Assembly (NCBI GenBank): GCA_048939995.1
Contig: JBHLOY010000002.1
Span: 369,402-433,401, forward strand
From: Promethearchaeota archaeon
GTDB taxonomy: Archaea > Asgardarchaeota > Lokiarchaeia > Sigyniarchaeales > SOKP01
Length of the DNA: 64,000 bases
Direction of reading: 5' to 3'
Each line of letters begins with the position of its first letter. Position 1 is the first letter of the stretch. The position numbers were made by a program, and so were the translations under genes. This document shows positions 1-64,000 of this stretch, in pieces. The notes under the pieces were generated by a model. That model was not told the origin of the DNA. It was given only the letters and a program-made list of their open reading frames with translations, and made no database searches.

Positions 1-163
1 TATGCTTTAATAATATTTAAATTAAACTAGAAAGTAGGTAGATTTTTAATCTAGATTCCCTACAATAATCCCCTTTTTCTGTAATAAAATTTTAATACCA
101 AAGATCCATTTGAATGTCATTAATGTGTTTTCAAACAATTGAAAGTAAAAAATTGAGTTAAAA

Positions 164-964
164 ATGAATGAAGTTAAAAAATTCGAAACTCGTAATATAT
201 TACTTTTTCTTTTAATTACATTTACTTGGACTTGGTTATTCTGGTTGCCCTCTGTGTTATCTCCAACGGGAAATTCCAATCAAATGATTTTTGCATTATT
301 TATAATTGGTGGTTATGGTCCATTTGTAGGCGCATTCTTAATAACGTTTATTAATGAAAGAAAGAGTGGTGTGAAGGTTTTATGGAAAAGATTTTGGAAC
401 CCAAAAATAAAGATAAAATGGCTATTAATAACGTTCTTGCTTATCCCTTCACTATACATCCTATCATCTGTGATAGCTATTTTGTTTCAAGGAGATCCGC
501 CCATTTTAGAGTGGATATCTCAACCTTGGGTGATTATCAGTTATATTATCACTGCATTTTTTGCTGGAGGCTTCCCCGAGGAGTTTGGTTGGAGAGGTTA
601 CTTACTCGATCGTTTTCAAGTAAGAGGGAACATGATTATTTCTAGCCTAATTATAGGAATAATTTGGGGCTTCTGGCATTTACCAGTTTGGCTTATGCCT
701 GATGATTCTCACAGTTTGGGAATATTAAATTTTTTCCTCTTTCTAATAGACGTCATATTTGCATCAATATTGTTCACATGGTTATACAATAATACAAATA
801 AAAGCATCTTAATTGCTGTGATTCTACATACTATGTTAAATTTCACAAGTTTTTTAATCTTTTTATCAAGTTTGGGAGAGGAAATCTATCGAATTTTATT
901 ATATATAACTGGAATACTCGTGATCGTATTTTCTAGGGAAAAAGAAAAGAGCCATTTAAAATAA
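164..964 (+). CDS. CPBP-family (CAAX/Abi-like) intramembrane glutamic protease
   Basis: Polytopic membrane ORF carrying the family motifs EEFGWRGY, FWHLP and HTMLN. Confidence 0.8.
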   Translation: MNEVKKFETRNILLFLLITFTWTWLFWLPSVLSPTGNSNQMIFALFIIGGYGPFVGAFLITFINERKSGVKVLWKRFWNPKIKIKWLLITFLLIPSLYILSSVIAILFQGDPPILEWISQPWVIISYIITAFFAGGFPEEFGWRGYLLDRFQVRGNMIISSLIIGIIWGFWHLPVWLMPDDSHSLGILNFFLFLIDVIFASILFTWLYNNTNKSILIAVILHTMLNFTSFLIFLSSLGEEIYRILLYITGILVIVFSREKEKSHLK

Positions 965-1185
965 TCAATTAAAGCCTTATGGATATAAATGAGCAGACCA
1001 TTAAGATCGTTCTGGAGTATATCCTTTTGCTCTTCTGGAGTAAGATAGCTAAATAAGCGTTCCTCGAAAATATCTTGGATTTGGATAAAGAAGAAATGAA
1101 AATCTTTGTAATATGGTAATTTTGATGAAGTAATTGGTATAAATTTTAAATATTTCCCCGTCTTAATTGCATCTTTGAACTCCAA
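886..1185 (-). CDS. Hypothetical protein (weak call)
   Basis: 99-aa ORF overlapping the 3' end of the CPBP gene. Its 5' end (MEFKDAIK...) has a degenerate second copy at 6362..6419, which argues that the sequence is real rather than a shadow ORF. Confidence 0.25.
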   Translation of the reverse strand: MEFKDAIKTGKYLKFIPITSSKLPYYKDFHFFFIQIQDIFEERLFSYLTPEEQKDILQNDLNGLLIYIHKALIDYFKWLFSFSLENTITSIPVIYNKIR

Positions 1186-1268
1186 TATAAAATAGAATTC
1201 TAATTTAAATTAATTATCACTTTCAGTTTAAAGTCGAAATTAAAAAAAATATGAGGAAATGAAACTAT

Positions 1269-2816
1269 ATGGGGAAGAAGGCAAAGGAATCACTAGTTAA
1301 TTCCATGAAAAAACTACCTGATCGTGAATCAAATTTTACGGACTGGTTAAATGCTGTATTATTAAGATCGGACGTGCTGGACTATAGATATAACCTTAAA
1401 GGTTGTGGAGTCTGGCGTGGTTATGGGTTCAAATTAAGGAAATTGGTCATGCAAATCATACGCGATTTATTGGATACCACACTTATTCCCCATGAAGAAT
1501 ATTTATTCCCATTGCTGGTACCCGAACCCCAATTTATGAAGGAAGCTCAATATGTTAAAGGATTCGAGGATGAAGTATACTGGGTCACACACGGAGGATT
1601 AACACCTCTCGCCGTGAAACTGGCAGTTAGACCTACCAGTGAAACTGCAATTTACCCAATGTTCTCTCTTTGGGTACGTTCTCACCAAGATTTGCCCCTG
1701 AAAACCTACCAAATTGTAAATATTTTCCGGTTTGAGGGTAAAAATACCCGTCCACTCATTAGAGTTAGGGAAGTAACCACATTTAAAGAAGCACATACAG
1801 TTCATTCAAGCGCGAAGGAATGTGAAAACCAGATCAGAGAAGCAATCGCTGTTTACAGCGAATTTTTTGATACCCTAGGATTATCATATATAATTAATAG
1901 GAGACCTGAGTGGGATAAATTTCCTGGTGCTGATTATACAATAGCATATGATGTAATATTTCCAGGTCGCCATCTTGCTTTACAAATTGGAACAGTGCAT
2001 AATTTGGGTCAAACGTTTTCTAAAACGTTTGATATTAAATTTGAAAATAACAATGGGAAAATTGAATATGCCTATCAAACATGTTATGGAATTAGTGAAC
2101 GTATTATAGCTTCGGTGATCGGGCTTCATGGTGATGACAATGGAATGATATTGCCTGCGCACATCGCCCCCATCCAAATTGTAATTGTACCCATAATTTT
2201 CAAGGAATCCGAAGAAGAATTACTCAAAGAAAGCAAAAAATTGGAAATTTTTCTCAAAAAAGAAGATTTTAGAGTGTTACTTGATGATAGAAATTTAAAT
2301 CCAGGTTCAAAATACTATTATTGGGAGTTGAAAGGAGTTCCTATACGAATTGAAATTGGTCCAAAAGATATTGCGAATAAACAAGTCGTTTTAGTCAGAA
2401 GGGATACGAATAAAAAAATCAAGATAGCAAATACAGAAATTGAGTTGATTAAGAAAATAAGGGACACTTTCAGTGAAATAAAGAATAATCAAACACAGAA
2501 AATCTCCAACCACACAAAAAAACTTCTCTTCAGAACTAAAGACTTGAACGAAGGTTTGAGATATGTAGAAAAAGATAAAGGAATAGTTGAGATTCCATTT
2601 TGTGGTTCGGAGGAATGTGCTTCAGAGATTGAAAAAAAGGTTGAAAAATTGAAATTCTTAGGAATCCCAGCCAGATATTTGGATTTTCTGGATTTTTCGG
2701 ACGGAAAACTTGGGAAAAATATAATGAATGCGGAGATGCCCGAAAAAGAAGAGATATTTTGTGTGATATGTTCACGGAGGACAAATGAGTACTGGACAAT
2801 CGGAAGAAGTTATTGA
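1269..2816 (+). CDS. proS: Prolyl-tRNA synthetase, archaeal/eukaryotic type
   Basis: 515 aa with class IIa core motifs (VRPTSET, FRFEGKNTRPLIRVREV, GISERII). It has an anticodon-binding domain, a C-terminal Zn-type domain and the terminal Tyr (..GRSY) typical of archaeal ProRS. Confidence 0.95.
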   Translation: MGKKAKESLVNSMKKLPDRESNFTDWLNAVLLRSDVLDYRYNLKGCGVWRGYGFKLRKLVMQIIRDLLDTTLIPHEEYLFPLLVPEPQFMKEAQYVKGFEDEVYWVTHGGLTPLAVKLAVRPTSETAIYPMFSLWVRSHQDLPLKTYQIVNIFRFEGKNTRPLIRVREVTTFKEAHTVHSSAKECENQIREAIAVYSEFFDTLGLSYIINRRPEWDKFPGADYTIAYDVIFPGRHLALQIGTVHNLGQTFSKTFDIKFENNNGKIEYAYQTCYGISERIIASVIGLHGDDNGMILPAHIAPIQIVIVPIIFKESEEELLKESKKLEIFLKKEDFRVLLDDRNLNPGSKYYYWELKGVPIRIEIGPKDIANKQVVLVRRDTNKKIKIANTEIELIKKIRDTFSEIKNNQTQKISNHTKKLLFRTKDLNEGLRYVEKDKGIVEIPFCGSEECASEIEKKVEKLKFLGIPARYLDFLDFSDGKLGKNIMNAEMPEKEEIFCVICSRRTNEYWTIGRSY

Positions 2817-2879
2817 TTAAGCTTTGGCTTCTTGGGATATTGTTGTTAAATATTCTTTATTCAAATCGTTTTCTCATTT

Positions 2880-3155
2880 TCATTTATCAGTTGTAATGTT
2901 TTTCCGTCTTAAAATCTTTTTTATTCCATAACGAATAAGTCCTATACTGATGCCAATAAGGATTATCAATAATGATACTAAGAGAATATTTATTAATCCC
3001 GAAAATATGGTATATCCCAATAAAGGATTATATATTGATATTAATATTAATCCTAATATTGATGTTAATCCTATTATTATGCCGCCTATGATTGCTATTA
3101 CATAGAGAACATATTTTGGTTTTTTTACCTTGTCATTTTGAATCAATTGTTTCAT
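2880..3155 (-). CDS. Small membrane protein (2-3 TM), unknown function
   Basis: 91-aa ORF with strongly hydrophobic helices flanked by basic termini. Confidence 0.45.
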   Translation of the reverse strand: MKQLIQNDKVKKPKYVLYVIAIIGGIIIGLTSILGLILISIYNPLLGYTIFSGLINILLVSLLIILIGISIGLIRYGIKKILRRKNITTDK

Positions 3156-3199
3156 CCTCTAAATTTTTCATTTCCATCTCTTTAATTCTTCGTTTGCTT

Positions 3200-3439
3200 T
3201 TAGGTGGTCCTAAAATTCCACCAAGCAATACTAAGAACGGACCTCTCCTTTTCTATAAAGTTTATTAGATTTATATAAAATTGTAATAAAGCTTGGTAGA
3301 CAGGCTCTATCAGTTGTTCCGAAATATTATGATTGGTATCTAAAAGCTCACCTCGATCACTCTCCTCGATTAGTTGATGTAATGAATCTAAAATATAAGG
3401 GGTTCCTCTTATCTCTGTAAGCAGTCCCATAAATCTCAT
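3200..3439 (-). CDS. Hypothetical protein
   Basis: 79-aa ORF with no recognisable motif. Confidence 0.3.
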   Translation of the reverse strand: MRFMGLLTEIRGTPYILDSLHQLIEESDRGELLDTNHNISEQLIEPVYQALLQFYINLINFIEKERSVLSIAWWNFRTT

Positions 3440-3499
3440 CTCTACTTGGACGTATAGAAGCTGGAAGATATATAAATAATCGGCCTATGAAATAGAAAT

Positions 3500-5692
3500 T
3501 CAAATTTTTCTTTTACTGAAATTTCTCTTTTCCTGATACCATTTGAGACCACCAAGTAATACAAAAATCGGAAAAATCAATGTAATTACTAAGAATGAAT
3601 CCAAATCGTAGGGTGGCACCATATATTCAGCTATAACTGTTACACTTAAAGAAATTAAACCTAGGATACCCGCACCTATCATAAACCCTCCTCCAACAGT
3701 TTTTTTACCAGTAAAACTTAAGATTGCTCCGATTAAACCTAAAACTCCTATAAGTAAAGGCAAAACAAAAGGCAAAACATAAATGGGACGCATCCTTAAA
3801 AAAAAGGGAATCATCTCAACAAACATAGCGGCTATAAGAAGGCCACTCCCAATTACGCCTAATATAGGACTTACCTCTTCTTTACTACTAGCTTTCATCC
3901 TAAGAGGAGCCAATAATTTTTCCCGTCTTTTCCTTGGCACTAAAATTCCACCAATTAGTATTAAGAACGGATAAATCAGTGTAATTAGATATAGCGCATC
4001 CGTATCGTATGGCGGAAAAAATCTTTCAACTAAAGCCAACACACCTACAAACATTAAACCTAGGCTGCCTGCCCCTATCATAAGGCCTCCTCCAAGACCT
4101 CCTTTAACCTTAAAACTTAAAGTTGCTCCAATTAAGCCTAAAACCCCACAGCCAATAAAAGGCACAAGAGCGAGTCTACTAAAAGAGGGAGTTACTGGTA
4201 CGATAAATGTGGCGACTATAAGAAGAGAACTCCCAATTACGCCAAAAGCAAGACCTGCAGGTTCTTTACCTTTAATTAAAATAACTCTAGAATTTCGCCA
4301 AAATTGTTTTGGCACCAAAAAAATTGTAAGTATGCTGATTGTTACAATTGAAAGTAAACTAATTAGAAAGATTAAGCTATTCACTAGTGCCATTAATGGT
4401 ACTGGTTCTATTGGTTCTTCTTGACCATAAGTGCAATCACCATTATCACTAAAAGTATTTCCTTGGCTATTTTCCTCTGAGATGCACTCAAAATTTCCCA
4501 GTAAGGTGTTTCCAGATACGGTATTATAATTACTGTAATAAAATAATATCCCACCTAAATTATTATTTGCGCTGTTTCCCGAAATGATGTTATTATCAGC
4601 ATAATATAAATATATCCCAAAGGAGTTGCTATTTGCGGTGTTTCCCGAAATGGTATTATAATTACTCTCAGATAAAGATATCCCAAGTGAATTGTCATTT
4701 GTGATGTTCCCTGAAACTATGCTATTATGGCAATCATCTAATGATATCCCATCAGAGGAATTGTTATTTGCGGTGTTTCCCGAAATGATGTTATTATTAC
4801 AAAGGGCTAAATATATCCCAAGAGAGTTAAAATTCGCGATGTTTCCCAAAACTGTGTTAACATTACAAATAACTAAAATTATCCCTATAAGGTTGTTACT
4901 TACAGTGTTTCCTGAAATGACATTATTATCACAATTGTATAGATATATTCCATCTGAATTGTTATATGCAGTATTTCCCGAAATGATATTGTTATCACAA
5001 TTGTATAGATATATTCCGTCTGAATTGTTATTTGCGGTATTTCCCGAAATGATATTATTATTAGAAGATTTTAAATGAATCCCAAGTGAATTGTTATTTG
5101 CAATATTCCCCGAAACCATGTTATTATTACAATTGTTTAAACTTATCCCATATGAGTTGTTATTTGCAGTGTTTCCCGATATTGTGTTATTATTGCAAAT
5201 ATCTAAATGGATTCCTCTGGCGCTAAATGAACAATTATTTATAATTAATTTTCCTTTAGTTACATAGCTTAATTTGATACCTGCGTTTTGAGATCCAGCA
5301 TTATAAAGCGTACAATTCTCAATCCTAAAGTATACAGCAGAATTTTCAATCAAGATACAATTCCCCGAACCTCCTCCATCTATCACCAAATCTTCTATAA
5401 CAAATGGGTTGTGATAGGTGCCATTCCCAGTACATATTCCTTTTCCTTCCGCAGCCGTCCAATTATTATTAATATGAATTTTTCCCGAGATATCTGAGAT
5501 TTTCAAATCATTTATATCAGGGGTAAGATCATCTTTATAGCCCAAATTTCTGTTATCGTCCATTATATAACTAAAATTAGTGATAACTATTATTGGTACA
5601 ATAAACATAGCAACTATGAGAAGAGAGCTTCCTATTACACCTAAAATAGAACCAACAAGTTCTTTACCTTTGACTTTCATCCGAAGGTTCAA
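3500..5692 (-). CDS. Parallel beta-helix (PbH1/NosD-like) repeat protein with N-terminal anchor and duplicated C-terminal polytopic membrane modules
   Basis: About eleven consecutive 22-aa repeats of the form ISGNTANNNSxGIxLxxCxNN. TM helices lie at the N-terminus and across the last ~270 aa. Confidence 0.85.
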   Translation of the reverse strand: MNLRMKVKGKELVGSILGVIGSSLLIVAMFIVPIIVITNFSYIMDDNRNLGYKDDLTPDINDLKISDISGKIHINNNWTAAEGKGICTGNGTYHNPFVIEDLVIDGGGSGNCILIENSAVYFRIENCTLYNAGSQNAGIKLSYVTKGKLIINNCSFSARGIHLDICNNNTISGNTANNNSYGISLNNCNNNMVSGNIANNNSLGIHLKSSNNNIISGNTANNNSDGIYLYNCDNNIISGNTAYNNSDGIYLYNCDNNVISGNTVSNNLIGIILVICNVNTVLGNIANFNSLGIYLALCNNNIISGNTANNNSSDGISLDDCHNSIVSGNITNDNSLGISLSESNYNTISGNTANSNSFGIYLYYADNNIISGNSANNNLGGILFYYSNYNTVSGNTLLGNFECISEENSQGNTFSDNGDCTYGQEEPIEPVPLMALVNSLIFLISLLSIVTISILTIFLVPKQFWRNSRVILIKGKEPAGLAFGVIGSSLLIVATFIVPVTPSFSRLALVPFIGCGVLGLIGATLSFKVKGGLGGGLMIGAGSLGLMFVGVLALVERFFPPYDTDALYLITLIYPFLILIGGILVPRKRREKLLAPLRMKASSKEEVSPILGVIGSGLLIAAMFVEMIPFFLRMRPIYVLPFVLPLLIGVLGLIGAILSFTGKKTVGGGFMIGAGILGLISLSVTVIAEYMVPPYDLDSFLVITLIFPIFVLLGGLKWYQEKRNFSKRKI
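4928..5059. repeat. Near-identical 66-bp tandem duplication inside the beta-helix repeat array (array spans ~4495..5185)
   Basis: Unit 4928..4993 and unit 4994..5059 differ at only a few positions. Each encodes one 22-aa beta-helix coil (ISGNTA(Y/N)NNSDGIYLYNCDNN). Confidence 0.85.
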
Positions 5693-5822
5693 ACACTCTG
5701 TTGTTTTTGGATTTCATTTTCCGAATAAAAATAAATTACATTAGACAACACTGTCTTAAAAACCTTTTTACAAAATTATAAAGATCTTTTTATGAATTTT
5801 TAAAGCTATTTTCTAAACTTAA

Positions 5823-6304
5823 TTAGAGCCACATGCTAATTATGAGGATTTTTGGAAAGAATACGTAAACGATCTTAAAAAGAGATACTATAAAGTCATT
5901 TTGCAACAAAAAAAAGATGTAAATAATTATATTATTTATATCGATAAGGAACAATATCTCCAGGCTCTTAAAGATAAGATAAAGAAATTAAAAGCAAAAG
6001 GAGATAAAACCAATCTAAGAAATTACGGTTGGCTTATCTTAGGGGTGCTTATGATGCAGATGGATTTAGTAATCGTACAAGCCTTAGTAGTTTTAGTAGA
6101 GAATACTTAAAACAAATTAGAGATATTTTCAACATTCCATATCCAGTTCGTCTACATAAAGAAAGGTATAGCTATCTCGATACAAATGGAAATCTACATG
6201 TTCGGAAGTCACATTGGGTCTTAACCCTCGGTGTTAATTTGTTTAAGGAGATGACTAATTTATGTTCTGATTATGGTTTGGATTTAAAAAGGAAAAATAA
6301 GTAG
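5823..6304 (+). pseudogene. LAGLIDADG-type endonuclease-like gene remnant (5'-truncated and frameshifted)
   Basis: The frame of 6029..6304 encodes AYLRGAYDADGFS, a LAGLIDADG motif. The upstream part lies in another frame (5823..6110) with no ATG, and the frames overlap around 6008..6110. Confidence 0.4.
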
Positions 6305-6360
6305 AAGGGTAAATAAATTTAATAAAAAAGTTAGTTTCCAGTAAATACTTGTTCTTTTAC
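6217..6360. repeat. Copy A of a ~130-bp dispersed duplication (partner 7177..7305)
   Basis: Aligns by eye with 7177..7305. Shared strings include ctaatttat, ttatggtttgg and gttagtttccagtaaata. It contains the 3' end of the LAGLIDADG-like ORF plus a degenerate copy of the fwdA-like 3' end. Confidence 0.75.
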
Positions 6361-6361
6361 A

Positions 6362-6419
6362 AATTAGTATAAATCTTAAATATTCCCTCTTCTTAATTGC
6401 ATTCTTGAACTCCAATATT
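6362..6419. repeat. Degenerate copy of 1121..1189 (5' end of ORF 886..1185)
   Basis: The string taaatatt(c)cc..tcttaattgcat.tt.gaactccaatat is shared with 1144..1189 at roughly 85-90% identity by eye. Confidence 0.6.
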
Positions 6420-6442
6420 AAGTTTTAATTTGGTGAAATTCA

Positions 6443-7117
6443 ATGAAAAAATCTAAATTAAAAATTCTAATTCCATTAACATTAGGAATCTTGTTCCTTA
6501 GCCTTACCTCAACCGTTAATGTTGTGGCTGATCCTTCAACAGTAACTTTTAGACCATTAAGTCATTGGATACTTAATAATCCCAGAGTGTCCTATGGTTG
6601 GGGAGGCCAACCCCCAACAGGTGATCTGCCTTTATATATCTTAATGTTGAGTTATCCCTGGGCTATACCTGATCCCAATACATATGATGGCTACATAATG
6701 GAAAGAACGTTGAAAGACGGAAGAGCAGAACTTACTGTTTACATAGAATTCTTCAATGCCCCCTTTTGGCTTTTTGGATTTTTACCGGATATTGGGTTAT
6801 TCCCCCTTGTTCTACAACAAGGTTCTATGATTAATTGTAGGGAAACCACCAAATTTACTCTTCCTGAACCCGGCATGGTAATCCCAAACTTATTTGAAAT
6901 ATTATATAATTTTGATTTAATTATGATTTCAATAGAGGGAACGGGTGCTGGGATTTTTACGACGGAGGCTTCTATAATAGGATTTACACCTGGGGCTCAA
7001 TGTAAGGTAGTTGTTAACCAACGTGGCTTTGGGTGGATGGACGTTTTACCTCTACCTCCACCCTTGGAGAATTATATGCCTATAGAACTAATAAACGTTC
7101 TTGAAATTGGGGATTAA
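6443..7117 (+). CDS. Secreted protein of unknown function
   Basis: N-terminal signal peptide (MKKSKLKILIPLTLGILFLSLTSTVNVVA). The gene is bracketed by the 6217..6360 / 7177..7305 duplication. Confidence 0.6.
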   Translation: MKKSKLKILIPLTLGILFLSLTSTVNVVADPSTVTFRPLSHWILNNPRVSYGWGGQPPTGDLPLYILMLSYPWAIPDPNTYDGYIMERTLKDGRAELTVYIEFFNAPFWLFGFLPDIGLFPLVLQQGSMINCRETTKFTLPEPGMVIPNLFEILYNFDLIMISIEGTGAGIFTTEASIIGFTPGAQCKVVVNQRGFGWMDVLPLPPPLENYMPIELINVLEIGD

Positions 7118-7141
7118 AACAGAGAAAAAAATAGTTATAAC

Positions 7142-7152
7142 TTTTTTTTTTT
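7142..7152 (+). terminator. T11 run, archaeal-type terminator candidate downstream of 6443..7117
   Basis: Uninterrupted oligo-T tract 25 nt after the stop codon. Confidence 0.4.
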
Positions 7153-7176
7153 ATCAAGAGATTCCAGAAATGTTGG

Positions 7177-7305
7177 GTGTTATCTTTCAGTGTTGATTTT
7201 TTTAAGGAACTACCTAATTTATCTTCTAATTATGGTTTGGGTTTAAAAGCAAAAATAAATAGATTTAATAAAAAGTTAGTTTCCAGTAAATATTTTCTCT
7301 TTTGG
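7177..7305. repeat. Copy B of the ~130-bp duplication (partner 6217..6360)
   Basis: Encodes a remnant LSFSVDFFKELPNLSSNYGLGLKAK, matching LTLGVNLFKEMTNLCSDYGLDLKRK of the LAGLIDADG-like ORF. It runs into the genuine 3' end of the fwdA-like gene. Confidence 0.75.
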
Positions 7306-9027
7306 GGCGTAGGCATCTTGGACAGCATAATTGTTAAAGTTGATGCTATAATGATCCCTCCAGCTATGGCGCACATCATCTAACATCTCCTCCATGAGGC
7401 TCTCCTTAAGCTTACCTTCTGCTCGAAGTAAATTCCCCATCGGTGATGCTGTAATCTCTCCGTCTTTCACCACAATTATTCCATCCTTAATTGTATATGC
7501 CGTCGAGCTAAATGCCTTCTCAATATCATGCCCAGTATAATTGTTAGGATCAATCTTATACACTGCCACGTCTCCAATAGCGCCCACACCGAGATGACCG
7601 CGATCTTTCATTCCCAGAATCTTCGAAGTTCCAGCGCGGGTTACCACAGCCAGTTCATAAAGCGAATATTCCCTGTCGATGTCTGCCAACGTAGACGCCG
7701 TGCTTGCTTTCTTATGGACCACATTTTTGAGCATGTCATCTCGAGTTTTCCTATCCATCAACCATTTGAAGGCCATCGGATACGTGGTAAACGGGGCTCC
7801 ATTTGGATGGTCGGTCGTAAATCCGATTTGAAAAGGATCCTTTACCAAAAGCATAAGCTCAAGACCAATTGCCCATTGAACCGCATTTACGCTATTTTTT
7901 GCATCAAAAAAATACGGAACTATCCCTGATCCTGATTCTGCTTCAACTTGGCCGTTAACCCACTTAATACCCGGCTTAGATCCCCAACCTGAAAAACCAC
8001 CTAAATGATGGAGAGCAAACTCTCATGCACAGACAAGATGCTCGTCTGTGACCCATGGTCCGTCTCCAGTCATCGTAGTGGTCGCATATTTAGTGAATAC
8101 TACTTGACCGTTATCAATCGTAAGATGCTTATGTGAATTCACATACTCAGCAATTTCTACGGCACCAGAAGTAAAGTCATTCCAATTAGTGCCTCCATAT
8201 GCATTAAATTGACAATGAGTCACATGAAGACTTGTTGTTCGGCTATCACCAGCCTTGATTTTCTCACAGACTTGAAAGGTTTCGAGAGAATGCTTGAAAT
8301 TGCCGGGATGTCCGAGATTGTTGCAATGGACATGAATTGAATGTGGTAATTTCAGAATCTCGTTAACCTTCGCTAGACTCTCAATAATCTGACGAGGAGT
8401 TACATTCCAATGGAAAACAGGATCATTTAAAGATTCACAATTCTTGCCCCAAGCCCAATTTTCAACCCCCCCAGGATTTACAATTTTTATAGCATAGCCT
8501 TTGGTTGCTTGGAGGATCCAATTGACGTATGCGGCGAGCTTATCGATGTCGTTGTCGCGTATATATTTCAGGACGAACCAATTATTTCCATAGATGGGGA
8601 GGGCAGCTTTATCGATGATTGGCATTTCGAGGAATTCTTCATGGGTATGTCGAGCTTCGAGGAGAGGCATTGCGGGTTCGACAGCGGTTGTATAGCCCAT
8701 TTGGGCATATTTATAACCTGTATACCAAGTGCTAAGCACGCTGAACCCGGTACCGGATCGTGTAGTTTTAGTTTTCTTTAGGTTCGATTCGGGCACCTTG
8801 TCTTCAGGTCGTAAAGCTCGTCCGACATTGACTTTAGGTCCAGCAATGTGAGTGTGCATATCAACTCCACCAGGCATTACGACCATTCCAGAAGCATCGA
8901 TTACTTTTGCGTCAGAGTTAACTTTTTCGGCGATAAGTCCATCTTTTATATAGATATCTTTCTTTTCGCCATCGATCTTATTGAGCGGGTCATATACCAA
9001 TCCATTTTTAATGATTAAGTTGCTCAT
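7276..9027 (-). CDS. fwdA: Formylmethanofuran dehydrogenase subunit A-like amidohydrolase, interrupted by a single in-frame TGA at 8023..8025
   Basis: The N-terminal part carries IKNGLVYDPLNKIDGEKKDIYIKDGLI and VIDASGMVVMPGGVDMHTHIAGPKVNVGR. ORFs 8023..9027 and 7276..7854 are in the same frame. I translated the 168-nt gap codon by codon and found no other stop. Confidence 0.85.
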
Positions 9028-9230
9028 AGTTGATTTCCTATTTTAAAATTTAATTAAGCTCAATCAAATCTCATGATTTAAATTTGAACTAGTTCTATTG
9101 AAGAGAAAAATCAATGATTTTTATAAAGATTTATTATTATTTTTAGGTTAAAGTGGGGAATGGATTTTAGATTTAAAATATTGGTTTAATAAAAAATTAA
9201 GTCAGAAAGAATGAGATGTATTTTTCACAT

Positions 9231-11108
9231 TCATTTTCTTTGGAGACCAGCATAAAGTAGAAAGAATCCGATAACTAGTAGGATAATAATGAAACCTGGA
9301 AAAAAAGTTGCGAGGGGAACAATATATAAAAATTCTCTAGCTACACTAATGTCACCAGCCAGTGAAATAATTCTGGGATCGGAAAAACCTAAAAAATCAA
9401 TACCGGCATCAACTATCAAAACAAAACCAATAAATAATGGAATATATGGAATTACTTTCTTCGTGATTTCAAACCCATTTAGTCGAGTTTTAGCTATTAA
9501 TAAGGAGAAGAAAGGAATTAAAAAGATCCCATATACTATAGGGAACATCAAGAATCTTGTCCATAGGATAGCTATAGTCGTTAGGATGCCGAAAAATAGA
9601 GGAATACAAAAAAATACAATCATAGAAATTTCAGTTGATAATTTAAATTTACGATTTAAGAGTCCCATTGGAATTCCACATAATAGTCCTCCGATAAAGC
9701 CAATTCCAATTGGAATTAGTACAAAAATAAATGAAGTTCGCATTCCATAAATTGTTCTTGCTAAAACATCACGACCAAATTTTGTTTGGCCAAGAGGATG
9801 CAGTGGTGAGGGGGGAGACCAAGCTCCTGGAAACACTCCATTTGCATCTTCAAGTGAATATGGAGTTAATATTTGAGGGAAAATTGAAATTAGAACTAAA
9901 AATAAAAGAATCATCGAGCTAATAATTGTTAGGGGAGATAATAATTTTTTATTAAAATAAGATAAAAAGTCTTTAAATTGTTTTTTGAGTTTATTCTTAT
10001 AATTTATATTCACAGTGTTAGTACTATTAATTTTAGATTTTAGGTTGGACGATTTTTGATTTGCTTCTTTAATGTCAGAATGTCTGGAGGTAATTTTATT
10101 TTTAAGCCGAGGTTTAAGAGCTCCATATCCAACAAATAGAAGATTAGATAACACTAAAAAAATGACAGAAATCATAGCACTTAAAAATAGTATTCCACTA
10201 TGCACCCAATAATCAGAATTCCTTATTGATTGAACGAATAATTGCCCTATTCCAGCTAAACCAAATGTGGTTTCCACCAAAATTATAAACCCAAAAAAGA
10301 GTCCAATACTTATTACTGAATTAAAAGAGTTTGGAACTATTGAACGTGTTTTAGATTTATTAAGATTTAATAAGTATATCCGAACCATTAAGGTGGTTAA
10401 GGATCCGATCCCAATAGTTAAAACTGACCATGGGAGTACCAAATGATATAAGTAATCGGGGATGAGATATAGTTGTCTAGATAACAATGAATCAATAATG
10501 CGAAAACCTGTTACAAAGGGAGGATCTGGGTATGAATATGTTTTGAAGCCTGTTGTCGGAAATATTGGCAAAAGATAACCTAGAAAGTACTGAAACAGCA
10601 TTCCAAGAAAGAATAAAGGTAACGCACATCCAATAAATGTGAGAATTTGAAATAGTTTATCGCTCCATTTATGTCTAAATTTGACAGAAAGATTTCCAAA
10701 TAATAAACCTAATGAAATGCCAATGAGGAAAGGTAAGATGAATAAATCAATTGTTCTAGGTAAAATAAGCTGAATTAAATTCCATACAGGCATACCCCGA
10801 ACGATACTAATAGAAATCCCCCAGTTCCCTGTAAACATTTTCCCAAGATATATGAAAAATTGTTCAATAAGGGGCTTATCTAATCCCAGTTGTCGATACA
10901 CTTGCATATATAAATTGGGATCAACATGACCCTCGGGTAAATATGCTAAAACGGGATCTCCGGGCAAAAACCTTGATAGCATAAATGATACGTACAGTGC
11001 AAGAAAAAATAGCACCCCCCCTATAATTAAAGTATAAATTAAGTTTAAGTAGATTTTTTTTATTCCAAATCGAGTATTATTATTACTCATAATAAAATTA
11101 AACCACAA
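9231..11108 (-). CDS. Fused ABC peptide/nickel-type permease (OppB/DppB-like half plus OppC/DppC-like half)
   Basis: The N half carries LPGDPVLAYLP and the C half carries HPLGQTKFGRDVLARTIYG. An N/K/S-rich linker joins them. It is a paralog of 12678..14534. Confidence 0.85.
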   Translation of the reverse strand: MWFNFIMSNNNTRFGIKKIYLNLIYTLIIGGVLFFLALYVSFMLSRFLPGDPVLAYLPEGHVDPNLYMQVYRQLGLDKPLIEQFFIYLGKMFTGNWGISISIVRGMPVWNLIQLILPRTIDLFILPFLIGISLGLLFGNLSVKFRHKWSDKLFQILTFIGCALPLFFLGMLFQYFLGYLLPIFPTTGFKTYSYPDPPFVTGFRIIDSLLSRQLYLIPDYLYHLVLPWSVLTIGIGSLTTLMVRIYLLNLNKSKTRSIVPNSFNSVISIGLFFGFIILVETTFGLAGIGQLFVQSIRNSDYWVHSGILFLSAMISVIFLVLSNLLFVGYGALKPRLKNKITSRHSDIKEANQKSSNLKSKINSTNTVNINYKNKLKKQFKDFLSYFNKKLLSPLTIISSMILLFLVLISIFPQILTPYSLEDANGVFPGAWSPPSPLHPLGQTKFGRDVLARTIYGMRTSFIFVLIPIGIGFIGGLLCGIPMGLLNRKFKLSTEISMIVFFCIPLFFGILTTIAILWTRFLMFPIVYGIFLIPFFSLLIAKTRLNGFEITKKVIPYIPLFIGFVLIVDAGIDFLGFSDPRIISLAGDISVAREFLYIVPLATFFPGFIIILLVIGFFLLYAGLQRK

Positions 11109-11250
11109 GTGGATTTCTAATATTTATTTAAACCAAATTAATATTTAAACATTATTTTAGGCTCAAATCAATACAGAGAAAGAAATAAAAAATATTTTAC
11201 CATTCCCATTTGGATTTATAGCCAATATATAGCAAGAATCCGAATAGAAA

Positions 11251-11290
11251 GATAATAAGAATTAAGCTTTTAAGGAAGTTTTGTCTGTAA
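11251..11290. repeat. Remnant matching the flavodoxin gene 3' end and downstream flank (partner 11783..11822)
   Basis: The string ataagaattaagcttttaagg(a/g)agttttgt is shared by both sites. Confidence 0.55.
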
Positions 11291-11453
11291 ATTTACTTTG
11301 CTATAAGTTTTTAGGTAAAGTTCATATTAGAGAAAGAGAAAAAAGCTTTTATACTCATATTAAATAACATAATAATTAATATATTAACTTTTATGTGAAA
11401 TTCTACTAACAACCAAGTGTTGAATGAAATTTTTGAATGGAAAGGTAATCTAA

Positions 11454-11702
11454 TTGATGGAAAAAATTGAAAAATGTTTAATTTGTGGGAAGGAATTTAA
11501 TATTAACCAGGGAGGACGAGAAGTAAAGGATGATAGTATTTGGTTTCAAAATATGCAGAGCCATATAGAAGAACAAACACAACGGGAAAAGGAAAAGAGA
11601 AAGAAGCTTAATAGAAGGATTAATATTAGTTCTCTTGTAGAGTTGGCTATTGGATTAATAATAGTAATAATAATTATATTTGTAATAATAGTTCTTATTT
11701 GA
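11454..11702 (+). CDS. Small zinc-ribbon-like protein with C-terminal TM helix
   Basis: Contains CLICGKEF, a basic middle region and a hydrophobic tail. Weak call. Confidence 0.35.
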   Translation: MMEKIEKCLICGKEFNINQGGREVKDDSIWFQNMQSHIEEQTQREKEKRKKLNRRINISSLVELAIGLIIVIIIIFVIIVLI

Positions 11703-11798
11703 TCACTTGAATTGAATCATATTTTCAGGGTTTTGTTTATAAATGAGGTATGAGTTTTTAGGTAATAAAAATTAAGGAAAAAAATAAGAATTAAGCTT

Positions 11799-12284
11799 TT
11801 AAGGGAGTTTTGTTCCTAATTTGATGCCGAATTCTTTGCATTTTGGAAGGTCTTCTTCTGCTATTGGACCTTTCATACCCTTAACTCTGATAGAGAGTCC
11901 TGGGCTTGCTTTTGTTAAATGTGGCATTTTTTCACTGATCTGATTCTCAATTTTATCCACCATTTTCGTATAGGAGCATACTCCCTCTTCTGTATTTTCA
12001 GACTCATCTCCCATATAAGTGTCAAATATAGCATAAGTTTTTGCCTTTAATTGAGCTTTTGGGAGTTTATTGATAAATTTCTTTATCGATCCTACGTGGC
12101 TTCCAAAATGGACTGGAGATCCTATTAAAAGTAAGTCATAGGAATCAAGGTTTTTAAGTTTTATATCTTTAACATTTTTAATAACAACTTCATTATTATC
12201 AACAGAAGTAATTCCTTCTGCAATTAATTTGGCTACTTGTTCTGTATTTCCATATTTTGAATAATAAGCTATGAAAGCTCTCAT
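11799..12284 (-). CDS. Flavodoxin
   Basis: FMN-binding N-terminus MRAFIAYYSKYGNTEQVA, with an LLIGSPVHFG loop. Confidence 0.85.
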   Translation of the reverse strand: MRAFIAYYSKYGNTEQVAKLIAEGITSVDNNEVVIKNVKDIKLKNLDSYDLLLIGSPVHFGSHVGSIKKFINKLPKAQLKAKTYAIFDTYMGDESENTEEGVCSYTKMVDKIENQISEKMPHLTKASPGLSIRVKGMKGPIAEEDLPKCKEFGIKLGTKLP

Positions 12285-12677
12285 TTTGTTATACCTCTTT
12301 TAATCATATTATTGAGATTCAATATTCCTAATTAACCCTTATAATTAAACTTTTCCAGTAAATTATTTTATTATTATTACTCCTTTAAAGAAAGTGAAAT
12401 AAATGAAGTTCTAATGAGTCTATCTGATGGTGTATTAAGATCTGTCCCATAGGTCACTATAGTTAATCTCAAGGGGAAGTCTATACTGCTTTTTTAGTGA
12501 ATAGTTTATCAAAAAAATTATCGATATTGGACAAATTGTAATAGAAAGTTATTCTTTCTTCATCACCAAATCATTATTTATTATTGATTTAGTTAAGATC
12601 GAGAAAATTTTACCCAATAAATAATTTTCTTAAATAATCTACAAACTAGATTAATGAAAAAATAGAAAAAATATAAT

Positions 12678-14534
12678 TTAATTTTCCAGGACTGATTTTC
12701 GTAGACCAAGATATAGGAAGAAGAATCCTAAGACTAATAAGATTGTAAAGAGACCCGGAAAAAAAGATGCCCAAGGAGCCACATATAGAAATGTTCTTGC
12801 GACACTCATATCATAGCCAAGTGAAATCATTGTGGGATTAGAAAAACCTAGAAAGCCTAAACCTAATTGGATTAATATAACAAAACCAACAAATAAAGGA
12901 ATGTAGGGAATAACTTTTTTCATTATATCAAATCCATTTAATCGAGTTTTAGCTATTATTAGAGTAAAAAATGGAATCAATAATAATCCAAGCCCTGTCA
13001 TAGGTATAGGAATAATCATTCCTACAATTGAACTAACGATTAATAAACCAATAATCATAGGATAGATAAAAAAGATAATCATAGATATTTCAACTGACAT
13101 TTTAAATCGTCGATTTAATAGACTCATAGGGATTCCAATTAGTAAGCCTCCTAATAACCCAATTCCAATAGGAATTAGGGAAGTTAGTAATGAACTTTGA
13201 ATACCATATACAATCCTAGCGTACACATCGCGACCAAATTGCGTTGTACCTAGAGGATGTAGTGGTGATGGTGCGTTCCATGGATCAGCGTATATTCCAA
13301 TTGCATCTTCAAATGTATATGGAGTTAATATTTGAGGGAATATTGAAATCAGAAGGAAGAAAATAACAAACACTGAACCAATTATGGTTGACGGTGAGAT
13401 CAACTTCTTATAGAAATAGTGTGAGAATGTTCTAAATGAACTCTTTGTCGTATTATTTTGTCTTTTGTGTTCTTGATTAATACTTTTTTCATTATTCTCC
13501 GTAGATCCTTCTTCCTTACTTTCATTATTTGGATTTCCAAATTTTTTTTTCCCAATGTGAGGTCTGATAACTCCAAATACTATATATAGAAGATTAACAA
13601 ACACAATTAGGATAATGAAAGTAATAGGGATCAAAAACATTACTGCGTTAATTACCCAATAATCAGCATACATTAATCCTTCGATTGCTAGCTCAGTAAA
13701 TCCATGTAGATTAAAAATAGTTTCGATAAATATCAGGTTAGCAAAAATTATCCCAAAAGAGATAGCAATGTTAAAAGAATTTGGAACTATTGAGCGCCTT
13801 CTAGACTTATTTTTCAAGTATATTCGAGTTAGTAATGTGACTAATGAACCAATCCCAATTGTTAAAATAGACCACGGTTGGACAAAATGATATAGATAGT
13901 CTGGTATATAATATAACTCTCCTGATAGAAGTGAATCAATAATTCGAAATCCAGTAACAAAAGAGGGATCGCCATATGAAAAGGTTTTATATCCAGTAGT
14001 GGGAAATAATGGAATTAAATAGCCAAGAAAGTATTGAAATAACATTCCAAGTAAAAACACAGGAATGGCACATCCTATAAGAGCAAGAGTTTGAAAACTT
14101 CTATCTAGCCATTTATTCTTCAGTTTAACTCCAAGATTTCCAAATAAAAGCCCTAAAGTAGTCCCAACTAACAAAGGTAGCAAGAGAAGATCAATTGTTC
14201 TTGGCAGATTTGTTTTAATCATAAAAGAAACATCCGCACCATGAGCAATAGATAAAGAAATTCCCCAGTTTCCAGTAAACATTCTAAAAAGGTACATAAT
14301 GAATTGTTCATAAAGAGGTCTATCAAATCCTAATTGGTGATACATTTGATCATATTCTGCAGGTGTAAATGGAGTAGGAAGATACGCTAGTACAGGATCT
14401 CCGGGTAAAAATCTTGAAATTAGAAACGAGAGCACTAATACTAGAAAATACAGTACTAATCCGATAGTGAAAGTGTAAATTAGGTTTAGGTAAACTTTTG
14501 GTATCTTGGCATAAGTTCTATTAATATCTTGCAT
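12678..14534 (-). CDS. Fused ABC peptide/nickel-type permease (OppB-like plus OppC-like), paralog of 9231..11108
   Basis: Carries LPGDPVLAYLP and HPLGTTQFGRDVYARIVYG, and is colinear with 9231..11108 over its full length. Confidence 0.85.
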   Translation of the reverse strand: MQDINRTYAKIPKVYLNLIYTFTIGLVLYFLVLVLSFLISRFLPGDPVLAYLPTPFTPAEYDQMYHQLGFDRPLYEQFIMYLFRMFTGNWGISLSIAHGADVSFMIKTNLPRTIDLLLLPLLVGTTLGLLFGNLGVKLKNKWLDRSFQTLALIGCAIPVFLLGMLFQYFLGYLIPLFPTTGYKTFSYGDPSFVTGFRIIDSLLSGELYYIPDYLYHFVQPWSILTIGIGSLVTLLTRIYLKNKSRRRSIVPNSFNIAISFGIIFANLIFIETIFNLHGFTELAIEGLMYADYWVINAVMFLIPITFIILIVFVNLLYIVFGVIRPHIGKKKFGNPNNESKEEGSTENNEKSINQEHKRQNNTTKSSFRTFSHYFYKKLISPSTIIGSVFVIFFLLISIFPQILTPYTFEDAIGIYADPWNAPSPLHPLGTTQFGRDVYARIVYGIQSSLLTSLIPIGIGLLGGLLIGIPMSLLNRRFKMSVEISMIIFFIYPMIIGLLIVSSIVGMIIPIPMTGLGLLLIPFFTLIIAKTRLNGFDIMKKVIPYIPLFVGFVILIQLGLGFLGFSNPTMISLGYDMSVARTFLYVAPWASFFPGLFTILLVLGFFFLYLGLRKSVLEN

Positions 14535-14669
14535 GATATATTTAAACTATAATTATTTTTGGATTTTCTTAATATTATAAGTATGAAGATAGGATATATA
14601 AAAGTTTTTGTAATTCACAGAATATTTCTTTAAATAGTAAATGAATCCATTTATCAATTTAAGACTATT

Positions 14670-15466
14670 TTGGTGAATTTAATGGATGATAAAGAAGTTG
14701 CCAAATACTGGGATGAAAATGCTAATAATTGGACTAAATTAGCACGGATGGGTTATGATATTTATCGAAATTATGTGAATACTCCTGAATTTTTTAAAAT
14801 CCTACCAAATATTTCTGGAAAAAAAGGCATCGATATTGGTTGTGGAGAAGGATATAACACTCGAATTGCGAGTAATCGGGGTGCTCGAATGGTAGGTATA
14901 GATATTTCCAAAATATTTATCGAAAAAGCAATTGAGGAGGAAAAGAAACATCCTCTCGGTATTGAATATAAGGTGGCAAGTGCTTCAGACTTACCCTTTG
15001 ATAATAATGAATTTTGTTTCGTAATATCTACCATGACGTTTATGGATTTATCCCAATTAGATAAAGCGTTAAAAAGGTGTACAGGATTATGAAAGATGAG
15101 GGCTTTTTTCAATTTTCTATTCTTCATCCATGTTATTCTACACCAATCAGAGAATGGATGAAAGATAACGAAGGCAATAAAAAGGGCTTAATGTGCGGAG
15201 ATTATTTCAATGAATTAGAAGTTAGTATTGAGGAATGGATTTTTAGTGCTGCTCCAATAGATTTAGTAAAAGATATGAACAAATTTAGAGTTCCTAGATT
15301 CCATAGAACGCTAAGTACATGGTTTAATACTCTAATTGATATTGGATTTAAGTTAGAAAAACTACATGAGCCTCAAGCACATAAAGAAGCGCTTGAAAAG
15401 GATCCACATCTAATTGATTGTAATATTGTAGCAAATTTCCTTATAATAAGATGTCGTAAGCTATAA
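14670..15466 (+). pseudogene. Class I SAM-dependent methyltransferase split by a frameshift in an A5 run (15071..15075)
   Basis: Motif I is GIDIGCGEGY. ORFs 14670..15092 and 15077..15466 overlap in different frames. One extra A would give ..LDKALKKVYRIMKDEGFFQFSILHP. Confidence 0.75.
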
Positions 15467-15666
15467 TTTGTTGCTTGAGAATGCAAATCATCAAGAACAA
15501 GTAATTTTATAAAGTTGGAAACCTTGCTACATAGTTTCCGATAAGCAATTAAAAATTGAACCAAAAAATAAAGAATAAATAAATTTTTATATCTTTTATA
15601 GCATAATTATTCTAATTAAGAATATTAATTTAAAAATAAACAAAAATTTTTAATAGTTGAAATAAA

Positions 15667-16161
15667 ATGAAATCTGGAAGGCTTTTAACATTATTAGCTG
15701 GAATAATCACTATTCTCGGTACTTATGTTTTTGCAATCTTTGGAGGGAGTGGTATTGTTGGTTCCGGTATTGGATTTATAACTAATTTACCTGATTTATT
15801 TGGGAATACTACTGTAATAGCAGGTTTTCTTGGGTGGGAGGTTTGGGTTGTATATATTGTTTTAGTCCTTTTCATAATATTTCTTGCTGCGGGAGTGTTA
15901 CAAATAGTTGGGATGGCAAATCGAGTAGTAAGTTTCATATTTTCGCTTTTCCCTATAGCCGTCGGACTTATGATTATTTTACTTGCTTATACAGACATTC
16001 TAGGCACAGCCTCTGCTTTCTTTACATTTTTCTTTTTACATACACAAATAGCTGATATCTTTCCATTTCTCATTCCCATCGACATTTTAGCTTTAGGCGC
16101 TTACTTAATGTTGGCGGGAGGAGTTTTAGGATTCATCAGTGCCTTTCTACCGAGAGATTAA
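15667..16161 (+). CDS. Integral membrane protein, unknown function
   Basis: 164 aa with about 5 TM helices. Confidence 0.5.
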   Translation: MKSGRLLTLLAGIITILGTYVFAIFGGSGIVGSGIGFITNLPDLFGNTTVIAGFLGWEVWVVYIVLVLFIIFLAAGVLQIVGMANRVVSFIFSLFPIAVGLMIILLAYTDILGTASAFFTFFFLHTQIADIFPFLIPIDILALGAYLMLAGGVLGFISAFLPRD

Positions 16162-16182
16162 ATAAAATTAGAATTAAATTTC

Positions 16183-16192
16183 TTTTTTTTTT
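16183..16192 (+). terminator. T10 run downstream of 15667..16161
   Basis: Oligo-T tract about 20 nt after the stop codon. Confidence 0.35.
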
Positions 16193-16198
16193 CAATTT

Positions 16199-16855
16199 TT
16201 ATTCGAGGGTTTTAAGATCCTCTGGACTATTAACATTTTTAAAAGATACTAAATTTAAGTCAAATTTCTTAATAGATTCTTCAATTGAAATATATTTTAT
16301 CTGCCAATAATCCCTGAGTAGATTAACTAGCTTAAATTTTTTTTTTTTTAAGTTATTACGAGAGGATACATATGCCTTTTCAATGGGATAAATAGCAAGT
16401 AATGGCTCCAAAAAGCCACTTTCCCATCTTGGGATACAACAATCATAATTCTGACATTCTTTTATCATATAAGCAATAACCTCATATTTAATAAGTGGAT
16501 TATCACATGATAAGGCAAAAGCTTTTTGATAACCAAGAACCTTTAATTCCTTAAATGCAGAGTATAATCCAAGCATAGCTCCCCGCATCTTCTGGTCTAA
16601 AATAATATTGTCATCTATAATAAATGCCATAATCTTATCGAAATTTATCTTATTCAAGCAATTTTGAACCTGATTTTTAGAATTGGCTACTAAAAAAATG
16701 TCATAAGGAAATTGGGATAATACATCTAATTGATGTTCAATTAGCGCTTTTCCTTTAAACTTGAAAAAGCATTTATCTGTACCAAAACGATAACTCCTTC
16801 CTCCTATTAAAATAATGAAGGCAAGATTTTTATTTTTGACCTTAATTTTTAACAA
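16199..16855 (-). CDS. MobA-like nucleotidyltransferase (molybdenum cofactor guanylyl/cytidylyltransferase family)
   Basis: N-terminal ILIGGRSYRFGTDK, matching the GGxSxRxGxDK signature. Confidence 0.65.
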   Translation of the reverse strand: MLKIKVKNKNLAFIILIGGRSYRFGTDKCFFKFKGKALIEHQLDVLSQFPYDIFLVANSKNQVQNCLNKINFDKIMAFIIDDNIILDQKMRGAMLGLYSAFKELKVLGYQKAFALSCDNPLIKYEVIAYMIKECQNYDCCIPRWESGFLEPLLAIYPIEKAYVSSRNNLKKKKFKLVNLLRDYWQIKYISIEESIKKFDLNLVSFKNVNSPEDLKTLE

Positions 16856-16971
16856 CTAAAATTGTAAATTATATATATTCTATTAAACTAATAATTAAAA
16901 ATTATTATTCATTTAAATTAATTGTATTTATAGTAGAAAATGTAAGGCTCCTTTTCAAGATATGCTAAATT

Positions 16972-18501
16972 ATGAGATTAAATTATAAAAATACCTCTCT
17001 TGGAGAGAAATTGAAAGAAAATTGTGCTGTTTTTGGAGCGACTTGTGATGATATTGGATATTCAGTTTCAAATTTGATATATACTGGCCTTATTGCTCAA
17101 CAACATAGAGGCCAGGAATCGGCTGGTATTTCTATTTTAAAGACAGGTGGAAAAATATACACATATAAAAAAAAAGGTTTAGTATCCAGTGTATTAAATA
17201 ATAAAATATTATCTAAGTTCTGGGGAAACGTTGGGATAGGACATACAAGATATGCAACCACAGGAGCACAAGAATATAGTTCGCAAGATTATATGCAACC
17301 ATATCATCTTAAGAACAATGAAATTGAATTCTCTATGGCATTTAATGGAACTATACCTAACTATTCAGATCTCCAAAAAAGAATGGAAGAAATGGGAAGA
17401 ATTTTTATTACAAACACAGATACCGAAATTGCTGCCCAATTTATAGCTTCATTAGCTTTAGGAACGGAAGATTGGCCAGAAATCTTAAAGATTGCAAGTA
17501 GATTTTTTGACGGTTCATATTCTCTAATTCTATTATCACCAGAAGGTGATATCTATGCAATGCGTGATCCATTAGGGTTTAAACCTTTATGTATTGGGGA
17601 AATGAAAACTGAGAAAAGAAATATATATTTCGTAGCTTCTGAATCGTGTGCTATTGATGCAGTTGGTGGAAAGTTTATAAGAGACGTCATTCCCGGAGAA
17701 ATTGTACATTTGAGTCATCAAAAAGATATCCACTCAGAAGCAATATTAAAAAAAGAGAGAACAGCCATATGTCAATTTGAATTTGTATATTTTGCCCGCC
17801 CAGATTCAATTATTGATGGAGTATCTGTTGCTGAAGCAAGATTAAGATTAGGAATGAATTTAGCTAGAAGAGATACCCTTTTGAAGAATCCTGAATTTAG
17901 GAAGAATGCTATAGTTGTTCCAGTCCCCGATTCTGGTCGCAGCGTTGCAGTAGGATATGCAAAAGAATCAGGGTTAACCTATGTAGAAGGTTTGATGAAG
18001 AATCGATACATCCATAGAACTTTTATTTTACCTGGTCAACAAAAAAGGAAAATCGCAGTGAAAGATAAATTAAATCCCATTCGAAGTATCGTGGAAGGTA
18101 AAGAGGTAATTCTTTTAGATGATTCAATAGTTCGAGGTACCACAACGCAACAAATTGTATCTTTACTAAAAAATATTGGCAAAGCAAAAGCAGTGCATTT
18201 ACGGATAAGTTGTCCTCCTATAATAAGTCCATGCTACATGGGAATAGACTTTCCAACAAAAGAAGAGTTGATTGCGGGTAAGTTTCAAATGGTATATAAA
18301 GAAAATTATATTGAAGAGATAGAGAAGCAGATTGGTGCTGATTCACTTCTGTATCAAACTATAAACGATCTATCAGATGCCTTACATAAAACTGAAAATC
18401 AATTATGCATGGCGTGTTTAACTGGTAACTATCCATTAAAGTCTGTGGAAAAATTAGTCGAATTAGAAATGTCTATTTCAACGGAAAGAGCTAAAAAGTA
18501 A
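16972..18501 (+). CDS. purF: Amidophosphoribosyltransferase
   Basis: A propeptide is followed by CAVFG (Ntn nucleophile Cys). It has a PRTase loop (VILLDDSIVRGTT) and Fe-S Cys ligands (CQFE, CPPIISPC). Confidence 0.9.
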   Translation: MRLNYKNTSLGEKLKENCAVFGATCDDIGYSVSNLIYTGLIAQQHRGQESAGISILKTGGKIYTYKKKGLVSSVLNNKILSKFWGNVGIGHTRYATTGAQEYSSQDYMQPYHLKNNEIEFSMAFNGTIPNYSDLQKRMEEMGRIFITNTDTEIAAQFIASLALGTEDWPEILKIASRFFDGSYSLILLSPEGDIYAMRDPLGFKPLCIGEMKTEKRNIYFVASESCAIDAVGGKFIRDVIPGEIVHLSHQKDIHSEAILKKERTAICQFEFVYFARPDSIIDGVSVAEARLRLGMNLARRDTLLKNPEFRKNAIVVPVPDSGRSVAVGYAKESGLTYVEGLMKNRYIHRTFILPGQQKRKIAVKDKLNPIRSIVEGKEVILLDDSIVRGTTTQQIVSLLKNIGKAKAVHLRISCPPIISPCYMGIDFPTKEELIAGKFQMVYKENYIEEIEKQIGADSLLYQTINDLSDALHKTENQLCMACLTGNYPLKSVEKLVELEMSISTERAKK

Positions 18502-18505
18502 TGAT

Positions 18506-19903
18506 TTATTCTACTCCATCCCAACAATAAGTGCATAACTTTTCCTTTGGCAAACCGATTGCTTTAACTAAATTTTCTAGCTTTTGGTATTTTAATGTCG
18601 TTAAATGTAGCTTTTTTCTGATTACATCAACCATAGCAATATAATTTGCTGAACTTGGGTCAACATAATCTGTTGGGTTCTCAATATCTTGTCCCGTTAA
18701 TTCCTTTATGGCCCAGCGACCTGCTAAGTCTAATTCAGAACGGGATCGAGAAAAATTAAGAAATTTACACCCAAAAATTAAGGGTGGACAAGCAGGTCTC
18801 ATGTGAACTTCCATAGCTCCCGCCCGAAATAGTCTCTTTATGGTTTTTCTAAGTTGAGTGCCTCGAACGATAGAATCTTCACAGAAGAGTAGCCTCTTAT
18901 CTTCAATATGTTCTTTGATTGGAATGAGTTTCATCTTAGCAACTAAATCTCTAATGGATTGATCTTGCGGCATAAAACTTCTCGGCCAAGTAGGAGTGTA
19001 TTTAACAAAGGGACGTAAGAAAGGAACTTTTGCTTCATTTGCATATCCTAGTCCGTGAGCTGTACCAGAATCTGGAATACCTGCAACTAGATCAATTGCA
19101 ATTTCATCGTTTTTTGCTAAATAAGAGCCACATCTATGGCGGACGACTTCTACATTAATCCCTTCATAGTTTGATGCAGGAAATCCATAATATACCCATA
19201 AAAATGCACAAATTTGTAATTGATCACCTGGGGTAATCTTTTGATCGATTCGACTTTCATTTAAGAAAACTACCTCGCCTGGTCCAAGATATTTTGTTAT
19301 TTCATATCCTAGATTTGGGAATGCACATGTTTCCATTGTAACAGCATAAGATCCAGGTTTTTGACCAATAATGAGGGGCGTTCTACCAAATTTATCTCGA
19401 GCTGCATAGAGGCCTTTATCTGCTAATATAAGTATTGTGCAAGAACCGTCAATTTTGTTCTGAAGCCTTTGAATTCCTTCTTCAAATGTACTTTCTTGAC
19501 TGATAATTGTTGCAACCATCTCTGTAGGATTTATTTCTCCACCATGCATTTCAGAAAAATGGGTACCGTTCTTAAGTGCTTCCTTTGCTAGATCTTCTAA
19601 ATTATTTATTCTTCCAACTGTAGCAATAGCAAATACACCTAAATGAGAACTAATAATCAAAGGTTGATCATCGTAATCGCTAATTACGGCAATTCCCAAA
19701 TTTCCATGCATTTTCTTTAGATCTTTCTCGAACTTAGATCTAAACTGGGTATTCGTAATATCCTTTATGAATCTTTGAAAACCACCAGTATTTTTGACAG
19801 CTAAACCACCTCTTCTAGTTCCTAAATGAGAATGATAGTCAGCCCCATAAAAAAGATCTTCAAGACAATCTCTTTTCGAAACTACTCCAAATAAGCCTCC
19901 CAT
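18506..19903 (-). CDS. Amidophosphoribosyltransferase-like paralog lacking the N-terminal nucleophile Cys
   Basis: Starts MGGLFGV where MCG is expected. It keeps the PRTase loop (LLFCEDSIVRGTQ) and Cys ligands (CAFLWV, CPPLIFGC). Confidence 0.8.
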   Translation of the reverse strand: MGGLFGVVSKRDCLEDLFYGADYHSHLGTRRGGLAVKNTGGFQRFIKDITNTQFRSKFEKDLKKMHGNLGIAVISDYDDQPLIISSHLGVFAIATVGRINNLEDLAKEALKNGTHFSEMHGGEINPTEMVATIISQESTFEEGIQRLQNKIDGSCTILILADKGLYAARDKFGRTPLIIGQKPGSYAVTMETCAFPNLGYEITKYLGPGEVVFLNESRIDQKITPGDQLQICAFLWVYYGFPASNYEGINVEVVRHRCGSYLAKNDEIAIDLVAGIPDSGTAHGLGYANEAKVPFLRPFVKYTPTWPRSFMPQDQSIRDLVAKMKLIPIKEHIEDKRLLFCEDSIVRGTQLRKTIKRLFRAGAMEVHMRPACPPLIFGCKFLNFSRSRSELDLAGRWAIKELTGQDIENPTDYVDPSSANYIAMVDVIRKKLHLTTLKYQKLENLVKAIGLPKEKLCTYCWDGVE

Positions 19904-20052
19904 TAATCATCCACTATATTATTTATCAGAACAAAATTTTTAAATAAAATTATTAATCCGCTAGGATTTTAAATTATAAACAAAAATGGATTCAAGAAGC
20001 GGGTTAATTTAGTTAAAAAATTAGACAAAAATCTAAAAATTCAGATTAACCT

Positions 20053-22452
20053 TCAATTTTGTTTTAAAAATTTGAATAAACCTCCAATCAGTTGACCTGT
20101 ACTAATGCCAGCATCTCCGGGAGGAATATTATCATGTTCCAAGAAGGTATAACCTTTTTCTTCAATAAAATTCTTAATAGTATTTGAAAAAGAATAATTA
20201 TATGCTACTCCACCAGATAATCCAATTTTATCAACTTTATATTCTGAAGCAATCTTTACGGCCAATTCTGCAAATTTTTCTGCAAATTTTATTTGAAAAG
20301 CGGCAGCAATATCACTTGTTGAATTTAGTTTATTAAACTTTAATTTAATTATTTGTAAAATTAAATCAGAAGAATCAATTATATAAACCCCGTTCGTTTT
20401 AGTATATTTAATTTCAAGATCTATATTTTCTGCATTTCCTTGGCTTGCTAAACCCTCCAATCTCATAGCAGGTTCTCCTCTATAAGTTTTTATTGTTGAA
20501 GCTCCTAAAATATATGATACACAATCAAATATTCTACCAGCTGAACTTGTAAGTGGAATATTTTGACTAGGAAATTGGTTATTTACCTCTTTAAATTGAG
20601 AGATCATCGTTTCTAATTCTTGGTCCTTATATTCGAGATCATTCTTTAAATTTAGACCCTTAAAGAGATTAAAAGCTTCTTCAAGTTCTATTGTATTTAA
20701 TAGAATTGATGCCACCATTCTTGCGGGGTATTTTGTACAACGATCTGCTCCAATCATCGGCTGATATTGAAGATGCCCTAATCTTATATAATCAACGTAA
20801 TCACATAATAATATTTCACCGCCCCAAACGTTACCATCATCTCCATAACCAACACCATCAACACTTATTCCAACTATACGTTCACTTCTCTCCACTTCAT
20901 TCTCAGCCATTAATCCTAATATGTGAGCAAAGTGATGCTGAATATTATACAGCTGAACCTCATAAAGAGAAGCTAATTCTTTACCTAATCTAGTAGAGAC
21001 AAAAGCTGGGTGAACGTCACAACAAATAAAATCAATTTCAGAATCTTTTATCTGCAGCAAGTTTTTCATATGGAAGATAGCATCTTTTAAAAATTCATAT
21101 GTCTCTAAGTTTGTAGTATTTCCAATGTGTTGAGTGGGAAAAATTCGATTTCTCCGCAAGATAGCTCCTGTTGTTGTAAGTTCAGGGCCAGTTGCTATGG
21201 CTCCTTGGATCTCTACTTGAAATGGTAAGGGTAGATATTCTGGGACATACCCTCTTGATCTTCTAATTAATTTTATTTTATTATTATGAATTCTTAATAC
21301 ACTATCATCGGCCCTTTGAAAAATAGGGCGATTATGAAGCAAAAAGATATCTGCTAAATCCTGAAGTTGGTCAAATATTACCTCGTTATCTATTCCCATT
21401 GGAATATTTGATTTATTTCCACTAGTATAAACTAATGGTTTTTCACCTATATAATCAAACAATAAGTAATGTATTCCTGAATAGGGTAACATTACACCAA
21501 CATTATTTAAACCTGGAGCTACCTCCTCACTTATTCTAAAATTCTTAAAGAGGTTATTCCTCTCTAATAATACTATAGGTCTTCTAAATGACTCAAGAAG
21601 TTCTCTTTCTTCTTCTGAGATTTTGAATTCTTGTTCTATTGAATTAAGATTTGGTACCATTATAGCAAAAGGTTTATATTTCCGATCCCCCTTCCTGTTT
21701 CTAAGGTTTAATAAAATATCATCTTCAGTTAAACAGACGAGGTGAACACCTCCAATTCCTTTAATTGCCGCAATTCCACCTTCATTTATTCTGCCAGCAG
21801 TTTTAAGTAAAGTTTCTTCAATTGAATTTGTAGGTATTTTATTTTTATTTTTATCATACAATGCATAGTTAGGGCCACATACGGAACAGGCAAAGGTTTG
21901 AGCATGAAATCGCCGATTATAAAAGGACGTGTATTCTTTAATACATGATTGGGGCTCAGCAATTTGACAAAGTGGAAATTTATTCATGGTAGTTCTCTCC
22001 CTATCATAAGGTAAAGCTTGAACAGTCGTAAACCTTGGTCCGCAACTTGCACATGCTATGAAAGGATAATTGAAATACTTCTTTAAATCTTTATTTCTCA
22101 TATCTTTAATGCAGTCTGCACATGTCGCTATGTCTGGTGGAAGAGTTAAGCTAATTCCACGACCCTCTTCACTTTTAATGATTTTAAGGGTGTTATACTT
22201 AATATTCGTTTGAATTTCCTTGCTATTTAAGTTCTCAATGTAAGCTATAGCCGGTTTAGAGAGTTGGATTCTATTAACAAATAATTTAATTTTATCGGAA
22301 TTCCCTTGAATAACTAATCGAACTCCAGCATTTCCCCTATTTAAAATAATTCCATTAAGATCATAATCCTTTGCTAAGTTAAATAAAAAAGGACGGAAGC
22401 CTACTCCTTGAACAATTCCCGTTATATTGATCTCTACAGTTTTCTCGGTCAT
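20053..22452 (-). CDS. hypF: [NiFe]-hydrogenase maturation carbamoyltransferase HypF
   Basis: 799 aa: an acylphosphatase-like N-terminus (ITGIVQGVGFRPF), two CxxC zinc-finger pairs, and YrdC-like and Kae1-like domains. Confidence 0.95.
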   Translation of the reverse strand: MTEKTVEINITGIVQGVGFRPFLFNLAKDYDLNGIILNRGNAGVRLVIQGNSDKIKLFVNRIQLSKPAIAYIENLNSKEIQTNIKYNTLKIIKSEEGRGISLTLPPDIATCADCIKDMRNKDLKKYFNYPFIACASCGPRFTTVQALPYDRERTTMNKFPLCQIAEPQSCIKEYTSFYNRRFHAQTFACSVCGPNYALYDKNKNKIPTNSIEETLLKTAGRINEGGIAAIKGIGGVHLVCLTEDDILLNLRNRKGDRKYKPFAIMVPNLNSIEQEFKISEEERELLESFRRPIVLLERNNLFKNFRISEEVAPGLNNVGVMLPYSGIHYLLFDYIGEKPLVYTSGNKSNIPMGIDNEVIFDQLQDLADIFLLHNRPIFQRADDSVLRIHNNKIKLIRRSRGYVPEYLPLPFQVEIQGAIATGPELTTTGAILRRNRIFPTQHIGNTTNLETYEFLKDAIFHMKNLLQIKDSEIDFICCDVHPAFVSTRLGKELASLYEVQLYNIQHHFAHILGLMAENEVERSERIVGISVDGVGYGDDGNVWGGEILLCDYVDYIRLGHLQYQPMIGADRCTKYPARMVASILLNTIELEEAFNLFKGLNLKNDLEYKDQELETMISQFKEVNNQFPSQNIPLTSSAGRIFDCVSYILGASTIKTYRGEPAMRLEGLASQGNAENIDLEIKYTKTNGVYIIDSSDLILQIIKLKFNKLNSTSDIAAAFQIKFAEKFAELAVKIASEYKVDKIGLSGGVAYNYSFSNTIKNFIEEKGYTFLEHDNIPPGDAGISTGQLIGGLFKFLKQN

Positions 22453-22475
22453 CCGACTAGTTTATTCTCCAAAAC

Positions 22476-23570
22476 TTATTCTTGATAATATTTATAATAA
22501 ATTGAGCAAGTACCTTCGCTAGAGACCATACAAGGTCCTACTGGATAGAGAGGAGTGCATTCCTTTCTAAAGAGTTTGCATTCATAAGGAGAAAGTTTAC
22601 CAACCATTACTAAATGACAAGAGCAACCTGGAGGAATGTCTTGAGACTTCTTTATTTTGATATCGAACTTCTTATCTGCATTATACTCCTCAAATTTATC
22701 TCGAATGACTAATCCTCCATCAAGAACCCTCCCAATTCCTCGCCAAGGAGATGAAACTGATTCAAAGACTTCCTTAATAATCTTCTGAGCGACTAGATTT
22801 CCTTCAGGTTTCACAACCCTGGAGTATTCATTAAGTGTTGCATAATTTTTCTCTTCTATCTGTTTTAACAACATTAAAATAGCTAATAAAACATCATTTG
22901 GTTCGAATCCAGCAATAACATTTGGTACTTTATATGCATCAGAAAAAATTTTAAAGGGCTGCAAGCCGATAATCGTGGAAACATGTCCAGGAGATATAAA
23001 ACCATCTATATTTAGTTTAGATTGACTAATTAATAGCTCTAAAGCAGCAGGAATCAACTTATGGGCACAGATCACTGAAAAATTTGAAGGGGGTTTAGCT
23101 TGTATTTCATATCCAGTTAAAGGAACCGTCGTTTCAAACCCAATAGCAAAGAATACAATTTCTTTATTCGGATTATTTTGTGCTATTTTAACCGCATCAT
23201 GTGGTCCATAAATAATACGCACATCTGCTCCTTGAGATTTTAATTCAGCTAGAGAAATATTAGTAGCAGGTACTCTAATCATATCTCCAAAAGTGGTAAT
23301 AATAACCTCATCTCTTTTACCTAATTCAATAGCTTTATCGATATCTGCTGCTGGACAAACACAAACTGGACATCCAGGACCAGAAACTACTTCAATTTCC
23401 TTAGGTAGTAGTGTTCTTAAACCATATTTAGAGATAGTATGTTCGTGTGTGCCGCACACATGCATTATCTTGACATTTCTGTCCAAAGCATCACATATTT
23501 TTTTAATAGAACTGACAAGCTTCTCGGCAAATACATTGCTTTTTAAAAATTTCGTTCCAGGAATTTCCAT
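22476..23570 (-). CDS. hypD: Hydrogenase maturation protein HypD
   Basis: Contains HVCGTHEH, GPGCPVCV, and PGHVS plus C-terminal Cys motifs. Confidence 0.95.
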   Translation of the reverse strand: MEIPGTKFLKSNVFAEKLVSSIKKICDALDRNVKIMHVCGTHEHTISKYGLRTLLPKEIEVVSGPGCPVCVCPAADIDKAIELGKRDEVIITTFGDMIRVPATNISLAELKSQGADVRIIYGPHDAVKIAQNNPNKEIVFFAIGFETTVPLTGYEIQAKPPSNFSVICAHKLIPAALELLISQSKLNIDGFISPGHVSTIIGLQPFKIFSDAYKVPNVIAGFEPNDVLLAILMLLKQIEEKNYATLNEYSRVVKPEGNLVAQKIIKEVFESVSSPWRGIGRVLDGGLVIRDKFEEYNADKKFDIKIKKSQDIPPGCSCHLVMVGKLSPYECKLFRKECTPLYPVGPCMVSSEGTCSIYYKYYQE

Positions 23571-23604
23571 AATTATAATTAAAATAATTAATTAAACATT
23601 TTAT

Positions 23605-24657
23605 TCAACAAATCCGAGGAATCACTTCACCTACTGGCATTTCGATGAATCTAGTTCCTCCAACTAATGTTTTGAGTAAAACTTTCTTATTATTTTCAGC
23701 TATTACCTCTCCAATAATATTTGCATCTTTTCCAATTTTTGTAGATTTTATTTTTTGAAGAATATTTTCTGCTTGATTAGGATCAACAGATAATAAAGCT
23801 CTACCTTCAGATGCAATATTGAAAGGGTCCAATCCAAGCATTTCGCATACAGCAAATACTTGCTTTTTAATTGGAATGCTATCTTCATCTAACATAATAC
23901 CGATGTTGGATTTCATAGCCCAATCATTCAAAGCAGCAGCTATTCCACCTCTGGTTGGATCTTTCATCGCATGAATATAGTTGTTATTTATATCTGGTTT
24001 TAAGACATCGTAAACCTCTAATAAGGTATTAACATCTGATTCTAAATCTGAAGAAATATTTAGGCCTTCTCGACTTGAGATTAATGCAGTTCCGTGATCT
24101 CCAATTGAACCAGTTATAATAATTTTATCTTTTGGCTGCAAATTATTATCCAAAATTTTAATATGTTTGGCTTTAATTCCTATTCCCGTAATAGCCATAA
24201 TTAATTCATTTAATGTACCACGGGGCATAATTTTTGTATCTCCCGCTATAATAGCGATATTAGCTTCTCTTGCTTTATAATTAAATGAATTGATAATCTT
24301 TTCTAATAAATCGAATTTTAGCCCTTCCTCGATTATAATGATAGAAGTAATGGCTAGAGGCTGGGCACCCATCATTAATAAATCATTAACAGTGCCACAA
24401 ACACTTAAAATTCCTAAATTACCGCCAGGAAAAAATAGAGGGTACACAGTGTAACCGTCTGAGGTTACTACAATTTCTTTATCGTAATCCTCTAATGGAA
24501 TCGTAGCTCCGTCATCTAGCTCCTCCACTCCTATTCCTTTATTAACATTTTTATAGGTTATGTTATTAGTAATAAAATTAATTAACTCTTCTTGAAGTAA
24601 ACCTCCGGATCCATGAGCAAGACGAATGACACTGGAGCTTACTTTTTTCATACTCAT
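23605..24657 (-). CDS. hypE: Hydrogenase maturation protein HypE
   Basis: PurM/AIR-synthase-like fold with the conserved C-terminal ..PRIC. Confidence 0.95.
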   Translation of the reverse strand: MSMKKVSSSVIRLAHGSGGLLQEELINFITNNITYKNVNKGIGVEELDDGATIPLEDYDKEIVVTSDGYTVYPLFFPGGNLGILSVCGTVNDLLMMGAQPLAITSIIIIEEGLKFDLLEKIINSFNYKAREANIAIIAGDTKIMPRGTLNELIMAITGIGIKAKHIKILDNNLQPKDKIIITGSIGDHGTALISSREGLNISSDLESDVNTLLEVYDVLKPDINNNYIHAMKDPTRGGIAAALNDWAMKSNIGIMLDEDSIPIKKQVFAVCEMLGLDPFNIASEGRALLSVDPNQAENILQKIKSTKIGKDANIIGEVIAENNKKVLLKTLVGGTRFIEMPVGEVIPRIC

Positions 24658-24828
24658 AATTGAACTTAAGAAGCAAAAATTATAAGAATTTAGATTTTAA
24701 TTAATAGCTTTTCGTGAAGTTTGACCTCTCACTAAAAATAAATAAAAGCAAAAAATCAAAATGGATATCTTTCTATAATATTATAGTAAAAACTCTAAAA
24801 TCTAAGTTTGGATTATAAGAAAAAAAGA

Positions 24829-26004
24829 TTAAATACCTTCCTTAATAATTGGTTTTCTATCAAGGAAGAAGAGAGTTATTACAGTAGATAATGGAATTAA
24901 GATCCCTAAAATTAGCATAGCTTTGGTACCCCAAAAGCTAAAAATTAATCCTGATATGGGGGCTCCTATCGCAATCCCAGTAACAATAATTGCATAAAAA
25001 GTTCCAGTTGCTATCCCACGAATTCCTTCCTCTGTGTGATTCCTAATAATTCCTGCTGAGGTGGGAAATATCATTCCATGTCCAATCCCAAAAATAATCA
25101 TTCCAAATATCGGGATTGGGATTAAAATTGAAATTGTTAATATGGTAAAGCTAAGTGAGACCAAAATTAAACCTATACTCATTATTTTCAACTTTCCCTT
25201 CTTATCGCTTAATAAACCTGAAGGATAGTGAATAATAATAGAAATAAATACTAATATGCTGAAAATAATTCCAATTTGACTGTCTGAATAGCTAGCTTCT
25301 TTCAAAAGAACAGAATATGTTGCTGTAATAATACCCAAATTAAAATTCAGTGCCATAATGCTTAAATATGAGGGTAGAATCTTCTTTGAAATAATAATAC
25401 TTTTTAATATTTCAAATTCTTTTTTAAAGCTAAATTTTTCTTTAATAGGATGATAGATTGGGGGCAAGAAAAGTGAAAAGGTAGCCATAAAAAACAATAG
25501 AATTGAAACAAGAAGAAATAAATTTTTGTATCCAACCCCTGTAGCCCCTATTCCCCCAATCATGAATCCTAGTAAGAGAGCGATACCAAATGAGATTCCA
25601 TATAATGCCATTCCTCTCCCACTCTTTTCTTTTGGAGTTGCATCTGAAAAGTACGCCATTGTTCCTGGTCCTCCAAGTCCTCCTCCTAAGCCATGGATCA
25701 ATCTTGCAAAAAGTAAAAAGAAAGGATTTGTTGCAAAGGAATAAAGTAATATCGAAAAACCATCTAAGATTATTCCTATAGATATTAATAACTTTCTGCC
25801 TAATTTATCAACCAATCTCCCAGAAATTATGTTAGATGGAATGTGAACCATTGAATAGGCTCCAACAATAATAGATGCAAAAAAAACCGATGCACCTAAG
25901 CTAATTGCATAATTAGAGATTATAGGAATGACAACGGTACTGTCAAAATTAACTATAAAGGTTAAACTCAAAACAAGAATATAATGATGTTTGCTAAGTT
26001 TCAA
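24829..26004 (-). CDS. MFS transporter
   Basis: 12-TM architecture with a GRLVDKLGRK loop motif. Confidence 0.8.
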   Translation of the reverse strand: MKLSKHHYILVLSLTFIVNFDSTVVIPIISNYAISLGASVFFASIIVGAYSMVHIPSNIISGRLVDKLGRKLLISIGIILDGFSILLYSFATNPFFLLFARLIHGLGGGLGGPGTMAYFSDATPKEKSGRGMALYGISFGIALLLGFMIGGIGATGVGYKNLFLLVSILLFFMATFSLFLPPIYHPIKEKFSFKKEFEILKSIIISKKILPSYLSIMALNFNLGIITATYSVLLKEASYSDSQIGIIFSILVFISIIIHYPSGLLSDKKGKLKIMSIGLILVSLSFTILTISILIPIPIFGMIIFGIGHGMIFPTSAGIIRNHTEEGIRGIATGTFYAIIVTGIAIGAPISGLIFSFWGTKAMLILGILIPLSTVITLFFLDRKPIIKEGI

Positions 26005-26098
26005 TGTTATGTTCTTTTAACAAAGTTTATGAAATATAATCATAAAGTCCTTTTAAAATCATTTCCTATACATTTTAAGAATTTTAGAAAAAAAAAAA

Positions 26099-26443
26099 AT
26101 GATTTTAATTATGATTTCACCTAATAAGCATTCTGAAAGAGAAAGGTTTACTGTCCAGACAATGATAAAAATGTATTGTAAAAAATTTCATGATCATAAT
26201 AGTGAATTTTGTGTTGAATGTTCTGAACTTCTTGAATATGCTGAAGAAAGGTTAAAGTATTGTCAATTTGGTAAAGATAAACCAACTTGTAGGAAATGTC
26301 CTATTCATTGTTATAAACCCCTCATGAGAGAAAAGATACAAAAAGTCATGCGATATTCTGGTCCTCGCATGATATATTCACATCCATTAATGGGAATTCG
26401 CTATCTTTTTAAAAAATTTAAGCATATTGAAGAACTAGATTAG
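26099..26443 (+). CDS. Nitrous oxide-stimulated promoter (YgbA_NO) family Cys-rich protein
   Basis: Shows the pattern MYCKKFH..FCVECSELLEYAEERLKYCQFGKDKPTCRKCPIHCYKP typical of that family. Confidence 0.7.
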   Translation: MILIMISPNKHSERERFTVQTMIKMYCKKFHDHNSEFCVECSELLEYAEERLKYCQFGKDKPTCRKCPIHCYKPLMREKIQKVMRYSGPRMIYSHPLMGIRYLFKKFKHIEELD

Positions 26444-27822
26444 CTGTTATCTTTATAGTTTTTATGACCTAAAATACTGTCAGCAAAAGTGAATCTATTG
26501 AATAATCCGACTGGATCCTTAATAAATTTTAAAATTTCTTCAGGATCACGCTCAGAAAATAAGGACCCTAATGTGCTTATGAATTTTATACCTTGATCAT
26601 CAACACCAACTGGAGGTCCATAACATCCCAAACAAGGGGCATTTCCTTTATTAGGACAGATAGTGCCACATCCTGCTTGAGTAACTAAACCTAAACATAT
26701 ATAACCTTGCTCTAAGAAACACTTATCTGTTGTAGGTAATCCTTCATAATCTCTTTTTAAGTTAGTAGGAACTTTATCAACTATAATTCGATCGCAATGG
26801 CTACAAACTGTTTTAGAGCTAAATTTGAAATTGGGATCATTTTTCAGTTGAAGAATTATCGAGCTAATTATATTATCGTTTATTTCAATTCCCGTTGGTC
26901 TTAAATCTAATTCTTTGTTTTCCCCACTCTCTATTTCATTAAAGCTTTCAGGTTCATATGCCAAACGTTGCACTAAATCATCATAAAAGTAGAAATTTGT
27001 GATACTAGCGGATCCTAAATACAATATCAGGAAGTGCAGAAAGTTTGTTCGTGTTTCCTCATTCAATTGATCTAAACTCATAATTAATTCTAGTAGATTC
27101 TCTGCTTTCTCTCCGGGAATTTTTGTATGTCTAAAGCAACCGAAACAAATCTCACCTTTATTTGGGCACATTAATTTGCATCCTCCGGCAGTAATCGATC
27201 CATAACATAATGTACTATTATCTAAAAAGCATCCATTATTAAACAAATCGCAATTGTCGCAGACACATCTACTTTGATTTTGTTGATTAGAACGGTCTCT
27301 AATAAAAGATTTTAAGTGCAACATTGTTGCAACAATATTTTCAGTTTTTGGGGGGCAACCTGGGACAAATATGTCCACATGAATAAGATCTTTAACGTTA
27401 TAAACATATTTCTCAATATTTGGTAAATCATTATTTTTTACATGAATTTGTTCTTCTATTGATGCTTTATTTCTTAGAAGCTCGTTTTTTTCCAAATCAT
27501 CTTTATCAATTAGATTGGCTAATCCGGGAATGCTTCCATAACATGCACAAGCTCCTAGAGATACTATAATATCACTCATTTCTCTTAATGTCTTGACATT
27601 AGCAGTATCTTGTTCCGTCCTTATAATTCCCTCTATAATTCCAACCTTAAAATTTCCATTCTCTTTAATATTATTTTGAGCATTGTTTCCCGGCCAAAAA
27701 ATGAAATCTATCTCAGGAAGAATAGGTAATAACTCAAAGTGTGCATTTAAGAGACTCTGATGACAACCCCAGCAAGAACTAAGCTGTAGATAATATACAG
27801 ATAAAGCCATTTTTAAAAACAA
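26440..27822 (-). CDS. Group 3 [NiFe]-hydrogenase small-subunit paralog (MvhG/FrhG-like) with extended Cys-rich C-terminal half; no adjacent large subunit
   Basis: Proximal-cluster ligands CWGC, GACACYG and PGCPP, followed by two Cys-rich modules. It is colinear with 49575..50888. Confidence 0.75.
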   Translation of the reverse strand: MFLKMALSVYYLQLSSCWGCHQSLLNAHFELLPILPEIDFIFWPGNNAQNNIKENGNFKVGIIEGIIRTEQDTANVKTLREMSDIIVSLGACACYGSIPGLANLIDKDDLEKNELLRNKASIEEQIHVKNNDLPNIEKYVYNVKDLIHVDIFVPGCPPKTENIVATMLHLKSFIRDRSNQQNQSRCVCDNCDLFNNGCFLDNSTLCYGSITAGGCKLMCPNKGEICFGCFRHTKIPGEKAENLLELIMSLDQLNEETRTNFLHFLILYLGSASITNFYFYDDLVQRLAYEPESFNEIESGENKELDLRPTGIEINDNIISSIILQLKNDPNFKFSSKTVCSHCDRIIVDKVPTNLKRDYEGLPTTDKCFLEQGYICLGLVTQAGCGTICPNKGNAPCLGCYGPPVGVDDQGIKFISTLGSLFSERDPEEILKFIKDPVGLFNRFTFADSILGHKNYKDNS

Positions 27823-28005
27823 CTATTCGTAATATTTAGCTAAATAATATAATTAAATTAGAAAAGAGTAAAATTAAAAACAGATGGTTATAAAAAAAAA
27901 GAATCTACTTATAGTAAATAGTGCTTCTTTATTTTTATATATAACTTATATTGAATCGATCCCTAAAATTGGCTAACAGTTTTATCCTGAAATTGTAGAA
28001 AGTAA

Positions 28006-28019
28006 GTGATTTAAATCAC
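28006..28019. promoter_or_regulatory. Perfect 14-bp palindrome GTGATTTAAATCAC in the divergent intergenic region
   Basis: Read directly from the sequence. It lies between the small-subunit paralog start (27822) and hdrC (28428). Confidence 0.3.
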
Positions 28020-28209
28020 AATTAAAGGCAGTTGAATCTATTGAAATATAATTAAAATATAATTAATAAAAGTTATCAATATAATACCTATAGTTTGAAT
28101 CCTTAACTAAACTCCTAATCGTAATTCTTATATGAAAACGGCTTTTTTTATGAGATTGATTTAAAGAGCTAAGGTGAACAATCTTTCGATTTTTTGTTAT
28201 ATAAAGTAA

Positions 28210-28280
28210 GTTTAAAATTTCAACTAATTTCAGAAAATTGTTTAAAATTAAGATATTATGATATTGAGCAGTTTAAATTT
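28210..28280 (+). promoter_or_regulatory. Three GTTTAAA(A)TT boxes at 28210, 28240 and 28271 upstream of hdrC
   Basis: Spacing is 30 and 31 bp. Boxes 2 and 3 plus their flanks match 33280/33311 and 42208/42239. Confidence 0.45.
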
Positions 28281-28427
28281 CCCAATCCTATAATAACTAA
28301 AAGAAAAACTTAAATATAAGGAAAAGGTCTATTTTAGCAGACGTGAATAAAGTTAAGTCTATTCTATCTTTTCTAAATTGTTATCTTATCTAAAAAGTTT
28401 GTTAATCAGAAGGAGAATAAAAAATTA

Positions 28428-29024
28428 TTGGAGAAGAGTACAAAAATGATCGAATCTGAACCAGAAATTATTAAAGTTTTCACAGAAGATTTAGCTGATT
28501 CCTTAAAGAATGCAGGATATCCCCAGATTGATGCATGTATTCAATGTGGAACTTGTTCTGGAGGATGTCCATCAGGAAGAAGGACAGCACTAAAAGTTAG
28601 GACAATCATAAGAAAAGTCCAATTAGGAATTGAAGAAATTCTTAACACCAATGATATTTGGTATTGTTCAACTTGTTATACTTGCCTTGAAAGATGTCCC
28701 CGTAAATTACCTATAACAGATATGCTTATTTATTTGAGAAATCTGGCAGTTCAGAAAGGTTTCATACTTGAGAGTCATCTTGATTTATGTAAGAAACTTT
28801 ATAATTCAGGTCATGGAGTTCCTATAGACGATGATAAATGGAAAAAGTTAAGAAAAGCTTACGGTTTAAAACAAATTCCACCAACTGTCCACTCTAATCA
28901 AAAAGATCTAGAAGAAATCCAAATACTTCTCCATAGTGCTAAATTTGATGAATTAGTAAATCTCAAGTCTGAAAAAGATGAGGAGAACGAAGAAGAAAGA
29001 TATTATATTACTAATACCATGTAA
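28428..29024 (+). CDS. hdrC: Heterodisulfide reductase subunit C
   Basis: Two 4Fe-4S motifs (CIQCGTCSGGCP and CSTCYTCLERCP), directly upstream of hdrB. The true start may be the ATG at 28446. Confidence 0.85.
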   Translation: MEKSTKMIESEPEIIKVFTEDLADSLKNAGYPQIDACIQCGTCSGGCPSGRRTALKVRTIIRKVQLGIEEILNTNDIWYCSTCYTCLERCPRKLPITDMLIYLRNLAVQKGFILESHLDLCKKLYNSGHGVPIDDDKWKKLRKAYGLKQIPPTVHSNQKDLEEIQILLHSAKFDELVNLKSEKDEENEEERYYITNTM

Positions 29025-29038
29025 AAGGTCATATAAGG

Positions 29039-29995
29039 ATGGGGGTAAATCGAAAATATTCACTTTTCCTTGGATGTGTTATTCCAAATCGATATCCCTT
29101 TATTGAATTAGCGACTCGTAAAGTATTTCAAAAATTGGGTATCGAATTTGTTGAAATGGATGGGGCATCTTGTTGTCCAGCTCCGGGGGTATTTCGTGGA
29201 TTTGATATAGATACTTGGTTAATTGTTGGAGCTAGAAATTTAACTATTGCTGAACAAAACAAACTTGACCTCGCTACGATGTGTAATGGTTGCTACGGAA
29301 GTCTACTTGAGGTGAATCACCAATTAAAAACTAATAAACAAAAATTAGAGATGGTTAACGAACATCTTGCTAAAATTAATCGAGAATATCACGGAAGTGT
29401 AAATGTAAAACATATCATCGAAATTCTTTATAAGGATATAGGAATTGAAAAATTAAAGAATAGAGTTAAATATGGTCGTAAGAAAGCATTAGACTTAAAC
29501 GTGGCAGTCCATTATGGTTGTCATATTCAAAAACCAGCTAGTATTCGACCATGGGGTAATGAAACAGAAAAACCGCGATTTTTAGACGAATTAGTAGAAA
29601 TTACAGGTTGTAGAAGTATAGATTATAGAGATAAAAATATGTGTTGTGGTGCAGCTGGAGCTGTCAGAAGTGCCTTTAAAGAAGTTTCATTAGATTTTAC
29701 TAGGGAGAAGTTAGAAAACATGAGGGCAGCTGGAGCAGAAGTTATCGTTACTGCTTGCCCTTTTTGTCATCTCCAATTCGATTTAGGTCAAATTGAAATT
29801 AATAATATATTTAAAGAAAAGATCGAAGCTCCTTTTAATATTCCTGTTATTTACTATACACAATTATTAGGTCTCGCGTTAGGTTTAAACCCTGAAGATG
29901 TTGGATTAGTAAGGGATATAGAATTGAAAGGAGTACCTCCATTCACATCGATTAAACCATTTTTAGAAAGAGTGAGTGATGAAGTTGAAGGATGA
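29039..29995 (+). CDS. hdrB: Heterodisulfide reductase subunit B
   Basis: Two CCG domains (ASCCPAPG, MCCGAAG, CPFCH). Confidence 0.9.
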   Translation: MGVNRKYSLFLGCVIPNRYPFIELATRKVFQKLGIEFVEMDGASCCPAPGVFRGFDIDTWLIVGARNLTIAEQNKLDLATMCNGCYGSLLEVNHQLKTNKQKLEMVNEHLAKINREYHGSVNVKHIIEILYKDIGIEKLKNRVKYGRKKALDLNVAVHYGCHIQKPASIRPWGNETEKPRFLDELVEITGCRSIDYRDKNMCCGAAGAVRSAFKEVSLDFTREKLENMRAAGAEVIVTACPFCHLQFDLGQIEINNIFKEKIEAPFNIPVIYYTQLLGLALGLNPEDVGLVRDIELKGVPPFTSIKPFLERVSDEVEG

Positions 29996-31958
29996 GCAGA
30001 AAGTAGGTGTGTTTATTTGTCACTGTGGTAATAATATCGCAGGTGTAATAGATGTAGAGAAACTGACCGATTATGCCAAAACTTTACCTAATGTAAATGT
30101 AGCGGAAAATTATAAATTTATGTGTTCAGAAATCGGTCAAGGATTAATTCAAGAAAAAATTGAAAATGGTGAAATTGATCGCGTAATAGTAGCGGCTTGT
30201 TCACCCCGAATGCATGAATCAACTTTTAAAAAAGTTTGTGAAGATGCTGGCTTAAATCAATATTTATGCGAGATAGCAAATATTCGTGAGCAATGTAGTT
30301 GGGTAAATATGAATGATCCTAAAGGAGCTTATGAAATTGCTAAAGCACATGTTAGGATGGGTGTAGCTAAAGTTAATCAACTAAAAGCTTTGGAGAAATT
30401 TTATGTTGATGTTGAACCTGCATGCTTAGTTGTAGGCGGAGGGATAGCAGGTATGAATGCTTCGTTAGATCTTGCCAATTTTGGTTATAAAGTTTATTTA
30501 GTTGAAAAAACTCCTACAATAGGTGGCCATATGGCACAACTAGATAAAACATTTCCAACGTTAGATTGTTCATCATGTGTTATTACACCTAAGATGTCTG
30601 AAGTAGCCAAAGCTAAAAATATTGAATTATTAACCTATTCTGAAGTTTCTGAAATTTCGGGGTACATAGGTAATTTTAATGTTAAAATAAAAAAATATCC
30701 TCACTATATTGACCAAGAAAAATGTACTGGGTGTGGAAGTTGTGCGGAGTCATGCATTGCCATAAGTCCAAATGAATTCGATATTGGTATGAAAAAAAGA
30801 AAGGCTGCATATATCCCTTTTCCTCAGGCAGTTCCAGGAAAATATACAATTGATATGGAGCATTGCATAAAATGTGGAATATGCGCTGAAATATGTCCTG
30901 TTGGAGCAGTTAATTATGATGATAAAGTAGAATATGAAGAAGTAAAAGTAGGAGCAATAGTATTAGCAACTGGCTTTGACACATATGATCCAACAATATT
31001 AACTCAATATGGATATGGGAGTTATCCAAATGTTATTACTGGACTCCAAATGGAAAGATTATTAAGTTCTTTTGGTCCGACTGGTGGCAAAATCGAAAGA
31101 CCATCAGATTTAAAAGAACCATCAACAATTGTTTTCCTACAATGTGTAGGTAGCAGAGATTTTACTGAAAAAGGAAATAAATACTGCTCTAGAGTGTGTT
31201 GCATGTATTCAGTAAAACAAGCTCGTCTTTATAAAGAGAAGCATCCAGATTCCAAAGTTTATATTTTTTATATTGACATCCGTGCATTTGGAAAAGGTTA
31301 TGAAGAATTCTATGATTCCACTGCAAGAGATTTTCATATAAAGTATATAAGAGGAAGAATTTCTGAAGTACTTGAAGATAAAGATCATAATATTATTATT
31401 CGTGGAGAAGATACTCTCCTTCAAAGGTTAATTGAAATTAAAGCAGATTTACTAGTTTTAGCCGTGGGACTAGAACCGCGCGTAGATTCAAATGAAGTTG
31501 CACACTTATTTAATGTTCAGAAATCAGAGGATGGATTTTTAATGGAAGCACATCCAAAATTACGTCCAGTAGAAACCCTTACAGATGGGATATTCATTGC
31601 TGGAACAGCTCAAGGTCCTAAAGATATTCCTGACACTGTTGCACAAGCTAAAGCTGCTGCTGTAGAAGCAGCTTTATTAATTAATAAAGGAAAAGTTGAG
31701 ATTGATCCGATTTTTTCAATTGTATTAAGCCATAAATGCACTGGTTGCAAAAGTTGTTTGAGTTTATGTCCTTATAATGCAATTTCATTTGATGAATTTA
31801 AAAGAATTGCTGAAATTAATAAGGTTTTGTGCAAGGGATGTGGTACTTGTGTTGCTGCTTGCCCAAGTTCTGCGATTATACAAAATCAATTTGGAGATGT
31901 ACAATTATTACCAATGATCCATACCGCTATTCAAAAACCAGATGAGGTGGAGGGTTGA
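29976..31958 (+). CDS. hdrA: Heterodisulfide reductase subunit A (Cys form)
   Basis: 660 aa with VGVFICHCGNNI, an FAD-binding GGGIAGM motif, and ferredoxin motifs CTGCGSCAESC, CIKCGICAEICP, CTGCKSCLSLCP and CKGCGTCVAACP. There is no in-frame stop. Confidence 0.95.
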   Translation: MMKLKDEQKVGVFICHCGNNIAGVIDVEKLTDYAKTLPNVNVAENYKFMCSEIGQGLIQEKIENGEIDRVIVAACSPRMHESTFKKVCEDAGLNQYLCEIANIREQCSWVNMNDPKGAYEIAKAHVRMGVAKVNQLKALEKFYVDVEPACLVVGGGIAGMNASLDLANFGYKVYLVEKTPTIGGHMAQLDKTFPTLDCSSCVITPKMSEVAKAKNIELLTYSEVSEISGYIGNFNVKIKKYPHYIDQEKCTGCGSCAESCIAISPNEFDIGMKKRKAAYIPFPQAVPGKYTIDMEHCIKCGICAEICPVGAVNYDDKVEYEEVKVGAIVLATGFDTYDPTILTQYGYGSYPNVITGLQMERLLSSFGPTGGKIERPSDLKEPSTIVFLQCVGSRDFTEKGNKYCSRVCCMYSVKQARLYKEKHPDSKVYIFYIDIRAFGKGYEEFYDSTARDFHIKYIRGRISEVLEDKDHNIIIRGEDTLLQRLIEIKADLLVLAVGLEPRVDSNEVAHLFNVQKSEDGFLMEAHPKLRPVETLTDGIFIAGTAQGPKDIPDTVAQAKAAAVEAALLINKGKVEIDPIFSIVLSHKCTGCKSCLSLCPYNAISFDEFKRIAEINKVLCKGCGTCVAACPSSAIIQNQFGDVQLLPMIHTAIQKPDEVEG

Positions 31959-32389
31959 TTATCATGACAGAAGTTTCCTCTTTTGATCCATCAATTTTAG
32001 GTATTTTTTGTCATTGGTGTTCATATGCAGGAGCAGATCAAGCAGGAACATCACGAATGCAGAGATATGCTAGTCTAAGAATTTTACGTGTGATGTGCGG
32101 AGGAAGGATTGACCCTAATTTTGTGGTTACTGCCTTAAAAGATGGAGTAGATGGCGTTTTAATTTCACATTGTCATCTCGGAGATTGTCATTACGTTACA
32201 GGAAATCATAAAACTGCAAGAAAAATACCATTACTTACGAAATATTTAAAACAATTGGGAATTAACCCAAAGAGAATTAAGTATGTCTTTGTTTCTGCAT
32301 CTGAGGGAAGTAAACTTACGAATATTGTTAATGAATTTGTAGAAGAATTAAAAGAATTAGGTCCTAATCCATTAAAAAAATCGGATTAA
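31955..32389 (+). CDS. mvhD: MvhD-type hydrogenase delta subunit (FlpD/MvhD family)
   Basis: Contains FCHWCSYAGADQAG, RVMCGGRIDP and CHLGDCHY. The ATG at 31964 is the more likely start. Confidence 0.9.
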   Translation: MIIMTEVSSFDPSILGIFCHWCSYAGADQAGTSRMQRYASLRILRVMCGGRIDPNFVVTALKDGVDGVLISHCHLGDCHYVTGNHKTARKIPLLTKYLKQLGINPKRIKYVFVSASEGSKLTNIVNEFVEELKELGPNPLKKSD

Positions 32390-32425
32390 CTTTATAAAGA
32401 AATAATATGTTAGGTTGAGCGAAAA

Positions 32426-33100
32426 TTGTATCCAAGAGTTAAAGAAATTCAGACAAATAAATTCAATGAATCAATTTTAAATTTTTATACTGAAAATTAT
32501 ACGATTAAGATTGATAAGGAGAGATGCATTGGATGTGGAATTTGTATTAAAGTCTGTCCTAATAATGCTATTCCTGCTCAAGATCTAGAAGGAAAAGTAC
32601 GAATTAAGACTGAGAATCTTGTGCCAGGCACACCGAATGCGCTTAAATGTTCATATTGTGGGACTTGCATGTATATGTGTCCTTTAACAGCAATATCTTT
32701 AAAACATAATAGAAAATTGATAAATAAAGAAGATCTGGGGATCGTAAAAAATAAGGTGGTTCCAGAATTAGATTTTAAATCGATTAACTCTGATAAATTT
32801 CAGAAAGAGATTAAAGTATACTTTGATGGTAAAATATCTATTGATTGGGATAAATGCATTTCATGCATGTCATGTGTGGATGTCTGTCCAGTTGAAGCTT
32901 TTTTTAAATCTAACACTCAGGATGGCAAAGATGAAAAAAGAAAAAGAGTTTCATTTAATCAAGATGCATGCATAAATTGTGGTACCTGTGTTAGAGCTTG
33001 TTCAGTCAAAGCTATAAGTTTAAAAGATCGTGCATTAAACTTTTCTGGGGATTTTAAAAAGATATTTTGGGAAGCTTTATTAACACGTATCAAAACTTGA
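32426..33100 (+). CDS. Polyferredoxin with four 4Fe-4S motifs
   Basis: Motifs are CIGCGICIKVCP, CSYCGTCMYMCP, CISCMSCVDVCP and CINCGTCVRAC. Confidence 0.8.
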   Translation: MYPRVKEIQTNKFNESILNFYTENYTIKIDKERCIGCGICIKVCPNNAIPAQDLEGKVRIKTENLVPGTPNALKCSYCGTCMYMCPLTAISLKHNRKLINKEDLGIVKNKVVPELDFKSINSDKFQKEIKVYFDGKISIDWDKCISCMSCVDVCPVEAFFKSNTQDGKDEKRKRVSFNQDACINCGTCVRACSVKAISLKDRALNFSGDFKKIFWEALLTRIKT

Positions 33101-33209
33101 AATTATCAAAAACTTATATTTTATAATAAAATAGTTACAGTTCTTATTCAAATTTTGGAAGATTGATCAAAGAAAATTGGTAATTATCGAAATTTGATCA
33201 TCTATTTTG

Positions 33210-33218
33210 TTTTTTTTT
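33210..33218 (+). terminator. T9 run downstream of the hdr-mvhD-ferredoxin cluster
   Basis: First long oligo-T tract after the stop at 33100. Confidence 0.35.
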
Positions 33219-33279
33219 ACTGAAAGAAAATATTTTACCTAGTAAAAAATTTCCATATTGAAACAATAACTGCAAAATT

Positions 33280-33320
33280 GTTTAAAATTGAAACTACAAT
33301 GGATTCAGTTGTTTAAATTA
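33280..33320 (+). promoter_or_regulatory. Two-box motif (GTTTAAAATT at 33280, GTTTAAATTA at 33311), followed by a TTTAAATAT TATA-like element at 33337
   Basis: The 16-nt string AAAATTGTTTAAAATT is identical to 28234..28249. Box spacing is 31 bp. Confidence 0.45.
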
Positions 33321-33412
33321 ACCAATAACCGATATATTTAAATATTCTCAATAAGAATTCTAATTTAGATAAAATAAATTAATGCAAATTAAAAATAAAA
33401 AGATGTTAATAT

Positions 33413-33607
33413 ATGGTTGAAGCAATATCTGTTGAATTGGAACTAGAAGAAAAGTTAGCTATTCCCATAATTGAAATTGATGGAAAGGAAAACACTGATA
33501 AATATTTCGAATTATTGTTAGCTGGGACACCCCACTTAAAGTTCTCTATAGCAAATAAAGAGGGAAAAGAGCTCTATTCTAATCTTATGAATGTCGAAAT
33601 GCGTTAG
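33413..33607 (+). CDS. Small hypothetical protein
   Basis: 64-aa ORF downstream of the two-box motif. No recognisable motifs. Confidence 0.3.
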   Translation: MVEAISVELELEEKLAIPIIEIDGKENTDKYFELLLAGTPHLKFSIANKEGKELYSNLMNVEMR

Positions 33608-33705
33608 AGATTGAATGATGTGCCTCTTAAGCGGTTTATAGCTAAAATAATTTTATTTTTATGAATGTTTATCTATTTTTCTTTCTATTGAATTAGAAGG
33701 TTAAT

Positions 33706-35778
33706 TTGAAAATGAATTTACAACCCAACGCAATTTATAATGATTATAGAGGGCAGAGTATTGATAAAGTTAAAATCATTGAGTTGTTAATCGACATAAT
33801 TGAAAATATCGATAACGATGACTTAAGAGGAGAATCTATTGAAATTTTAAACAAAATTGATATAAAACAAAATAGAGTATTTAAAATATTAGAAAATATC
33901 TTAATTTCTGATTTAAATGAGAACTTAAGACATGCAGCAGCAAAAGTTATAATAAATAAATTTCGGAGTAAAGCATTAAAGCCTTTTTTATGGGCACTTC
34001 AACATGAATCTTGCTATAATTGCCTAATAACAGTTCTTAAATCACTCGAGCGCGTTAATGATATAAAAGTAAAAGCATTGCTTATCGATGAGATTGAGAA
34101 GATTGAATTAGAACAATTTAGAGCAAGTTTGTCAGAGTTATTTTTAAATAAATTGATCTACAACTATAAAACTAGTGATTTAGCAGATGTATTAATTAAT
34201 CATGCAACTATATTCTCCCTATTAAAAAAATTTAAAAAACTCAAATTTACAATAGAAAATGGTTTAATTATTAAGCTTGATTTCTCTAATATTGATGATC
34301 TTGTCATTAATTGGCGTTATAGAGAATTAATTCAAGATGTCACTGATATTATTGGGATACAAAATTTAAAAAACTTGAAAGAGATTGAATTTTTCCCCCT
34401 AAATTGGGCGTTAAATAATGAGTTAACATATAATTGTAATATCGCTTTAATAGAAGCTTTAGAAAGACTTAACAACGATGTAGCTAAAATTAGCTTGATT
34501 TCACATATAGAAAAAATTGACGATAAAAAATTCGTAAATTCAATTAATGAATTATTAGAATTATACGGTTCAATAAATAATATCTCAATTTCTAAACTTT
34601 CTGATATTTTAAGAAATTTTATTACTATTTCCTATATGAAGAAAAAAAATCCTCAATTAACATATGAAATAGATAAAGCTGAAGTTATAGATTTACATAT
34701 TGAGGGAAAGGCCATTGTTACATTACCAAGTTTTATTAAGAATTTAAGTTCGATTAAAAAACTAATTTTAAAAAATTGTAATATTTATAATCTCCCTGAA
34801 ACAATTTACACTTTTAAAAATCTAGAAATTCTTAATTTAGAAGGAAATAATATCGAAATTTTACCTAAAAATATAGAACTTCTTAATTCTTTGAAGATAT
34901 TGAATCTAAACAAAAATAAATTGAGAAAGTTACCTTTTTCAATAGGAAGACTTTACAAGCTAGAGTCTTTAGAACTATCTGATAATGAAATTTCTAAATT
35001 ACCTAATTCAATAGGTTATATTTCCTCTTTAAAATACTTAGATTTAAAAGGTAATAAATTAGAAATACTTCCTGATTCCATTGGTTATATTGAGTCCTTA
35101 AAATGCTTAATTTTGAGCTCCAATAAGATAAAGATATTACCTGAGTCGATCGGTTTGCTGAGATCGCTCGAAACCCTTAACCTTGAGAAAAATTTGTTAA
35201 CAGGGCTCCCTACTACTATAAATTTATTTACCTCATTAAAATTTTTAAATTTAGAAGAGAATAAATTAAATAGTTTACCAGAGTCGTTTGGAACTCTTAA
35301 GTCACTAGAAATCTTAAGATTGGGATGGAACAAACTACAATCTTTACCTCAATCAATTTGTGAATTGGAATCAATTAGATATCTTTATATAATGAACAAT
35401 AAATTGAATAAACTTCCTAATTCAATGAACCTTCTTTCCTCACTCGAGAATTTAGATGTATCTTGGAATATTTTATCACACTTACCTGAATCTATAGGCA
35501 AATTAAAATCTTTAAAAATCTTAAAACTAAATAACAATCGATTAATAAAACTTCCAGAGACAATAGGATTTCTTCAATCATTAAAAATTTTAAACTTAGA
35601 TGAAAATAAGTTGAAAGAGATCCCAAAATCAATATCTTCCCTAACTTCTCTTGAAGAGTTATGGTTAAGTAGTAATGAATTAGAAAGTATTCCTGAACCC
35701 ATTACAAATCTTTCATTGAAAAAGTTACAATTAAACAATAATAAGTTAAAAATTGCCAAAAATCCTAATTCAAATTAA
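33706..35778 (+). CDS. HEAT-like repeat plus leucine-rich repeat (LRR) protein
   Basis: The C-terminal half has about 15 tandem 23-aa LRRs (LxxLxxLxLxxNxLxxLPxSIGxL). The N-terminal half has two homologous HEAT-like modules (WALQHESCYNCLITVLKSLERV and WALNNELTYNCNIALIEALERL). Confidence 0.9.
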   Translation: MKMNLQPNAIYNDYRGQSIDKVKIIELLIDIIENIDNDDLRGESIEILNKIDIKQNRVFKILENILISDLNENLRHAAAKVIINKFRSKALKPFLWALQHESCYNCLITVLKSLERVNDIKVKALLIDEIEKIELEQFRASLSELFLNKLIYNYKTSDLADVLINHATIFSLLKKFKKLKFTIENGLIIKLDFSNIDDLVINWRYRELIQDVTDIIGIQNLKNLKEIEFFPLNWALNNELTYNCNIALIEALERLNNDVAKISLISHIEKIDDKKFVNSINELLELYGSINNISISKLSDILRNFITISYMKKKNPQLTYEIDKAEVIDLHIEGKAIVTLPSFIKNLSSIKKLILKNCNIYNLPETIYTFKNLEILNLEGNNIEILPKNIELLNSLKILNLNKNKLRKLPFSIGRLYKLESLELSDNEISKLPNSIGYISSLKYLDLKGNKLEILPDSIGYIESLKCLILSSNKIKILPESIGLLRSLETLNLEKNLLTGLPTTINLFTSLKFLNLEENKLNSLPESFGTLKSLEILRLGWNKLQSLPQSICELESIRYLYIMNNKLNKLPNSMNLLSSLENLDVSWNILSHLPESIGKLKSLKILKLNNNRLIKLPETIGFLQSLKILNLDENKLKEIPKSISSLTSLEELWLSSNELESIPEPITNLSLKKLQLNNNKLKIAKNPNSN

Positions 35779-35965
35779 AAGATTTTACTTTTATTGATAA
35801 AAAAAAATCGATTTATGTTAATCTACTTCTTTTTTAGTTATAGGCTTTAAATATCTAAGAAAATTTTAATAAAAAGTTTAAAATATAAACTTTTTTATAT
35901 CTCTTTTCTCTATATTATTATGGAATCGGACTAAAAAATGTTAAAATAATAAAGGGGAATTGTAA

Positions 35966-36355
35966 GTGTATATTTTGAATAAATTTTATAATGGATTAGA
36001 TGAAAAAATTATTTATGGAACTAAATGCACAAAATGTGCAAAGGTATACTTCCCCCCTAAGGTTTGGTGCCAAAGCTGTTTAGAAAAATCAGTTCAAATG
36101 ATAGAACTGCCTCAGACTGGCATTTTAAAAAATCATCTTAATCGCATTGATTCTAATCATTCTAAGAAAAAAAGAAATGAATTAACAAAGATTTATGGAT
36201 TAGTCCAAATTGATAAGACTGACACTCCATTGATTATGCCACTACTTAATGTTGAACCAGATAATATAAAAGACGGTATGAAAGTCAAAGTAGTATGGGA
36301 AGAAGGTAAAATAAGCGATTCGCAAAAAATTGTAGGTTTTGAACCTGTTATTTAA
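35966..36355 (+). CDS. DUF35-type Zn-ribbon/OB-fold protein
   Basis: Rubredoxin-like CTKCAKVYFPPKVWCQSC followed by an OB-like C-terminus. Confidence 0.65.
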   Translation: MYILNKFYNGLDEKIIYGTKCTKCAKVYFPPKVWCQSCLEKSVQMIELPQTGILKNHLNRIDSNHSKKKRNELTKIYGLVQIDKTDTPLIMPLLNVEPDNIKDGMKVKVVWEEGKISDSQKIVGFEPVI

Positions 36356-36388
36356 ACTTCCCAAAAAAATTTATTTATTCTAATTTTT

Positions 36389-37753
36389 TTAATAGAATTC
36401 ACAATCATTAAGAAGTTGTGAAATATCCATAACTTTTATCGGTGAGTTGTCCTCGTTTGCGACTTCAAATAAATTATTTTTACAAAAAACGCATGAACTA
36501 ACAAGAACTTCAGCATTTGTTTCCATTGCTTCTTTTAAACGATCTTCCCTTATTCTTATCATACAAGCGCGAGTTTCTGCTAACCTGTCTCTTCCTATTT
36601 CACCTGCTATCTCACCATATAAAGCTTTTACTCCACCTCCAGCTCCACAACACCAGGACATATCTCTGTTATGTTTCATCTCAAATAATTTTACACCTTC
36701 AATCATATTTAGAAGTTCTCTTGGTTCTTCATAAACTCCACAATATCTACCCAGATGACATGGATCGTGATATGTTATAAGTAGAGGATCTTCTTTTGTG
36801 CGCTGTGTATATCGGATTTTTAAATTCCTTTCTTTGACAGTCTTTAATACGAATTGTGTTAAATGATAAAGATCAAATTCAAGCTTATGTCCCGCATACT
36901 TAGTATATTCCAGAGTAAATGTGGAGAAACATCCTGAACAAGAAAATACTAATTCAGATACACCACTTTCCAAAATTGTTTTGTAATTATGTTTTACAAG
37001 CTCAATAGCTTCATCTTCCAACCCAGTTCGGAATAATACTGATCCACAACACCGTTCCTCGGGAAATAATACAAATTCAATTCCAAGTTTTGCTAAAACC
37101 TTGCTTGTTGCAGTTACTAACTCTTTATTTCTATAGGAAGAAGTACATCCAACAAAATACCCTACTTTACCAGGTATACGTTTAGGAACTTTTAATTCAA
37201 CTTCCGCTTTTATTGAATCTAAATCCTGTTTTGCTCGTTGATATGCCTCTCTTCCTTCTTCAACAGCCTCACACCAATTAAATCTGTCCAAATGTTTTTC
37301 TAAAAATGGATTGTTATTCTCAATAATAGAATTTTTTAACACTTTTAATTTTGCAGGGACAGCTCCTTTTTTTACTACTTCTTTACGGAAGTTTTGGAAC
37401 ACTTCTAAAGTATCTATTCCGACGGGGCAAACAACTTTACAGTTACCACAAAGCATACAACGAAATACAGATGGGATTATCTCTTCATTATCGAATTTAA
37501 TATCATGACTATCAAGTGCTTTAATAATCCTATTTCGCCCACCAGCATAATCAGTTTCTGACCATGAAGTGTTATAAACCTTACAAACATGTCTACAGTA
37601 TCCACAATGCGTACAGCGCTCATAGGAGTACTTTTCCTTTCTTTTACTTTTAGGTTCTATTAAATTTTCTTTTGAGGGGGATACTAAACCTGCAACTGGG
37701 GGTCCTGTGGTAACTACATTTCTTATATCTTTCTTTTCTTTGCCTTCACTCAT
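36389..37753 (-). CDS. Fe-S oxidoreductase, GlcF/HdrD-like (2x 4Fe-4S plus two CCG domains)
   Basis: Contains CTHCGYCRHVC, CMLCGNCKVVCP, VGCTSSY..CCGS and HDPCHLGR..WCCGAGGG. Confidence 0.85.
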   Translation of the reverse strand: MSEGKEKKDIRNVVTTGPPVAGLVSPSKENLIEPKSKRKEKYSYERCTHCGYCRHVCKVYNTSWSETDYAGGRNRIIKALDSHDIKFDNEEIIPSVFRCMLCGNCKVVCPVGIDTLEVFQNFRKEVVKKGAVPAKLKVLKNSIIENNNPFLEKHLDRFNWCEAVEEGREAYQRAKQDLDSIKAEVELKVPKRIPGKVGYFVGCTSSYRNKELVTATSKVLAKLGIEFVLFPEERCCGSVLFRTGLEDEAIELVKHNYKTILESGVSELVFSCSGCFSTFTLEYTKYAGHKLEFDLYHLTQFVLKTVKERNLKIRYTQRTKEDPLLITYHDPCHLGRYCGVYEEPRELLNMIEGVKLFEMKHNRDMSWCCGAGGGVKALYGEIAGEIGRDRLAETRACMIRIREDRLKEAMETNAEVLVSSCVFCKNNLFEVANEDNSPIKVMDISQLLNDCEFY

Positions 37754-37888
37754 TTAACTCTTTCTCCTTGTTTTAAACTATACCAAATTAAACATATAAA
37801 CATTTTAAATTAAATTTAATTGTTATATTTTATTTGATTTGATTTTTTATGAACAACATTTTTACTAACTGCTTTTCAAACATTTCTT

Positions 37889-39388
37889 CTAAAAAATTCT
37901 ATATAAGAATTTAGCAGTATTAAATAATAATGATATTCTCCAGAATTTTAATCTAGTTTTAACTATCCGATATGAATTAAACAAATCTTTTGGATCTAAT
38001 AACTTTTTTAATATTTTACTCTTGGATACTAATTCAGGTCTATATTTAAACAAATAAAAAGTATTCACTATACCTATGGTATAAAGCCTATCCCCCTGAG
38101 TAAATGCTAGAACAGAAAGATCATGTAAGAATGCCTTTACTGTAAAGAATTCACTAGTTCTAGCAATATCAGATAAACCAAATACTTTTACTCTACTCCA
38201 ACCTAAAATTCCCGAAATTGTATATAAGGCAGTTGGAAATTTATATTTCTTACTTTTCTTTAAATATTTTTGAATAAAATCTTCTAATCTTTTGTCAGCA
38301 ATCCAATATTCTTGAAATATTAGATTTCTACTTGATCTTCCTATAGCCACTTCAGCATCACTAATATCACGCCACTTTTCCTTTAAATATAATTTATCTA
38401 CTGCTATTCCATTTAATTCTAAAGCATGTTTCTCAGAAAATGATACACTTTGTGATGTTACCTCAGGATCATCATAATAAACTGCCCAAACTAACCATTC
38501 TTGGTCAGGAAAATTGATATGGGAATAGGTTTCAAATTTGCGTTCTGAAATTGATATGAAAAATGGCTTATTAGTATTATTTTTGAGTTTTTGATAAAAT
38601 TCGATAGCTTCACGAATAGATTTAAAGCCATAACCAATTATTTCCAAGGAAGTTTTTAAGGTTGTAAGAGATAATTCAACCTCGGCTATAGCACCGTAGA
38701 TCCCATAAGTTCCACAAATATCATCGAGTGTTATTTGTCCTTTAGAATCCTTCGAAACAGTGATGATTTTTCCATCAGGTTGGACTAGTTTTAAATTAAG
38801 AATTGAATCTTTCATTGATCCGTATTTTAACACACCAATACCGGCAGTACCGGGGGTAGCTATAAACCCTCCAACACAAGATGTTTTAAAGCTTGTAGGA
38901 TAACATTTAGGTGCAAGACCGTAATCTGAAAGTTTTTCTATCAAATTTAACCAAGAGATACCAGCCCCTACTTTTACTGTCATATTTTCTCTATCTATAC
39001 TTTGGATCTGATTTAATCTCCTTGTGTCTATTATAACACCACCTTTCGAGGGAGTAGCTGAAGAAAAGCATGATGTCCCAGCCGCTCTTATTGTAACAGG
39101 AATTTTTCGCTCTCTACATTTCATTATTAGTTTAGAAAGATTATTAATATCAGCAGGACGGACAATTAGACTCGCAAGGTAATTCTTTTTGAATTTATAA
39201 TGGTATGATGGAAGTGAAGTAAGATCAGCAGATGCTGATTCGAGTTCATAAGGATTGGAACTAACATGATAAGACGATATAAAGTCTTTTACAACCTCTT
39301 CAAAATCACGTTTATCTTTTTCTCGTGAATCTATTATATTGGATTCATTATTCATTTCTTTAGTATTAGAATTCATTTTAAATATCAC
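37889..39388 (-). CDS. FAD-binding (PCMH/FAD_binding_4) oxidase, GlcD/D-lactate dehydrogenase-like
   Basis: FAD-binding segment IPVTIRAAGTS..GGVIIDTRRLN..VKVGAGISW. The start lies 9 nt after the stop of 39398..40264. Confidence 0.8.
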   Translation of the reverse strand: MIFKMNSNTKEMNNESNIIDSREKDKRDFEEVVKDFISSYHVSSNPYELESASADLTSLPSYHYKFKKNYLASLIVRPADINNLSKLIMKCRERKIPVTIRAAGTSCFSSATPSKGGVIIDTRRLNQIQSIDRENMTVKVGAGISWLNLIEKLSDYGLAPKCYPTSFKTSCVGGFIATPGTAGIGVLKYGSMKDSILNLKLVQPDGKIITVSKDSKGQITLDDICGTYGIYGAIAEVELSLTTLKTSLEIIGYGFKSIREAIEFYQKLKNNTNKPFFISISERKFETYSHINFPDQEWLVWAVYYDDPEVTSQSVSFSEKHALELNGIAVDKLYLKEKWRDISDAEVAIGRSSRNLIFQEYWIADKRLEDFIQKYLKKSKKYKFPTALYTISGILGWSRVKVFGLSDIARTSEFFTVKAFLHDLSVLAFTQGDRLYTIGIVNTFYLFKYRPELVSKSKILKKLLDPKDLFNSYRIVKTRLKFWRISLLFNTAKFLYRIF

Positions 39389-39397
39389 TTCTTTTTT

Positions 39398-40264
39398 TTA
39401 AAATAATGGAACCATTAAAAAGCCTGAAAAGAAAGCAGCCCACCAGCAAATTAAAGTAATGTAACCAGTTAATTTAGCATACTTTCGCTCTGCTGCAATT
39501 CCAAAAAGCATACTGAAAAGTCCAGCAATTAATCCAACTCCCCCTAATATTATATGAGACCAATGGATTCCAAAGGAGAATGACGTCCAGATTGCAGGAT
39601 TAAAAATTACTAGGGAAATAACATTAATCAGGGTTAAAACCCATGAAGCACCGGCTAGAATACCGTGGATTTTCACAAATTTATTTTCATTTATCAGTAC
39701 CAGTACTGTTCCTAAAGATAATAATAATAAGGCTGATAATCCGATATACATTTCAAAATGATTAAATATTTCAATTGTCGGAGCTGGTGGGAGTATTCCA
39801 CCAATGCTAAAAGTGATCTCTATATAGTCGAAAGGAGGTGGGCTACCAGAAACTGAATTATCTCCAGCTAAGATAAGGATCACATAAGCTCCATCCTCTG
39901 AAGGAGCTGTAATATTGAAAGTGACTGTCATTGCATTTGGATTTGGATTTAAATCATCGCCAGAGTTATCTAATATTCTAGCGCTAGTAGGTGAGATAAT
40001 AAATTGATCATTCTGTTTTCCGTCTGAAGGTGCTTGAATAAACAAATCAGAACCAGTAGCAGTAATATTAAAAGAAATGTTATCTGAAGCGTTGATAGGA
40101 TTAAATGTGTTTATATTAGTTTCAATTGAATAACCTCCCGGTACTGTATGGCAATTTTCATGAGGTTGATCGATACTAGGGTAAGCATTTACATTAAGAA
40201 AAATTGAGATTAGGATAACACCAAAAAAGGCAGATATTATTACTATTGCTTTTTTATTCAACAT
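39398..40264 (-). CDS. Exported H-x-x-C-H motif protein fused to a C-terminal 4-TM His-bearing membrane domain
   Basis: Signal peptide, then AYPSIDQPHENCH, a beta-rich ~140-aa domain (FNITAPSEDGAYVL), and 4 TM helices with His at KIHG and GIHWSH. Confidence 0.7.
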   Translation of the reverse strand: MLNKKAIVIISAFFGVILISIFLNVNAYPSIDQPHENCHTVPGGYSIETNINTFNPINASDNISFNITATGSDLFIQAPSDGKQNDQFIISPTSARILDNSGDDLNPNPNAMTVTFNITAPSEDGAYVILILAGDNSVSGSPPPFDYIEITFSIGGILPPAPTIEIFNHFEMYIGLSALLLLSLGTVLVLINENKFVKIHGILAGASWVLTLINVISLVIFNPAIWTSFSFGIHWSHIILGGVGLIAGLFSMLFGIAAERKYAKLTGYITLICWWAAFFSGFLMVPLF

Positions 40265-40428
40265 TTTTAAAAGACTATAAGAGTTTTGATCAATAAATCA
40301 TGTACTAATATTAATAAAGCTTATTTCTAAAAATTATTAGTGAATTTAAAATTTTAATGTAAAAATCGCACCTAATCTCCTTATAGTTTTTAAAAATCTT
40401 TTTTAATTTTTGAATTTTAATTCTCTTA

Positions 40429-42132
40429 ATGATATTTAATAAGAATTCCTTGAGAACTGTTATTATTTATGATTTTGTAATTATTTTAGCTGTTGTTGTC
40501 ATTATCCCAAATCTATTGAACTTTTTTGATCTAAATCTAAAAATTCAAGTACTATCTTACCTCGCCAACATTCTAATTTTATTAAATATTATCATAGTAG
40601 TTATAGATTTAATCTTCTTGATGTGGAAGAGAGAAAATTATTTGTATCTAACATCATTCAATATGACTCTATCAGTTTCAATTTTTTTGCTGTTAGAGTA
40701 CTGTTTTGTGAATGGTTATTACGATTTTTTTTATGTATGGAGTTATAGTGAATTGACTTTACCACTTGTTTATAAGATTGTTGCTATATGGGCAGGAGAG
40801 GCTGGTTCAATAATGACTTGGATGGTATTTAACTCAGTAATTATTTTTGCCTATAGAATTAAAAACCAAGATAAAGAGGATACAGTTTTTCTATTATCAT
40901 GTATAGTTTCCATGATAATTTCTATTTTGTTTTTAATAATTTTATTCTCACTTAACCCTTTTAAAGTAGAGCAGCCAGTTTTGTATCCCAATGGTTTTGG
41001 ACTCAGCCCTCAATTGATGTCCCCTTTTATGATTTGGCATCCTTTTTTTACATTTTTAGCATATGCCATCTTTCTAATTCCATTCACTATTAATATTATA
41101 AATCTTATAAAACCAAAATTGTCTTTAAGAAATCCTTATCAGCAAGCATTTTATAATTTTTCATTAAAATTTGGATGGTTAGTTATTACCCTAAGTATAG
41201 GTTTAGGAGCTTATTGGGCAAAAATTACTTCCGCTTGGGGCAGATATTGGGGCTGGGACCCAGTAGAGGTTGTATCTCTTATTCCCTGGTTTTTTTGTAC
41301 TGCTTTTTTTCATTCCAGTATATTTAAAGTGAAAAATCCTAGGATTATTAAAATAAATTCCATCTTAATCTTTTTTTCAATAATATTTGCCACCTTAATA
41401 ACTAGGGGAGGAGTATTGAGTTCGCTTCACGCATTTACAGGAGGAGGAGAATTGGTTATATGGGTTTTAATTATTGGTTTTATTTTATTAGCTTTTGCGA
41501 TATATGTAATTTACGAAATTTTAAATTACTTCTTGGAAGACTATCATAAAATTAAGAGCTTTTTTGATTATTTAAGCTATCTGATTTTATTTTGCTTATC
41601 TTTTGTTTGCATTTTTGGACTGATAATTCCTCCTCTAACTAATTTCATATCAAATTTTATCGCAATTGATTCAATAATCATTGGTCCAAACTTCTTTATG
41701 ATTAGCGCATTCATATTAGCTATAATATTGGCAATTTCGCTCATTTTTTGTTCCTTGTGGGATATCTATAACAAAAGGTGGATCATAATCACTTTATTCA
41801 TTGTATTTTTGATACAGTTGATTATTTCATTATTTTTATTTTTTCTATTTGATCTTTGGATAAATCCATTTATTGCCATCTTTTATTATGCTCTTTTTGC
41901 TTCAACCTTTCGATTAATAAAGAGAACGAATCTTCAAATGGGGTTCCAAAAGTTCTTTAGAACAAATTCAAAAACGATTATACATGGAGGAATATCACTT
42001 ATTTTGATAGGGACTTTAATTGATGCCAGTTACGAAGTAATTTTAGATATTTTTTACATTTCTGGATTTGGTTTTTTACTAATTGGGATAATACCCTCTA
42101 TTTTTATGGTTTTTTTTATTAAAGCACATTGA
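40429..42132 (+). CDS. ccmF: Cytochrome c-type biogenesis protein CcmF (haem lyase/haem-handling protein)
   Basis: W-rich motif WGRYWGWDPVEVVSLIPWF, flanking His residues (MIWHPF, AFFHSS) and RGGVLSSLHAF. Confidence 0.85.
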   Translation: MIFNKNSLRTVIIYDFVIILAVVVIIPNLLNFFDLNLKIQVLSYLANILILLNIIIVVIDLIFLMWKRENYLYLTSFNMTLSVSIFLLLEYCFVNGYYDFFYVWSYSELTLPLVYKIVAIWAGEAGSIMTWMVFNSVIIFAYRIKNQDKEDTVFLLSCIVSMIISILFLIILFSLNPFKVEQPVLYPNGFGLSPQLMSPFMIWHPFFTFLAYAIFLIPFTINIINLIKPKLSLRNPYQQAFYNFSLKFGWLVITLSIGLGAYWAKITSAWGRYWGWDPVEVVSLIPWFFCTAFFHSSIFKVKNPRIIKINSILIFFSIIFATLITRGGVLSSLHAFTGGGELVIWVLIIGFILLAFAIYVIYEILNYFLEDYHKIKSFFDYLSYLILFCLSFVCIFGLIIPPLTNFISNFIAIDSIIIGPNFFMISAFILAIILAISLIFCSLWDIYNKRWIIITLFIVFLIQLIISLFLFFLFDLWINPFIAIFYYALFASTFRLIKRTNLQMGFQKFFRTNSKTIIHGGISLILIGTLIDASYEVILDIFYISGFGFLLIGIIPSIFMVFFIKAH

Positions 42133-42207
42133 CTGAAAAAAACAGCTTAATTTCCGCCAGAATTTCTCAATATTTCGATTTTTAAATTAAACTTTTTTGG
42201 GGAAATT

Positions 42208-42248
42208 GTTTCAGCTTGAAACTAAAAGCAAATTGATTGTTTAAATTA
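42208..42248 (+). promoter_or_regulatory. Two-box motif (degenerate GTTTCAGCTT at 42208, GTTTAAATTA at 42239) upstream of 42372
   Basis: GAAATTGTTTcagcTTGAAACT matches AAAATTGTTTAAAATTGAAACT at 33274..33295. Box spacing is 31 bp. Confidence 0.4.
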
Positions 42249-42371
42249 CTCAGATTAGAAAAAAGTTAAAAATTGTTAAACTTATTATAAAATTAATTAT
42301 CAAACTTTGTTAAAATCTAATTTAAAGTTTAAAAATTAGACGTAATAATAACAACTTAAATGTGAATTTTA

Positions 42372-44768
42372 ATGAAAAACAAAAAACGCAAGCTATTATC
42401 CCTTATTATTGTTATCTGCTCTTTACTTCTATTTACTGGATTTACAATTGCTTATACAAGTTACTTTGATGATTTTAATGGAACATCTCACGGCACTTCT
42501 TGCCACTTTAGCTCTTCAACTCAAAGTAGTACGGGATATTTATCAATAGTATCAAGTTCAGGAAATACCGTAAATCCCGGTGAGAATTTTATACTATCTG
42601 TTCAAGTAAAAAGTTTCAGCGAAGCAGATGGAAAAGAACTTAAATTTGGTTTTCCTAGTGGCACTCCAGGCAGAGGAGATAATAAGCAATTTGGTTTTAA
42701 TACCACAATGGTCTCTGCAGATATAACTTCTGGAGATTCAGCGATATTTGATTTTCTAGTTAATGCACCTCTGACAGAGCAATCATATACTTTAACTGCT
42801 GATGCAATATACCGAAAGAGTGGTAGTGAGACTATATGGGCGTCTACTAATTATATAGTAACAGTCCAAACTTCCTCAGACATTTTACCCCCAGAGCTCA
42901 TCATTATCGATCCGAAAGATAATGAATACAAAAATGGCAATATATTGATTAATGCAAGTGTTATTGACAATGGAGGTTCAGGTCTTAATACAGTATGGGC
43001 AGAAATTACTAATAATAACTCTTTTAATCAAACTGTTTCAATGAATTTAAACACTGATCCATATTATAACGCTATTTGGGATTCAACTTCTGCGCTTGAT
43101 GGTCCTTATACTATAAATGTGAAAGCTAATGATGGAGCCTTTAATATTAATGATACAGAATCTGTAAATGTGATCATTGACAACACCGCGCCCTCAATTG
43201 TTTTAAATAGTGTGCTCCCAAATCCTTCAAATGGATTAACATCTATAAGAGCAATGAATTTTAGTTCAGATATCAATAATTATGGGATTAGGGCAACTAT
43301 AACAACTCCCACTGCTAACAAAATTTTCCTTGATCTAATATATCAAGGAGGAAATGAATGGAACAATACATTTACTATAACCCAAAATGGAATATATTCT
43401 GTTCAGATAAATGCAAGTGACTATTTAGGAAATATTAATATTTCATCCTCATTAAGCATTAATGGAGACATTTTAAATCCTTTTGTTGATATTACAAGTC
43501 CTGGAAATGATGGAGATACCATCGGGGGAGATACTATTATTATAAGCGGATGGGCATATGGTACAGGTACTAACATTGTAAGTTTATTTATAAACGATTC
43601 AAGATGGGGAATTACTCAGAATAAACCCCAGATTGACCCCAGCGGCACTTCTAGTGGACCATTCAGTTTTGAAAATAATAGTTATATATCTCCAGGATTT
43701 TATTGGGTTGAAGTTAACATTACAGACGCTGCTGGAAATATAAATATAAGTAAAAGATATTTCGAAGTCGTTTCGAACGATATTTTTCCACCTATCCTTG
43801 TTTTTAGCTTAATAAATCCAAATCCATCAAATGGTTTTACTAATATTACTGTTATATCAAATGAACCATTAATAGGAAATCCATTGTTAAGTATAACCAC
43901 TCCAAATAGTACTACTATTTATAGAACACTTTATCCTACGGGGGTTCCGAGAACATGGATAACCAATTATACAATTCATGAAACAGGAACTCACTTTATA
44001 CAAGTAAATGGAACAGATCTTCATTCAAATGTGGGTTTTAAAACGGATTCATTTTATGGAGATATTGATGCACCTTGGATTACCCTTGATAATGTTTATC
44101 CAAATCCATCCAATGGCTTAACGTTAATAACTGCTTTTAATGCAAGCTCGGATATTGATATAAATGGATTATGGGCCACAATAACAACACCTAGTAAATC
44201 AATTTCCATTCAACTTAATTATCAAGAGAACAGTAAGTGGAATGCAACCTTCATAGTAACTGAAGATGGAACTTATTCCATCCAAGTAAATGCGACTGAT
44301 TTTGCTGGAAACACAAACATTACAGACTTAATTTATATTACTGGTGATATTAGTACTCCAATTTTATCAATAATTTCACTTCCAATTGAGAGTGGGGTTA
44401 ATGCTCCAAACTTTTCTATCTCCATAACAGAGCCAAATTTAGATGGCATATGGTATTCACTATATAATGGCATTTACTGGTCTCAAAATATCACTATTAT
44501 TGGATTTAATGGGACTTTAGAGCAATCTTTATGGGATACCATGCCTACAGGGGATATCTTAATTAGGTTTTATGCAAATGATACGTTAGGACACATAGGA
44601 TATATAGATATTACTATTAGTAAAAATATACCCCAGACGAATATCAATCCTGGGGAAGGAACAGTATCAGGATTCGATTTAGGTATAATAATCGCAACGA
44701 CTTCAGCGATTCCACTTATATTTATAATTCTATGGCTAAAATCAAGGACAAAAAGATTTATTCGATAA
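42372..44768 (+). CDS. Large surface protein: signal peptide, H-x3-C-H motif domain, multiple Ig-like repeats, C-terminal TM anchor
   Basis: Starts AYTSYFDDFNGTSHGTSCH. The N-domain is homologous to 47724..48377 (RGDNxQFG, FDFL.NAP..Y.L). Three ~95-aa repeats contain PNPSNG(L/F)T. The anchor is SGFDLGIIIATTSAIPLIFIILWLKSRTKR. Confidence 0.8.
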   Translation: MKNKKRKLLSLIIVICSLLLFTGFTIAYTSYFDDFNGTSHGTSCHFSSSTQSSTGYLSIVSSSGNTVNPGENFILSVQVKSFSEADGKELKFGFPSGTPGRGDNKQFGFNTTMVSADITSGDSAIFDFLVNAPLTEQSYTLTADAIYRKSGSETIWASTNYIVTVQTSSDILPPELIIIDPKDNEYKNGNILINASVIDNGGSGLNTVWAEITNNNSFNQTVSMNLNTDPYYNAIWDSTSALDGPYTINVKANDGAFNINDTESVNVIIDNTAPSIVLNSVLPNPSNGLTSIRAMNFSSDINNYGIRATITTPTANKIFLDLIYQGGNEWNNTFTITQNGIYSVQINASDYLGNINISSSLSINGDILNPFVDITSPGNDGDTIGGDTIIISGWAYGTGTNIVSLFINDSRWGITQNKPQIDPSGTSSGPFSFENNSYISPGFYWVEVNITDAAGNINISKRYFEVVSNDIFPPILVFSLINPNPSNGFTNITVISNEPLIGNPLLSITTPNSTTIYRTLYPTGVPRTWITNYTIHETGTHFIQVNGTDLHSNVGFKTDSFYGDIDAPWITLDNVYPNPSNGLTLITAFNASSDIDINGLWATITTPSKSISIQLNYQENSKWNATFIVTEDGTYSIQVNATDFAGNTNITDLIYITGDISTPILSIISLPIESGVNAPNFSISITEPNLDGIWYSLYNGIYWSQNITIIGFNGTLEQSLWDTMPTGDILIRFYANDTLGHIGYIDITISKNIPQTNINPGEGTVSGFDLGIIIATTSAIPLIFIILWLKSRTKRFIR

Positions 44769-44785
44769 CCTTTTAAAAAGTAAAA

Positions 44786-44794
44786 TTTTTTTTT
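44786..44794 (+). terminator. T9 run downstream of 42372..44768
   Basis: Oligo-T tract 18 nt after the stop codon. Confidence 0.35.
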
Positions 44795-44857
44795 AATTTA
44801 TTAATTTAAGATAATTAAATTGCTTCATTTGAGACTATTAAATCTTAGAACTTTAAG

Positions 44858-45580
44858 TTGAAGAATTTGGCTATTAAAAATAAAGAAATCATCAATTGTA
44901 AAAATGTTTCAAAGCAATTTGGATATTTCTTTGCATTAAAAGATATTTCATTCAAAGTAATAGCAAATACTATCTTTGGGATTGCAGGAGCAAATGGAGC
45001 AGGTAAAACAACACTGATTAAGATTTTATCTGGATTAATGAATCCTTCTTCTGGAAAAGTATACATTCAAGGTAATAATTATACTGAAAATCCGTTTTTG
45101 ATTAAGGAAATGATAGGAATTAATACTGAGGAATCTTTTCTTTATGAGGAGTTGACTATTAATGAAAATCTAGAGTTTTATGATAATCTTCATTACAACT
45201 TCAATAAAAGTCAGATAAGAAATAAAGTAGAAAACTATGCAGAATTATTTGAAATTCACGATTGGTTAGATGAACCCATTCGGAATTTATCTCATGGAAT
45301 GAAACAAAAAGTTGAAATAATTAGAGTTTTAATGCATGAGCCTTCAATATTGTTCTTAGATGAACCCTTTTCAGGTTTAGACTTTAAAGCAACTAAATTA
45401 TTAATAAATTTACTTCAGAATTTAAAAAAAGGAAAAAATGTAACAATAATACTAACTACTCATAAAATTGATGTATTATCAAAAATCTATGATGATTTAA
45501 TCATTTTAAAAAAGGGAAAAATCAACAAATTCATTACAAAAGAAACTTATGAAGAATTTGAAATAGAATCATATTTTTGA
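44858..45580 (+). CDS. ccmA: ABC transporter ATPase, CcmA-like by context
   Basis: Walker A GANGAGKTT, signature LSHGMKQK and Walker B ILFLDEP. TTG start. It is immediately followed by a CcmB-like gene. Confidence 0.75.
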   Translation: MKNLAIKNKEIINCKNVSKQFGYFFALKDISFKVIANTIFGIAGANGAGKTTLIKILSGLMNPSSGKVYIQGNNYTENPFLIKEMIGINTEESFLYEELTINENLEFYDNLHYNFNKSQIRNKVENYAELFEIHDWLDEPIRNLSHGMKQKVEIIRVLMHEPSILFLDEPFSGLDFKATKLLINLLQNLKKGKNVTIILTTHKIDVLSKIYDDLIILKKGKINKFITKETYEEFEIESYF

Positions 45581-45589
45581 GCTAGCATA

Positions 45590-46306
45590 ATGGAGATAAA
45601 ATTTAAAGATAGAATTAAGTTATTCTTTTCTATATTAAGAAAAGATTTAAAATCTGAAATCCGTCAAATAAACGATATATTTTCAATATTTCTTTTTGAT
45701 GTTATATCTATTTTTATATTTTCATCAGTATATAGCTTCAGTACACAATATCAACAGATCCCGCTTGAAATATTTATAATTGAGGTCTGGTTAATAATTT
45801 TTTTTACTCTTATTTTTATAATGGCTAAATTATTCATTAAAGAAAAAGAATCTGGAACCTTAGGAGGATTAATTTCTTCGCCAATTTCAGCCAACACAAT
45901 AATATTTAGTAAGGTAATTTTTTGTTTTATTCTATTGAGCTTTATCGAAATCATTCTTTTTCTCTTTAGTTTCTTTATTTCTAATCCTTTAATACCCAAT
46001 TTACAATTTAATAATGTGATAAATTATATACTCTTAGGGATTATTTTACCAACATTAGATTTATCAATCTGTGGGACAATAGTATCAGCAATTTCTATGT
46101 ATGCTAAGAAAAAATCTTTTATTATACCACTTATCCTATTTCCGATAATATTGCCAATAACAATCCCAATAATATCGATTAATATTAAATTGTTAGAATT
46201 AGCTGCGTTTCTTGAATTAACTTATGAAATTTTATTTTTAGTTTCACATATTATTCTTATGACTTCAATATTAGCTTTAGTTTCTCAAAATCTTCTTTTT
46301 GATTGA
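45590..46306 (+). CDS. ccmB: Haem exporter membrane protein CcmB-like
   Basis: 6-TM protein with KEKESGTLGGLISSPIS, matching the CcmB E-x-x-GTLE-x-L-x-x-SP segment. Start is 10 nt after ccmA. Confidence 0.65.
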   Translation: MEIKFKDRIKLFFSILRKDLKSEIRQINDIFSIFLFDVISIFIFSSVYSFSTQYQQIPLEIFIIEVWLIIFFTLIFIMAKLFIKEKESGTLGGLISSPISANTIIFSKVIFCFILLSFIEIILFLFSFFISNPLIPNLQFNNVINYILLGIILPTLDLSICGTIVSAISMYAKKKSFIIPLILFPIILPITIPIISINIKLLELAAFLELTYEILFLVSHIILMTSILALVSQNLLFD

Positions 46307-46309
46307 AAA

Positions 46310-46648
46310 TTAGCTACACTGAATGAGAATTTGGCTTGCTTTTAAAATCAACGTAATGTTGAATTGACCTGCAACCACTATTTCAATTCCATTTTTTAGT
46401 TCGCTTGGTACAGTAATTTGAGAAACATCGATTAAAATTGTATCATCATTCTCTGTCAAATTAAAGTTGCCCCCTGAAAAGCCTTCTACAATCCCAATTA
46501 CTTGAATTTCAAGATTATCATATTCTGTAGGATTGGAAACAACCTGAGAAACCCTAAGATATGGTCGTATATTAATAACTACTAATATAATAATAAGAAC
46601 TAATGAAAAAATAATTGCTATTATTGCTATAATCTTCGCTTTTTTCAA
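46310..46648 (-). CDS. ccmE: CcmE-like haem chaperone, Cys variant with truncated C-terminus
   Basis: An N-terminal TM anchor plus an OB-fold-like pattern (YLRVSQVV, IQVIGIV, FNLTEND, IEIVVAGQF). The C-terminus ..LKASQILIQCS aligns with ..EVLAKHDExY. Confidence 0.65.
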   Translation of the reverse strand: MKKAKIIAIIAIIFSLVLIIILVVINIRPYLRVSQVVSNPTEYDNLEIQVIGIVEGFSGGNFNLTENDDTILIDVSQITVPSELKNGIEIVVAGQFNITLILKASQILIQCS

Positions 46649-46667
46649 TTTAATCTCTTGCTATTTG

Positions 46668-46805
46668 TTATTTTTCTAATTTATTAATTCTTTTTTTTAT
46701 TTTTCTTATACGTAATTTTGGATATAAGATTAAAATAACAATAATAGTCCAAAACAAGGCATAACTGATAGCCATTGTAATAGAATCTAAAACAACCTCG
46801 GACAT
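46668..46805 (-). CDS. CcmD-like small membrane protein (45 aa, absent from the ORF track)
   Basis: Own translation: MSEVVLDSITMAISYALFWTIIVILILYPKLRIRKIKKRINKLEK. It has one TM helix and a basic tail. The ATG lies 5 nt after the ccmC stop, and the ORF ends 19 nt before the ccmE start. Confidence 0.45.
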   Translation of the reverse strand: MSEVVLDSITMAISYALFWTIIVILILYPKLRIRKIKKRINKLEK

Positions 46806-46810
46806 TACTT

Positions 46811-47611
46811 TTAATCATCTCGTAACTTATTTTGAATAATTTCATTTAATTTTTGTTTATTTTTATCTAGTTCAACTAAATTTCTTACCACATAAACGAA
46901 AAAGAGAGTCATCGCTATCAAGTTAAGAAATAATATAAGAAGTTTCATAAAATCCCAATAAATATAACCTGATTCACTTGGATTTGGAGTTATTAATGGA
47001 TGTAAACTTGTAAAAATGATTGCAGAAAGATAACTTAAAGGCACTGTTGGAAAAAAAATAATTCCTAAAATTGAAGTTAATTTAGCTCTCCTTTCTCTAT
47101 CTTCAATCATAGTCCCAAAAATTAAATAAGATAAATATGAGAGAAACAAGACTAAAGTCATAGTTTGTCGCGGGTCACTCCACTGCCAATAAACATTATT
47201 ATAAAGTCCCGAAGTAGCATTATACCAGAGTGATCCTGTGATAAGTGTTACTGCACAAAAAAATACACCTACGACAATACTATTCTTTCCTATACTATTC
47301 CAGAATAGTTTTCTTTGTATGAGGTATAATATATGACAAATAAGACTTACTCCAAATGAAAAGTAGGAAAGCCAAGCTGATGAAACATGATAAAAAAAAA
47401 TCATATACACAATGCGGCTAAAATTTGTCAATAAAAAAATCAAAAATAAGTTAATGATGAGGAATGAAATTGAAATGATAAGTAAATAATCTTTTTTTAC
47501 CCAACTTCTGATGTCTTTCATCTTAATTCTCAAATAAATATAAAATTTTGTATTGAGTGAGTTATAATTAATATTATTGCTGTTAATACTTTCAATATTA
47601 AAAAAGATCAA
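46811..47611 (-). CDS. ccmC: Cytochrome c biogenesis haem-handling protein CcmC
   Basis: W-rich motif NVYWQWSDPRQT and conserved His residues (FFYHVSSAW, SLHPL). The true start is probably Met31 (ATG at 47521..47519). Confidence 0.8.
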   Translation of the reverse strand: MIFFNIESINSNNINYNSLNTKFYIYLRIKMKDIRSWVKKDYLLIISISFLIINLFLIFLLTNFSRIVYMIFFYHVSSAWLSYFSFGVSLICHILYLIQRKLFWNSIGKNSIVVGVFFCAVTLITGSLWYNATSGLYNNVYWQWSDPRQTMTLVLFLSYLSYLIFGTMIEDRERRAKLTSILGIIFFPTVPLSYLSAIIFTSLHPLITPNPSESGYIYWDFMKLLILFLNLIAMTLFFVYVVRNLVELDKNKQKLNEIIQNKLRDD

Positions 47612-47690
47612 AAAAGTCTTTTAATCCTTATAATTGGAAGTTATTTTAATTCATTTTTAAAATTTGTTCTTATGGAATAATGGTTATTTC

Positions 47691-47705
47691 AAAAAAAAAA
47701 AAAAA
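47691..47705 (-). terminator. T15 run (A15 on the + strand) immediately downstream of 47724..48377
   Basis: Uninterrupted 15-nt homopolymer between the stop of the HAGCH protein gene and ccmC. Confidence 0.45.
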
Positions 47706-47723
47706 TGATAGATTTAAATTGAA

Positions 47724-48377
47724 CTATTTAGAAGCTTTACGTTTCTTTCGATATACTAATACGACTATAAGTGAGGCAGTTGTAATGGCAAGTACTCCAA
47801 CCAAAGTATAAATTTCAAATCCAGGAATAGCTCCACCGCTAACAGTCAAAACTACATTGCCTGAAGCATAAATAATACTCAGAGCAGAGCCATCAGTGTG
47901 ATTTGCGGCAGTTAAAACGTCAACAACTAGGTTATAAGTACCATCTGTAGATGGAGCTAGTAAATCAAAAGAAACTGAAACATTAGCATCTCCATTAACA
48001 TCTAAAGTAATTCCTCCTAATCTTATTGGTTCACTTAATTTTTTGCCAAATTGAGCATTATCACCACGAGTAGAAGCGACTGCCACACTCACTTGACTAT
48101 CTCTATCTATAGTTAATGCTTCAGTAAAATTTGTAATTACTACATTTACAGTAAACTCTTGGCCTGCTGTTAGTGATGTACCCTGAATGGAGACAACGGT
48201 TACTGCAGCGCCAGCGCTTTCTGTAGTAGGACCATCCCCAACATGACATCCAGCATGTGAACCACCAAGAAAGCTTTCAATGGAAGATGGGTAGGCAACC
48301 GCACCACCAACTAAAACTAGAAGAAAAGCAAATACGGCAATAAGAGGGATTATTTTTCTTTTCATTTGATTAGCCAC
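47724..48377 (-). CDS. Surface-anchored H-x-x-C-H motif protein with PGF-CTERM-like anchor
   Basis: Signal peptide, then AYPSSIESFLGGSHAGCH, a ~150-aa beta-rich domain (RGDNAQFG, FDLLAPSTDGTYNL), and the C-terminus IPGFEIYTLVGVLAITTASLIVVLVYRKKRK. Confidence 0.75.
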   Translation of the reverse strand: MANQMKRKIIPLIAVFAFLLVLVGGAVAYPSSIESFLGGSHAGCHVGDGPTTESAGAAVTVVSIQGTSLTAGQEFTVNVVITNFTEALTIDRDSQVSVAVASTRGDNAQFGKKLSEPIRLGGITLDVNGDANVSVSFDLLAPSTDGTYNLVVDVLTAANHTDGSALSIIYASGNVVLTVSGGAIPGFEIYTLVGVLAITTASLIVVLVYRKKRKASK

Positions 48378-48494
48378 GTTTTTTTTTGTTTTTTGATATT
48401 TTTTTTAAGAAGCTAATACATTTTGCAATTTTTTTTAAGAGTATAGCTTAAATTTAAAACTAATTACTATATTTTAAGGTTTACTAAATCTGGA

Positions 48495-48530
48495 TAATTT
48501 AAACAATATTATGATTGATAGTTTAAATTT
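48495..48530. promoter_or_regulatory. Inverted pair of TTGTTTAAATT-type boxes in a divergent intergenic region
   Basis: taatttaaacaat (48495..48507) is the reverse complement of ATTGTTTAAATTA. A second box, gtttaaattt, lies at 48521..48530. Confidence 0.35.
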
Positions 48531-48540
48531 TCTCTAATAT

Positions 48541-48570
48541 CTTGGTTTAAGTTTAAAAATTAAACCAAGA
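48541..48570. promoter_or_regulatory. 10-bp perfect inverted repeat CTTGGTTTAA-N10-TTAAACCAAG
   Basis: Read directly from the sequence. The spacer itself is a GTTTAAAAAT box. Confidence 0.35.
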
Positions 48571-48804
48571 TTTTGAGTGATTCTAGACTTAATAGTCAAA
48601 AACTTCTATTTAAATATCTTTTTTATAATTTATTTAAAATTAAAAAGGAATTAAGCTTAAAGTCAATTTTTTAATCAAATTGATTACAATAACTAAATTA
48701 ATCAAATTTCTAATTTTGTATAAAAATTCAAATTTTTTATAATCGACAAATTTTAAAAAGTGGAAATAAAGAATATATTAAATATATTTTATTATTGAAG
48801 AATT

Positions 48805-49368
48805 ATGCAATTAGATAATATTGATAAACAAATACTAAACGCCTTATTCAAAAATGGACGAGAAAGCTTAACTAGTTTAGAGAAAATAATAATTAAATCT
48901 GATACAGAAACTATGAGTCATACTGGTATTGCTAAAAGGATAACAAAATTAGAAGATAATGATCTTATTAAAGTTCAAGCTAATACTAATTTAAATAAAC
49001 TCCAATATAAAGGCCTATTTTTGTTAATGGAAATGGTTAATTTTGAGGAAGTTCAAAATATTATTAAAGCATACAGCGATTGCCCTAGAGTATTTTTAAT
49101 GGCGCCTGTAACTGGACAATACAATTTAATTTTAGGTGTCGTAGGGCAAAATCTTGATATTTTACACCGATATTTAAATTATTGTGGTCCCACGAATAAA
49201 AAAGGGATTTTGCATTCTGCTGTGATGTTTACTACAGATCTTATTAAACCAAAATATGTTCCCATTGACTTATTCAGCCAAGAAAGCCATGAGATTGATT
49301 GTGGGAATGTGTGTAAAAATTGTGCTGCTTATCTTGATGGAAAATGTAATGGTTGCGGAAATTTTTAA
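48805..49368 (+). CDS. Lrp/AsnC-like transcriptional regulator with C-terminal Cys-rich tail
   Basis: N-terminal LDNIDKQILNALFKNGRESLTSL HTH pattern, a RAM-like middle region, and the tail CGNVCKNCAAYLDGKCNGCGNF. Confidence 0.6.
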   Translation: MQLDNIDKQILNALFKNGRESLTSLEKIIIKSDTETMSHTGIAKRITKLEDNDLIKVQANTNLNKLQYKGLFLLMEMVNFEEVQNIIKAYSDCPRVFLMAPVTGQYNLILGVVGQNLDILHRYLNYCGPTNKKGILHSAVMFTTDLIKPKYVPIDLFSQESHEIDCGNVCKNCAAYLDGKCNGCGNF

Positions 49369-49574
49369 AATTATGCAAAAGCTAAAAAATCAACTTTAAA
49401 TTTGCAAATAATTCTCTATTACAATTTTATAAAAGTTACATTTTGAAACTTATGTCTAAGACAATTTCAATATAACAAAAATTTTTTAATAACATACACC
49501 ATAAAGTTAAACATTGAATTTTTTTAAAAAATAATTCGATAATTTATTAAAAATAATAATAAGATGAAGAAAAA

Positions 49575-50888
49575 ATGGCAGTAAAAGTCGCATTTTACCA
49601 ATGTTCAGATTGCTGGGGCTGTCATCAATCCTTAATAAACGCTCATCTAGGGTTGTTGCCAGTATTACCAGCACTAGATATTGTGTACTGGCCGGCAGTG
49701 ATTGATATGAAATATGATTCTTTAAAATCTAGACCAGACGGAGATATCTTAGTAGGTTTCATTGAAGGAAGTCTTAGAACAAATGATGACGTAGAAAGTG
49801 CTAAATTAATGAGGGCTAAATGCAAACTTATCATATCATTTGGTTCTTGTGCATGTTATGGTAATGTACATGGATTAGCAAATCAATGGGATATCCAAGA
49901 GTTAATTAATCGGAAATTTGGTGAAGTGGAAAGCATTACTAATGAATCACCACATGAACCAAAAGAACATGTCCCTGGGTTCGCCGCTAAAATTGTACCG
50001 TTAGATGAAATTATTCAGGTTGATGCGTATATTTCAGGATGCCCACCTAAACCAGAAGCTATTATTAGTGCAGTACAGTTCCTACTTGGTCAAAAGCCAT
50101 TCCCTTCCAATGAAATACCATTCTGTAATGATTGTGCTATAAAAAATGAATGTCTATTAGATTCAGGAACGCTATGTTTTGGACCAATTACTAGTACCGG
50201 ATGTAATTTAAAGTGTACTAGTGACAGAAACCCATGTGTAGGTTGTTATGGACCATCTAAAACGATAGATATGAGAGCAGAAAAATTAAATACAATGACA
50301 AAAAGTCTATATACACCCAATACAGGAGATAAAAAAAGTTTTCATGAATTTTTAACGCTATTTCTAAATATCCCATTAATGGCAGGTTTTGATCTTTCTG
50401 GAGATCTTTTAAAGCAGATCAAGAAACGAGGATTTGTTCAATCCCCATTAGCAAATTTACCTTCAACTACGGAAGAAATTGCATCTAATTTAATGAAATA
50501 TATGGCTAATAATCCAGATTTTCACGAGATCTCGAATGTGTGTGATACATGTCCTAGAATTATTGGTAGTAAATCAACAATGACAAAAGTAAAAAGAGAT
50601 TATGAAGGACTCCCTAATATGGAAGATTGCTTCATTGAACAAGGATACATTTGTATGGGACCTGTGACTAAAGCTGGTTGCGGTGGTTTATGCATAAAGG
50701 TTAACGCACCTTGTACTGGTTGCTTTGGGCAGACCAAATGGGGTGTTAATCAAGCAGAGAGATTTGCTGATACTGTAATTAAGGGTTTCAATGTGAGTTT
50801 ATCTAAAGAAGAGCTACTTGCTCAGGTAAAAGATCATATTGGTACTTTTGAAAAATTTACATTTGCATCAAGAAAAGGAGGTATATAA
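49575..50888 (+). CDS. Group 3 [NiFe]-hydrogenase small subunit (MvhG/VhuG-like), extended form
   Basis: Carries CWGC, GSCACYG and SGCPP proximal-cluster ligands plus two further Cys-rich modules. It lies directly upstream of the large subunit. Confidence 0.85.
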   Translation: MAVKVAFYQCSDCWGCHQSLINAHLGLLPVLPALDIVYWPAVIDMKYDSLKSRPDGDILVGFIEGSLRTNDDVESAKLMRAKCKLIISFGSCACYGNVHGLANQWDIQELINRKFGEVESITNESPHEPKEHVPGFAAKIVPLDEIIQVDAYISGCPPKPEAIISAVQFLLGQKPFPSNEIPFCNDCAIKNECLLDSGTLCFGPITSTGCNLKCTSDRNPCVGCYGPSKTIDMRAEKLNTMTKSLYTPNTGDKKSFHEFLTLFLNIPLMAGFDLSGDLLKQIKKRGFVQSPLANLPSTTEEIASNLMKYMANNPDFHEISNVCDTCPRIIGSKSTMTKVKRDYEGLPNMEDCFIEQGYICMGPVTKAGCGGLCIKVNAPCTGCFGQTKWGVNQAERFADTVIKGFNVSLSKEELLAQVKDHIGTFEKFTFASRKGGI

Positions 50889-50891
50889 AAT

Positions 50892-52196
50892 ATGACAAAA
50901 GAAATAGATGTAGAGCCTGTAACTCGATTAGAAGGGCATGGAGGGTTGCGATTGGTTTTAGGAGATGATGGAACAGTACAAGATGTGCAATTTAACATCA
51001 CATCGACAAGATTTTTTGAGAAATTTTTAGAAGGTCGTTACTGCGAGCATATAAACCGGATTACGCCTCGGATTTGTGGAATTTGTCCCATTCCTCATCA
51101 TTTATCACCAACGAAAGCTGTAGAAGATGCTTGGGGTGTTGAAATTCCCACACCAGCCTTAAAATTACGAAAGTTGCTCATTAATGCAAAGCAATACTCC
51201 TCTCATGCTTTACATTTCTATGCATTGGCAGCACCAGATTTCTTATTAGGACCTATGGCAGATCCTGCATTAAGAAATGTGGTTCATGTAATCAATAAAA
51301 TGCCAGATGTTGGAGCTATGGCTCTAAAAATGATGGATTTTGGTCAAAAATTATGCGCGGCTATTGGGGGTAAGTCTGTGCATCCTATTTCAGCTATTGT
51401 TGGTGGGATGAAAAAAGCAATGGATGAAGATGCTCGAGATTTATTCTTAAAGCAAATTGGAGATCAAGTTGAATGGACGAAAAAGACAGTAGATATCGGA
51501 TTGAAAGTTGTCGAGGATTACTGGGATGTTGTTGCAAACGTAGGAGTTGTACCTACATACTATGCTGGGATGACTAAAAATGGAGTTCATGATATTTATG
51601 AAGGAGATCTTAGGATTGTATCTCCTGATGGACAGAAATTTGATTATCCGCCTCAAAAATATTTAGAGGTATTAGGTGAATATATTCCTGAACATTCATA
51701 TGCTACCCATATGTATTACAAGCCTGCTGGATACCCTGAAGGGATTTATCGGGCGAATACATTGGCTATGATTAATGCCGCTGATAGAATGGCAACTCCT
51801 TTAGCTGATGAAGCATTAAGGGCAATGAGAGATAAGGTTGGTGCTATTTCGCATCACACATTTGCTTATCATTGGGCAAGATTAATTGAATTAGTAGAAT
51901 CTATTGAGATGATTGCTACATTACTTCAAGATCCAGATATACTCAATCCAGATTGTAAAACATTAGATGTACAACCTAGAGAGGCTGACGGAGTCGGTTT
52001 AGTAGAAGCACCTCGTGGTCTATTACTATATCATATTTGGTCAGATGCTGATGGTCTATGTAAAAAGGCTAACCTTTTAGTAGCTACCAATCATAATATT
52101 GCAGGAATTGAAAAAACTTTAAAATTCGTAGCGAAGCAAGTATTTGAACAAAACGCTTTGGCCGGATTAAAATTACCAGACCCTTGGATAAAATAA
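50892..52196 (+). CDS. vhuA: [NiFe(Se)]-hydrogenase large subunit lacking the C-terminal Ni-ligand motif (VhuA-like)
   Basis: N-terminal RLEGHG and RICGICPIPHH motifs. The ORF ends ..LKLPDPWIK without any DPCxxCxxH motif. Confidence 0.9.
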   Translation: MTKEIDVEPVTRLEGHGGLRLVLGDDGTVQDVQFNITSTRFFEKFLEGRYCEHINRITPRICGICPIPHHLSPTKAVEDAWGVEIPTPALKLRKLLINAKQYSSHALHFYALAAPDFLLGPMADPALRNVVHVINKMPDVGAMALKMMDFGQKLCAAIGGKSVHPISAIVGGMKKAMDEDARDLFLKQIGDQVEWTKKTVDIGLKVVEDYWDVVANVGVVPTYYAGMTKNGVHDIYEGDLRIVSPDGQKFDYPPQKYLEVLGEYIPEHSYATHMYYKPAGYPEGIYRANTLAMINAADRMATPLADEALRAMRDKVGAISHHTFAYHWARLIELVESIEMIATLLQDPDILNPDCKTLDVQPREADGVGLVEAPRGLLLYHIWSDADGLCKKANLLVATNHNIAGIEKTLKFVAKQVFEQNALAGLKLPDPWIK

Positions 52197-52228
52197 AATT
52201 AAAAAGATATAAAGGCGATATAAAAGAA

Positions 52229-52381
52229 ATGAGTGAAGAAATACCAGAAGGAGTAGTAAATCTTTTAGAAATGGTAGTTCGCTGTTTTGATTGCTGACTA
52301 TCGTGTGCCGCACACATCACCGTTGTTGATGAAAAAGGCTCTGAGATTTACTCTCGCGAGTTAAATGTTGGCTTAGGATGA
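52229..52381 (+). CDS. vhuU: VhuU-like selenopeptide: separately encoded C-terminal Ni-ligand segment of the large subunit, Sec codon TGA at 52295..52297
   Basis: Own translation: MSEEIPEGVVNLLEMVVRCFDC-U-LSCAAHITVVDEKGSEIYSRELNVGLG. It aligns with the E-M-V-I-R-x-Y-D-P-C-L-S-C-A-T-H large-subunit C-terminus, and the TGA falls at the first Cys position. Confidence 0.8.
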
Positions 52382-52438
52382 ATATCCAATATAAACAATA
52401 GATTGGATACAACTGCCCATGCACGGGTTAAAGCCAAC
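52367..52438 (+). ncRNA. Candidate SECIS-like stem-loop overlapping the vhuU stop codon and 3' UTR
   Basis: Outer stem GTTGGCTT (52367..52374) pairs with AAGCCAAC (52431..52438). Inner stem TATCCAAT (52383..52390) pairs with ATTGGATA (52402..52409), enclosing an 11-nt loop. A GAA lies 5' of the inner stem. This is the only GC-enriched patch in the spacer. Confidence 0.3.
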
Positions 52439-52475
52439 CAAAATATAAAATAAAAAAGAAAGAAGAAACGGAATA

Positions 52476-53003
52476 GTGAAAAAAATGACTATAAATTTTG
52501 AATTTAGAAAGCAAGTTATGGATTACCATATAGGGTCTGATTTAATAAAATATTGTTACCAATGTAGCAGATGTGCTGATAACTGTCCAGTCACCAAAGT
52601 GACAACAGATTTCTATTCGACAACGGGGTATAATCCACGTAGTAATATCCTAAATGCTCTATTGGGGTATAAGGATGTTATATTTTCAGCTGATCCCTTA
52701 ACTATTTGGGGATGTACTGTATGTGACACTTGTGACGAAGTTTGTCCTCAGAAAATTGAGCTTACTGAAATCTTTACATTCTTAAAAAATGAATCGGTAG
52801 AGCAAGGTAAAGCTCCTGAACATATATATGCTCAAGCACAAACAATCTTTGAAAATGCTAAAGCAATTCCACCACAACCTGCAATTGAGAGAAGAAGAGA
52901 ACAATTAGGATTACCTACAATAATAACACCAGACATAAATGAGCTCCAAACATTATTAAGAAATATAGGAGCAGATAAAAAACTTACTAAGAGGGAGGAT
53001 TAA
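52476..53003 (+). CDS. hdrC: Heterodisulfide reductase subunit C (second copy)
   Basis: Contains CYQCSRCADNCP and CTVCDTCDEVCP. The ATG at 52485 is a possible start. Confidence 0.85.
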   Translation: MKKMTINFEFRKQVMDYHIGSDLIKYCYQCSRCADNCPVTKVTTDFYSTTGYNPRSNILNALLGYKDVIFSADPLTIWGCTVCDTCDEVCPQKIELTEIFTFLKNESVEQGKAPEHIYAQAQTIFENAKAIPPQPAIERRREQLGLPTIITPDINELQTLLRNIGADKKLTKRED

Positions 53004-53861
53004 ATGACAGAATATAAGATGTTTGAAGGTTGTACTATAGGGAATCGTATTCCCTTTATAGAAGCTGCTTCGAGAAAAGTGTTTCAAAAAGTAGGAATTG
53101 AAACTTCTGAGGCGCCATTTAGTTGCTGTCCAGATCCCACAGGGATGAAAAGTTTTGATAATGATTCATGGTTAGTTATTGGAGCTCGAAACCTTAGTCT
53201 TGCTGAAGCTGAAGGTAAGAATATTATATCTTTATGTAATGGATGCGCGAATACTCTCAGAGGAGTACAACATCAATTGAAACATGATTCCTTAAAACGA
53301 CAAAAAGTTAATAAACAGTTAGCTAAAATTGGTAAAAGTTATCATGGTAACATAGATATAAAGCATTTTGTTGATGTATTAAAAGATAATCTTGATAAAG
53401 TTAGAGAATCAATTACAAAACCATTAAGCGGGTTAAAAGTAGCTGTTCATCCTGGTTGTCATTACATGAGACCAGCAGAGTGGATGGAGAATGATGATCC
53501 AATGCATCCGCAAAACCTAAAGAAAGTAGTTGCTGCTACTGGTGCAACTGTTGTAGATTATGAAGAGTTAGCTTTATGCTGTGGTTCAGCTGTTACTAAT
53601 GCTTACGAAGAGCATGGTTTAGCAAATCTAAAAATTAAAATGGATAGTATTAAAAAAGCTGGAGCAGATGTAATTTGTGTTAATTGTCCTTCGTGTTTTC
53701 AGCAATTTGATACCCGTCAAAGAGATTTAGGTAAAAAATATGAATCTGAGTACGATATACCAGTGTTATATATAACTGAATTGTTAGCTTTAGCAATGGG
53801 AATCACTCCTGAAGAAATAGGGCTTAAGTTTCATAGAACTCGAATGAAGACCCAAATATAG
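53004..53861 (+). CDS. hdrB: Heterodisulfide reductase subunit B (second copy)
   Basis: CCG-domain motifs FSCCPDP, LCCGSA and CPSCFQQ. Colinear with 29039..29995. Confidence 0.9.
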   Translation: MTEYKMFEGCTIGNRIPFIEAASRKVFQKVGIETSEAPFSCCPDPTGMKSFDNDSWLVIGARNLSLAEAEGKNIISLCNGCANTLRGVQHQLKHDSLKRQKVNKQLAKIGKSYHGNIDIKHFVDVLKDNLDKVRESITKPLSGLKVAVHPGCHYMRPAEWMENDDPMHPQNLKKVVAATGATVVDYEELALCCGSAVTNAYEEHGLANLKIKMDSIKKAGADVICVNCPSCFQQFDTRQRDLGKKYESEYDIPVLYITELLALAMGITPEEIGLKFHRTRMKTQI

Positions 53862-54040
53862 TTGATTTAAACATTTTTATAATATTTTTTTTTATTGTCT
53901 CATTTTTCTGCGATGAACTCATTGCTGTAAAATTTAAATAACAAGAAATTCAAAATATTTATATTAATAAAATATACTAATACGTTAAGAAGGGTATAGA
54001 AAATTCCTTAATTTTAACTAGATCAAAATAGGTATAAAGA

Positions 54041-54829
54041 ATGACTCCAACTAATTTAGTGCGCCAACCACCATGGTTTTTTCCATATATTGAAAATTAT
54101 TCTCACATTTTATTGGATATCAAATTTCTTAAGTGTGAAGGCATTAGTGAGAAATTAGATTTCTTAATAGAAACGGATCTTAGAGGTTTTGAAGGATTAT
54201 TATTTTATATATATAAACCAAATCATAATATCATAAAATTCGATATAATTAACCATAAAGAGGATTCTATTCATAAATTAGAGAATTTATTTTACGAGAT
54301 TAAAAAGGGTACCTCTATTCAAGGATTGGATTTTATTTTTATACCTTTTGGGCATTTTACCGAAGATAACAAATTTACACCAAAAATTAAGGCACGATAT
54401 GCAGAAATTACATATCAAGTATTTACTTGGTCTCCATCTTTATTATTTAAGAAAGTTAAATCCATTATCAAGATCGATAACAAATACAATGAATTAATCC
54501 CAATTGATGATGTTCAAGGATATTATTATAATTTAGATATTTCATTTAAGGGAAACAAAACTGAATATTTATTTAACTTAATAAATCTTCTATGTAGTTT
54601 CGACAATTCTCCTCAGTATGAATCAATCGTTAATGAAATCAAGTCATTAATATCGAAAACAAATGAATTTTTGTTTGAACTCTCGATGTCAGACATTCCT
54701 ATTGAGATGCAAAATCTATTAAAAGAATTAGAACGGTTGAAATTTAATATTGACAATCTTAATAAAGAAGAGATATTTAATTGGCTTGATGATTTAATTG
54801 ATTTTTACTCAAGGCGGACTCAAAAATAA
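54041..54829 (+). CDS. Hypothetical protein
   Basis: 262-aa ORF with no recognisable motif. Confidence 0.4.
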   Translation: MTPTNLVRQPPWFFPYIENYSHILLDIKFLKCEGISEKLDFLIETDLRGFEGLLFYIYKPNHNIIKFDIINHKEDSIHKLENLFYEIKKGTSIQGLDFIFIPFGHFTEDNKFTPKIKARYAEITYQVFTWSPSLLFKKVKSIIKIDNKYNELIPIDDVQGYYYNLDISFKGNKTEYLFNLINLLCSFDNSPQYESIVNEIKSLISKTNEFLFELSMSDIPIEMQNLLKELERLKFNIDNLNKEEIFNWLDDLIDFYSRRTQK

Positions 54830-54900
54830 TTAATAACCGCAATTTTTTTTTAAAAGAAACCATTACACCCCTTAAGAAGAAAATTTTTTATTTCATTGTT

Positions 54901-55149
54901 ATGTGTCTAGCAATTCCTGGAAAAATAATAAAATTCAATGAAGATAGAACAACTGCACAAGTCGATTTTGATGGAATAATTCAAAGTGTAGTTATAGCCT
55001 TAATTTCAGATCCTAAAGTTGGAAATTATGTGATCGTACATGCAGGATATGCGATCGAACAAATGAATGAAAATGAAGCTTTAGAAGCAATTGAACAATG
55101 GAAAGAAATAGCTGAGGATCAGGATTTAAATCTATCTGATATGTTATAA
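54901..55149 (+). CDS. hypC: Hydrogenase maturation chaperone HypC
   Basis: N-terminal MCLAIPGKI and an 82-aa OB-fold size. Confidence 0.9.
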   Translation: MCLAIPGKIIKFNEDRTTAQVDFDGIIQSVVIALISDPKVGNYVIVHAGYAIEQMNENEALEAIEQWKEIAEDQDLNLSDML

Positions 55150-55177
55150 TTATCTTTTTCTTAAAAAAATTTAACTT

Positions 55178-55366
55178 CTATTTTGATTTTCGGCTCTTCT
55201 TATCTATGGAATTAACGACGAGATATTGAGCATTAGAGAATATAGAGATACCAATAAAGATTATTATGATAATGTTCAGTATAGTATTATTGTTTCCTAA
55301 AGTTTCTAATGCTAAAGCTATACAAAGAGAAATCATACCTAATACAATTAAATTTTCCTTTTTCAT
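55178..55366 (-). CDS. Small membrane protein
   Basis: 62 aa with two hydrophobic helices. Confidence 0.3.
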   Translation of the reverse strand: MKKENLIVLGMISLCIALALETLGNNNTILNIIIIIFIGISIFSNAQYLVVNSIDKKSRKSK

Positions 55367-55466
55367 ATCTAACTTAATCTCCTCTCTATTTCTATTAATA
55401 TTATGGATTTCTCCAATAAAACTACTTTAAATTAGATATAAAAAGCTTTTCTATATAGATTGTAGT

Positions 55467-56270
55467 TTATAAATCAAATAATTCTTCTTTTAATTTTTTC
55501 AACTTCCTATAGAGGATATTTATTGAATTAATTGCATCAGAGTTTGAGTTAAAATCGAGAGGTGAAATTCCATTTAGATCTGCTTTCCCAATCTCTGAAT
55601 CAAATGGAATGGTGTGATAAAGAGGAATCTCCCAATTATCAATTATTCTGCGGATAGTATCGATTTGAGTATCATCTATAACTTTATTAGCTATTAAATA
55701 AATGTTTATAACACCCAATTTTTTTGATAGGCTAATAATTTTAGAACATAAATCTAATGATTTTTGCGAAGGTTCAGTTATGACTAACATTACATCAATC
55801 CCTTTTGCTGTGCCTCTCCCTAAATGTTCCAAACCCGCCTCAAAGTCAACAATAATAACCTCATCTCGTTTAACAAATAGATTGTAGAGTAATGTCCTAA
55901 TTAAAGCATTTTCAGGACATAGACATCCAGTAGCGGGTTCTTCGATACCTCCCAAAACTAATAATTGTAAGCCATCTGGACCAGAAACTTTAAACCTATC
56001 TGGTATGTCAGAAACTTCGGGATTAATATTATAAACTCCAGGACCTGCTCCGGGAACAATGGTTCGTTCTTCTATCATTTGTTTCATTTCAGAGATCGGC
56101 ACGATGTTCTTTTTAGTCTCTAAATCTATCCCTAATGTCATTGATAAATTCATCGCTGAATCATTATCAATTGCTAAAACTTTATACCCGTCTTTTGCAA
56201 ATAACCGTGCCAGGGTTCCCGCAACTAAAGTCTTTCCTACTCCTCCTTTTCCAGAAACTGCGATCTTCAT
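55467..56270 (-). CDS. cooC: CooC-type MinD/ParA-family ATPase (nickel-insertion accessory protein family)
   Basis: Deviant Walker A GKGGVGKT plus the CooC-specific C-x-C motif (ATGCLCPEN). Confidence 0.75.
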   Translation of the reverse strand: MKIAVSGKGGVGKTLVAGTLARLFAKDGYKVLAIDNDSAMNLSMTLGIDLETKKNIVPISEMKQMIEERTIVPGAGPGVYNINPEVSDIPDRFKVSGPDGLQLLVLGGIEEPATGCLCPENALIRTLLYNLFVKRDEVIIVDFEAGLEHLGRGTAKGIDVMLVITEPSQKSLDLCSKIISLSKKLGVINIYLIANKVIDDTQIDTIRRIIDNWEIPLYHTIPFDSEIGKADLNGISPLDFNSNSDAINSINILYRKLKKLKEELFDL

Positions 56271-56387
56271 TTGATTTAATAATTGAATGAGTAATATTAA
56301 ATATTTAGTTTACAATTTTTAAAGAAAAACTAAATTCATTCTAAATATTAATAAGAATTTTCTATGTTCATTTATAAGATATTAAAT

Positions 56388-56648
56388 TTAATCGTTTCTA
56401 CCCATAGACTGCATACGCTTAGAGATTTTTACCATCTTGTTAAAAATTCTATCATTTTCCGAGGGATCTTTGCATGCTACTAATTTATCATTCAAAAGTT
56501 TGATCTCATAGGTTAGATCTATAAATTCTTTTGGAGGATTTAATTGATAGTAAAATTTTTTATTTCCATCTTGAGTCAATTCAATATAAACCCATTTTTC
56601 ATCCATTTGAGACCAATTCCATCTATTTGGAGTTAATTGTCTAACCAT
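56388..56648 (-). CDS. Hypothetical protein
   Basis: 86-aa ORF between the coiled-coil gene and cooC. Confidence 0.35.
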   Translation of the reverse strand: MVRQLTPNRWNWSQMDEKWVYIELTQDGNKKFYYQLNPPKEFIDLTYEIKLLNDKLVACKDPSENDRIFNKMVKISKRMQSMGRND

Positions 56649-56761
56649 AATTCACTTTAACTATTTTGTAGATTTGAAGGACAAACACCTGTTATTGTTT
56701 CTATTACATGAAAAACAGTATTTAATTCTTTTATTAAAAATATATTAACAGGTTATTATAA

Positions 56762-58186
56762 TTAAGATTCGCTAGCAAAAAGCTCGTTAAAAGCCTTTTT
56801 TGCAGTTTCGCGAACATCAACATCTTTATCTATTCTTAATTCATTTAACAAATCCTTTATCTCTATGGGATTATATTTCATTAAAGCTTTTATAAGATAT
56901 AATTTTACTATCCAATCGTTATCGTTAATCAGTCTTTTGAATGCTCCAAAAACTTTAGGACCTCCAATCATACTTAAATGCTTTATTGCTGCTGTCTTTT
57001 TTGCTCTTTGAGGATCATTTAAATTATTAATTAACAAATCTGTAATTTGATCTTGAGAATTTCTATCTAATAAATTAAACATATTCGCAAAAAGTTGGGG
57101 GTTGATCTGTTCTAAATTTAGTTTTTGCTGCATTAAATGAATTTTATTTTTAGTTAACGCTTCTTCTTCTTGTTCTTTCAATTTTATTAACATTTCATTT
57201 AGTTGTTTATTTTCATTTTGAATTTTTTCTAATTTAATATTGACAAGTTCTAATTCTTCTTCTTTCTGGCTCATAAGTTTCCTGTATTCACTTTCTTTAC
57301 TAATTTCAAGAGTCTTTATTCGATTTAACTCATTTTCAAGTTCATCATTGTGAAATTTTAAATTATCTGATATTGATGTATTTGTTAGTAAGGCATTTCT
57401 TAAATGTTCTTTTTCAGTTTCTAAATTATTTATTTTATCTAATAATTCAGATTTTTCACTAGGAGAAAAACTAGTTTGATTTGAGCCTTCTGTTTCAATT
57501 TTTTGGTTTTCTTTTATTAAATTCTTATGAGCGATGTTAAGATCCTCTAATTCCTTACTAATACTCTGTTTGAGGTATTCAGATTCCTCCAGTTTAATTT
57601 TAAATTCTTGTAATTCAGCTTTTAATGCTTCTATTTTTACTCTATTTATCCCATTCTCCTCAGTAAGTTGAAAGATCACCTTTTTTGCATCAATTAGTTG
57701 TTGGGCCTTATCATCTAATTCAATTTGTTCTAAGCGTTTCATTTTTTCTTGAAAAAGTTCTAATTTTTCTTCCAAATCATTAATTATTGCTTTTTTCTGT
57801 TCGTTCTCCTCAGTTAATTGAACTACAACCTTATTGGTGTATATTAATTCTTCACTCTCTTCATTATAATTTTTAGCTTTCTCCAACTCAATAGTTATAT
57901 CTTCTAACGTTTGTTCTAAAATTTCGATATCTTTATCTTTTTTTATTAAATCTTGTTTTTGATTGGAAATCATTTCTTTTAATGTTTCGATATCTGCTGG
58001 TAAATCATTTTCATGAATCTCCTTAAGTTTTGCACGTTGATTTTGGATTATTCTTTTTTGCTCATTCACGGTAAATGTTAATCTCTGTACTTCTTCTTTT
58101 AAGTAACGAATGATTCTTTCTAAATCAGAGTGCGCACGATTCGCAGAGTCTATGGATTCAATTATATCTTTTAAATTTTTGCTCAT
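56762..58186 (-). CDS. Long coiled-coil protein with C-terminal HEAT (PBS-lyase-like) repeats
   Basis: About 370 aa of E/K/L/Q-rich heptad-like sequence, followed by DPQRAKKTAAIKHLSMIGGPK..NDNDWIVKLYLIKAL..DKDVDVRETAKKAF. Confidence 0.65.
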   Translation of the reverse strand: MSKNLKDIIESIDSANRAHSDLERIIRYLKEEVQRLTFTVNEQKRIIQNQRAKLKEIHENDLPADIETLKEMISNQKQDLIKKDKDIEILEQTLEDITIELEKAKNYNEESEELIYTNKVVVQLTEENEQKKAIINDLEEKLELFQEKMKRLEQIELDDKAQQLIDAKKVIFQLTEENGINRVKIEALKAELQEFKIKLEESEYLKQSISKELEDLNIAHKNLIKENQKIETEGSNQTSFSPSEKSELLDKINNLETEKEHLRNALLTNTSISDNLKFHNDELENELNRIKTLEISKESEYRKLMSQKEEELELVNIKLEKIQNENKQLNEMLIKLKEQEEEALTKNKIHLMQQKLNLEQINPQLFANMFNLLDRNSQDQITDLLINNLNDPQRAKKTAAIKHLSMIGGPKVFGAFKRLINDNDWIVKLYLIKALMKYNPIEIKDLLNELRIDKDVDVRETAKKAFNELFASES

Positions 58187-58394
58187 ATTTTAAAAATTTA
58201 TTTTATAAAAGTTAAAAAAGTTTGAATTAAAAAATATTCACATTTTATAATCAGTTGATAGTATGTGAAGGTAAAAAACGTAAATGCCTCAAGACAGAGT
58301 AAATAGTAATATTTAAAAATATGTTTAAAATTTATTTCATTAGAAAATTATTTAAGATTTTAAAACTTCACTGCAAAAAGCTGGAGGTATATAT

Positions 58395-58595
58395 ATGACA
58401 AATGAAGAAGTTCCTGATTTTGATATAAACCTTAGAGAGGATGAGGACGATTGGGACGATGAGGATGATTGGGATGAAGATGAGGAAGAAGATTTGGATG
58501 ATTACAATGATGGTGAGTGGGATGATGATTTTGAATATGATGACGATGATGACGATGATGACGATGATGATGACGATGATGATGATTATGACTAA
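58395..58595 (+). CDS. Extremely acidic small protein ending in a D16 tract
   Basis: 66 aa, mostly D/E, with repeated DDW/DEW and a terminal EY-D16-YD. Confidence 0.45.
   Translation: MTNEEVPDFDINLREDEDDWDDEDDWDEDEEEDLDDYNDGEWDDDFEYDDDDDDDDDDDDDDDDYD
58539..58586 (+). repeat. (GAT/GAC)16 trinucleotide microsatellite encoding poly-Asp
   Basis: 16 consecutive Asp codons, read directly from the sequence. Confidence 0.9.
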
Positions 58596-58643
58596 TGAGG
58601 CTTAAATAAGAAAAAATTATTCATTTTTTTTAACTACATTTTT

Positions 58644-59120
58644 TTAAAGAATTTTAATCTCTCTGATAATATCTCCTTGAATAATTGAATCTACAACCTT
58701 TTGATCTTCTGGACCTGCTACTTGGCCAAATATAGTATGCTTATTATTCAAATGGGGTGTAGGGACGTGAGTAATGAAGAATTGACTGCCATTCGTATTA
58801 GGACCTGCGTTGGCCATTGCTAGCAATCCTGGTTTATCAAATCTCTTATTGGATTGAAATTCGTCGACAAAAGGATATTTAATTTGTTGCCCTTGATGTA
58901 GAAAAGAATCAATTCCTTTAGATCTGGGACTCCCAGTGCCATTTCCAAGAGGATCCCCACCTTGGATCATGAAATTTTTTATTACTCGATGGAATTTTAG
59001 ATTATTGTAAAATCTTCTTCTTGCTAAAAAAAGAAAGCTAGCCACTGTTAATGGTGCCTCATTATCAAACAAATTCAGATTGATATTCCCCTTATCAGTT
59101 ACAATAATTATTTTGGTCAT
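58644..59120 (-). CDS. Cyclophilin-type peptidyl-prolyl cis-trans isomerase
   Basis: Contains FHRVIKNFMIQGGDP, LAMANAGPNTNGSQFFIT and HTIFGQV. Confidence 0.95.
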   Translation of the reverse strand: MTKIIIVTDKGNINLNLFDNEAPLTVASFLFLARRRFYNNLKFHRVIKNFMIQGGDPLGNGTGSPRSKGIDSFLHQGQQIKYPFVDEFQSNKRFDKPGLLAMANAGPNTNGSQFFITHVPTPHLNNKHTIFGQVAGPEDQKVVDSIIQGDIIREIKIL

Positions 59121-59256
59121 AGGTATTCTAAAATATCTTTTAATTAAAATTATGCTTCTATCTTGTTAATGCAAAATTAATTTATAAAAAATTTAAAGTT
59201 AATATAAATAAAGTATTTTCATAGATATATTAAATTCATTCAAATAAAGATTTAGT

Positions 59257-61428
59257 ATGACAGTCGATCACGATCTCTCTTACTTTTTTAGTCCAAAGAG
59301 TATTGCAGTAGTTGGAACAAGTCCTACTCCGGGGAAAGTTGGCTATAATGTATTAAAAAATATAATAGACTCAGGATATTCAGGGAAGATTTACCCTATT
59401 CATCCTATAGCAAAAGATATTCTTAGTTGTAAGTCTTATAAAAGTGTATTAGAAGTTCCAAACGAGATTGATATTGCTATTATAGTAATTCCAGCTAAAA
59501 ATGTCATTTCTGTTGCTAAAGAGTGTGGAAAGAAAAAGATTAAGGGTTTGGTAATAATATCTGCCGGTTTTAAAGAGATTGGAGGAGAAGGTATTCAGAG
59601 AGAACGAGATCTTATCGATATTGCAGTAAAATATAAAATGAGAATTATTGGTCCTAACTGTTTAGGCTTCATTGGAACTCAATATAATGGGTCTTTTGCA
59701 TCTAATACTCCCAAAAAAGGACATATTGCGATGATATCTCAATCTGGTGCCATGTTAACTGGGATGATGGATTATTCTATGGATCAAGCTTTTGGATTCT
59801 CATGCAATATAAGCTTAGGAAATAAAGCAGATCTTGATGAAGTCGACTTTATCGAGTATTTAGCGGAAGACCCTGATACAAAAGTTATTTTATGTTATTT
59901 AGAAAGCGTAGAAGATGGAGAAAAATTCCTTAAAGTGGTTTCTAAAGCTTCAAGAAAGAAGCCAATAATTATTCTGAAAGCAGGTATAAGTGAAGCAGGG
60001 GCAAGAGCTGCATCAAGTCATACTGGTGCTCTTGCGGGATCTGATATAGCTTATACTCTCGCATTTGAAAAGTGTGGGGTTTTACGAGCAAAAACAATAG
60101 AAGATCTATTCGATTATGGAGAAATTTTTTTATACCAACCCATACCAAAAAAGAATTCGTTTGCGATTATCACAAATGCAGGAGGTCCTGGTATTGTAGC
60201 TACTGATGCATTCGAACGTGAGAATTTGAAATTTGCTCAGTTTGCAGAACCTATTTTGCACCAATTACGAGATAAATTACCACCAGAGGCTGCTATATTC
60301 AATCCCGTTGATATCATTGGAGACGCAACACCAGAAAGATATAATTTTACACTAAAAACGATATTTGGTCTAAATTCAGAAATGAATTCAATAAAAATAG
60401 ATCAAGAGGATATTACTACTTATGGAGCGTTAATTATTATGTCTCCTCAAGCACAGACTAAACCTGATGATGTTGCAAAAATTATACACAATTTATCTAA
60501 AGAGTATCTAACAGAAAAGCCAATAATTTGTTCCTTTATAGGGGGAGTTTCAGTCAATAAGGCTGTAAAATATTTAAAGCAACATCACATTCCATGTTAT
60601 CCCTTCCCTGAGCAAGGAGCACAATCTCTTAAAGTAATGGTTGATTACGGTGAGTATTTACAAAGTATACCTATAGACCAATTTAATGTCCCTCAATTTG
60701 ATGTAAATAAAGATAGAGTTAAAGAAATTTTTCATAATGTTAGAAATGATGGCAGAACAGTTCTTTTAAGTCATGAGTCAAGTGAAGTATTCGAATGCTA
60801 TGGTATTAAATCACCAAAGTCAAAATTAGCCCAAACTCCCCGTGAAGCAATGAAATTACAAGAAGAGCTGGGATTAGCAGTAATGAAAATAGTTTCTCCC
60901 CAGATAATCCACAAAAGTGATATAGGAGGGATAATATTAAATATAGCATCCCCAGAACAAGCATTTGAGGCTTATATTCAAATTATTGATAACTCAAAGC
61001 GATTTGGCCCTCAGAATGCGAAAGTGTATGGTGTTGAAGTGCAAGAAATGATTGATTACAAAAAGCAAAAAAAGGTAAATGAATTAATTATTGGAATGTC
61101 ACGAGACCCCCAATTTGGTGCTCTACTAATGGTTGGTTCTGGAGGAATTTATGCTAATTTTCTAAAAGACGTATCATTTGCTCTATCATATAAATTTACT
61201 TCTGAAGATGCTAAAAAGATGCTTTATAACACTAAAATATTTAGTTTATTACAAGGAGTTAGAGGTGAAAGTCCTTCAGATACAGATGCAATAATTGAAG
61301 TTCTGTTAAAGCTTTCTCAACTAGTTAATGATTTCCCAGATATCATGGAATTGGATATTAATCCTCTTTTAAGTTTTATCCAAGGTTATTCTGCTGTTGA
61401 TATTAAAATTACAATCTCTCGTGAATGA
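59257..61428 (+). CDS. acd: ADP-forming acetyl-CoA synthetase (fused alpha/beta, NDP-forming acyl-CoA synthetase family)
   Basis: CoA-binding N-terminus SIAVVGTSPTPGKVG, a phosphohistidine loop SSHTGALAG, and a C-terminal ATP-grasp domain. Confidence 0.9.
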   Translation: MTVDHDLSYFFSPKSIAVVGTSPTPGKVGYNVLKNIIDSGYSGKIYPIHPIAKDILSCKSYKSVLEVPNEIDIAIIVIPAKNVISVAKECGKKKIKGLVIISAGFKEIGGEGIQRERDLIDIAVKYKMRIIGPNCLGFIGTQYNGSFASNTPKKGHIAMISQSGAMLTGMMDYSMDQAFGFSCNISLGNKADLDEVDFIEYLAEDPDTKVILCYLESVEDGEKFLKVVSKASRKKPIIILKAGISEAGARAASSHTGALAGSDIAYTLAFEKCGVLRAKTIEDLFDYGEIFLYQPIPKKNSFAIITNAGGPGIVATDAFERENLKFAQFAEPILHQLRDKLPPEAAIFNPVDIIGDATPERYNFTLKTIFGLNSEMNSIKIDQEDITTYGALIIMSPQAQTKPDDVAKIIHNLSKEYLTEKPIICSFIGGVSVNKAVKYLKQHHIPCYPFPEQGAQSLKVMVDYGEYLQSIPIDQFNVPQFDVNKDRVKEIFHNVRNDGRTVLLSHESSEVFECYGIKSPKSKLAQTPREAMKLQEELGLAVMKIVSPQIIHKSDIGGIILNIASPEQAFEAYIQIIDNSKRFGPQNAKVYGVEVQEMIDYKKQKKVNELIIGMSRDPQFGALLMVGSGGIYANFLKDVSFALSYKFTSEDAKKMLYNTKIFSLLQGVRGESPSDTDAIIEVLLKLSQLVNDFPDIMELDINPLLSFIQGYSAVDIKITISRE

Positions 61429-61492
61429 ATTAAGAAAATATAAAATATTAGATATATTTAATTAAAATGATAAAAGAAAGAAGGAATGAGTT

Positions 61493-62557
61493 ATGGCAAA
61501 GACAATATATTTATGCTCCTTAGCTGAGCATGTGGGAAAAAGTTTAATCTCAATAGGGATAATGTTAAAGCTACAAGAAGAAGGGAAGAAAGTAGCTTAT
61601 TTTAAACCTATCGGTATTCCTCGAGGAGCCTACTCAAATAAAGCTGATCGTGATGTAGGATTCATACAAGCTACTGTATTTAGAACCACATTACCCTATG
61701 ACATTATTAGCCCTGTTTCGATTCCAGATTGCTATTACGTCGATTTAATTGATGCAACAAAAAAAGAAGATTATTTAGATAATATAAAGAAGGCTTATGA
61801 TGAATTAATTAAAGAATATGAATATATCATTATTGAAGGAGCTCCAAGCATCAAAAAATATATTCGTGTTGGATTAGACGATTTAACTGTAGCTCAAAAA
61901 TTAGGGTTAAATGAGCTTGTATTTATACAAGCGGAATCATCAGATAAGTGTATTGACAACTTATTTTTCACTAAAAAATATTTCGAATTTAGAAATATGA
62001 AATTTAAAGGAATAATATTTAACAAAATTGATTACGATTATAAAGCTCGAATTGAAGAATTGCAGGAAAACCATATTAATCGTTATGAAATCCCAGTAAT
62101 TGGGTTAATTGAAAAAACCTTAGAATTATTAAGCCCCAGAGTCTCTGAAATTCAATTTGCAATAGGCGCTGAATTACTTAATGAACCTGCGAGAGGAAAT
62201 TTAAATCAAATGGTCGAAACGTATATTATTGCTGCTATGAATGTTCAAGCAGCTTTAAAATATCTAAGATCTGTTAAGAAGGCAGCAGTAATAACAGGAG
62301 GTGATAGGATTGATGTTGTGCTTGCAGCATTAAAGGAAGATGTAGTTGCCTTAGTCTTAACAGGATTTATTCAACCAGACGCAGCTGTGATAAGTGCTGC
62401 AAATGAAAAAAAGGTACCAATCCTATTAAGTCCCAGTGATACGTATACTACAATAAGAAATATGGAGCGAGTAAAACCGGGAATTCAAGAAGAAGAGATT
62501 AATCTAGTGAAAGATTTAGTCAAGAGTAAATTGAATTGGGATTTATTATTGAAGTAA
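61493..62557 (+). CDS. Pta N-terminal-like protein (BioD/CobQ-like domain plus DRTGG domain), no PTA catalytic domain
   Basis: DRTGG-type segment AAVITGGDRIDVVLAAL. Architecture resembles the regulatory N-terminus of long phosphotransacetylases. Confidence 0.7.
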   Translation: MAKTIYLCSLAEHVGKSLISIGIMLKLQEEGKKVAYFKPIGIPRGAYSNKADRDVGFIQATVFRTTLPYDIISPVSIPDCYYVDLIDATKKEDYLDNIKKAYDELIKEYEYIIIEGAPSIKKYIRVGLDDLTVAQKLGLNELVFIQAESSDKCIDNLFFTKKYFEFRNMKFKGIIFNKIDYDYKARIEELQENHINRYEIPVIGLIEKTLELLSPRVSEIQFAIGAELLNEPARGNLNQMVETYIIAAMNVQAALKYLRSVKKAAVITGGDRIDVVLAALKEDVVALVLTGFIQPDAAVISAANEKKVPILLSPSDTYTTIRNMERVKPGIQEEEINLVKDLVKSKLNWDLLLK

Positions 62558-62622
62558 TTAATCTAATTTTTTAAAAAGTAAAAAAAAAGTAATTAAAAAT
62601 TAATTTTTCAAGTTATATTTCT

Positions 62623-62949
62623 TTAAGGAAACATCATCCATCCAAATCCAAGCAAGCCAAGAATAAAAGCACCTAAAAATACTATGATTATGATGCTTAA
62701 TAAAAGTCCGATTATTCCTAAGACTAATCCTGCTATTCCTAATCCCTTTGAGTCATCTTTTGCAATTCCTATTCCTCCAAAAATGATTCCTAGTGCACCA
62801 AAAGGAATACCTAAAAAGAATAACCAACATAGTACAAGGGATAAGATACCAAATATTAATCCAAGAATTCCAAAAACTTTTCCCATTGAACTCACACTAT
62901 ATTTTTTTATACTCATTTCTAGTTGAAACGATGTTATTAATAATTGCAC
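62623..62949 (-). CDS. Small Gly-zipper membrane protein
   Basis: 108 aa with repeated GxxxG-type helices (GILGLIFGILSL, GIAGLVLGIIGLL). Confidence 0.45.
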   Translation of the reverse strand: MQLLITSFQLEMSIKKYSVSSMGKVFGILGLIFGILSLVLCWLFFLGIPFGALGIIFGGIGIAKDDSKGLGIAGLVLGIIGLLLSIIIIVFLGAFILGLLGFGWMMFP

Positions 62950-63110
62950 TAATACTATTTAAATATTTATGTTAACGGGGGAAATATTTCCCTCAAAAAA
63001 ACCTTTCAAAAATTAAAATTGGCTAAAATTATTGACTCTTTTACCTATTCGACAAAAAAGTAAATTATAGTTTTAAATAGTTACACGTAGTTAATCAATA
63101 TATACATTTG

Positions 63111-64000
63111 GTGGTAATTTTGGAAAAGAATAGAGAAAATAAAAGTTTAATTGTTATTGGTGGAGGAATTACAGGTTTAAGCACCGCTTTAACATGGGCA
63201 CTTAATCATGATGTGAAAAAAGAACATGTTCTTTTAATCGAGAAAGAACCTAAAACTGGTGGTTATGTCACTTCATATGAAAGGGATGGATTCCTATTCG
63301 ATACATGTCAAATGATTCCTAACTTATCTGACATCTTAAATTATCTCGGGATAAAAATTGACCTCAAAGCATTCACAGGTTATTATATGAGGATTTTCTT
63401 GGTGAATCCCAAGACTCAGGAAAGAAAAGTTCTTGAATTACCTTCCGGAGTAGAATTTTTTAAAAAAGAATTAATGCGAAAATATCCCAATAATGCAGAG
63501 CAAATAGAAAAATTCTTAGATTATTCAAGAGCAATGTATCTTGAATTATTTGACTTAAAAGTTGAACCAACTATTGGCGAAATCTTTAAGACTTTAATAA
63601 AATGTCCAAAAATCGTTAAAAACGGTTCTAAAACTTTTAAGAGTTATTTTGAAAAATTTGGTATAACTGAACCCGAAGTGATTGAAATATTTAATGTTTT
63701 TGCAGAATTTAGCGCCCTTCCAGCGGAGCAAGTAACATCGATTGTACCGATTTCTGCTATGAATTCATTATTAGATGGAGTTTTTCGTCCAACAAAAGGT
63801 TTCATCGAATTACCTAAGCAATTAGAAAAAAGATATCTTAGTTTAGGGGGTGAATTGCGTGTAAACACCAAAGTAAAAAATATTATTATTGAAAAGGGAA
63901 CTGTCAAAGGAGTTAAATTAGAAAATAATGAGGAACTTGAAGCTAATTATGTTGTAAGTACCATTGATCCTAAAGTCGCTATGAGAGATATGGTTGGATT
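63111..64000 (+). CDS. FAD-dependent oxidoreductase, phytoene desaturase (CrtI/COG1233)-like; 3'-partial at window end
   Basis: Own translation: ..KSLIVIGGGITGLSTALTW..LLIEKEPKTGGYVTSYERDGFLFD, a dinucleotide-binding motif. The frame stays open from 63081 to the window end. There is no ATG, so the start is GTG 63111 or TTG 63120. Confidence 0.8.
   Translation, partial: MVILEKNRENKSLIVIGGGITGLSTALTWALNHDVKKEHVLLIEKEPKTGGYVTSYERDGFLFDTCQMIPNLSDILNYLGIKIDLKAFTGYYMRIFLVNPKTQERKVLELPSGVEFFKKELMRKYPNNAEQIEKFLDYSRAMYLELFDLKVEPTIGEIFKTLIKCPKIVKNGSKTFKSYFEKFGITEPEVIEIFNVFAEFSALPAEQVTSIVPISAMNSLLDGVFRPTKGFIELPKQLEKRYLSLGGELRVNTKVKNIIIEKGTVKGVKLENNEELEANYVVSTIDPKVAMRDMVG

What the first reader, a model, noticed from the sequence alone, without database searches (positions are those of the whole stretch)
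36389..40264. HENCH-motif protein fused to a His-bearing 4-TM domain, apparently co-transcribed with a GlcD/GlcF-like dehydrogenase pair
On the minus strand the order is 39398..40264, then the FAD oxidase 37889..39388 after a 9-nt gap, then the Fe-S/CCG oxidoreductase 36389..37753.

The first protein has an exported HENCH domain and a 4-TM C-terminal domain. The membrane domain carries His at helix boundaries (KIHG, GIHWSH), which are candidate b-haem ligands.

Inference: this could be a membrane electron outlet linking a cytoplasmic 2-hydroxyacid (lactate/glycolate-type) dehydrogenase to the extracytoplasmic motif proteins. The locus is divergent from ccmF.
Basis: inference. Interest (0 to 1): 0.65.

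Follow-up and report, generated by a model that had tools for sequence, protein, structure and literature searches.

The report
Cytochrome membrane subunit of Asgard dehydrogenase
An Asgard archaeon encodes a protein with an outward-facing, unusual one-cysteine haem domain fused to a new histidine-bearing four-helix membrane domain, always placed just before a flavin/iron-sulfur dehydrogenase, which suggests a wire carrying electrons from the cytoplasm to the cell surface.

Summary
ORF 39398..40264(-) encodes a signal peptide, an H-E-N-C-H motif, a beta-sandwich and four transmembrane (TM) helices. A flavoprotein follows 9-21 nt later and an Fe-S/CCG protein 135 nt after that; ccmF is divergent.

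- The TM histidines are conserved: H169, H200 and H237 in 25/25 diverse relatives, H234 in 24/25.
- The gene sits directly upstream of a GlcD-like flavoprotein gene in 26/26 syntenic Asgard loci and in every distant relative examined. Those relatives lie in unrelated contexts and include TM-only versions.
- The TM domain matches no Pfam, NCBIfam or PDB family by sequence or fold.

"HENCH" is a degenerate c-type haem-binding site. Homologues carry CxxCH, CxCH, CX4-5CH or xxxCH in the same alignment column. The locus sits in a ccm cluster, and in one lineage beside haem-synthesis genes.

Best reading: a cytochrome c/b-like fusion that anchors a cytoplasmic FAD/Fe-S dehydrogenase and passes electrons to two other single-Cys surface cytochromes.

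Not shown: haem binding, direction of electron flow, and the substrate (the flavoprotein scores far below the GlcD cut-off). The Fe-S gene has a conserved promoter-like box of its own, so three-gene co-transcription is doubtful.

The parts
39398..40264 (-). Target gene, 288 aa: signal peptide/anchor, single-Cys haem-c motif, beta-sandwich, and a 4-TM domain bearing conserved His.
   Evidence: ORF. 170 homologues, all from Asgard MAGs or unlabelled metagenomes. AlphaFold2 model. Hydropathy.
40148..40162 (-). H35-E-N-C38-H39, a degenerate c-type haem-binding motif with one thioether Cys plus the axial His.
   Evidence: C38/H39 invariant and H35 nearly invariant. The same alignment column holds CxxCH, CxCH, CX4-5CH or xxxCH in homologues.
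39785..40147 (-). Extracytoplasmic Ig-like beta-sandwich domain (about aa 40-160).
   Evidence: AF2 strands at 46-154. Foldseek returns only generic Ig/macroglobulin-domain matches. A profile of this domain weakly hits the N-terminal domains of the 798-aa and 217-aa families. Relatives score below threshold against NCBIfam choice_anch_V.
39401..39778 (-). 4-TM domain (aa 163-288) with H169, H200, H234 and H237; a candidate haem-b-binding membrane module.
   Evidence: His conservation. AF2 TM-only model with pLDDT 89.9 and pTM 0.83. No Pfam, PDB or Foldseek relative. Occurs as a stand-alone gene in front of FAD/CCG genes.
37889..39388 (-). PCMH/VAO-type flavoprotein, 499 aa. Distant GlcD relative, no TM segment, with a conserved C-terminal tail ...KFWRISLLFNTAKFLYRIF.
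   Evidence: PF01565 at 3.7e-34. TIGR00387 at 111 bits against a cut-off of 568. PDB matches cover only the FAD domain. Alignment and tail.
37811..37836 (-). Conserved AT-rich box (AATAAAATATAACAATTAAATTTAAT) in the flavoprotein/Fe-S spacer, about 65 nt before the Fe-S start codon. Looks like an archaeal BRE/TATA promoter.
   Evidence: Conserved in 16 aligned spacers of 82-135 nt. Window sequence.
36389..37753 (-). Cytoplasmic Fe-S protein, 454 aa, with two 4Fe-4S motifs and two CCG domains (GlcF/GlpC/TfrB/HdrD-like).
   Evidence: Pfam CCG at 1.2e-32 and Fer4_8. NCBIfam TfrB, LdhH, GlpC, GlcF, TmcB, HmcF and DsrK all below cut-off. 77-94% identity across loci.
40429..42132 (+). CcmF/NrfE-family haem lyase, divergent from the target.
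   Evidence: PF01578. TIGR00353 at 142 bits. WGxxWxWD motif present. Adjacent to the target in 25/26 loci.
42372..44768 (+). 798-aa exported surface protein: N-terminal SHGTSCH motif, Ig-like repeats and a C-terminal TM anchor. Candidate electron acceptor.
   Evidence: Homologues of 876-1513 aa keep one H-x(2-4)-C-H and mostly that single Cys.
44858..46306 (+). ccmA (ABC ATPase, 44858..45580) and ccmB (45590..46306).
   Evidence: Pfam.
46310..47611 (-). ccmE (46310..46648; the protein ends ...IQCS) and ccmC (46811..47611).
   Evidence: Pfam and NCBIfam. CcmE C-terminus ...QCS in 21/21 loci.
47724..48377 (-). 217-aa exported protein: SHAGCH motif, beta-sandwich and a Loki/Heimdall-CTERM-like anchor. 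Candidate electron acceptor.

Best explanation
The 288-aa protein is the membrane subunit of a three-part dehydrogenase.

**The parts**
- The C-terminal four-helix bundle docks the cytoplasmic flavoprotein and the Fe-S/CCG protein through its two highly conserved cytoplasmic loops, NENKFVKxHG and GIAAERKxAK.
- That bundle most likely carries haem b. One haem would sit near the outer face, ligated by H169 (helix 1) and H237 (helix 3), with H234 nearby. A second cofactor site would sit near the inner face and involve H200 (helix 2).
- The N-terminal exported domain is a beta-sandwich monohaem c-type cytochrome. Its haem would be attached through a single thioether to C38, with H39 as axial ligand. 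The adjacent archaeal Ccm system (CcmABCEF) would make this attachment.

**Proposed path.** Substrate -> FAD -> 4Fe-4S/CCG clusters -> membrane haem(s) -> haem c -> the two other single-Cys surface cytochromes of the cluster -> an external acceptor (a mineral, humic substance or syntrophic partner).

**What is shown**
- The domain architecture and topology.
- Conservation of the motif and of the His residues.
- The obligate gene linkage of the 4-TM domain with FAD/CCG genes.
- Homology of the motif with canonical CxxCH.
- The ccm and haem-synthesis context.

**What is inferred**
- Haem occupancy.
- Which His residues pair with which.
- Physical docking of the subunits.
- Outward direction of electron flow.
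- A 2-hydroxyacid as substrate.
For: **Gene linkage**
- Target -> FAD -> CCG is found in 26/26 loci, with target identity down to 45%.
- The same trio occurs outside that synteny:
  - Thorarchaeota P0172 (CX5CH), with gaps of 5 and 12 nt;
  - P0174 (CX4CH), followed by a flavoprotein 27% identical to the window's, E 2e-54;
  - P0226 (CNSCH);
  - P0126 (CGECH), overlapping the FAD gene by 4 nt.
- Stand-alone 4-TM genes are likewise placed directly before a GlcD-like gene: L026, P0178, P0186 and P0164.

**The TM domain**
- H169, H200, H237, G267 and W274 are invariant. H234 is present in 24/25 sequences.
- In the TM-only model, H169 and H237 both lie 6 residues from the outer ends of helices 1 and 3. 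H200 lies 7 residues from the inner end of helix 2, at the depth of invariant G267 on helix 4.
- The most conserved stretches of the protein are the two cytoplasmic loops.

**Topology**
- K/R distribution fits ectodomain-out. The FAD and Fe-S proteins have no TM segment or signal peptide.

**Haem c**
- The CH dipeptide sits in one alignment column. At position -3, relatives carry Cys (canonical CxxCH).
- The ccm cluster is adjacent.
- 0 CxxCH against 58 H-x(2-4)-CH exported ORFs in the 26 loci.
- In L035/L036 the ccm/target cluster lies beside glutamyl-tRNA reductase, porphobilinogen deaminase, uroporphyrinogen methylase/synthase and NirDL-like genes.

**Similarity of the CCG protein**
- It resembles TmcB, HmcF, DsrK and HdrB/D-type proteins, which in known systems partner membrane cytochromes b (the partnership is established knowledge of the Tmc, Hmc, Dsr and Hdr complexes).

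**Expression**
- A metatranscriptome contig (depth 57) covers 40022..40251.
Against: - No experiment or structure shows haem in either domain.
- The TM domain has no detectable relative among known cytochromes b. The only hint is a 0.065 E-value to Cytochrom_B561 in one distant member.
- The inner face has one conserved His (H200) and no obvious second axial ligand. M252 and Y268 are not family-wide.
- The flavoprotein scores far below the GlcD cut-off. It lacks the H-x-GDGN-x-H and EHG motifs that I recall for GlcD/D-LDH enzymes (the motif is recalled from memory and had no positive control).
- A conserved promoter-like box precedes the Fe-S gene.
- The metatranscriptome contig covers only the 5' part of the target and could derive from DNA.
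- Much of the 26-locus synteny extends to unrelated genes (LRR, Hdr, hydrogenase). Those loci alone are therefore weak evidence. The argument rests on the non-syntenic relatives.
Confidence: 0.6

Rival explanations
1. Same complex, opposite direction. Electrons enter from outside, from surface cytochromes fed by a partner or by extracellular donors. They cross the membrane module to the CCG protein, which together with the flavoprotein reduces a cytoplasmic substrate. This is how HdrDE, DsrMK, Tmc and Hmc deliver electrons to cytoplasmic CCG proteins.
For: The Fe-S/CCG protein's sub-threshold matches include TfrB, TmcB, HmcF, DsrK and HdrB. In their own systems these are reductive or bidirectional. 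Nothing in the sequence fixes a direction.
Against: The CCG protein is always paired with a PCMH flavoprotein. In characterised FAD + Fe-S/CCG enzymes (GlcDEF, Dld-II, YdiJ) this arrangement oxidises 2-hydroxyacids (established knowledge). No thiol or disulfide-handling partner is present in the locus.
Confidence: 0.17
2. The 4-TM domain is a quinone-reactive anchor, like SdhCD or the membrane anchors of GlpABC and Dld. Electrons go to a membrane quinone. The fused c-haem domain is an accessory or an alternative exit.
For: TM-only family members have no c-haem domain yet keep all His residues and the FAD/CCG partners. They need some other acceptor. Mid-membrane T211 and N214 are invariant.
Against: No quinone-biosynthesis gene was seen in the window or loci, though this was not searched systematically. 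The fused forms always lie in ccm clusters beside other surface cytochromes. No similarity to known quinone-binding anchors was found.
Confidence: 0.12
3. The TM domain is a non-redox membrane tether or assembly factor for the dehydrogenase. The conserved His residues bind a structural metal or act in proton or ion handling. The exported cytochrome domain works independently.
For: No homology to any cytochrome b. Only one conserved His on the cytoplasmic side.
Against: - Three to four His residues are invariant at matched helix depths in a four-helix bundle.
- The domain is repeatedly fused to a c-type cytochrome domain.
- Its partner is a CCG Fe-S protein of the kind that pairs with membrane cytochromes.
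Confidence: 0.08
4. H-x-x-C-H is a Cu/Zn or other metal site on an Ig-like or cupredoxin-like domain, not a haem attachment site.
For: His-Cys-His is a plausible metal triad. The domain is a beta-sandwich. An automatic UniRef name refers to a cytochrome oxidase profile.
Against: - Homologues carry canonical CxxCH in the same column, and others carry xxxCH without the first His.
- Spacing varies as in Cx2-4CH haem motifs.
- The ccm cluster is adjacent in 25/26 loci and haem-synthesis genes are adjacent in L035.
- No CxxCH substrate for Ccm is otherwise present.
- The UniRef name is for subunit I, a TM profile, not for a copper centre.
Confidence: 0.03

Closest known systems
Tmc / Hmc / DsrMKJOP / HdrDE transmembrane redox complexes (sulfate reducers, methanogens)
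   Same: Three-layer logic: an extracytoplasmic c-type cytochrome, a membrane His-bearing haem module and a cytoplasmic Fe-S protein with CCG domains. The window's CCG protein gives sub-threshold matches to TmcB, HmcF, DsrK and HdrB.
   Different: - The membrane module here has 4 TM helices and is unrelated in sequence to NarI/HdrE/DsrM-type cytochromes b (no Pfam hit).
- The c-domain is fused to it, is monohaem and has a single Cys.
- The cytoplasmic side includes a PCMH flavoprotein.
FAD + Fe-S/CCG 2-hydroxyacid dehydrogenases (GlcDEF glycolate oxidase, Dld-II, LldEFG/LutABC, YdiJ)
   Same: A FAD_binding_4 flavoprotein next to a 2x[4Fe-4S] + 2xCCG protein. GlcD is the best NCBIfam match and aligns over nearly the full length.
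   Different: - Scores are far below family cut-offs: 111 against 568 for GlcD and 95 against 333 for GlcF.
- There is no GlcE.
- Pfam does not recognise the C-terminal cap domain.
- Motifs recalled for the family are absent.
- The enzyme has a dedicated cytochrome-type membrane subunit.
Single-cysteine (A/F)xxCH mitochondrial cytochromes c/c1 of Euglenozoa; Cx3CH, Cx4CH and CxnCH variant motifs of bacterial cytochromes
   Same: Haem-binding motif reduced to one Cys followed by the axial His. The spacing variants H-x2-4-CH parallel C-x2-4-CH.
   Different: - The fold is a beta-sandwich, not the class I alpha-helical fold.
- The first position is usually His.
- Maturation would be by archaeal System I (CcmABCEF), not by the euglenozoan machinery.
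- This comparison rests on my own knowledge, not on a tool result.
Cytochrome f
   Same: A beta-sandwich c-type cytochrome with the haem site close to the mature N-terminus and a membrane anchor after the domain. This is an architectural analogy only.
   Different: No sequence or Foldseek match. Cytochrome f has CxxCH and a single TM helix. The analogy is recalled, not tested.
NCBIfam NF041895 choice-of-anchor V domain
   Same: Family members and the window's 217-aa protein align to it over about 110-135 of 150 positions.
   Different: All scores are below the 42-bit cut-off (32, 25, 21, 19 and 17 bits). The target itself gives no hit. The family carries no assigned function.

Membership tests
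c-type cytochrome (covalent haem) | CxxCH haem-binding motif (two thioether Cys plus axial His) | tested here: not met
   The target has H-E-N-C-H, so only the second Cys and the His are present. Homologues do carry CxxCH in the same column. The motif is best read as a single-Cys variant.
c-type cytochrome (covalent haem) | Motif located on the extracytoplasmic side | tested here: met
   The N-terminal hydrophobic segment 7-25 ends in ...VNA/YP. The K/R distribution follows the positive-inside rule.
c-type cytochrome (covalent haem) | A cytochrome c maturation system is encoded | tested here: met
   ccmF, ccmA, ccmB, ccmE and ccmC lie within 8 kb. They are conserved next to the target in 25/26 loci.
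c-type cytochrome (covalent haem) | Haem covalently bound to the polypeptide | not testable with these tools
   Needs haem staining or mass spectrometry.
Archaeal System I (Ccm) | CcmE with a CxxxY haem-binding motif, reported as universal in archaea (PMC9084895) | tested here: not met
   CcmE ends ...Q-C-S-stop in the window and in 21/21 loci. The Cys is present, the Tyr is absent.
Glycolate oxidase GlcD/GlcF | Score above the curated equivalog cut-offs | tested here: not met
   TIGR00387 scores 111.5 against 567.9. NF008434 (GlcF) scores 95.2 against 333.
Glycolate oxidase GlcD/GlcF | FAD_binding_4 domain; 2x[4Fe-4S] plus 2xCCG domains | tested here: met
   PF01565 at 3.7e-34. PF02754 at 1.2e-32 with 2 stretches, and Fer4_8.
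Glycolate oxidase GlcD/GlcF | Third subunit GlcE | tested here: not met
   There is no second FAD_binding_4 gene in the operon, in the window or in the loci.
NarI/HdrE/DsrM-type or Ni_hydr_CYTB / b561-type membrane cytochrome b | Sequence or fold membership of the family | tested here: not met
   No Pfam hit at E<=10. The profile search against PDB found nothing at E<=10. The best Foldseek E-value is 0.42, to generic four-helix bundles. One distant member hits Cytochrom_B561 at E 0.065.
NarI/HdrE/DsrM-type or Ni_hydr_CYTB / b561-type membrane cytochrome b | Conserved His pairs at matched depth on TM helices (functional resemblance) | tested here: inconclusive
   H169 and H237 lie at equal depth on helices 1 and 3. 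H200 stands alone on the inner side. No model coordinates or haem docking were available.
NCBIfam choice-of-anchor V (NF041895) | Score at or above 42 bits | tested here: not met
   The target gives no hit. The 217-aa protein scores 21.4 bits. Relatives score at most 32.2 bits.

The most novel reading that the evidence does not exclude
Lokiarchaeia-like Asgard archaea, usually modelled as H2/formate-exchanging fermenters, have a dedicated route for extracellular or direct interspecies electron transfer.

- A cytoplasmic flavin/Fe-S dehydrogenase is wired through a previously unknown haem-binding four-helix membrane family.
- That family feeds a new class of beta-sandwich cytochromes.
- The H-x(2-4)-C-H site of those cytochromes is matured by a variant Ccm system in which CcmE ends in Cys-Ser and there is no CcmH/G.
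- Possibly the conserved His takes the place of the first Cys at the haem vinyl, as a His-vinyl link does in CcmE and in cyanobacterial GlbN.
Probability: 0.25. Interest if true: 0.9.

Novelty: new variant of a known kind. Interest (0 to 1): 0.72.

Why it matters
- Asgard archaea are the closest known relatives of eukaryotes, and syntrophy models of eukaryogenesis depend on how they dispose of electrons. A conserved cluster linking a cytoplasmic dehydrogenase to surface cytochromes would add a cytochrome-based electron outlet to H2/formate transfer. It also names concrete proteins to test.
- The locus defines a membrane protein family with only 107 representatives among 1.84 billion sequences and no annotation.
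- It documents a natural series of c-haem motifs within one domain family: CxxCH, CxCH, Cx4-5CH, HxxCH, xxxCH and Cys-less forms.
- It shows an archaeal CcmE without the CxxxY tyrosine, which bears on how System I recognises its substrates.

Tried and rejected
- **Family and structure searches for the target.** Pfam at E<=10 and NCBIfam gave nothing. A PDB sequence-profile search with the TM alignment gave nothing at E<=10.
- **Foldseek.** The full model returned only generic Ig/macroglobulin domains. The TM-only model returned only generic four-helix bundles with E>0.4: cytochrome c', bRIL fusions, and NarI at rank 36 with probability 0.35. I do not treat these as evidence.
- **UniRef name for P0079.** 'Cytochrome oxidase subunit I profile domain-containing protein' is an automatic profile label and not evidence of membership.
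- **Copper-site reading of H-x-x-C-H.** Rejected because homologues have CxxCH or lack the first His.
- **Literature.** Searches for Asgard or Lokiarchaeia with Ccm, c-type cytochromes, extracellular or interspecies electron transfer, and 'HXXCH' found no description of this system. That is absence from this library only.
- **Transcript evidence.** There is only one metatranscriptome contig, covering 40022..40251, and none crosses a gene junction.
- **Structure submission.** It was repeated without that sequence.
- **GlcD catalytic motifs.** A regex for H.GD[GA]N.H and EHG found none in any of the Asgard flavoproteins. The motif is from memory and had no positive control, so the result is inconclusive.

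Full report
**1. What is there**

The window has a low G+C content of about 31%. It encodes HdrABC/MvhD, [NiFe]-hydrogenase subunits, Hyp maturation proteins, an LRR protein and a ccm cluster.

On the minus strand lie three ORFs:
- 39398..40264, 288 aa, the target;
- 37889..39388, 499 aa. The gap to the target is 9 nt from GTG 39388, or 21 nt from the ATG at 39376;
- 36389..37753, 454 aa, after a 135-nt spacer.

Pfam finds FAD_binding_4 in the second ORF, and Fer4 plus two CCG domains in the third. It finds nothing in the target, even at E<=10.

The divergent neighbour is a CcmF/NrfE-family haem lyase at 40429..42132. After it come:
- a 798-aa exported Ig-repeat protein;
- ccmA and ccmB;
- ccmE and ccmC on the other strand;
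- a 217-aa exported protein.

**2. Architecture and topology of the target**

- Hydropathy gives an N-terminal hydrophobic segment (7-25) and four C-terminal ones. The flavoprotein and the Fe-S protein have none.
- K/R residues sit at the N-terminus and on loops 192-199 and 257-264. The ectodomain is acidic and the 222-232 loop is uncharged.
- The topology is therefore N-in, with residues 27-168 outside. H169, H234 and H237 lie at the outer face and H200 at the inner face.
- AlphaFold2 with 39 homologues gives pLDDT 83: a beta-sandwich at 46-154 and helices at 170-191, 193-221, 233-256 and 260-284.
- A TM-only model gives pLDDT 89.9 and pTM 0.83.

**3. The family**

- A search of 5.8 billion clustered proteins gives 170 hits. 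All named hits are 'hypothetical' proteins from Asgard MAGs labelled Promethearchaeota, Loki-, Hod-, Hermod- or Thorarchaeota.
- A profile search of 1.84 billion representatives gives only 107 hits.
- In 39 close homologues, C38 and H39 are invariant and H35 is nearly so. In the TM domain H169, H200, H237, E193, R260, W274 and W275 are invariant, and H234 is nearly so.
- Across 25 TM domains from all subfamilies, H169, H200, H237, T211, N214 and W274 stay invariant. H234 is present in 24/25.

**4. HENCH is a degenerate c-haem site**

- The CH dipeptide aligns in one column across family members.
- Three residues upstream of the motif Cys, several homologues have Cys, giving canonical CxxCH: P0122/P0226 CNSCH, P0126 CGECH, P0140, P0168, P0173, P0188 and P0193.
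- Other members show H-x2-4-CH, CxCH or CX4-5CH. Some have no Cys or His at the upstream position at all.
- A few distant members have lost the Cys but keep the His.
- The 798-aa and 217-aa proteins of the window carry SHGTSCH and SHAGCH at the same distance from their signal peptides. Their homologues in 26 loci keep one such motif, usually as the only Cys.
- A profile of the target's ectodomain weakly detects both families starting at the motif.
- Relatives give sub-threshold matches to NCBIfam choice-of-anchor V.
- In the 26 loci, no ORF with a hydrophobic N-terminus contains CxxCH, while 58 contain H-x(2-4)-CH. These proteins are the only visible substrates of the adjacent Ccm system.
- In the lineage with the CNSCH orthologue, the ccm/target cluster lies beside tetrapyrrole and haem synthesis genes: glutamyl-tRNA reductase, porphobilinogen deaminase, uroporphyrinogen methylase/synthase and a NirDL-like gene. 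A signal peptidase lies there too.
- A single-Cys site needs no disulfide reduction. That would fit the absence of CcmG/H, which is in any case general in archaea (PMC9084895). This link is inference.

**5. The 4-TM domain travels with the dehydrogenase**

- In 26/26 genome loci the order is target, flavoprotein, Fe-S/CCG on one strand. The target-to-flavoprotein gap is mostly 6-42 nt.
- These loci share wider synteny (LRR, polyferredoxin, MvhD, Hdr, hydrogenase), so on their own they are weak evidence.
- The decisive cases lie outside that synteny:

| Protein / locus | Form | What follows |
|---|---|---|
| L026 | 127-aa TM-only gene, all four His kept | Flavoprotein and Fe-S genes directly after; no ccm nearby |
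| P0172, Thorarchaeota (G+C 46%) | Fused, CX5CH | FAD_binding_4 at 5 nt, Fer4/CCG at 12 nt, in a different context |
| P0174 | Fused, CX4CH | Flavoprotein 27% identical to the window's (E 2e-54) |
| P0126 | Fused, CGECH | Overlaps the FAD gene by 4 nt, then CCG |
| P0178 | TM-only, 178 aa | Overlaps a FAD gene by 4 nt; a CCG gene follows after a 249-aa gene |
| P0186 | TM-only, 136 aa | Sits between FAD genes, with a CCG gene downstream |
| P0164 | TM-only plus extra helices | At 6 nt, a flavoprotein 55% identical to the window's |

- The His-bearing 4-TM domain is therefore the membrane partner of this FAD/CCG enzyme family. The c-haem ectodomain is an addition found in many but not all members.

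**6. Is the TM domain a cytochrome b?**

- It belongs to no known family.
- Resemblance is by logic only.
  - In the TM-only model, H169 and H237 both lie six residues from the outer ends of helices 1 and 3, which are the i and i+2 helices of an up-down bundle. This is the usual geometry for bis-His haem b.
  - H200 lies seven residues from the inner end of helix 2, level with invariant G267 on helix 4.
- A second inner ligand is not evident. The Thorarchaeota subgroup has an extra His at the inner end of helix 3. Others might use a dimer interface or a partner residue (inference).
- One haem near the outer face could not by itself bridge the distance to a cytoplasmic Fe-S cluster. An inner cofactor at H200 is therefore required for the model. 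This is its weakest step.

**7. The dehydrogenase**

- The flavoprotein aligns to GlcD over nearly its full length, but at 111 bits against a cut-off of 568.
- The Fe-S protein's best matches are all sub-threshold: TfrB, LdhH, GlpC, GlcF, TmcB, HmcF and DsrK.
- PDB relatives align only to the FAD domain: glycolate oxidase, LctD, D-LDH, D2HGDH and alkyl-DHAP synthase.
- The motifs I recall for metal-dependent 2-hydroxyacid dehydrogenases were not found. No positive control was run, so this is inconclusive.
- All orthologues share a C-terminal tail...KFWRIxLLF...Y.I. Longer paralogues have real TM helices in its place, which suggests membrane or anchor contact (inference).
- A 2-hydroxyacid substrate is the best guess from family architecture. 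It also makes thermodynamic sense: lactate-type oxidation needs an acceptor more positive than NAD+ or ferredoxin (established biochemistry). It is not shown.

**8. Transcription**

- The target and the flavoprotein are almost contiguous.
- The spacer before the Fe-S gene is 82-135 nt in the 16 aligned loci. It contains a strongly conserved AT-rich box, AATAAAATATAAC.ATTA.A..TTTAAT, about 65 nt before the start codon, followed by an AAGGAG/AAGAG ribosome-binding site. This looks like an archaeal promoter.
- In distant relatives the three genes are packed with gaps of 5-19 nt.
- One metatranscriptome contig (230 nt, depth 57) matches 40022..40251. This suggests in-situ expression of the target but says nothing about operon structure.

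**9. Comparison and verdict**

- Functionally the locus resembles the Tmc, Hmc, DsrMK and HdrDE logic: c-cytochrome outside, haem module in the membrane and CCG protein inside. Here that logic is combined with a GlcD/GlcF-like FAD/Fe-S dehydrogenase.
- It is a member of none of these families by the tests run.
- No description was found in the searchable literature.
- I rate it a new variant of a known kind. It includes an unannotated membrane family, an unusual haem-c motif series and a variant CcmE.
- Confidence by sub-claim:

| Sub-claim | Confidence |
|---|---|
| The TM domain is the membrane subunit of the FAD/CCG enzyme | about 0.9 |
| The ectodomain binds haem c | about 0.8 |
| The TM domain binds haem and conducts electrons | about 0.6 |
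| Electron flow is outward from a 2-hydroxyacid | about 0.4 |

Noticed in passing
window 46310..46648 (-); CcmE in L001-L025: CcmE ends ...Q-I/L-L-T/I/V-Q-C-S-stop in the window and in 21/21 loci. The haem-binding Cys is the penultimate residue, and the Tyr of the CxxxY motif is missing. That motif is reported as universal in archaeal CcmE (PMC9084895).
   Followed up: partly
window 37811..37836 (-), spacer 37754..37888: A strongly conserved AT-rich box in the flavoprotein/Fe-S spacer, which is otherwise variable and 82-135 nt long across 16 loci. It looks like an internal archaeal promoter for the Fe-S gene.
   Followed up: partly
window 42372..44768 (+) and 47724..48377 (-); paralogues in L001-L025: Two further families of exported single-Cys H-x(2-4)-C-H proteins with C-terminal TM anchors resembling Loki/Heimdall-CTERM. 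The large one reaches 1513 aa with Ig-like repeats. The small one is often tandemly duplicated.
   Followed up: partly
L035 1..5606 and 7443..8048; L036: In the lineage whose target orthologue has canonical CNSCH, the ccm/target cluster is flanked by glutamyl-tRNA reductase, porphobilinogen deaminase, uroporphyrinogen methylase/synthase, a NirDL-like gene and a radical-SAM/SPASM-like fragment. A type I signal peptidase lies between ccmA and ccmF.
   Followed up: partly
L028 790..21188 and L034 (Thorarchaeota-like, G+C 44-46%): Several paralogous FAD_binding_4 + Fer4/CCG gene pairs lie in a row. Some flavoproteins have their own C-terminal TM helices, and one is fused to an Oxidored_q6 (hydrogenase small-subunit-like) domain.
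   Followed up: no
P0154, P0158, P0165, P0169: Distant fused family members have no Cys-His dipeptide at the motif position but keep a His (HH, GH, AH, CSFH). This suggests non-covalent haem or loss of the cofactor.
   Followed up: no
L038 176..1645: A 489-aa polytopic membrane protein with several His-rich helices (SHLHIQ, GHWH) and no Pfam hit lies directly upstream of a TM-only family member and its flavoprotein gene.
   Followed up: no
window 37889..37970 (-), C-terminus of the flavoprotein: A conserved basic/hydrophobic tail, ...RIVKTRLKFWRISLLFNTAKFLYRIF, is shared by all orthologues. It is a candidate amphipathic membrane- or anchor-binding helix.
   Followed up: partly
window 20053..24657 (-), 26440..27822 (-), 28428..33100 (+), 49575..52196 (+): HypF/HypD/HypE-like genes, two Oxidored_q6/[NiFe]-hydrogenase sets, HdrCBA-MvhD and a polyferredoxin flank the locus. 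This synteny with the ccm/target cluster is conserved in many of the 26 loci.
   Followed up: partly
window 3500..5692 (-): A 730-aa exported NosD/beta-helix protein. It is unrelated to the finding.
   Followed up: no

Follow-up and report, generated by a model that had tools for sequence, protein, structure and literature searches.

A variant System I locus of Asgard archaea with candidate single-thioether c-type cytochromes encoded among its maturation genes

Analysis of a 64-kb stretch of Promethearchaeota DNA (referred to as the window) revealed a complete set of genes for a variant System I cytochrome c maturation (Ccm) machinery, interleaved with genes for three exported paralogous proteins. 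Our preferred explanation, to which we assign a probability of about 0.65, is that this machinery would mature cytochromes with a single thioether bond, by which electrons of a dehydrogenase in the cytoplasm would reach the cell surface. No prior description of HXXCH cytochromes paired with System I was found in the literature. The haem-c unit is larger than the region 39398–48377 and also takes in genes for an FAD-binding and an Fe-S/CCG subunit (36389–39388). The features are listed below in order of position.

36389..37753, minus strand: Fe-S/CCG subunit, HdrD/GlcF-like, third in the order H4TM-FAD-CCG (Pfam CCG, 1.2e-32, and Fer4_8/17)
37889..39388, minus strand: FAD-binding subunit, VAO/PCMH, GlcD/D-lactate-dehydrogenase-like (PF01565, 3.7e-34)
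39398..40264, minus strand: H4TM, 288 aa, with signal peptide, HENCH, beta-sandwich domain, and 4-helix membrane domain (family alignment, AF2)
40148..40162, minus strand: HENCH of H4TM, proposed haem attachment residue Cys38 and axial His39 (translation; aligned to CNSCH/CSTCH/CGGCH of orthologues)
40429..42132, plus strand: CcmF haem lyase (PF01578, 2.9e-24; TIGR00353, 2e-41; aligned to 6ZMQ)
42372..44768, plus strand: Big798, a surface protein of 798 aa that starts with the HGTSCH domain, continues in Ig-like repeats, and ends in a TM anchor (BLASTP, Pfam)
42489..42506, plus strand: HGTSCH of Big798 (translation)
44858..45580, plus strand: CcmA, ABC ATPase (ABC_tran, 2.1e-31; always with CcmB in related loci)
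45590..46306, plus strand: CcmB, ABC permease (PF03379, 1.3e-11)
46310..46648, minus strand: CcmE, Cys-type, truncated (PF03100, 28.5 bits, cut-off 24.6)
46668..46805, minus strand: CcmD-like membrane ORF, 45 aa (PF04995, 21.1 bits, cut-off 25.6; TIGR03141, 18.2 bits; both below cut-off)
46811..47611, minus strand: CcmC (PF01578; TIGR01191, 6e-21)
47724..48377, minus strand: S217, a surface protein of 217 aa in which the signal peptide is followed by HAGCH, a beta-sandwich, an IPGFE motif, a TM helix, and a basic tail (AF2, NCBIfam)
48243..48257, minus strand: HAGCH of S217 (translation; C44 and H45 are the sole invariant columns of alignment A3)
48805..49368, plus strand: AsnC-type HTH protein with Cys-rich C-terminus (weak HTH_AsnC match; unit membership uncertain)

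The CcmABC(D)EF set is complete and its functional residues are intact. Profile HMM searches and translation confirmed what an earlier note had read from the DNA, namely ccmF, ccmA/ccmB, ccmC, a CcmD-like ORF, and a Cys-type ccmE; family matches in Pfam/NCBIfam were obtained for CcmA, B, C, E, and F, while the CcmD-like ORF, which most related loci share at this position between ccmC and ccmE, scored below cut-off. In all related loci, CcmF carries the WWD motif, and its invariant His residues number exactly four (204, 295, 334, and 519), which align with those of Thermus thermophilus CcmF (6ZMQ). Similarly, CcmC shows a WWD-type motif and invariant His75, His93, and His204; its true start is probably an internal Met about 30 codons further downstream. 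CcmE ends in Q-C-S-stop and lacks the Tyr of the CXXXY motif. Its single invariant Cys (Cys111, 46316–46318) is the only conserved Cys or His of the protein and is penultimate in 25 of 25 related loci.

The absence of ccmG, ccmH, and thioredoxin genes and of exported CXXCH proteins from the window, also noted earlier, holds as well. Pfam searches with ~43 of the larger ORFs revealed no CcmG/H, an absence from the window that is thereby well supported, though not exhaustively, and no thioredoxin-type WCxxC motif was found in the window ORFs. Among ORFs of at least 80 aa, CXXCH is confined to Fe-S and hydrogenase proteins of the cytoplasm; beyond the three paralogues, no exported candidate of the CXXCH type was found in the 64 kb or in loci of the His type. 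The suggestion that the HXXCH motif would explain the missing CcmG/H is not supported, because CcmH/I are universally missing from the streamlined archaeal CcmABCEF systems in any case, and even where the substrates carry CXXCH, CcmG/CcdA have been described as dispensable (PMC9084895). Furthermore, no ccmG/H was found in the cluster of a sister lineage that bears CXXCH.

H4TM, Big798, and S217 are true paralogues that share an N-terminal beta-sandwich domain (BLASTP of Big798 against S217, 2e-17; a second pairing, 1e-5), and they are the only window ORFs matched by the family HMMs. Translation and Cys counts bore out that HENCH, HGTSCH, and HAGCH hold the only Cys of the exported part of each signal-peptide protein: the motif lies 11–17 residues past the predicted cleavage site in all three, and all other Cys residues are confined to signal peptides or membrane helices. 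H4TM has no family match in Pfam or NCBIfam. The repeats of Big798 are of the Big_13/Big_7/Filamin type, and homologues of 876–1513 aa occupy the same position in 16 related loci. One or two copies of S217, whose database form starts at an ATG four codons further in, are found upstream of ccmC in most loci.

In an alignment of 61 homologues with a mean column identity of 14% (A3), Cys-His is the only invariant pair. Chance as the origin of the motif is excluded, since all 75 full-length family members encoded inside ccm clusters have H-x(2-4)-C-H. More widely, 106 representatives with an N-terminal CH (50%-identity clusters) showed His at the upstream position in 72 cases, Cys in 24, and neither in 10, and between 2 and 6 residues separate this His from Cys-His, a looser arrangement than classical motifs show. 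Orthologous membrane proteins of 285–296 aa with CNSCH or CSTCH share the ccmF/FAD/CCG context, and their first Cys falls in the column of His35 of H4TM. Of the H..CH positions, the CH dipeptide is thus conserved throughout the 61 homologues, whereas the first His is exchangeable for Cys or other residues.

The gene order S217-ccmCDE / ccmBA-(Big)-ccmF / H4TM-FAD-CCG was found in 24 of 26 GTDB Asgard species representatives; the syntenic loci come from genomes labelled Promethearchaeota, Hodarchaeota, Hermodarchaeota, and Thorarchaeota. One further locus, L030, encodes a 127-aa version of H4TM reduced to the TM part with all four membrane-domain His residues, followed by FAD and CCG genes; no ccm genes, S217, or N-terminal haem-c domain were found within 10 kb upstream. 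In the sister lineage with CXXCH, haem biosynthesis genes directly adjoin ccmBA. Family and ccm genes are interleaved in the 24 species, and in L030 the haem-c domain, the paralogues, and the ccm genes are jointly absent. Of the distant relatives, neither a Heimdall LC_2 protein with a lone CH nor the bacterial T9SS protein P0221 (CGGGGCH) is encoded beside ccm genes. Taken together, CH invariance, C/H exchange in one column, synteny, and joint absence in L030 give comparative support to the earlier proposal that the three paralogues are substrates of the adjacent ccm set, and Cys-His is likely to be the haem attachment site.

The AF2 model of H4TM (pLDDT 81) consists of a beta-sandwich (residues 46–154) and four TM helices. 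The motif loop is its only run of at least three residues with pLDDT below 50, as would be expected of a cofactor site modelled without its cofactor. S217 was modelled with a pLDDT of 87.6. The 50 best Foldseek matches listed were generic Ig/CARDB/MG beta-sandwiches throughout, with no haem protein among them. The C-termini of Big798 and S217, in which a PGF-like motif is followed by a TM helix and a basic tail, score just below the Heimdall-CTERM and Loki-CTERM cut-offs (S217: 22.2 bits, cut-off 24, and 17.4 bits, cut-off 19.9, respectively). The cell-surface display claimed for all three proteins is hence plausible for these two non-membrane paralogues, with the scores remaining sub-cut-off.

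Alignment A4 (58 sequences) of H4TM revealed invariant H35, C38, H39, H169, H200, and H237, with H234 conserved in at least 90%. According to model and alignment, the four conserved His residues of the membrane domain sit at both membrane faces. This domain matches no known cytochrome b family in Pfam or NCBIfam; judged by its four His residues, it probably binds haem b. The FAD subunit gene starts 9 bp downstream of the H4TM gene on the same strand, and its product has glycolate oxidase, LctD, and D-lactate dehydrogenase as best PDB relatives (1e-17 to 1e-14). The CCG gene follows the FAD gene in 30 of 30 related loci that extend far enough, and the PDB relatives of its product are HdrB and an 'iron-sulfur-binding reductase'. 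As Mvh/Hdr genes flank the block, it sits in an energy-metabolism neighbourhood.

From these data the following mechanism can be proposed. The streamlined System I (CcmA, B, C, CcmD-like, truncated Cys-type CcmE, and CcmF) would export haem and couple it covalently to the Sec-exported proteins of one dedicated beta-sandwich family, the motif Cys forming a thioether and the motif His serving as proximal iron ligand. Since the first Cys of CXXCH is replaced by His in this lineage, only one thioether would hold the haem. In H4TM the putative haem-c domain is fused to a four-helix membrane domain that would hold haem b, while Big798 and S217 would be anchored at the cell surface, S217 as a short form and Big798 on a stalk of Ig-like repeats. 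Electrons might pass from a 2-hydroxyacid-type substrate via FAD, Fe-S/CCG, and membrane haem b to the outward haem c, and further via the surface cytochromes to an external acceptor or syntrophic partner; reverse flow would also be possible. In E. coli, System I is very inefficient with single-Cys substrates, which become trapped on CcmE (PMC3268396), so the Asgard system would need a changed specificity.

The proteins could also be genuine Ccm substrates that form no outward conduit and serve as sensors, in the handling of haem or iron, or for detoxification (e.g., as peroxidase-type proteins with five-coordinate haem), with the membrane domain serving FAD and CCG subunits as an anchor only. 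A single haem per protein is poor for long-range wiring, Big798 is adhesin-like with its Ig repeats, and no conserved Met or second His is evident as distal ligand in the alignment of the short S217 family, which fits an open coordination site. However, the H4TM gene lies directly upstream of the dehydrogenase and HdrD-like subunit genes in all loci, and both this arrangement and the conserved His residues at either membrane face, in an energy-metabolism setting, render such a role unlikely.

We consider it rather improbable that the proteins are not haemoproteins at all, with H...CH binding Cu, Zn, or Fe or having a structural or sorting role as in 'choice-of-anchor V' proteins, the ccm genes serving CXXCH cytochromes encoded elsewhere, and adjacency reflecting a shared envelope function. 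The absence of haem proteins from the fold matches, the lack of an obvious distal ligand, the Heimdall LC_2 and bacterial relatives away from ccm genes, and the fact that His/Cys/His is a plausible metal-binding set are compatible with this explanation. It is opposed by canonical CXXCH at the same column in orthologues of identical gene context and by invariance that is limited to Cys-His with a variable first His. Interleaving in 24 species with joint loss in L030, haem biosynthesis genes abutting the sister-lineage cluster, and the lack of any other candidate substrate in His-type loci also speak against it.

Finally, a first-position His cannot form a thioether, proteins with haem-b-type EB_dh domains are encoded near the cluster in L003 and L004, and the membrane domain is a putative haem b site, yet it is very unlikely that the His-type proteins are degenerate CXXCH relatives with non-covalent haem b or none, and that CcmABCDE mainly delivers haem to non-covalent sites (membrane domain, EB_dh-type), given that the second Cys and His are kept in all 75 cluster members, unexpected after loss of covalent attachment, that the CcmF lyase retains WWD and four His in every locus, and that single-thioether haem c has natural precedent in Euglenozoa (PMC8262978).

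As a candidate single-thioether system, the locus can be compared with several known ones. Like the archaeal CcmABCEF system (Methanosarcina acetivorans; PMC9084895) and the Desulfovibrio variant, it has the same core proteins with Cys instead of His in CcmE and CcmF with WWD and four His; CcmH/I are missing, and its cluster contains neither CcmG nor CcdA. Unlike in these systems, CcmE breaks off just after its Cys (Q-C-S-stop), so that the 'universal' CXXXY motif is left without its Tyr, a CcmD-like ORF is present (sub-cut-off match) where CcmD has been reported absent from archaea (PMC9084895), and the candidate substrates encoded alongside have HXXCH in place of CXXCH. In the mitochondrial cytochromes c and c1 of Euglenozoa (AAQCH/FAPCH, single thioether; PMC8262978), the first Cys is likewise replaced, and the second Cys and His are kept. 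Those cytochromes have the all-alpha class I fold and depend on a divergent HCCS (KCCS) for their maturation, whereas the Asgard proteins combine a beta-sandwich fold and System I with a conserved His as replacement and variable spacing.

The pairing of an HdrD-like Fe-S/CCG protein with a membrane haem subunit resembles HdrDE/DsrMK/HmeCD-type modules, and that of an FAD_binding_4 2-hydroxyacid dehydrogenase with a CCG protein resembles GlcDEF and D-lactate dehydrogenase (Dld-II). In contrast to these complexes, the Asgard membrane subunit consists of an unrelated 4-helix domain joined to a putative haem-c domain outside the cell, and the module gives no sign of a quinone site. Additionally, the paralogues resemble the NF041895 'choice-of-anchor V'/MXAN_6652 family in being N-terminal domains of surface proteins with alternative C-terminal anchors. 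With 16–21 bits against a cut-off of 42 (S217: choice_anch_V, E = 2e-4), the window proteins are at best a divergent sister group; archaeal CXXCH variants scored 20–40 bits, and P0221, also matched by our HMM, 89 bits. To our knowledge, the function of this family is unannotated, and we know of no haem-binding annotation. This kinship, the FAD/CCG genes, the four-His membrane domain, and the missing CcmE Tyr had not been part of the earlier note.

Cytochrome f, a c-type cytochrome with a beta-sandwich fold, has its CXXCH near the N-terminus of the mature protein and is anchored in the membrane by its C-terminus; its sixth ligand is the amino group of the N-terminal X-Pro. In the H4TM family, an invariant Pro occupies position +2 of the mature protein as predicted. 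Cytochrome f was not among the 50 best Foldseek matches listed, and we regard the resemblance as a lead, not a test. In 18 loci, among them the ccm-less L030, a gene for an AsnC-type HTH protein lies next to the cluster, and its product (48805..49368) is a possible regulator.

The module occupies positions 36389-48377 of the AT-rich window (GC 24-37% across 2-kb windows), whose closest protein relatives were found in Asgard MAGs labelled Promethearchaeota or Hodarchaeota. Genes for System I cytochrome c maturation (ccm) are interleaved with genes for three Sec-exported paralogues, referred to as H4TM, Big798, and S217, and are accompanied by genes for a flavoprotein and an Fe-S protein:

36389-37753, minus strand, Fe-S/CCG protein
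37889-39388, minus strand, FAD_binding_4 protein
39398-40264, minus strand, H4TM, 288 aa
40429-42132, plus strand, CcmF (PF01578, 2.9e-24; TIGR00353, 2e-41)
42372-44768, plus strand, Big798, 798 aa
44858-45580, plus strand, CcmA (Pfam/NCBIfam)
45590-46306, plus strand, CcmB (PF03379, 1.3e-11)
46310-46648, minus strand, CcmE (CcmE domain above the Pfam cut-off)
46668-46805, minus strand, CcmD-like ORF, 45 aa (below the curated Pfam/NCBIfam cut-offs)
46811-47611, minus strand, CcmC (Pfam/NCBIfam)
47724-48377, minus strand, S217, 217 aa

All Ccm assignments were backed by Pfam and NCBIfam, except for CcmD; the conserved 45-aa ORF between ccmC and ccmE resembles CcmD, with scores under the curated cut-offs. 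In CcmF, the WWD motif WGRYWGWDPVE aligned to 6ZMQ, and exactly four histidines (H204, H295, H334, and H519) were invariant among 27 sequences, which is the combination of WWD motif and four His residues (two periplasmic, two transmembrane) characteristic of the archaeal streamlined CcmABCEF. Similarly, CcmC carries a Trp-rich motif with flanking His (His75, His93, His204, W142, and W144 invariant), and it is accompanied by the CcmA/CcmB ABC pair, as in streamlined System I. The Cys of CcmE was invariant as well. At 24 of 25 loci the protein terminates in Q-C-S-stop, and at the remaining locus in Q-C-S-T-stop, which means that XXXY, and with it the Tyr of CXXXY, is absent. Lacking the (H/C)XXXY motif expected of System I, the CcmE of the window is a variant of its family and not a standard member.

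Neither CcmH, CcmI, or CcmG (Pfam searches of ~43 larger ORFs and motif checks) nor a thioredoxin-type CXXC protein was found in the window, and its CXXCH motifs occur only in cytoplasmic hydrogenase or Fe-S proteins. Profile searches, CcmF and CcmC residues, and the CXXC/CXXCH scan therefore bear out what the earlier note had observed, namely a ccm set interleaved with HxxCH proteins and without ccmG/H; the observation is real, far beyond chance. The causal link drawn there, by which the HXXCH motif would explain the missing CcmG/H, was rejected. CcmABCEF is sufficient in Methanosarcina, archaeal genomes are stated to lack CcmD, CcmH, and CcmI, and CcmG/CcdA have been described as dispensable (Gupta et al., PMC9084895), so that the absence of CcmG/H is ordinary and needs no special explanation. 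The differences from archaeal CcmABCEF lie elsewhere: in a CcmE without Tyr, whereas archaeal CcmE is described as "universally" CXXXY (PMC9084895), in the CcmD-like ORF, and in putative substrates without the first Cys.

The three exported proteins are related across their first ~170 residues (S217 vs. Big798, 2e-17; S217 vs. H4TM, 1e-5), and no further ORF of the window was matched by the family HMMs. At the N-terminus of each, a Lys-rich stretch precedes a hydrophobic helix and an A-x-A-type site, the cleavage site being assigned by inspection; in two structure models, the N-terminal helices span residues 4-24 and 6-23. When 1.8 billion cluster representatives were searched exhaustively with the HMM, 166 relatives emerged at E ≤ 0.001. 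Aligning 61 of the short members, a diverse set with a mean column identity of 14%, left C44 and H45 of S217 as the sole invariant columns. Upstream of the N-terminal CH, the nearest Cys or His was a His in 72 of the 106 representatives listed and a Cys in 24, at a spacing of 1-6 residues from the Cys-His pair; the other 10 had neither. The Cys-type motifs comprise CNNCH, CDTCH, CNSCH, CSGCH, CSTCH, CRSCH, and CGGCH, and CX4-5CH also occurs. The window proteins carry H-x(2-3)-C-H (HENCH in H4TM, HGTSCH in Big798, and HAGCH in S217) and not the CXXCH, CXnCH, or CXXCK of a standard c-type cytochrome, whereas orthologues have CXXCH in the same column: when the H4TM-type proteins are aligned together, CNSCH, CSTCH, and CGGCH have their first Cys in the column of His35.

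Such a pattern would be expected of a haem-c attachment site with a variable first position. A His/Cys/His metal site would look different, because all three residues should then be fixed. A lipoprotein Cys within a lipobox was rejected; 11-17 residues, charged ones among them, separate the Cys from the hydrophobic core, and the invariant His comes directly after it. A thioester, considered on account of fold matches to complement-MG domains, was dismissed for want of a CGEQ-type motif.

With one genome scanned per GTDB species, 26 loci were recovered, each from an Asgard MAG and none from a cultured strain; they were compared over flanks of 10 kb. Of these, 24 have the same arrangement, in which S217 (one copy or two) is followed by ccmC-(D)-E, ccmB-A, ccmF (with or without a Big protein gene before it), H4TM, flavoprotein, and CCG protein; one more locus was cut by a contig end. 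The block is conserved across 24 species, whose genomes bear the labels Promethearchaeota, Hodarchaeota, Hermodarchaeota, and Thorarchaeota. All full-length family members of ccm clusters (75 of 75) contained H-x(2-4)-C-H. Furthermore, the genes for H4TM, the flavoprotein, and the CCG protein follow one another in the same orientation in every locus, with gaps of 9 bp and 135 bp in the window.

The single real exception is the Asgard locus L030, whose upstream 10 kb contain no ccm genes, no S217, and no N-terminal domain. The H4TM counterpart (9971-10354, plus strand) consists of the membrane domain only, 127 aa with the four His kept, and is followed by the flavoprotein and CCG genes. The only Big798-like match, a 1138-aa ORF at 16445-19861, is located 6 kb past the CCG gene on its downstream side and is without the N-terminal motif domain. 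Hence, the putative haem-c domain and the presumed maturation system are absent together. The gap is occupied by two small membrane-protein ORFs.

In a sister lineage, the membrane orthologue carries CNSCH or CSTCH and lies between ccmF and the flavoprotein-CCG pair. A metagenome scan with alignment A7 found two further loci of the CNSCH lineage, neither of them with ccmE. Genes of alternative haem biosynthesis (GlutR, HemC, HemD/CobA, NirDL-like, and AhbD-like radical SAM) adjoin ccmBA in sister-lineage loci (L033, 1-8048; L037; L038), and a signal-peptidase-I-like gene (SDSMEP motif) is located between ccmA and ccmF. More distant relatives, from Heimdall LC_2 and from a bacterium, do not lie beside ccm genes. 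The former, in Heimdallarchaeota LC_2 (L036, 10001-10975), has a lone CH (...GSGCH) with no upstream His or Cys, and its surroundings contain molybdopterin biosynthesis and unrelated genes, with no ccm gene within 10 kb.

The AF2 models were confident (pLDDT 81 for H4TM and 87.6 for S217), and both place a signal or anchor helix first, then the motif loop, then a beta-sandwich. The loop itself is the less certain part (pLDDT below 50 for H4TM residues 24-40; lower confidence in S217). Foldseek searches of the PDB with the two models returned only generic Ig, CARDB, and complement-MG beta-sandwiches. A sequence profile search of the PDB aligned the signal-peptide/motif region with a "lipoprotein cytochrome c" at a marginal E of 0.12 and gave nothing meaningful otherwise. 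With the choice-of-anchor V model NF041895 (cut-off 42 bits), S217 scored 21.4 and Big798 16.2 bits, H4TM was not matched, and archaeal CXXCH forms reached 20-40 bits; the window proteins are thus well under the curated cut-off, in contrast to the bacterial relative P0221 (CGGGGCH), which scored 89 bits. A remote link of the family to NF041895 via P0221 is supported.

Both S217 and Big798 end in a TM helix and a basic tail. In S217, IPGFE precedes the helix and the tail reads RKKRKASK; the sorting models scored 22.2 (Heimdall-CTERM, cut-off 24) and 17.4 bits (Loki-CTERM, cut-off 19.9). Big798, with no sorting-model match, has Ig-like repeats (Big_13, Big_7, and Filamin) between the N-terminal domain and the anchor. 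In H4TM, the beta-sandwich is followed by four TM helices, for which no Pfam or NCBIfam match and no known cytochrome b family was found. Across 58 sequences, His169, His200, and His237 were invariant and His234 was conserved in at least 90%. According to the model, H169 on TM1 and H234/H237 on TM3 would lie at the outer ends of the helices and H200 on TM2 at the inner end; no partner for H200 was found from the sequence and the modelled helix boundaries. These residues probably form one or more haem b sites. A conserved Met or His as distal ligand was not visible in the family alignments. The H4TM proteins have an invariant Pro at position +2 of the predicted mature end, which recalls the amino-terminal ligand Tyr1-Pro2 of cytochrome f and is to be taken as a lead only.

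The flavoprotein comes closest to glycolate oxidase, LctD, and D-lactate dehydrogenases, and the CCG protein is HdrD/HdrB-like. We propose that H4TM, the flavoprotein, and the CCG protein would form a three-subunit membrane dehydrogenase, whose membrane subunit would pass electrons via haem b to a haem c facing outward, with mono-haem proteins anchored at the surface as the next carriers; these haems would be installed by the adjacent System I. Its substrate, direction of electron flow, and external partner we infer only. On comparative sequence grounds, it is well supported that the family proteins would be ccm substrates binding haem via one Cys. For the model as a whole, that is, ccm substrates, one-Cys haem, and electron route, we estimate a probability of roughly 0.65; a haem c at the Cys-His pair, taken by itself, would merit a higher figure.

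For the first His, three roles are conceivable, namely passive replacement, distal ligand, and second covalent link, and neither the interchange with Cys nor the spacing discriminates between them. An active His may either form a second, His-vinyl bond to the haem or swing to the far face as distal axial ligand. Links of the former kind exist in CcmE (His130) and in cyanobacterial GlbN (His117). The truncated, Cys-only CcmE and the CcmH-less CcmF may then have co-evolved to resolve the CcmE-haem-substrate adduct. Taken together, an active His, this co-evolution, and electron transfer in Asgard archaea make an unlikely combination. If true, it would add a previously unknown class of haem-c centre, account for the "missing" cytochromes c of Asgard archaea, and imply that electrons pass directly to the cell exterior or to other species in lineages for which current models have an exchange of H2 or formate only.

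The proposed one-Cys attachment by System I can be set beside two known cases. Single-thioether haem c has been described as unique to Euglenozoa, in whose mitochondria it is made by a divergent HCCS (PMC8262978), and for E. coli Ccm, single-Cys cytochromes are "very poor substrates" that become trapped on CcmE (PMC3268396). No published description was found of HXXCH, of an Asgard ccm cluster, or of Asgard extracellular electron transfer associated with it. A ccmC/E/F context figure in the FESNov paper was rejected as a match, since the class treated there is bacterial (HRBIN17) and the gene at issue is a divergent ccmD rather than a member of this family. In a 2025 preprint, cytochrome c was reported absent from Heimdallarchaeia on the basis of classical-domain signatures, with "uncharacterized proteins" allowed for (10.1101/2025.02.26.640444), and this absence leaves gaps in electron transport. 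The present family is invisible to classical cytochrome c searches because of its beta-sandwich fold and the lack of CXXCH.

The module, a putative variant of System I, of c-type cytochromes, and of HdrD-linked membrane dehydrogenases, is relevant to how cytochromes c are made and to the physiology of Asgard archaea. Should a System I with a Tyr-less CcmE routinely mature H-x(n)-C-H proteins, it would be a natural experiment on haem release from CcmE and on the number of thioethers really needed. If the module does provide an outward electron route, the models of Asgard syntrophy that feed ideas on eukaryogenesis would gain an alternative to H2 or formate.

The surroundings of the module are an energy-metabolism neighbourhood. 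Two Mvh/Hdr-like sets flank it, the stretches concerned being 26440-33100, 49575-53861, and 20053-24657; MvhG-like, HdrC/B/A, MvhD-like, and polyferredoxin genes lie on one side and MvhG, MvhA, and HdrC/B-like genes on the other, and the maturation genes HypF/D/E are present as well. An AsnC-type HTH gene stands next to the cluster in 18 loci, among them L030 with its lack of ccm genes. In the window, it is located at 48805-49368 (plus strand) and encodes a Cys-rich C-terminus (CGNVCKNC...CNGCGNF); the product may act as a regulator or may be siroheme-decarboxylase-like. Immediately past the CCG gene, 17 loci have conserved a large LRR/HEAT-repeat protein (33706-35778, plus strand, in the window) and 7 loci a zf-ChsH2 (DUF35-type) protein (35966-36355, plus strand). 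In two related loci, haem-b-type EB_dh proteins (PF09459) are encoded immediately upstream of S217 (L003, 1-392; L004, 918-3042), and one EB_dh protein gave a weak match to the family HMM, with no CH motif. A 730-aa NosD-like right-handed beta-helix protein (3500-5692, minus strand) is unrelated to the module.

Follow-up and report, generated by a model that had tools for sequence, protein, structure and literature searches.

A probable single-cysteine haem protein encoded in a ccm-centred gene cluster of Asgard archaea

The small exported protein encoded on the minus strand at 47724..48365 of the window (the whole 64-kb stretch of DNA analysed here) is, judging from its sequence and gene context, probably an unusual haem protein whose haem is held through one cysteine instead of two. 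Its gene belongs to a cluster that is conserved among Asgard archaea and may serve to carry electrons to the outside of the cell. We favour, with moderate confidence, the explanation that the target is a c-type cytochrome with a single haem bound through one thioether, depends for its maturation on a variant Ccm machinery (with a CcmE ending in ...QCS), carries a Loki/Heimdall-CTERM-like anchor, and forms part of an outward electron conduit; we infer haem binding from one Cys-His dipeptide together with the gene context. What is conserved as a unit is the entire ccm-centred cluster, not any one gene.

The open reading frame at 47724..48377 comprises 217 aa when read from the GTG at 48377. The database copy and all close homologues begin at the ATG at 48365 (MKRKII or MKKRII; 213 aa), and 47724..48365 is therefore the likelier gene. 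Its product, the smallest family member in the window, opens with a Sec-type signal peptide (MKRKIIPLIAVFAFLLVLVGGAVA, 48294..48365) in the n-h-c layout common to all family members; as read by eye from the sequence, cleavage is predicted between AVA and YPSS, pointing to export to the outer face of the membrane. The N-terminal residue of the mature protein is not conserved across the family. There follows a domain of about 155 aa (aa 29-182; 47832..48293), predicted to comprise an N-terminal motif loop and then an eight-stranded Ig-like beta-sandwich, and including the blocks NFTEA (48117..48131), RGDNAQFG (48045..48068), and FDLLAP..Y.L (47928..47969). The only cysteine of the protein lies near the N-terminus, within H41-A-G-C44-H45 (48243..48257), the proposed single-cysteine haem c attachment site.

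The same domain forms the N-terminus of a 798-aa paralogue (42372..44768, plus strand), where it carries SHGTSCH and is followed by Ig-like repeats, a TM helix, and a ..KRFIR tail. The initial annotation had matched these two proteins by eye, and the blocks that it listed are all present in the alignment: AY(P/T)S, F-x-G-x-SH-x(2,3)-CH, NFTEA/SFSEA, RGDN(A/K)QFG, and FD(L/F)L..AP..Y.L. The two align far better than chance would allow (BLASTP E 2e-17, 31% identity over 186 aa). A third paralogue not aligned there (288 aa; 39398..40264, minus strand) also matches the target (BLASTP E 1e-5); its domain, with PHENCH, is fused to a four-TM helical domain with conserved His residues. Nothing in Pfam or NCBIfam matches this membrane domain, and a known cytochrome b fold was considered for it and rejected, as Foldseek (model pLDDT 80) returned Ig-domain matches only. 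Among 1.84 billion representatives, a profile of the family domain found 184 proteins at E<=1e-3, with the domain placed N-terminally in approximately 90 of these matches (cluster representatives). All representatives with a source organism name are Asgard MAGs. Word-indexed homologue searches yielded only small numbers of relatives (5, 16, and 2 matches).

The proposal that this is a new exported domain survives in part. The domain is genuine, recurrent, and about 155 aa long, and it has no Pfam match, CARDB included; however, 24 of 60 members match the NCBIfam model choice_anch_V (NF041895; choice-of-anchor V, uncharacterised) below threshold, across nearly the whole profile and with the motif region included. 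The target scores 21.4 bits and the best relative (P0028) 39.6 bits against a cut-off of 42, which none of the individually scored members reaches; the highest scores (39.6 and 26.7 bits) belong to members with a canonical CxxCH. Searched against PDB sequences, the domain profile gave weak Ig-like noise only (for example, the Caf1 capsule antigen), with no chain at E<=1.

Cysteine and histidine of the motif are the sole invariant columns in two alignments of 38 and 60 diverse members, and the Cys-His dipeptide, which would supply a thioether Cys and a proximal His ligand, is in register in 86 of 90 representatives. What precedes it varies. Usually, the upstream position is a His at x2-x6 spacing, and the CxxCH typical of a c-type cytochrome is absent from the target (HAGCH) and from its paralogues (HGTSCH and HENCH). 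In some relatives, the position is instead a Cys, giving canonical CxxCH (CNNCH, CDTCH, CNSCH, and CLSCH); others have C-x4-CH or CxCH, the last of which is not, as far as we know, an established haem motif. Neither alignment (38 or 60 members) shows an invariant distal ligand.

The predicted model of the target (pLDDT 70, pTM 0.68) is poor in the motif loop (pLDDT <50, residues 11-30). Its Foldseek matches included C3/CVF MG domains and CARDB 3idu (E 3.5e-5 to 1e-3, query-normalised TM-score 0.43-0.50), and on this model the fold is predicted to be an ordinary Ig-like sandwich of the CARDB or macroglobulin type, a likeness at the fold level only. The eight-stranded beta-sandwich is common to the target and to CARDB, MG, and NBR1-FW Ig-like domains, but these have no N-terminal Cys-His loop. 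A cytochrome, a cupredoxin, and an Ig-like domain had each been put forward as the fold to look for; the predicted model recovers the Ig-like one, but no known cytochrome and no cupredoxin. Neither a cupredoxin nor a cytochrome f-like fold is among the top 50 Foldseek matches, and the target has no C-terminal Cys..His..Met copper loop.

Adjoining the target is a complete System I set consisting of ccmA, ccmB, ccmC, a ccmD-like ORF, ccmE, and ccmF. In archaea, CcmABCEF alone are known to suffice for System I (PMC9084895). The machinery looks functional from its conserved residues: the haem lyase CcmF (40429..42132, plus strand) retains the WWD motif and four His that are invariant across 16 homologues, and CcmC (46811..47611, minus strand) retains WWD and both conserved His. 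The haem-release ABC module is encoded on the plus strand at 44858..46306 by ccmA (44858..45580) and ccmB (45590..46306). Between ccmC and ccmE lies an unannotated, CcmD-like ORF of 45 aa with a single TM (46668..46805, minus strand). Every related locus examined has a single-TM ORF of 45-59 aa in this spacer, and PF04995 (CcmD) was the top match for three of three (window, L004, and L002), at E 3.4e-4 to 8.5e-4 and 20-21 bits against a cut-off of 25.6. The ccmE product (46310..46648, minus strand) is a variant ending in ...QILIQCS-COOH, with Cys at the haem-binding position; the Tyr of CXXXY is missing because the chain stops two residues after the Cys (..QCS). The terminus ..QCS or ..QCST is shared by the CcmE of the window and those of 15 related genomes, namely L024 and the 14 scanned MAGs described below, and a CPSKY CcmE occurs only in the distant locus L005. 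Two cytoplasmic partners of the cluster are likewise conserved, an FAD_binding_4 dehydrogenase (37889..39388, minus strand) and an HdrD-like protein with Fer4 and two CCG domains (36389..37753, minus strand). An AsnC/HTH-like regulator divergent from the target (48805..49368, plus strand) occupies the same place in nearly all related loci.

The scan for related loci was seeded with CcmE, not with the family itself, and found 14 species-level MAGs. A small family member stands immediately upstream of ccmC in all 14, and a membrane-anchored member follows ccmF in all 13 loci that extend far enough; with the window included, family members bracket the System I cluster in 15 of 15 Loki-type loci. 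Part of this synteny reflects shared ancestry, since the 14 syntenic loci come from related lineages. The family ORFs of the CcmE-found loci number 40, and H-x(2-4)-CH is present in every one; no exported CxxCH ORF was found in the window or in these 14 loci. Each cluster has one to four family paralogues, among them surface proteins of 900-1500 aa, a membrane-domain fusion, and several alternative anchors. The earlier hint of a haem protein thereby gains strong contextual support, both from the register of the Cys-His pair and from the presence of family members at ccm genes in loci found by way of CcmE.

Family members with a two-cysteine motif occur in comparable settings in three more distant loci. 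In L005, a CGCH member has a nine-CxxCH cytochrome on one side and ccmF-C-E-A-B on the other, and another CGCH member lies directly upstream of ccmC-ccmE in L024; in L007, a CNSCH member stands beside ccmF and ccmAB, with genes of haem biosynthesis nearby (hemA, hemC, a fused TP_methylase/HEM4 protein, and a NirD/L-like protein). A 201-aa ORF in the L007 ccm cluster was considered as a further member and set aside, as inspection by eye suggests a homologue of signal peptidase I. The neighbours in L008 include cytochrome b, NrfD, and DOMON genes. In P0037 and P0011, a signal peptide, the domain, and one TM helix are fused to a cytoplasmic Fer4 and CCG (HdrD-like) module. The two-cysteine members P0168 and P0112 adjoin a membrane-anchored, thioredoxin-like protein with WCxxC, as would be expected were haem attachment to require prior reduction of a disulfide; no thioredoxin-like gene turned up in the His-variant clusters, which were screened with window-derived queries and the family profile only. 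A strict co-variation, pairing truncated CcmE with the His motif and CXXXY CcmE with the Cys motif, was considered and rejected: in L024, the CcmE ends in ..TQCS but the family member has CGCH.

It was also proposed that a T15 tract sets the target apart from ccmC as its own transcription unit. The tract is real and is the longest homopolymer of the window: a T15 run on the coding strand (A15 on the plus strand; 47691..47705), resembling an oligo-T terminator and lying 18 nt past the stop codon of the target. Farther downstream in the spacer is a TATA-like box for ccmC (AAATTTTAAAA). A T9-T17 run at the equivalent position, followed by a TATA-like box, is found in 14 of 14 related loci, which fits a separate transcription unit for the target; from its sequence, we read the tract as a conserved terminator-like element.

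The C-terminus of the target has the appearance of a sorting signal (47727..47828), with IPGF (47817..47828; aa 184-187), a 22-aa TM helix (47751..47816), and a basic RKKRKASK (47727..47750). This tripartite arrangement of Pro-Gly-aromatic, TM helix, and basic cluster is like that of PGF-CTERM/archaeosortase A substrates and of Loki-CTERM and Heimdall-CTERM proteins. The suggestion of a PGF-CTERM-like anchor holds for the tripartite tail but not for the particular model: the haloarchaeal PGF-CTERM model did not match the target in an NCBIfam scan at E<=10, while Heimdall-CTERM (NF045529; 22.2 bits against a cut-off of 24) and Loki-CTERM (NF033507; 17.4 bits against 19.9) aligned to its last ~32 residues just below their cut-offs. 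Because [IL]PG[FYN] followed by a TM helix and basic residues recurs in 28 of 90 distant relatives, the tail reads as more than a generic anchor. No archaeosortase gene was found among the multi-TM ORFs of the window; an Rce1-like protease (164..964) was considered for this role and rejected.

Taken as a mechanism, the favoured reading would run as follows. The target protein would be exported by Sec, and the neighbouring Ccm machinery would attach haem covalently through the single Cys of Cys44-His45, with His45 as the proximal iron ligand. His41 would stand in place of the first Cys of CxxCH, perhaps as a distal ligand or at the haem edge, and the haem loop would pack onto the Ig-like beta-sandwich. 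The Loki/Heimdall-CTERM-like tail would hold the protein at the membrane, or the protein would be processed there. Electrons would leave the cytoplasmic FAD and Fe-S (HdrD-like) oxidoreductases for the 288-aa paralogue, with conserved His residues in its four-TM domain, and would go on from this paralogue to the target, as a small surface cytochrome, and to the 798-aa paralogue with its stalk of Ig repeats.

The same residues could serve a different end. Two His and a Cys make a familiar set of metal ligands, and H41, C44, and H45 might bind Cu, Fe, Zn, or Ni on the Ig-like scaffold, as in a metallochaperone, metal reductase, or sensor, with the ccm genes there for substrates from other parts of the genome. 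An upstream His at variable spacing is more suggestive of a metal loop than of a CxxCH helix turn, CARDB 3idu, among the best fold matches, was crystallised with a di-metal site, and the E. coli Ccm is reported to act very poorly or undetectably on single-cysteine cytochromes (PMC3268396 and its references 23 and 24). We nonetheless regard such a non-haem site as fairly unlikely, given that several members have canonical CxxCH at this very position, that members sit within the ccm cluster in three more distant loci as well as in all the Loki-type ones, and that neither another exported CxxCH candidate in the window or the 14 CcmE-found loci nor a cupredoxin-like fold or ligand loop came to light. 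A surface, adhesin, or envelope family without any cofactor, co-inherited with ccm in one clade but functionally unlinked to it, would suit the generic Ig-like sandwich and alternative anchors, the Big, PKD, and Ig repeats of the large members (typical of surface proteins), the 'choice-of-anchor' surface-protein domain as nearest NCBIfam model, and the relatedness of the syntenic lineages. It would leave unexplained why Cys-His is the only invariant pair, why the domain is fused to cytoplasmic Fer4/CCG modules, and why its neighbours include the multihaem cytochrome of L005, the cytochrome b, NrfD, and DOMON genes of L008, and thioredoxin-like proteins; this explanation we judge unlikely.

It is also conceivable that the small member is an accessory of the Ccm machinery rather than its substrate, an apocytochrome or haem chaperone replacing the missing CcmH, CcmI, or CcmG. 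Its place immediately upstream of ccmC in every locus would suit such a role, as would a CH-bearing loop able to ligate haem transiently, and archaea lack CcmH/I (PMC9084895). But the multiple paralogues, large surface proteins, membrane fusion, and varied anchors form the pattern of a substrate rather than of a machine part, the target is set apart from ccmC by its own terminator-like T-run, and the system in the related loci would be left without a visible substrate. This makes an accessory role very improbable, and a single-thioether cytochrome remains the reading that we carry forward.

Natural single-thioether haems are found in the mitochondrial cytochromes c and c1 of Euglenozoa, with (A/F)XXCH, and in haem ci of cytochrome b6f. 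In the euglenozoan proteins, one Cys followed by His holds the haem, as proposed for the target, and in haem ci one Cys alone does so. Their maturation systems, however, are other than Ccm, which here adjoins the target; their folds are all-alpha cytochromes or cytochrome b6 rather than Ig-like, and in the target's family the first Cys mostly gives way to a conserved His. In overall layout, an analogy is cytochrome f, which has a signal peptide, a Tyr-Pro mature N-terminus, an early haem motif, a beta-sandwich, a C-terminal TM helix, and a short basic tail. The target has the same arrangement, with its putative haem motif no more than ~25 residues from the N-terminus. This is analogy and not membership, as cytochrome f has CxxCH where the target has HAGCH, and no PDB chain matches in sequence at E<=1.

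For electron transfer, known parallels are HdrDE and DsrMK, membrane redox modules in which a membrane cytochrome has an HdrD-like CCG/Fe-S protein as its partner. Here, too, a cytoplasmic Fer4 and CCG protein adjoins, or is fused with, a membrane-anchored putative cytochrome, although the membrane partner is a four-TM domain without a detectable homologue. ANME archaea have multihaem cytochromes that span the S-layer, and the large paralogue with its repeat stalk could likewise span the envelope; its extracellular modules would be mono-haem Ig-like domains in place of multihaem bundles. The machinery itself is most like the archaeal System I with substrates such as Methanosarcina acetivorans MmcA (PMC9084895). 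That system is likewise a streamlined ccmA, B, C, E, and F without ccmH or ccmI, has Cys rather than His in CcmE, and acts on exported, membrane- or surface-associated substrates like the target. It differs in having the 'universal' CXXXY CcmE where the window has ..QCS without Tyr, in having no CcmD where a CcmD-like ORF is present here, and in having CxxCH substrates where the putative substrates here have H-x(2-4)-CH on an Ig-like fold.

A bolder proposal is that the cluster embodies a previously unrecognised haem-attachment chemistry of Asgard archaea. The upstream His of H-x(2-4)-C-H would form a His-vinyl bond in place of the first Cys, so that a thioether and a His link would together hold the haem, with a specialised System I, its CcmE Tyr-less (..QCS), as the installing machinery, and the Ig-fold cytochromes would make up a conduit at the surface through which electrons pass directly to the exterior or to other species. 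His-vinyl haem links have precedents in His130 of bacterial CcmE and His117 of the cyanobacterial GlbN. We consider the full proposal distinctly improbable.

The literature searched mentions Loki haem-exporter homologues, not their substrates, and nothing relevant was found in it on HXXCH, Loki-CTERM, Lokiarchaeota CcmF, or Asgard c-type cytochromes in extracellular electron transfer. If the haem-binding reading is true, the substrate range of System I would widen to natural single-cysteine motifs, and the machinery would take a form new for archaeal Ccm, with a CcmE that ends in Cys-Ser without xxxY and a CcmD-like subunit. There would also be a conserved, genetically linked path from cytoplasmic FAD/Fe-S dehydrogenases to the Lokiarchaeia-type cell surface. 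Lokiarchaeia-type archaea are usually discussed as syntrophs exchanging H2 or formate; such a path, if true, would allow direct transfer of electrons to partners or minerals to be tested as part of that syntrophy. Asgard archaea are the closest archaeal relatives of eukaryotes, and direct electron transfer in Lokiarchaeia-type syntrophy would, if true, bear on models of eukaryogenesis.

The minus-strand gene at 47724..48377 reads as a 217-aa ORF from a GTG codon. In the database copy, which is identical, and in every close homologue, translation starts instead at an ATG four codons further on (MKRKII.., 213 aa), so the true gene span is most likely 47724..48365. The product consists of a signal peptide, with probable cleavage predicted between AVA and YPSS, a domain of ~155 aa, the sequence IPGF, a 22-residue hydrophobic helix, and the tail RKKRKASK. 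Every block that the initial annotation had matched by eye to the N-terminus of the 798-aa paralogue (42372..44768) is present in the alignment of the two (BLASTP E 2e-17, 31% identity over 186 residues), and the 288-aa paralogue (39398..40264) also carries the domain (E 1e-5), followed by a four-helix membrane domain. A family profile of 157 positions, searched against 1.84 billion representative proteins, returned 184 matches at E<=1e-3. Some 90 have the whole domain N-terminally and are mostly ~200 aa long, with a signal peptide and C-terminal anchor, while some reach 400-1700 aa; the other matches align to the beta-sandwich core only and are generic repeat domains. All named source organisms are Asgard MAGs (Promethearchaeota, Hodarchaeota, Thorarchaeota or Hermodarchaeota). 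Some members are fused to a LanC-like or GH-like alpha-toroid domain, and a separate LanC-like gene lies near another (proteins P0064, P0089, P0050; 10001..12199 in related locus L005; 16417..18084 in locus L008).

Alignments of 38 and of 60 diverse members leave just two columns invariant, a Cys directly followed by a His (C44 and H45 in the 217-aa numbering). This CH is in register in 86 of 90 representatives and was not found in register in four. Upstream of it, a His is found at a spacing of two residues in 39 representatives, three in 19, four in nine and five in one; a Cys takes this place at a spacing of one residue in six, two in three and four in two; and seven have neither within six residues upstream (P0021 and P0034 have a His at x6). 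Some relatives carry a canonical CxxCH at the same site (CNNCH, CDTCH, CNSCH, and CLSCH in L005). Within the 64-kb window there is no exported CxxCH protein, and the exported x-x-CH proteins are the three paralogues only, all flanking ccm genes.

The window order is Fer4/CCG and FAD_binding_4 proteins (36389..39388), the 288-aa paralogue, ccmF, the 798-aa paralogue, ccmA, ccmB, ccmE, a 45-aa ORF, ccmC and the small gene, then an AsnC-like regulator and Mvh-type hydrogenase subunits. As a test of this linkage independent of the family, a CcmE protein alignment was scanned against one genome per GTDB species, yielding 14 loci (CcmE identity 54-77%). One or two small family members lie directly upstream of ccmC in all 14. 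A 900-1500-aa member adjoins ccmF in seven (six have it between ccmA and ccmF, and in L020 it lies just past ccmF), and a membrane-anchored member of ~295 aa occurs in all 13 loci that extend far enough, followed by FAD_binding_4 and, except in two loci that stop short, by Fer4/CCG genes. The 40 family ORFs in these loci all have H-x(2-4)-CH and none has CxxCH; apart from one CCG protein and the small subunits of cytoplasmic hydrogenases, no CxxCH ORF of meaningful size occurs there. Around the window's ccm cluster (20053..33100 and 49575..53861) are further redox genes, including two homologues of the Mvh-type [NiFe]-hydrogenase small subunit, both carrying a cytoplasmic CWGCH, and, judged by visual inspection or analogy to the related loci, HypF/D/E-like maturation and HdrABC/MvhD-like genes. 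The window also encodes a 730-aa protein with NosD/beta-helix repeats and ~11 predicted TM segments (3500..5692, minus strand) and a leucine-rich-repeat protein of 690 aa (33706..35778, plus strand), whose HEAT-repeat match is weak and below threshold.

More distant members are also found among haem and redox genes. In L005, a CGCH member is flanked by ccmF-C-E-A-B on one side and by a 483-aa multihaem cytochrome with nine CxxCH motifs on the other; another CGCH member is directly upstream of ccmC-ccmE in L024. In L007, ccmF and ccmAB adjoin a CNSCH member, and the genes upstream are hemA, hemC, one for a fused TP_methylase/HEM4 protein and a NirD/L-like gene; an ORF between ccmA and ccmF there (7443..8048), judged by eye, encodes a homologue of signal peptidase I (..SDSMEPNLYQGD..). 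Two members have no adjacent ccm genes, their neighbours being split Fer4 and CCG proteins (L006) or cytochrome b, DOMON, Fer4_11 with NrfD and an EB_dh-like protein (L008). In the single chains P0037 and P0011, the signal peptide, the domain, an Ig repeat where present and one TM helix precede a cytoplasmic HdrD-like module (2x[4Fe-4S] + 2xCCG), a fusion that, as read from sequence, ties the domain to electron-transfer proteins. These two proteins (815 aa, and 436 aa, partial) come from Promethearchaeota and Hodarchaeota MAGs, their module matches Fer4_8 + 2xCCG, and GenBank labels them only "(Fe-S)-binding protein".

The accompanying Ccm machinery looks intact, judged by its key residues: WGxxWxWDPVE and four His are invariant in 16 CcmF homologues, and CcmC keeps the WWD tryptophans and two His. 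It nevertheless departs from the described archaeal System I, which comprises CcmABCEF without CcmD/H/I and has a "universally" CXXXY CcmE (PMC9084895). In the window (46310..46648, minus) and all 15 related genomes, CcmE lacks the Tyr and ends ...QIL(T/I/V)QCS(T)-COOH, with the haem-binding Cys as second-to-last residue (third-to-last in L022, ..QCST); CPSKY and a C-terminal TM helix occur only in the distant L005. Although archaea are reported to lack CcmD (PMC9084895), a conserved, apparently unannotated single-TM ORF of 45-59 aa (..SY-LFW-IIIILILYPKLRLRK..) separates ccmC from ccmE in all loci examined (L001, L002, L004, L005, L009-L022, L024 and the window, where it is 45 aa, at 46668..46805, minus). 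The Pfam model that matches it best is CcmD, at E 3.4e-4 to 8.5e-4 and 20-21 bits (cut-off 25.6).

The window's longest homopolymer (overall G+C 31%) is a T15 tract on the coding strand (A15 on the plus strand, 47691..47705), 18 nt past the stop codon of the small gene, and a T9-T17 run follows the stop of the equivalent gene by 4-43 nt in 14/14 related loci. Between this run and ccmC are a conserved AAATTTTAAA(A) box, which looks like an archaeal TATA/BRE promoter, and additional conserved spacer sequence (window 47612..47690; spacers of L009-L022). Since oligo-T runs act as archaeal termination signals, the conserved run, together with the box, supports the separate transcription unit proposed in the initial annotation.

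The protein's C-terminus had been described as a PGF-CTERM-like anchor. The IPGF, helix and basic tail are present; the NCBIfam PGF-CTERM model itself does not match the tail, and two Asgard-specific models match it just below cut-off (Heimdall-CTERM 22.2 against 24 bits, Loki-CTERM 17.4 against 19.9). Because [IL]PG[FYN] precedes the helix in 28/90 relatives despite domains only ~30% identical, the motif is best read as a conserved signal and not a generic anchor. Other relatives end in a plain TM helix and basic tail, in ..K(P)KRFF, or in a 4-TM domain. A second recurrent C-terminus, a TM helix with K-x-K-R-F-[FI], is found in several members including the 798-aa paralogue (..SRTKRFIR) and may be a separate sorting or retention signal. 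No archaeosortase is encoded among the multi-TM ORFs scanned in the window (an Rce1-like CPBP protease, a NosD-like protein, an MFS transporter and an ABC permease); a further, small TM ORF has no match. The ORF at 164..964 (plus), considered as an archaeosortase, was rejected as the Rce1-like CPBP intramembrane protease (PF02517, E 1.6e-16).

What does the domain do? An AlphaFold2 model (7-sequence alignment, pLDDT 70, pTM 0.68) is an eight-strand beta-sandwich in which the motif-bearing residues 11-30 are poorly defined. Its Foldseek matches in the PDB (E 3.5e-5 to 1e-3, query-normalised TM-score 0.43-0.50) comprise the macroglobulin domains of complement C3/CVF, the PF1109 CARDB domain and domains of the NBR1 type, with no cytochrome or cupredoxin in the top 50, and a profile search of PDB sequences gave noise only. 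The domain, annotated initially as new, exported and ~150 aa long, is indeed recurrent and without a Pfam match. It is not wholly unknown, because 24/60 members match the uncharacterised NCBIfam "choice-of-anchor V" domain, all those individually scored falling below the 42-bit cut-off (target 21.4 bits; best 39.6, by a member with canonical CNNCH); it is thus partly known to databases without an assigned function.

On balance, we consider the small protein probably a surface mono-haem c-type cytochrome with a variant System I, part of an outward electron route. What the sequence itself shows is a signal peptide, a conserved motif, linked genes, fusions and Ccm proteins with their key residues intact; we infer that the protein is exported and binds haem, which residues are the ligands, which way electrons flow and what physiological role this serves, as follows. 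The variant System I encoded next to the gene would attach the haem, a single thioether at C44 would hold it, and H45 would be its proximal ligand, the upstream His acting as distal ligand, haem-edge contact or covalent link. Electrons would start at the cytoplasmic FAD and HdrD-like enzymes, pass via the 4-TM paralogue, with conserved His at both membrane faces, and reach the small and long surface cytochromes. Alternatively, H..CH could bind a different metal. To our knowledge, CxCH is not a known haem motif, and no invariant sixth ligand is evident in the 38- and 60-member alignments. The syntenic loci come from related lineages, canonical cytochromes are possible elsewhere in these genomes, and single-Cys apocytochromes are handled very poorly by E. 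coli Ccm (PMC3268396); these points, too, count against haem. The cytochrome interpretation gains some support from two two-Cys members (C-x-CH, C-x4-CH), in two loci only, that lie beside a membrane-anchored thioredoxin-like WCxxC protein, as expected where a disulfide in the motif must be reduced before haem can be attached. No such gene was seen in the His-type clusters, screened with window-derived queries and the family profile only. Also flanking these two-Cys variants is a polytopic membrane protein, conserved and 215-229 aa long, starting ..LH(S/A)PSLHFH.GAWAV (flanks at L008 8787..9329 and 11295..11984; L025 7454..8035 and 9972..10619).

Our literature search found no paper on an HxxCH haem motif, these proteins or Asgard Ccm substrates; one survey mentions putative haem exporters in Loki genomes, and nothing further. 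The c-type cytochrome and System I are already known, and what we rate as new is the apparent variant of both in this cluster. With haem binding here inferred, such a variant would be of interest for the fields of cytochrome biogenesis and Asgard physiology.
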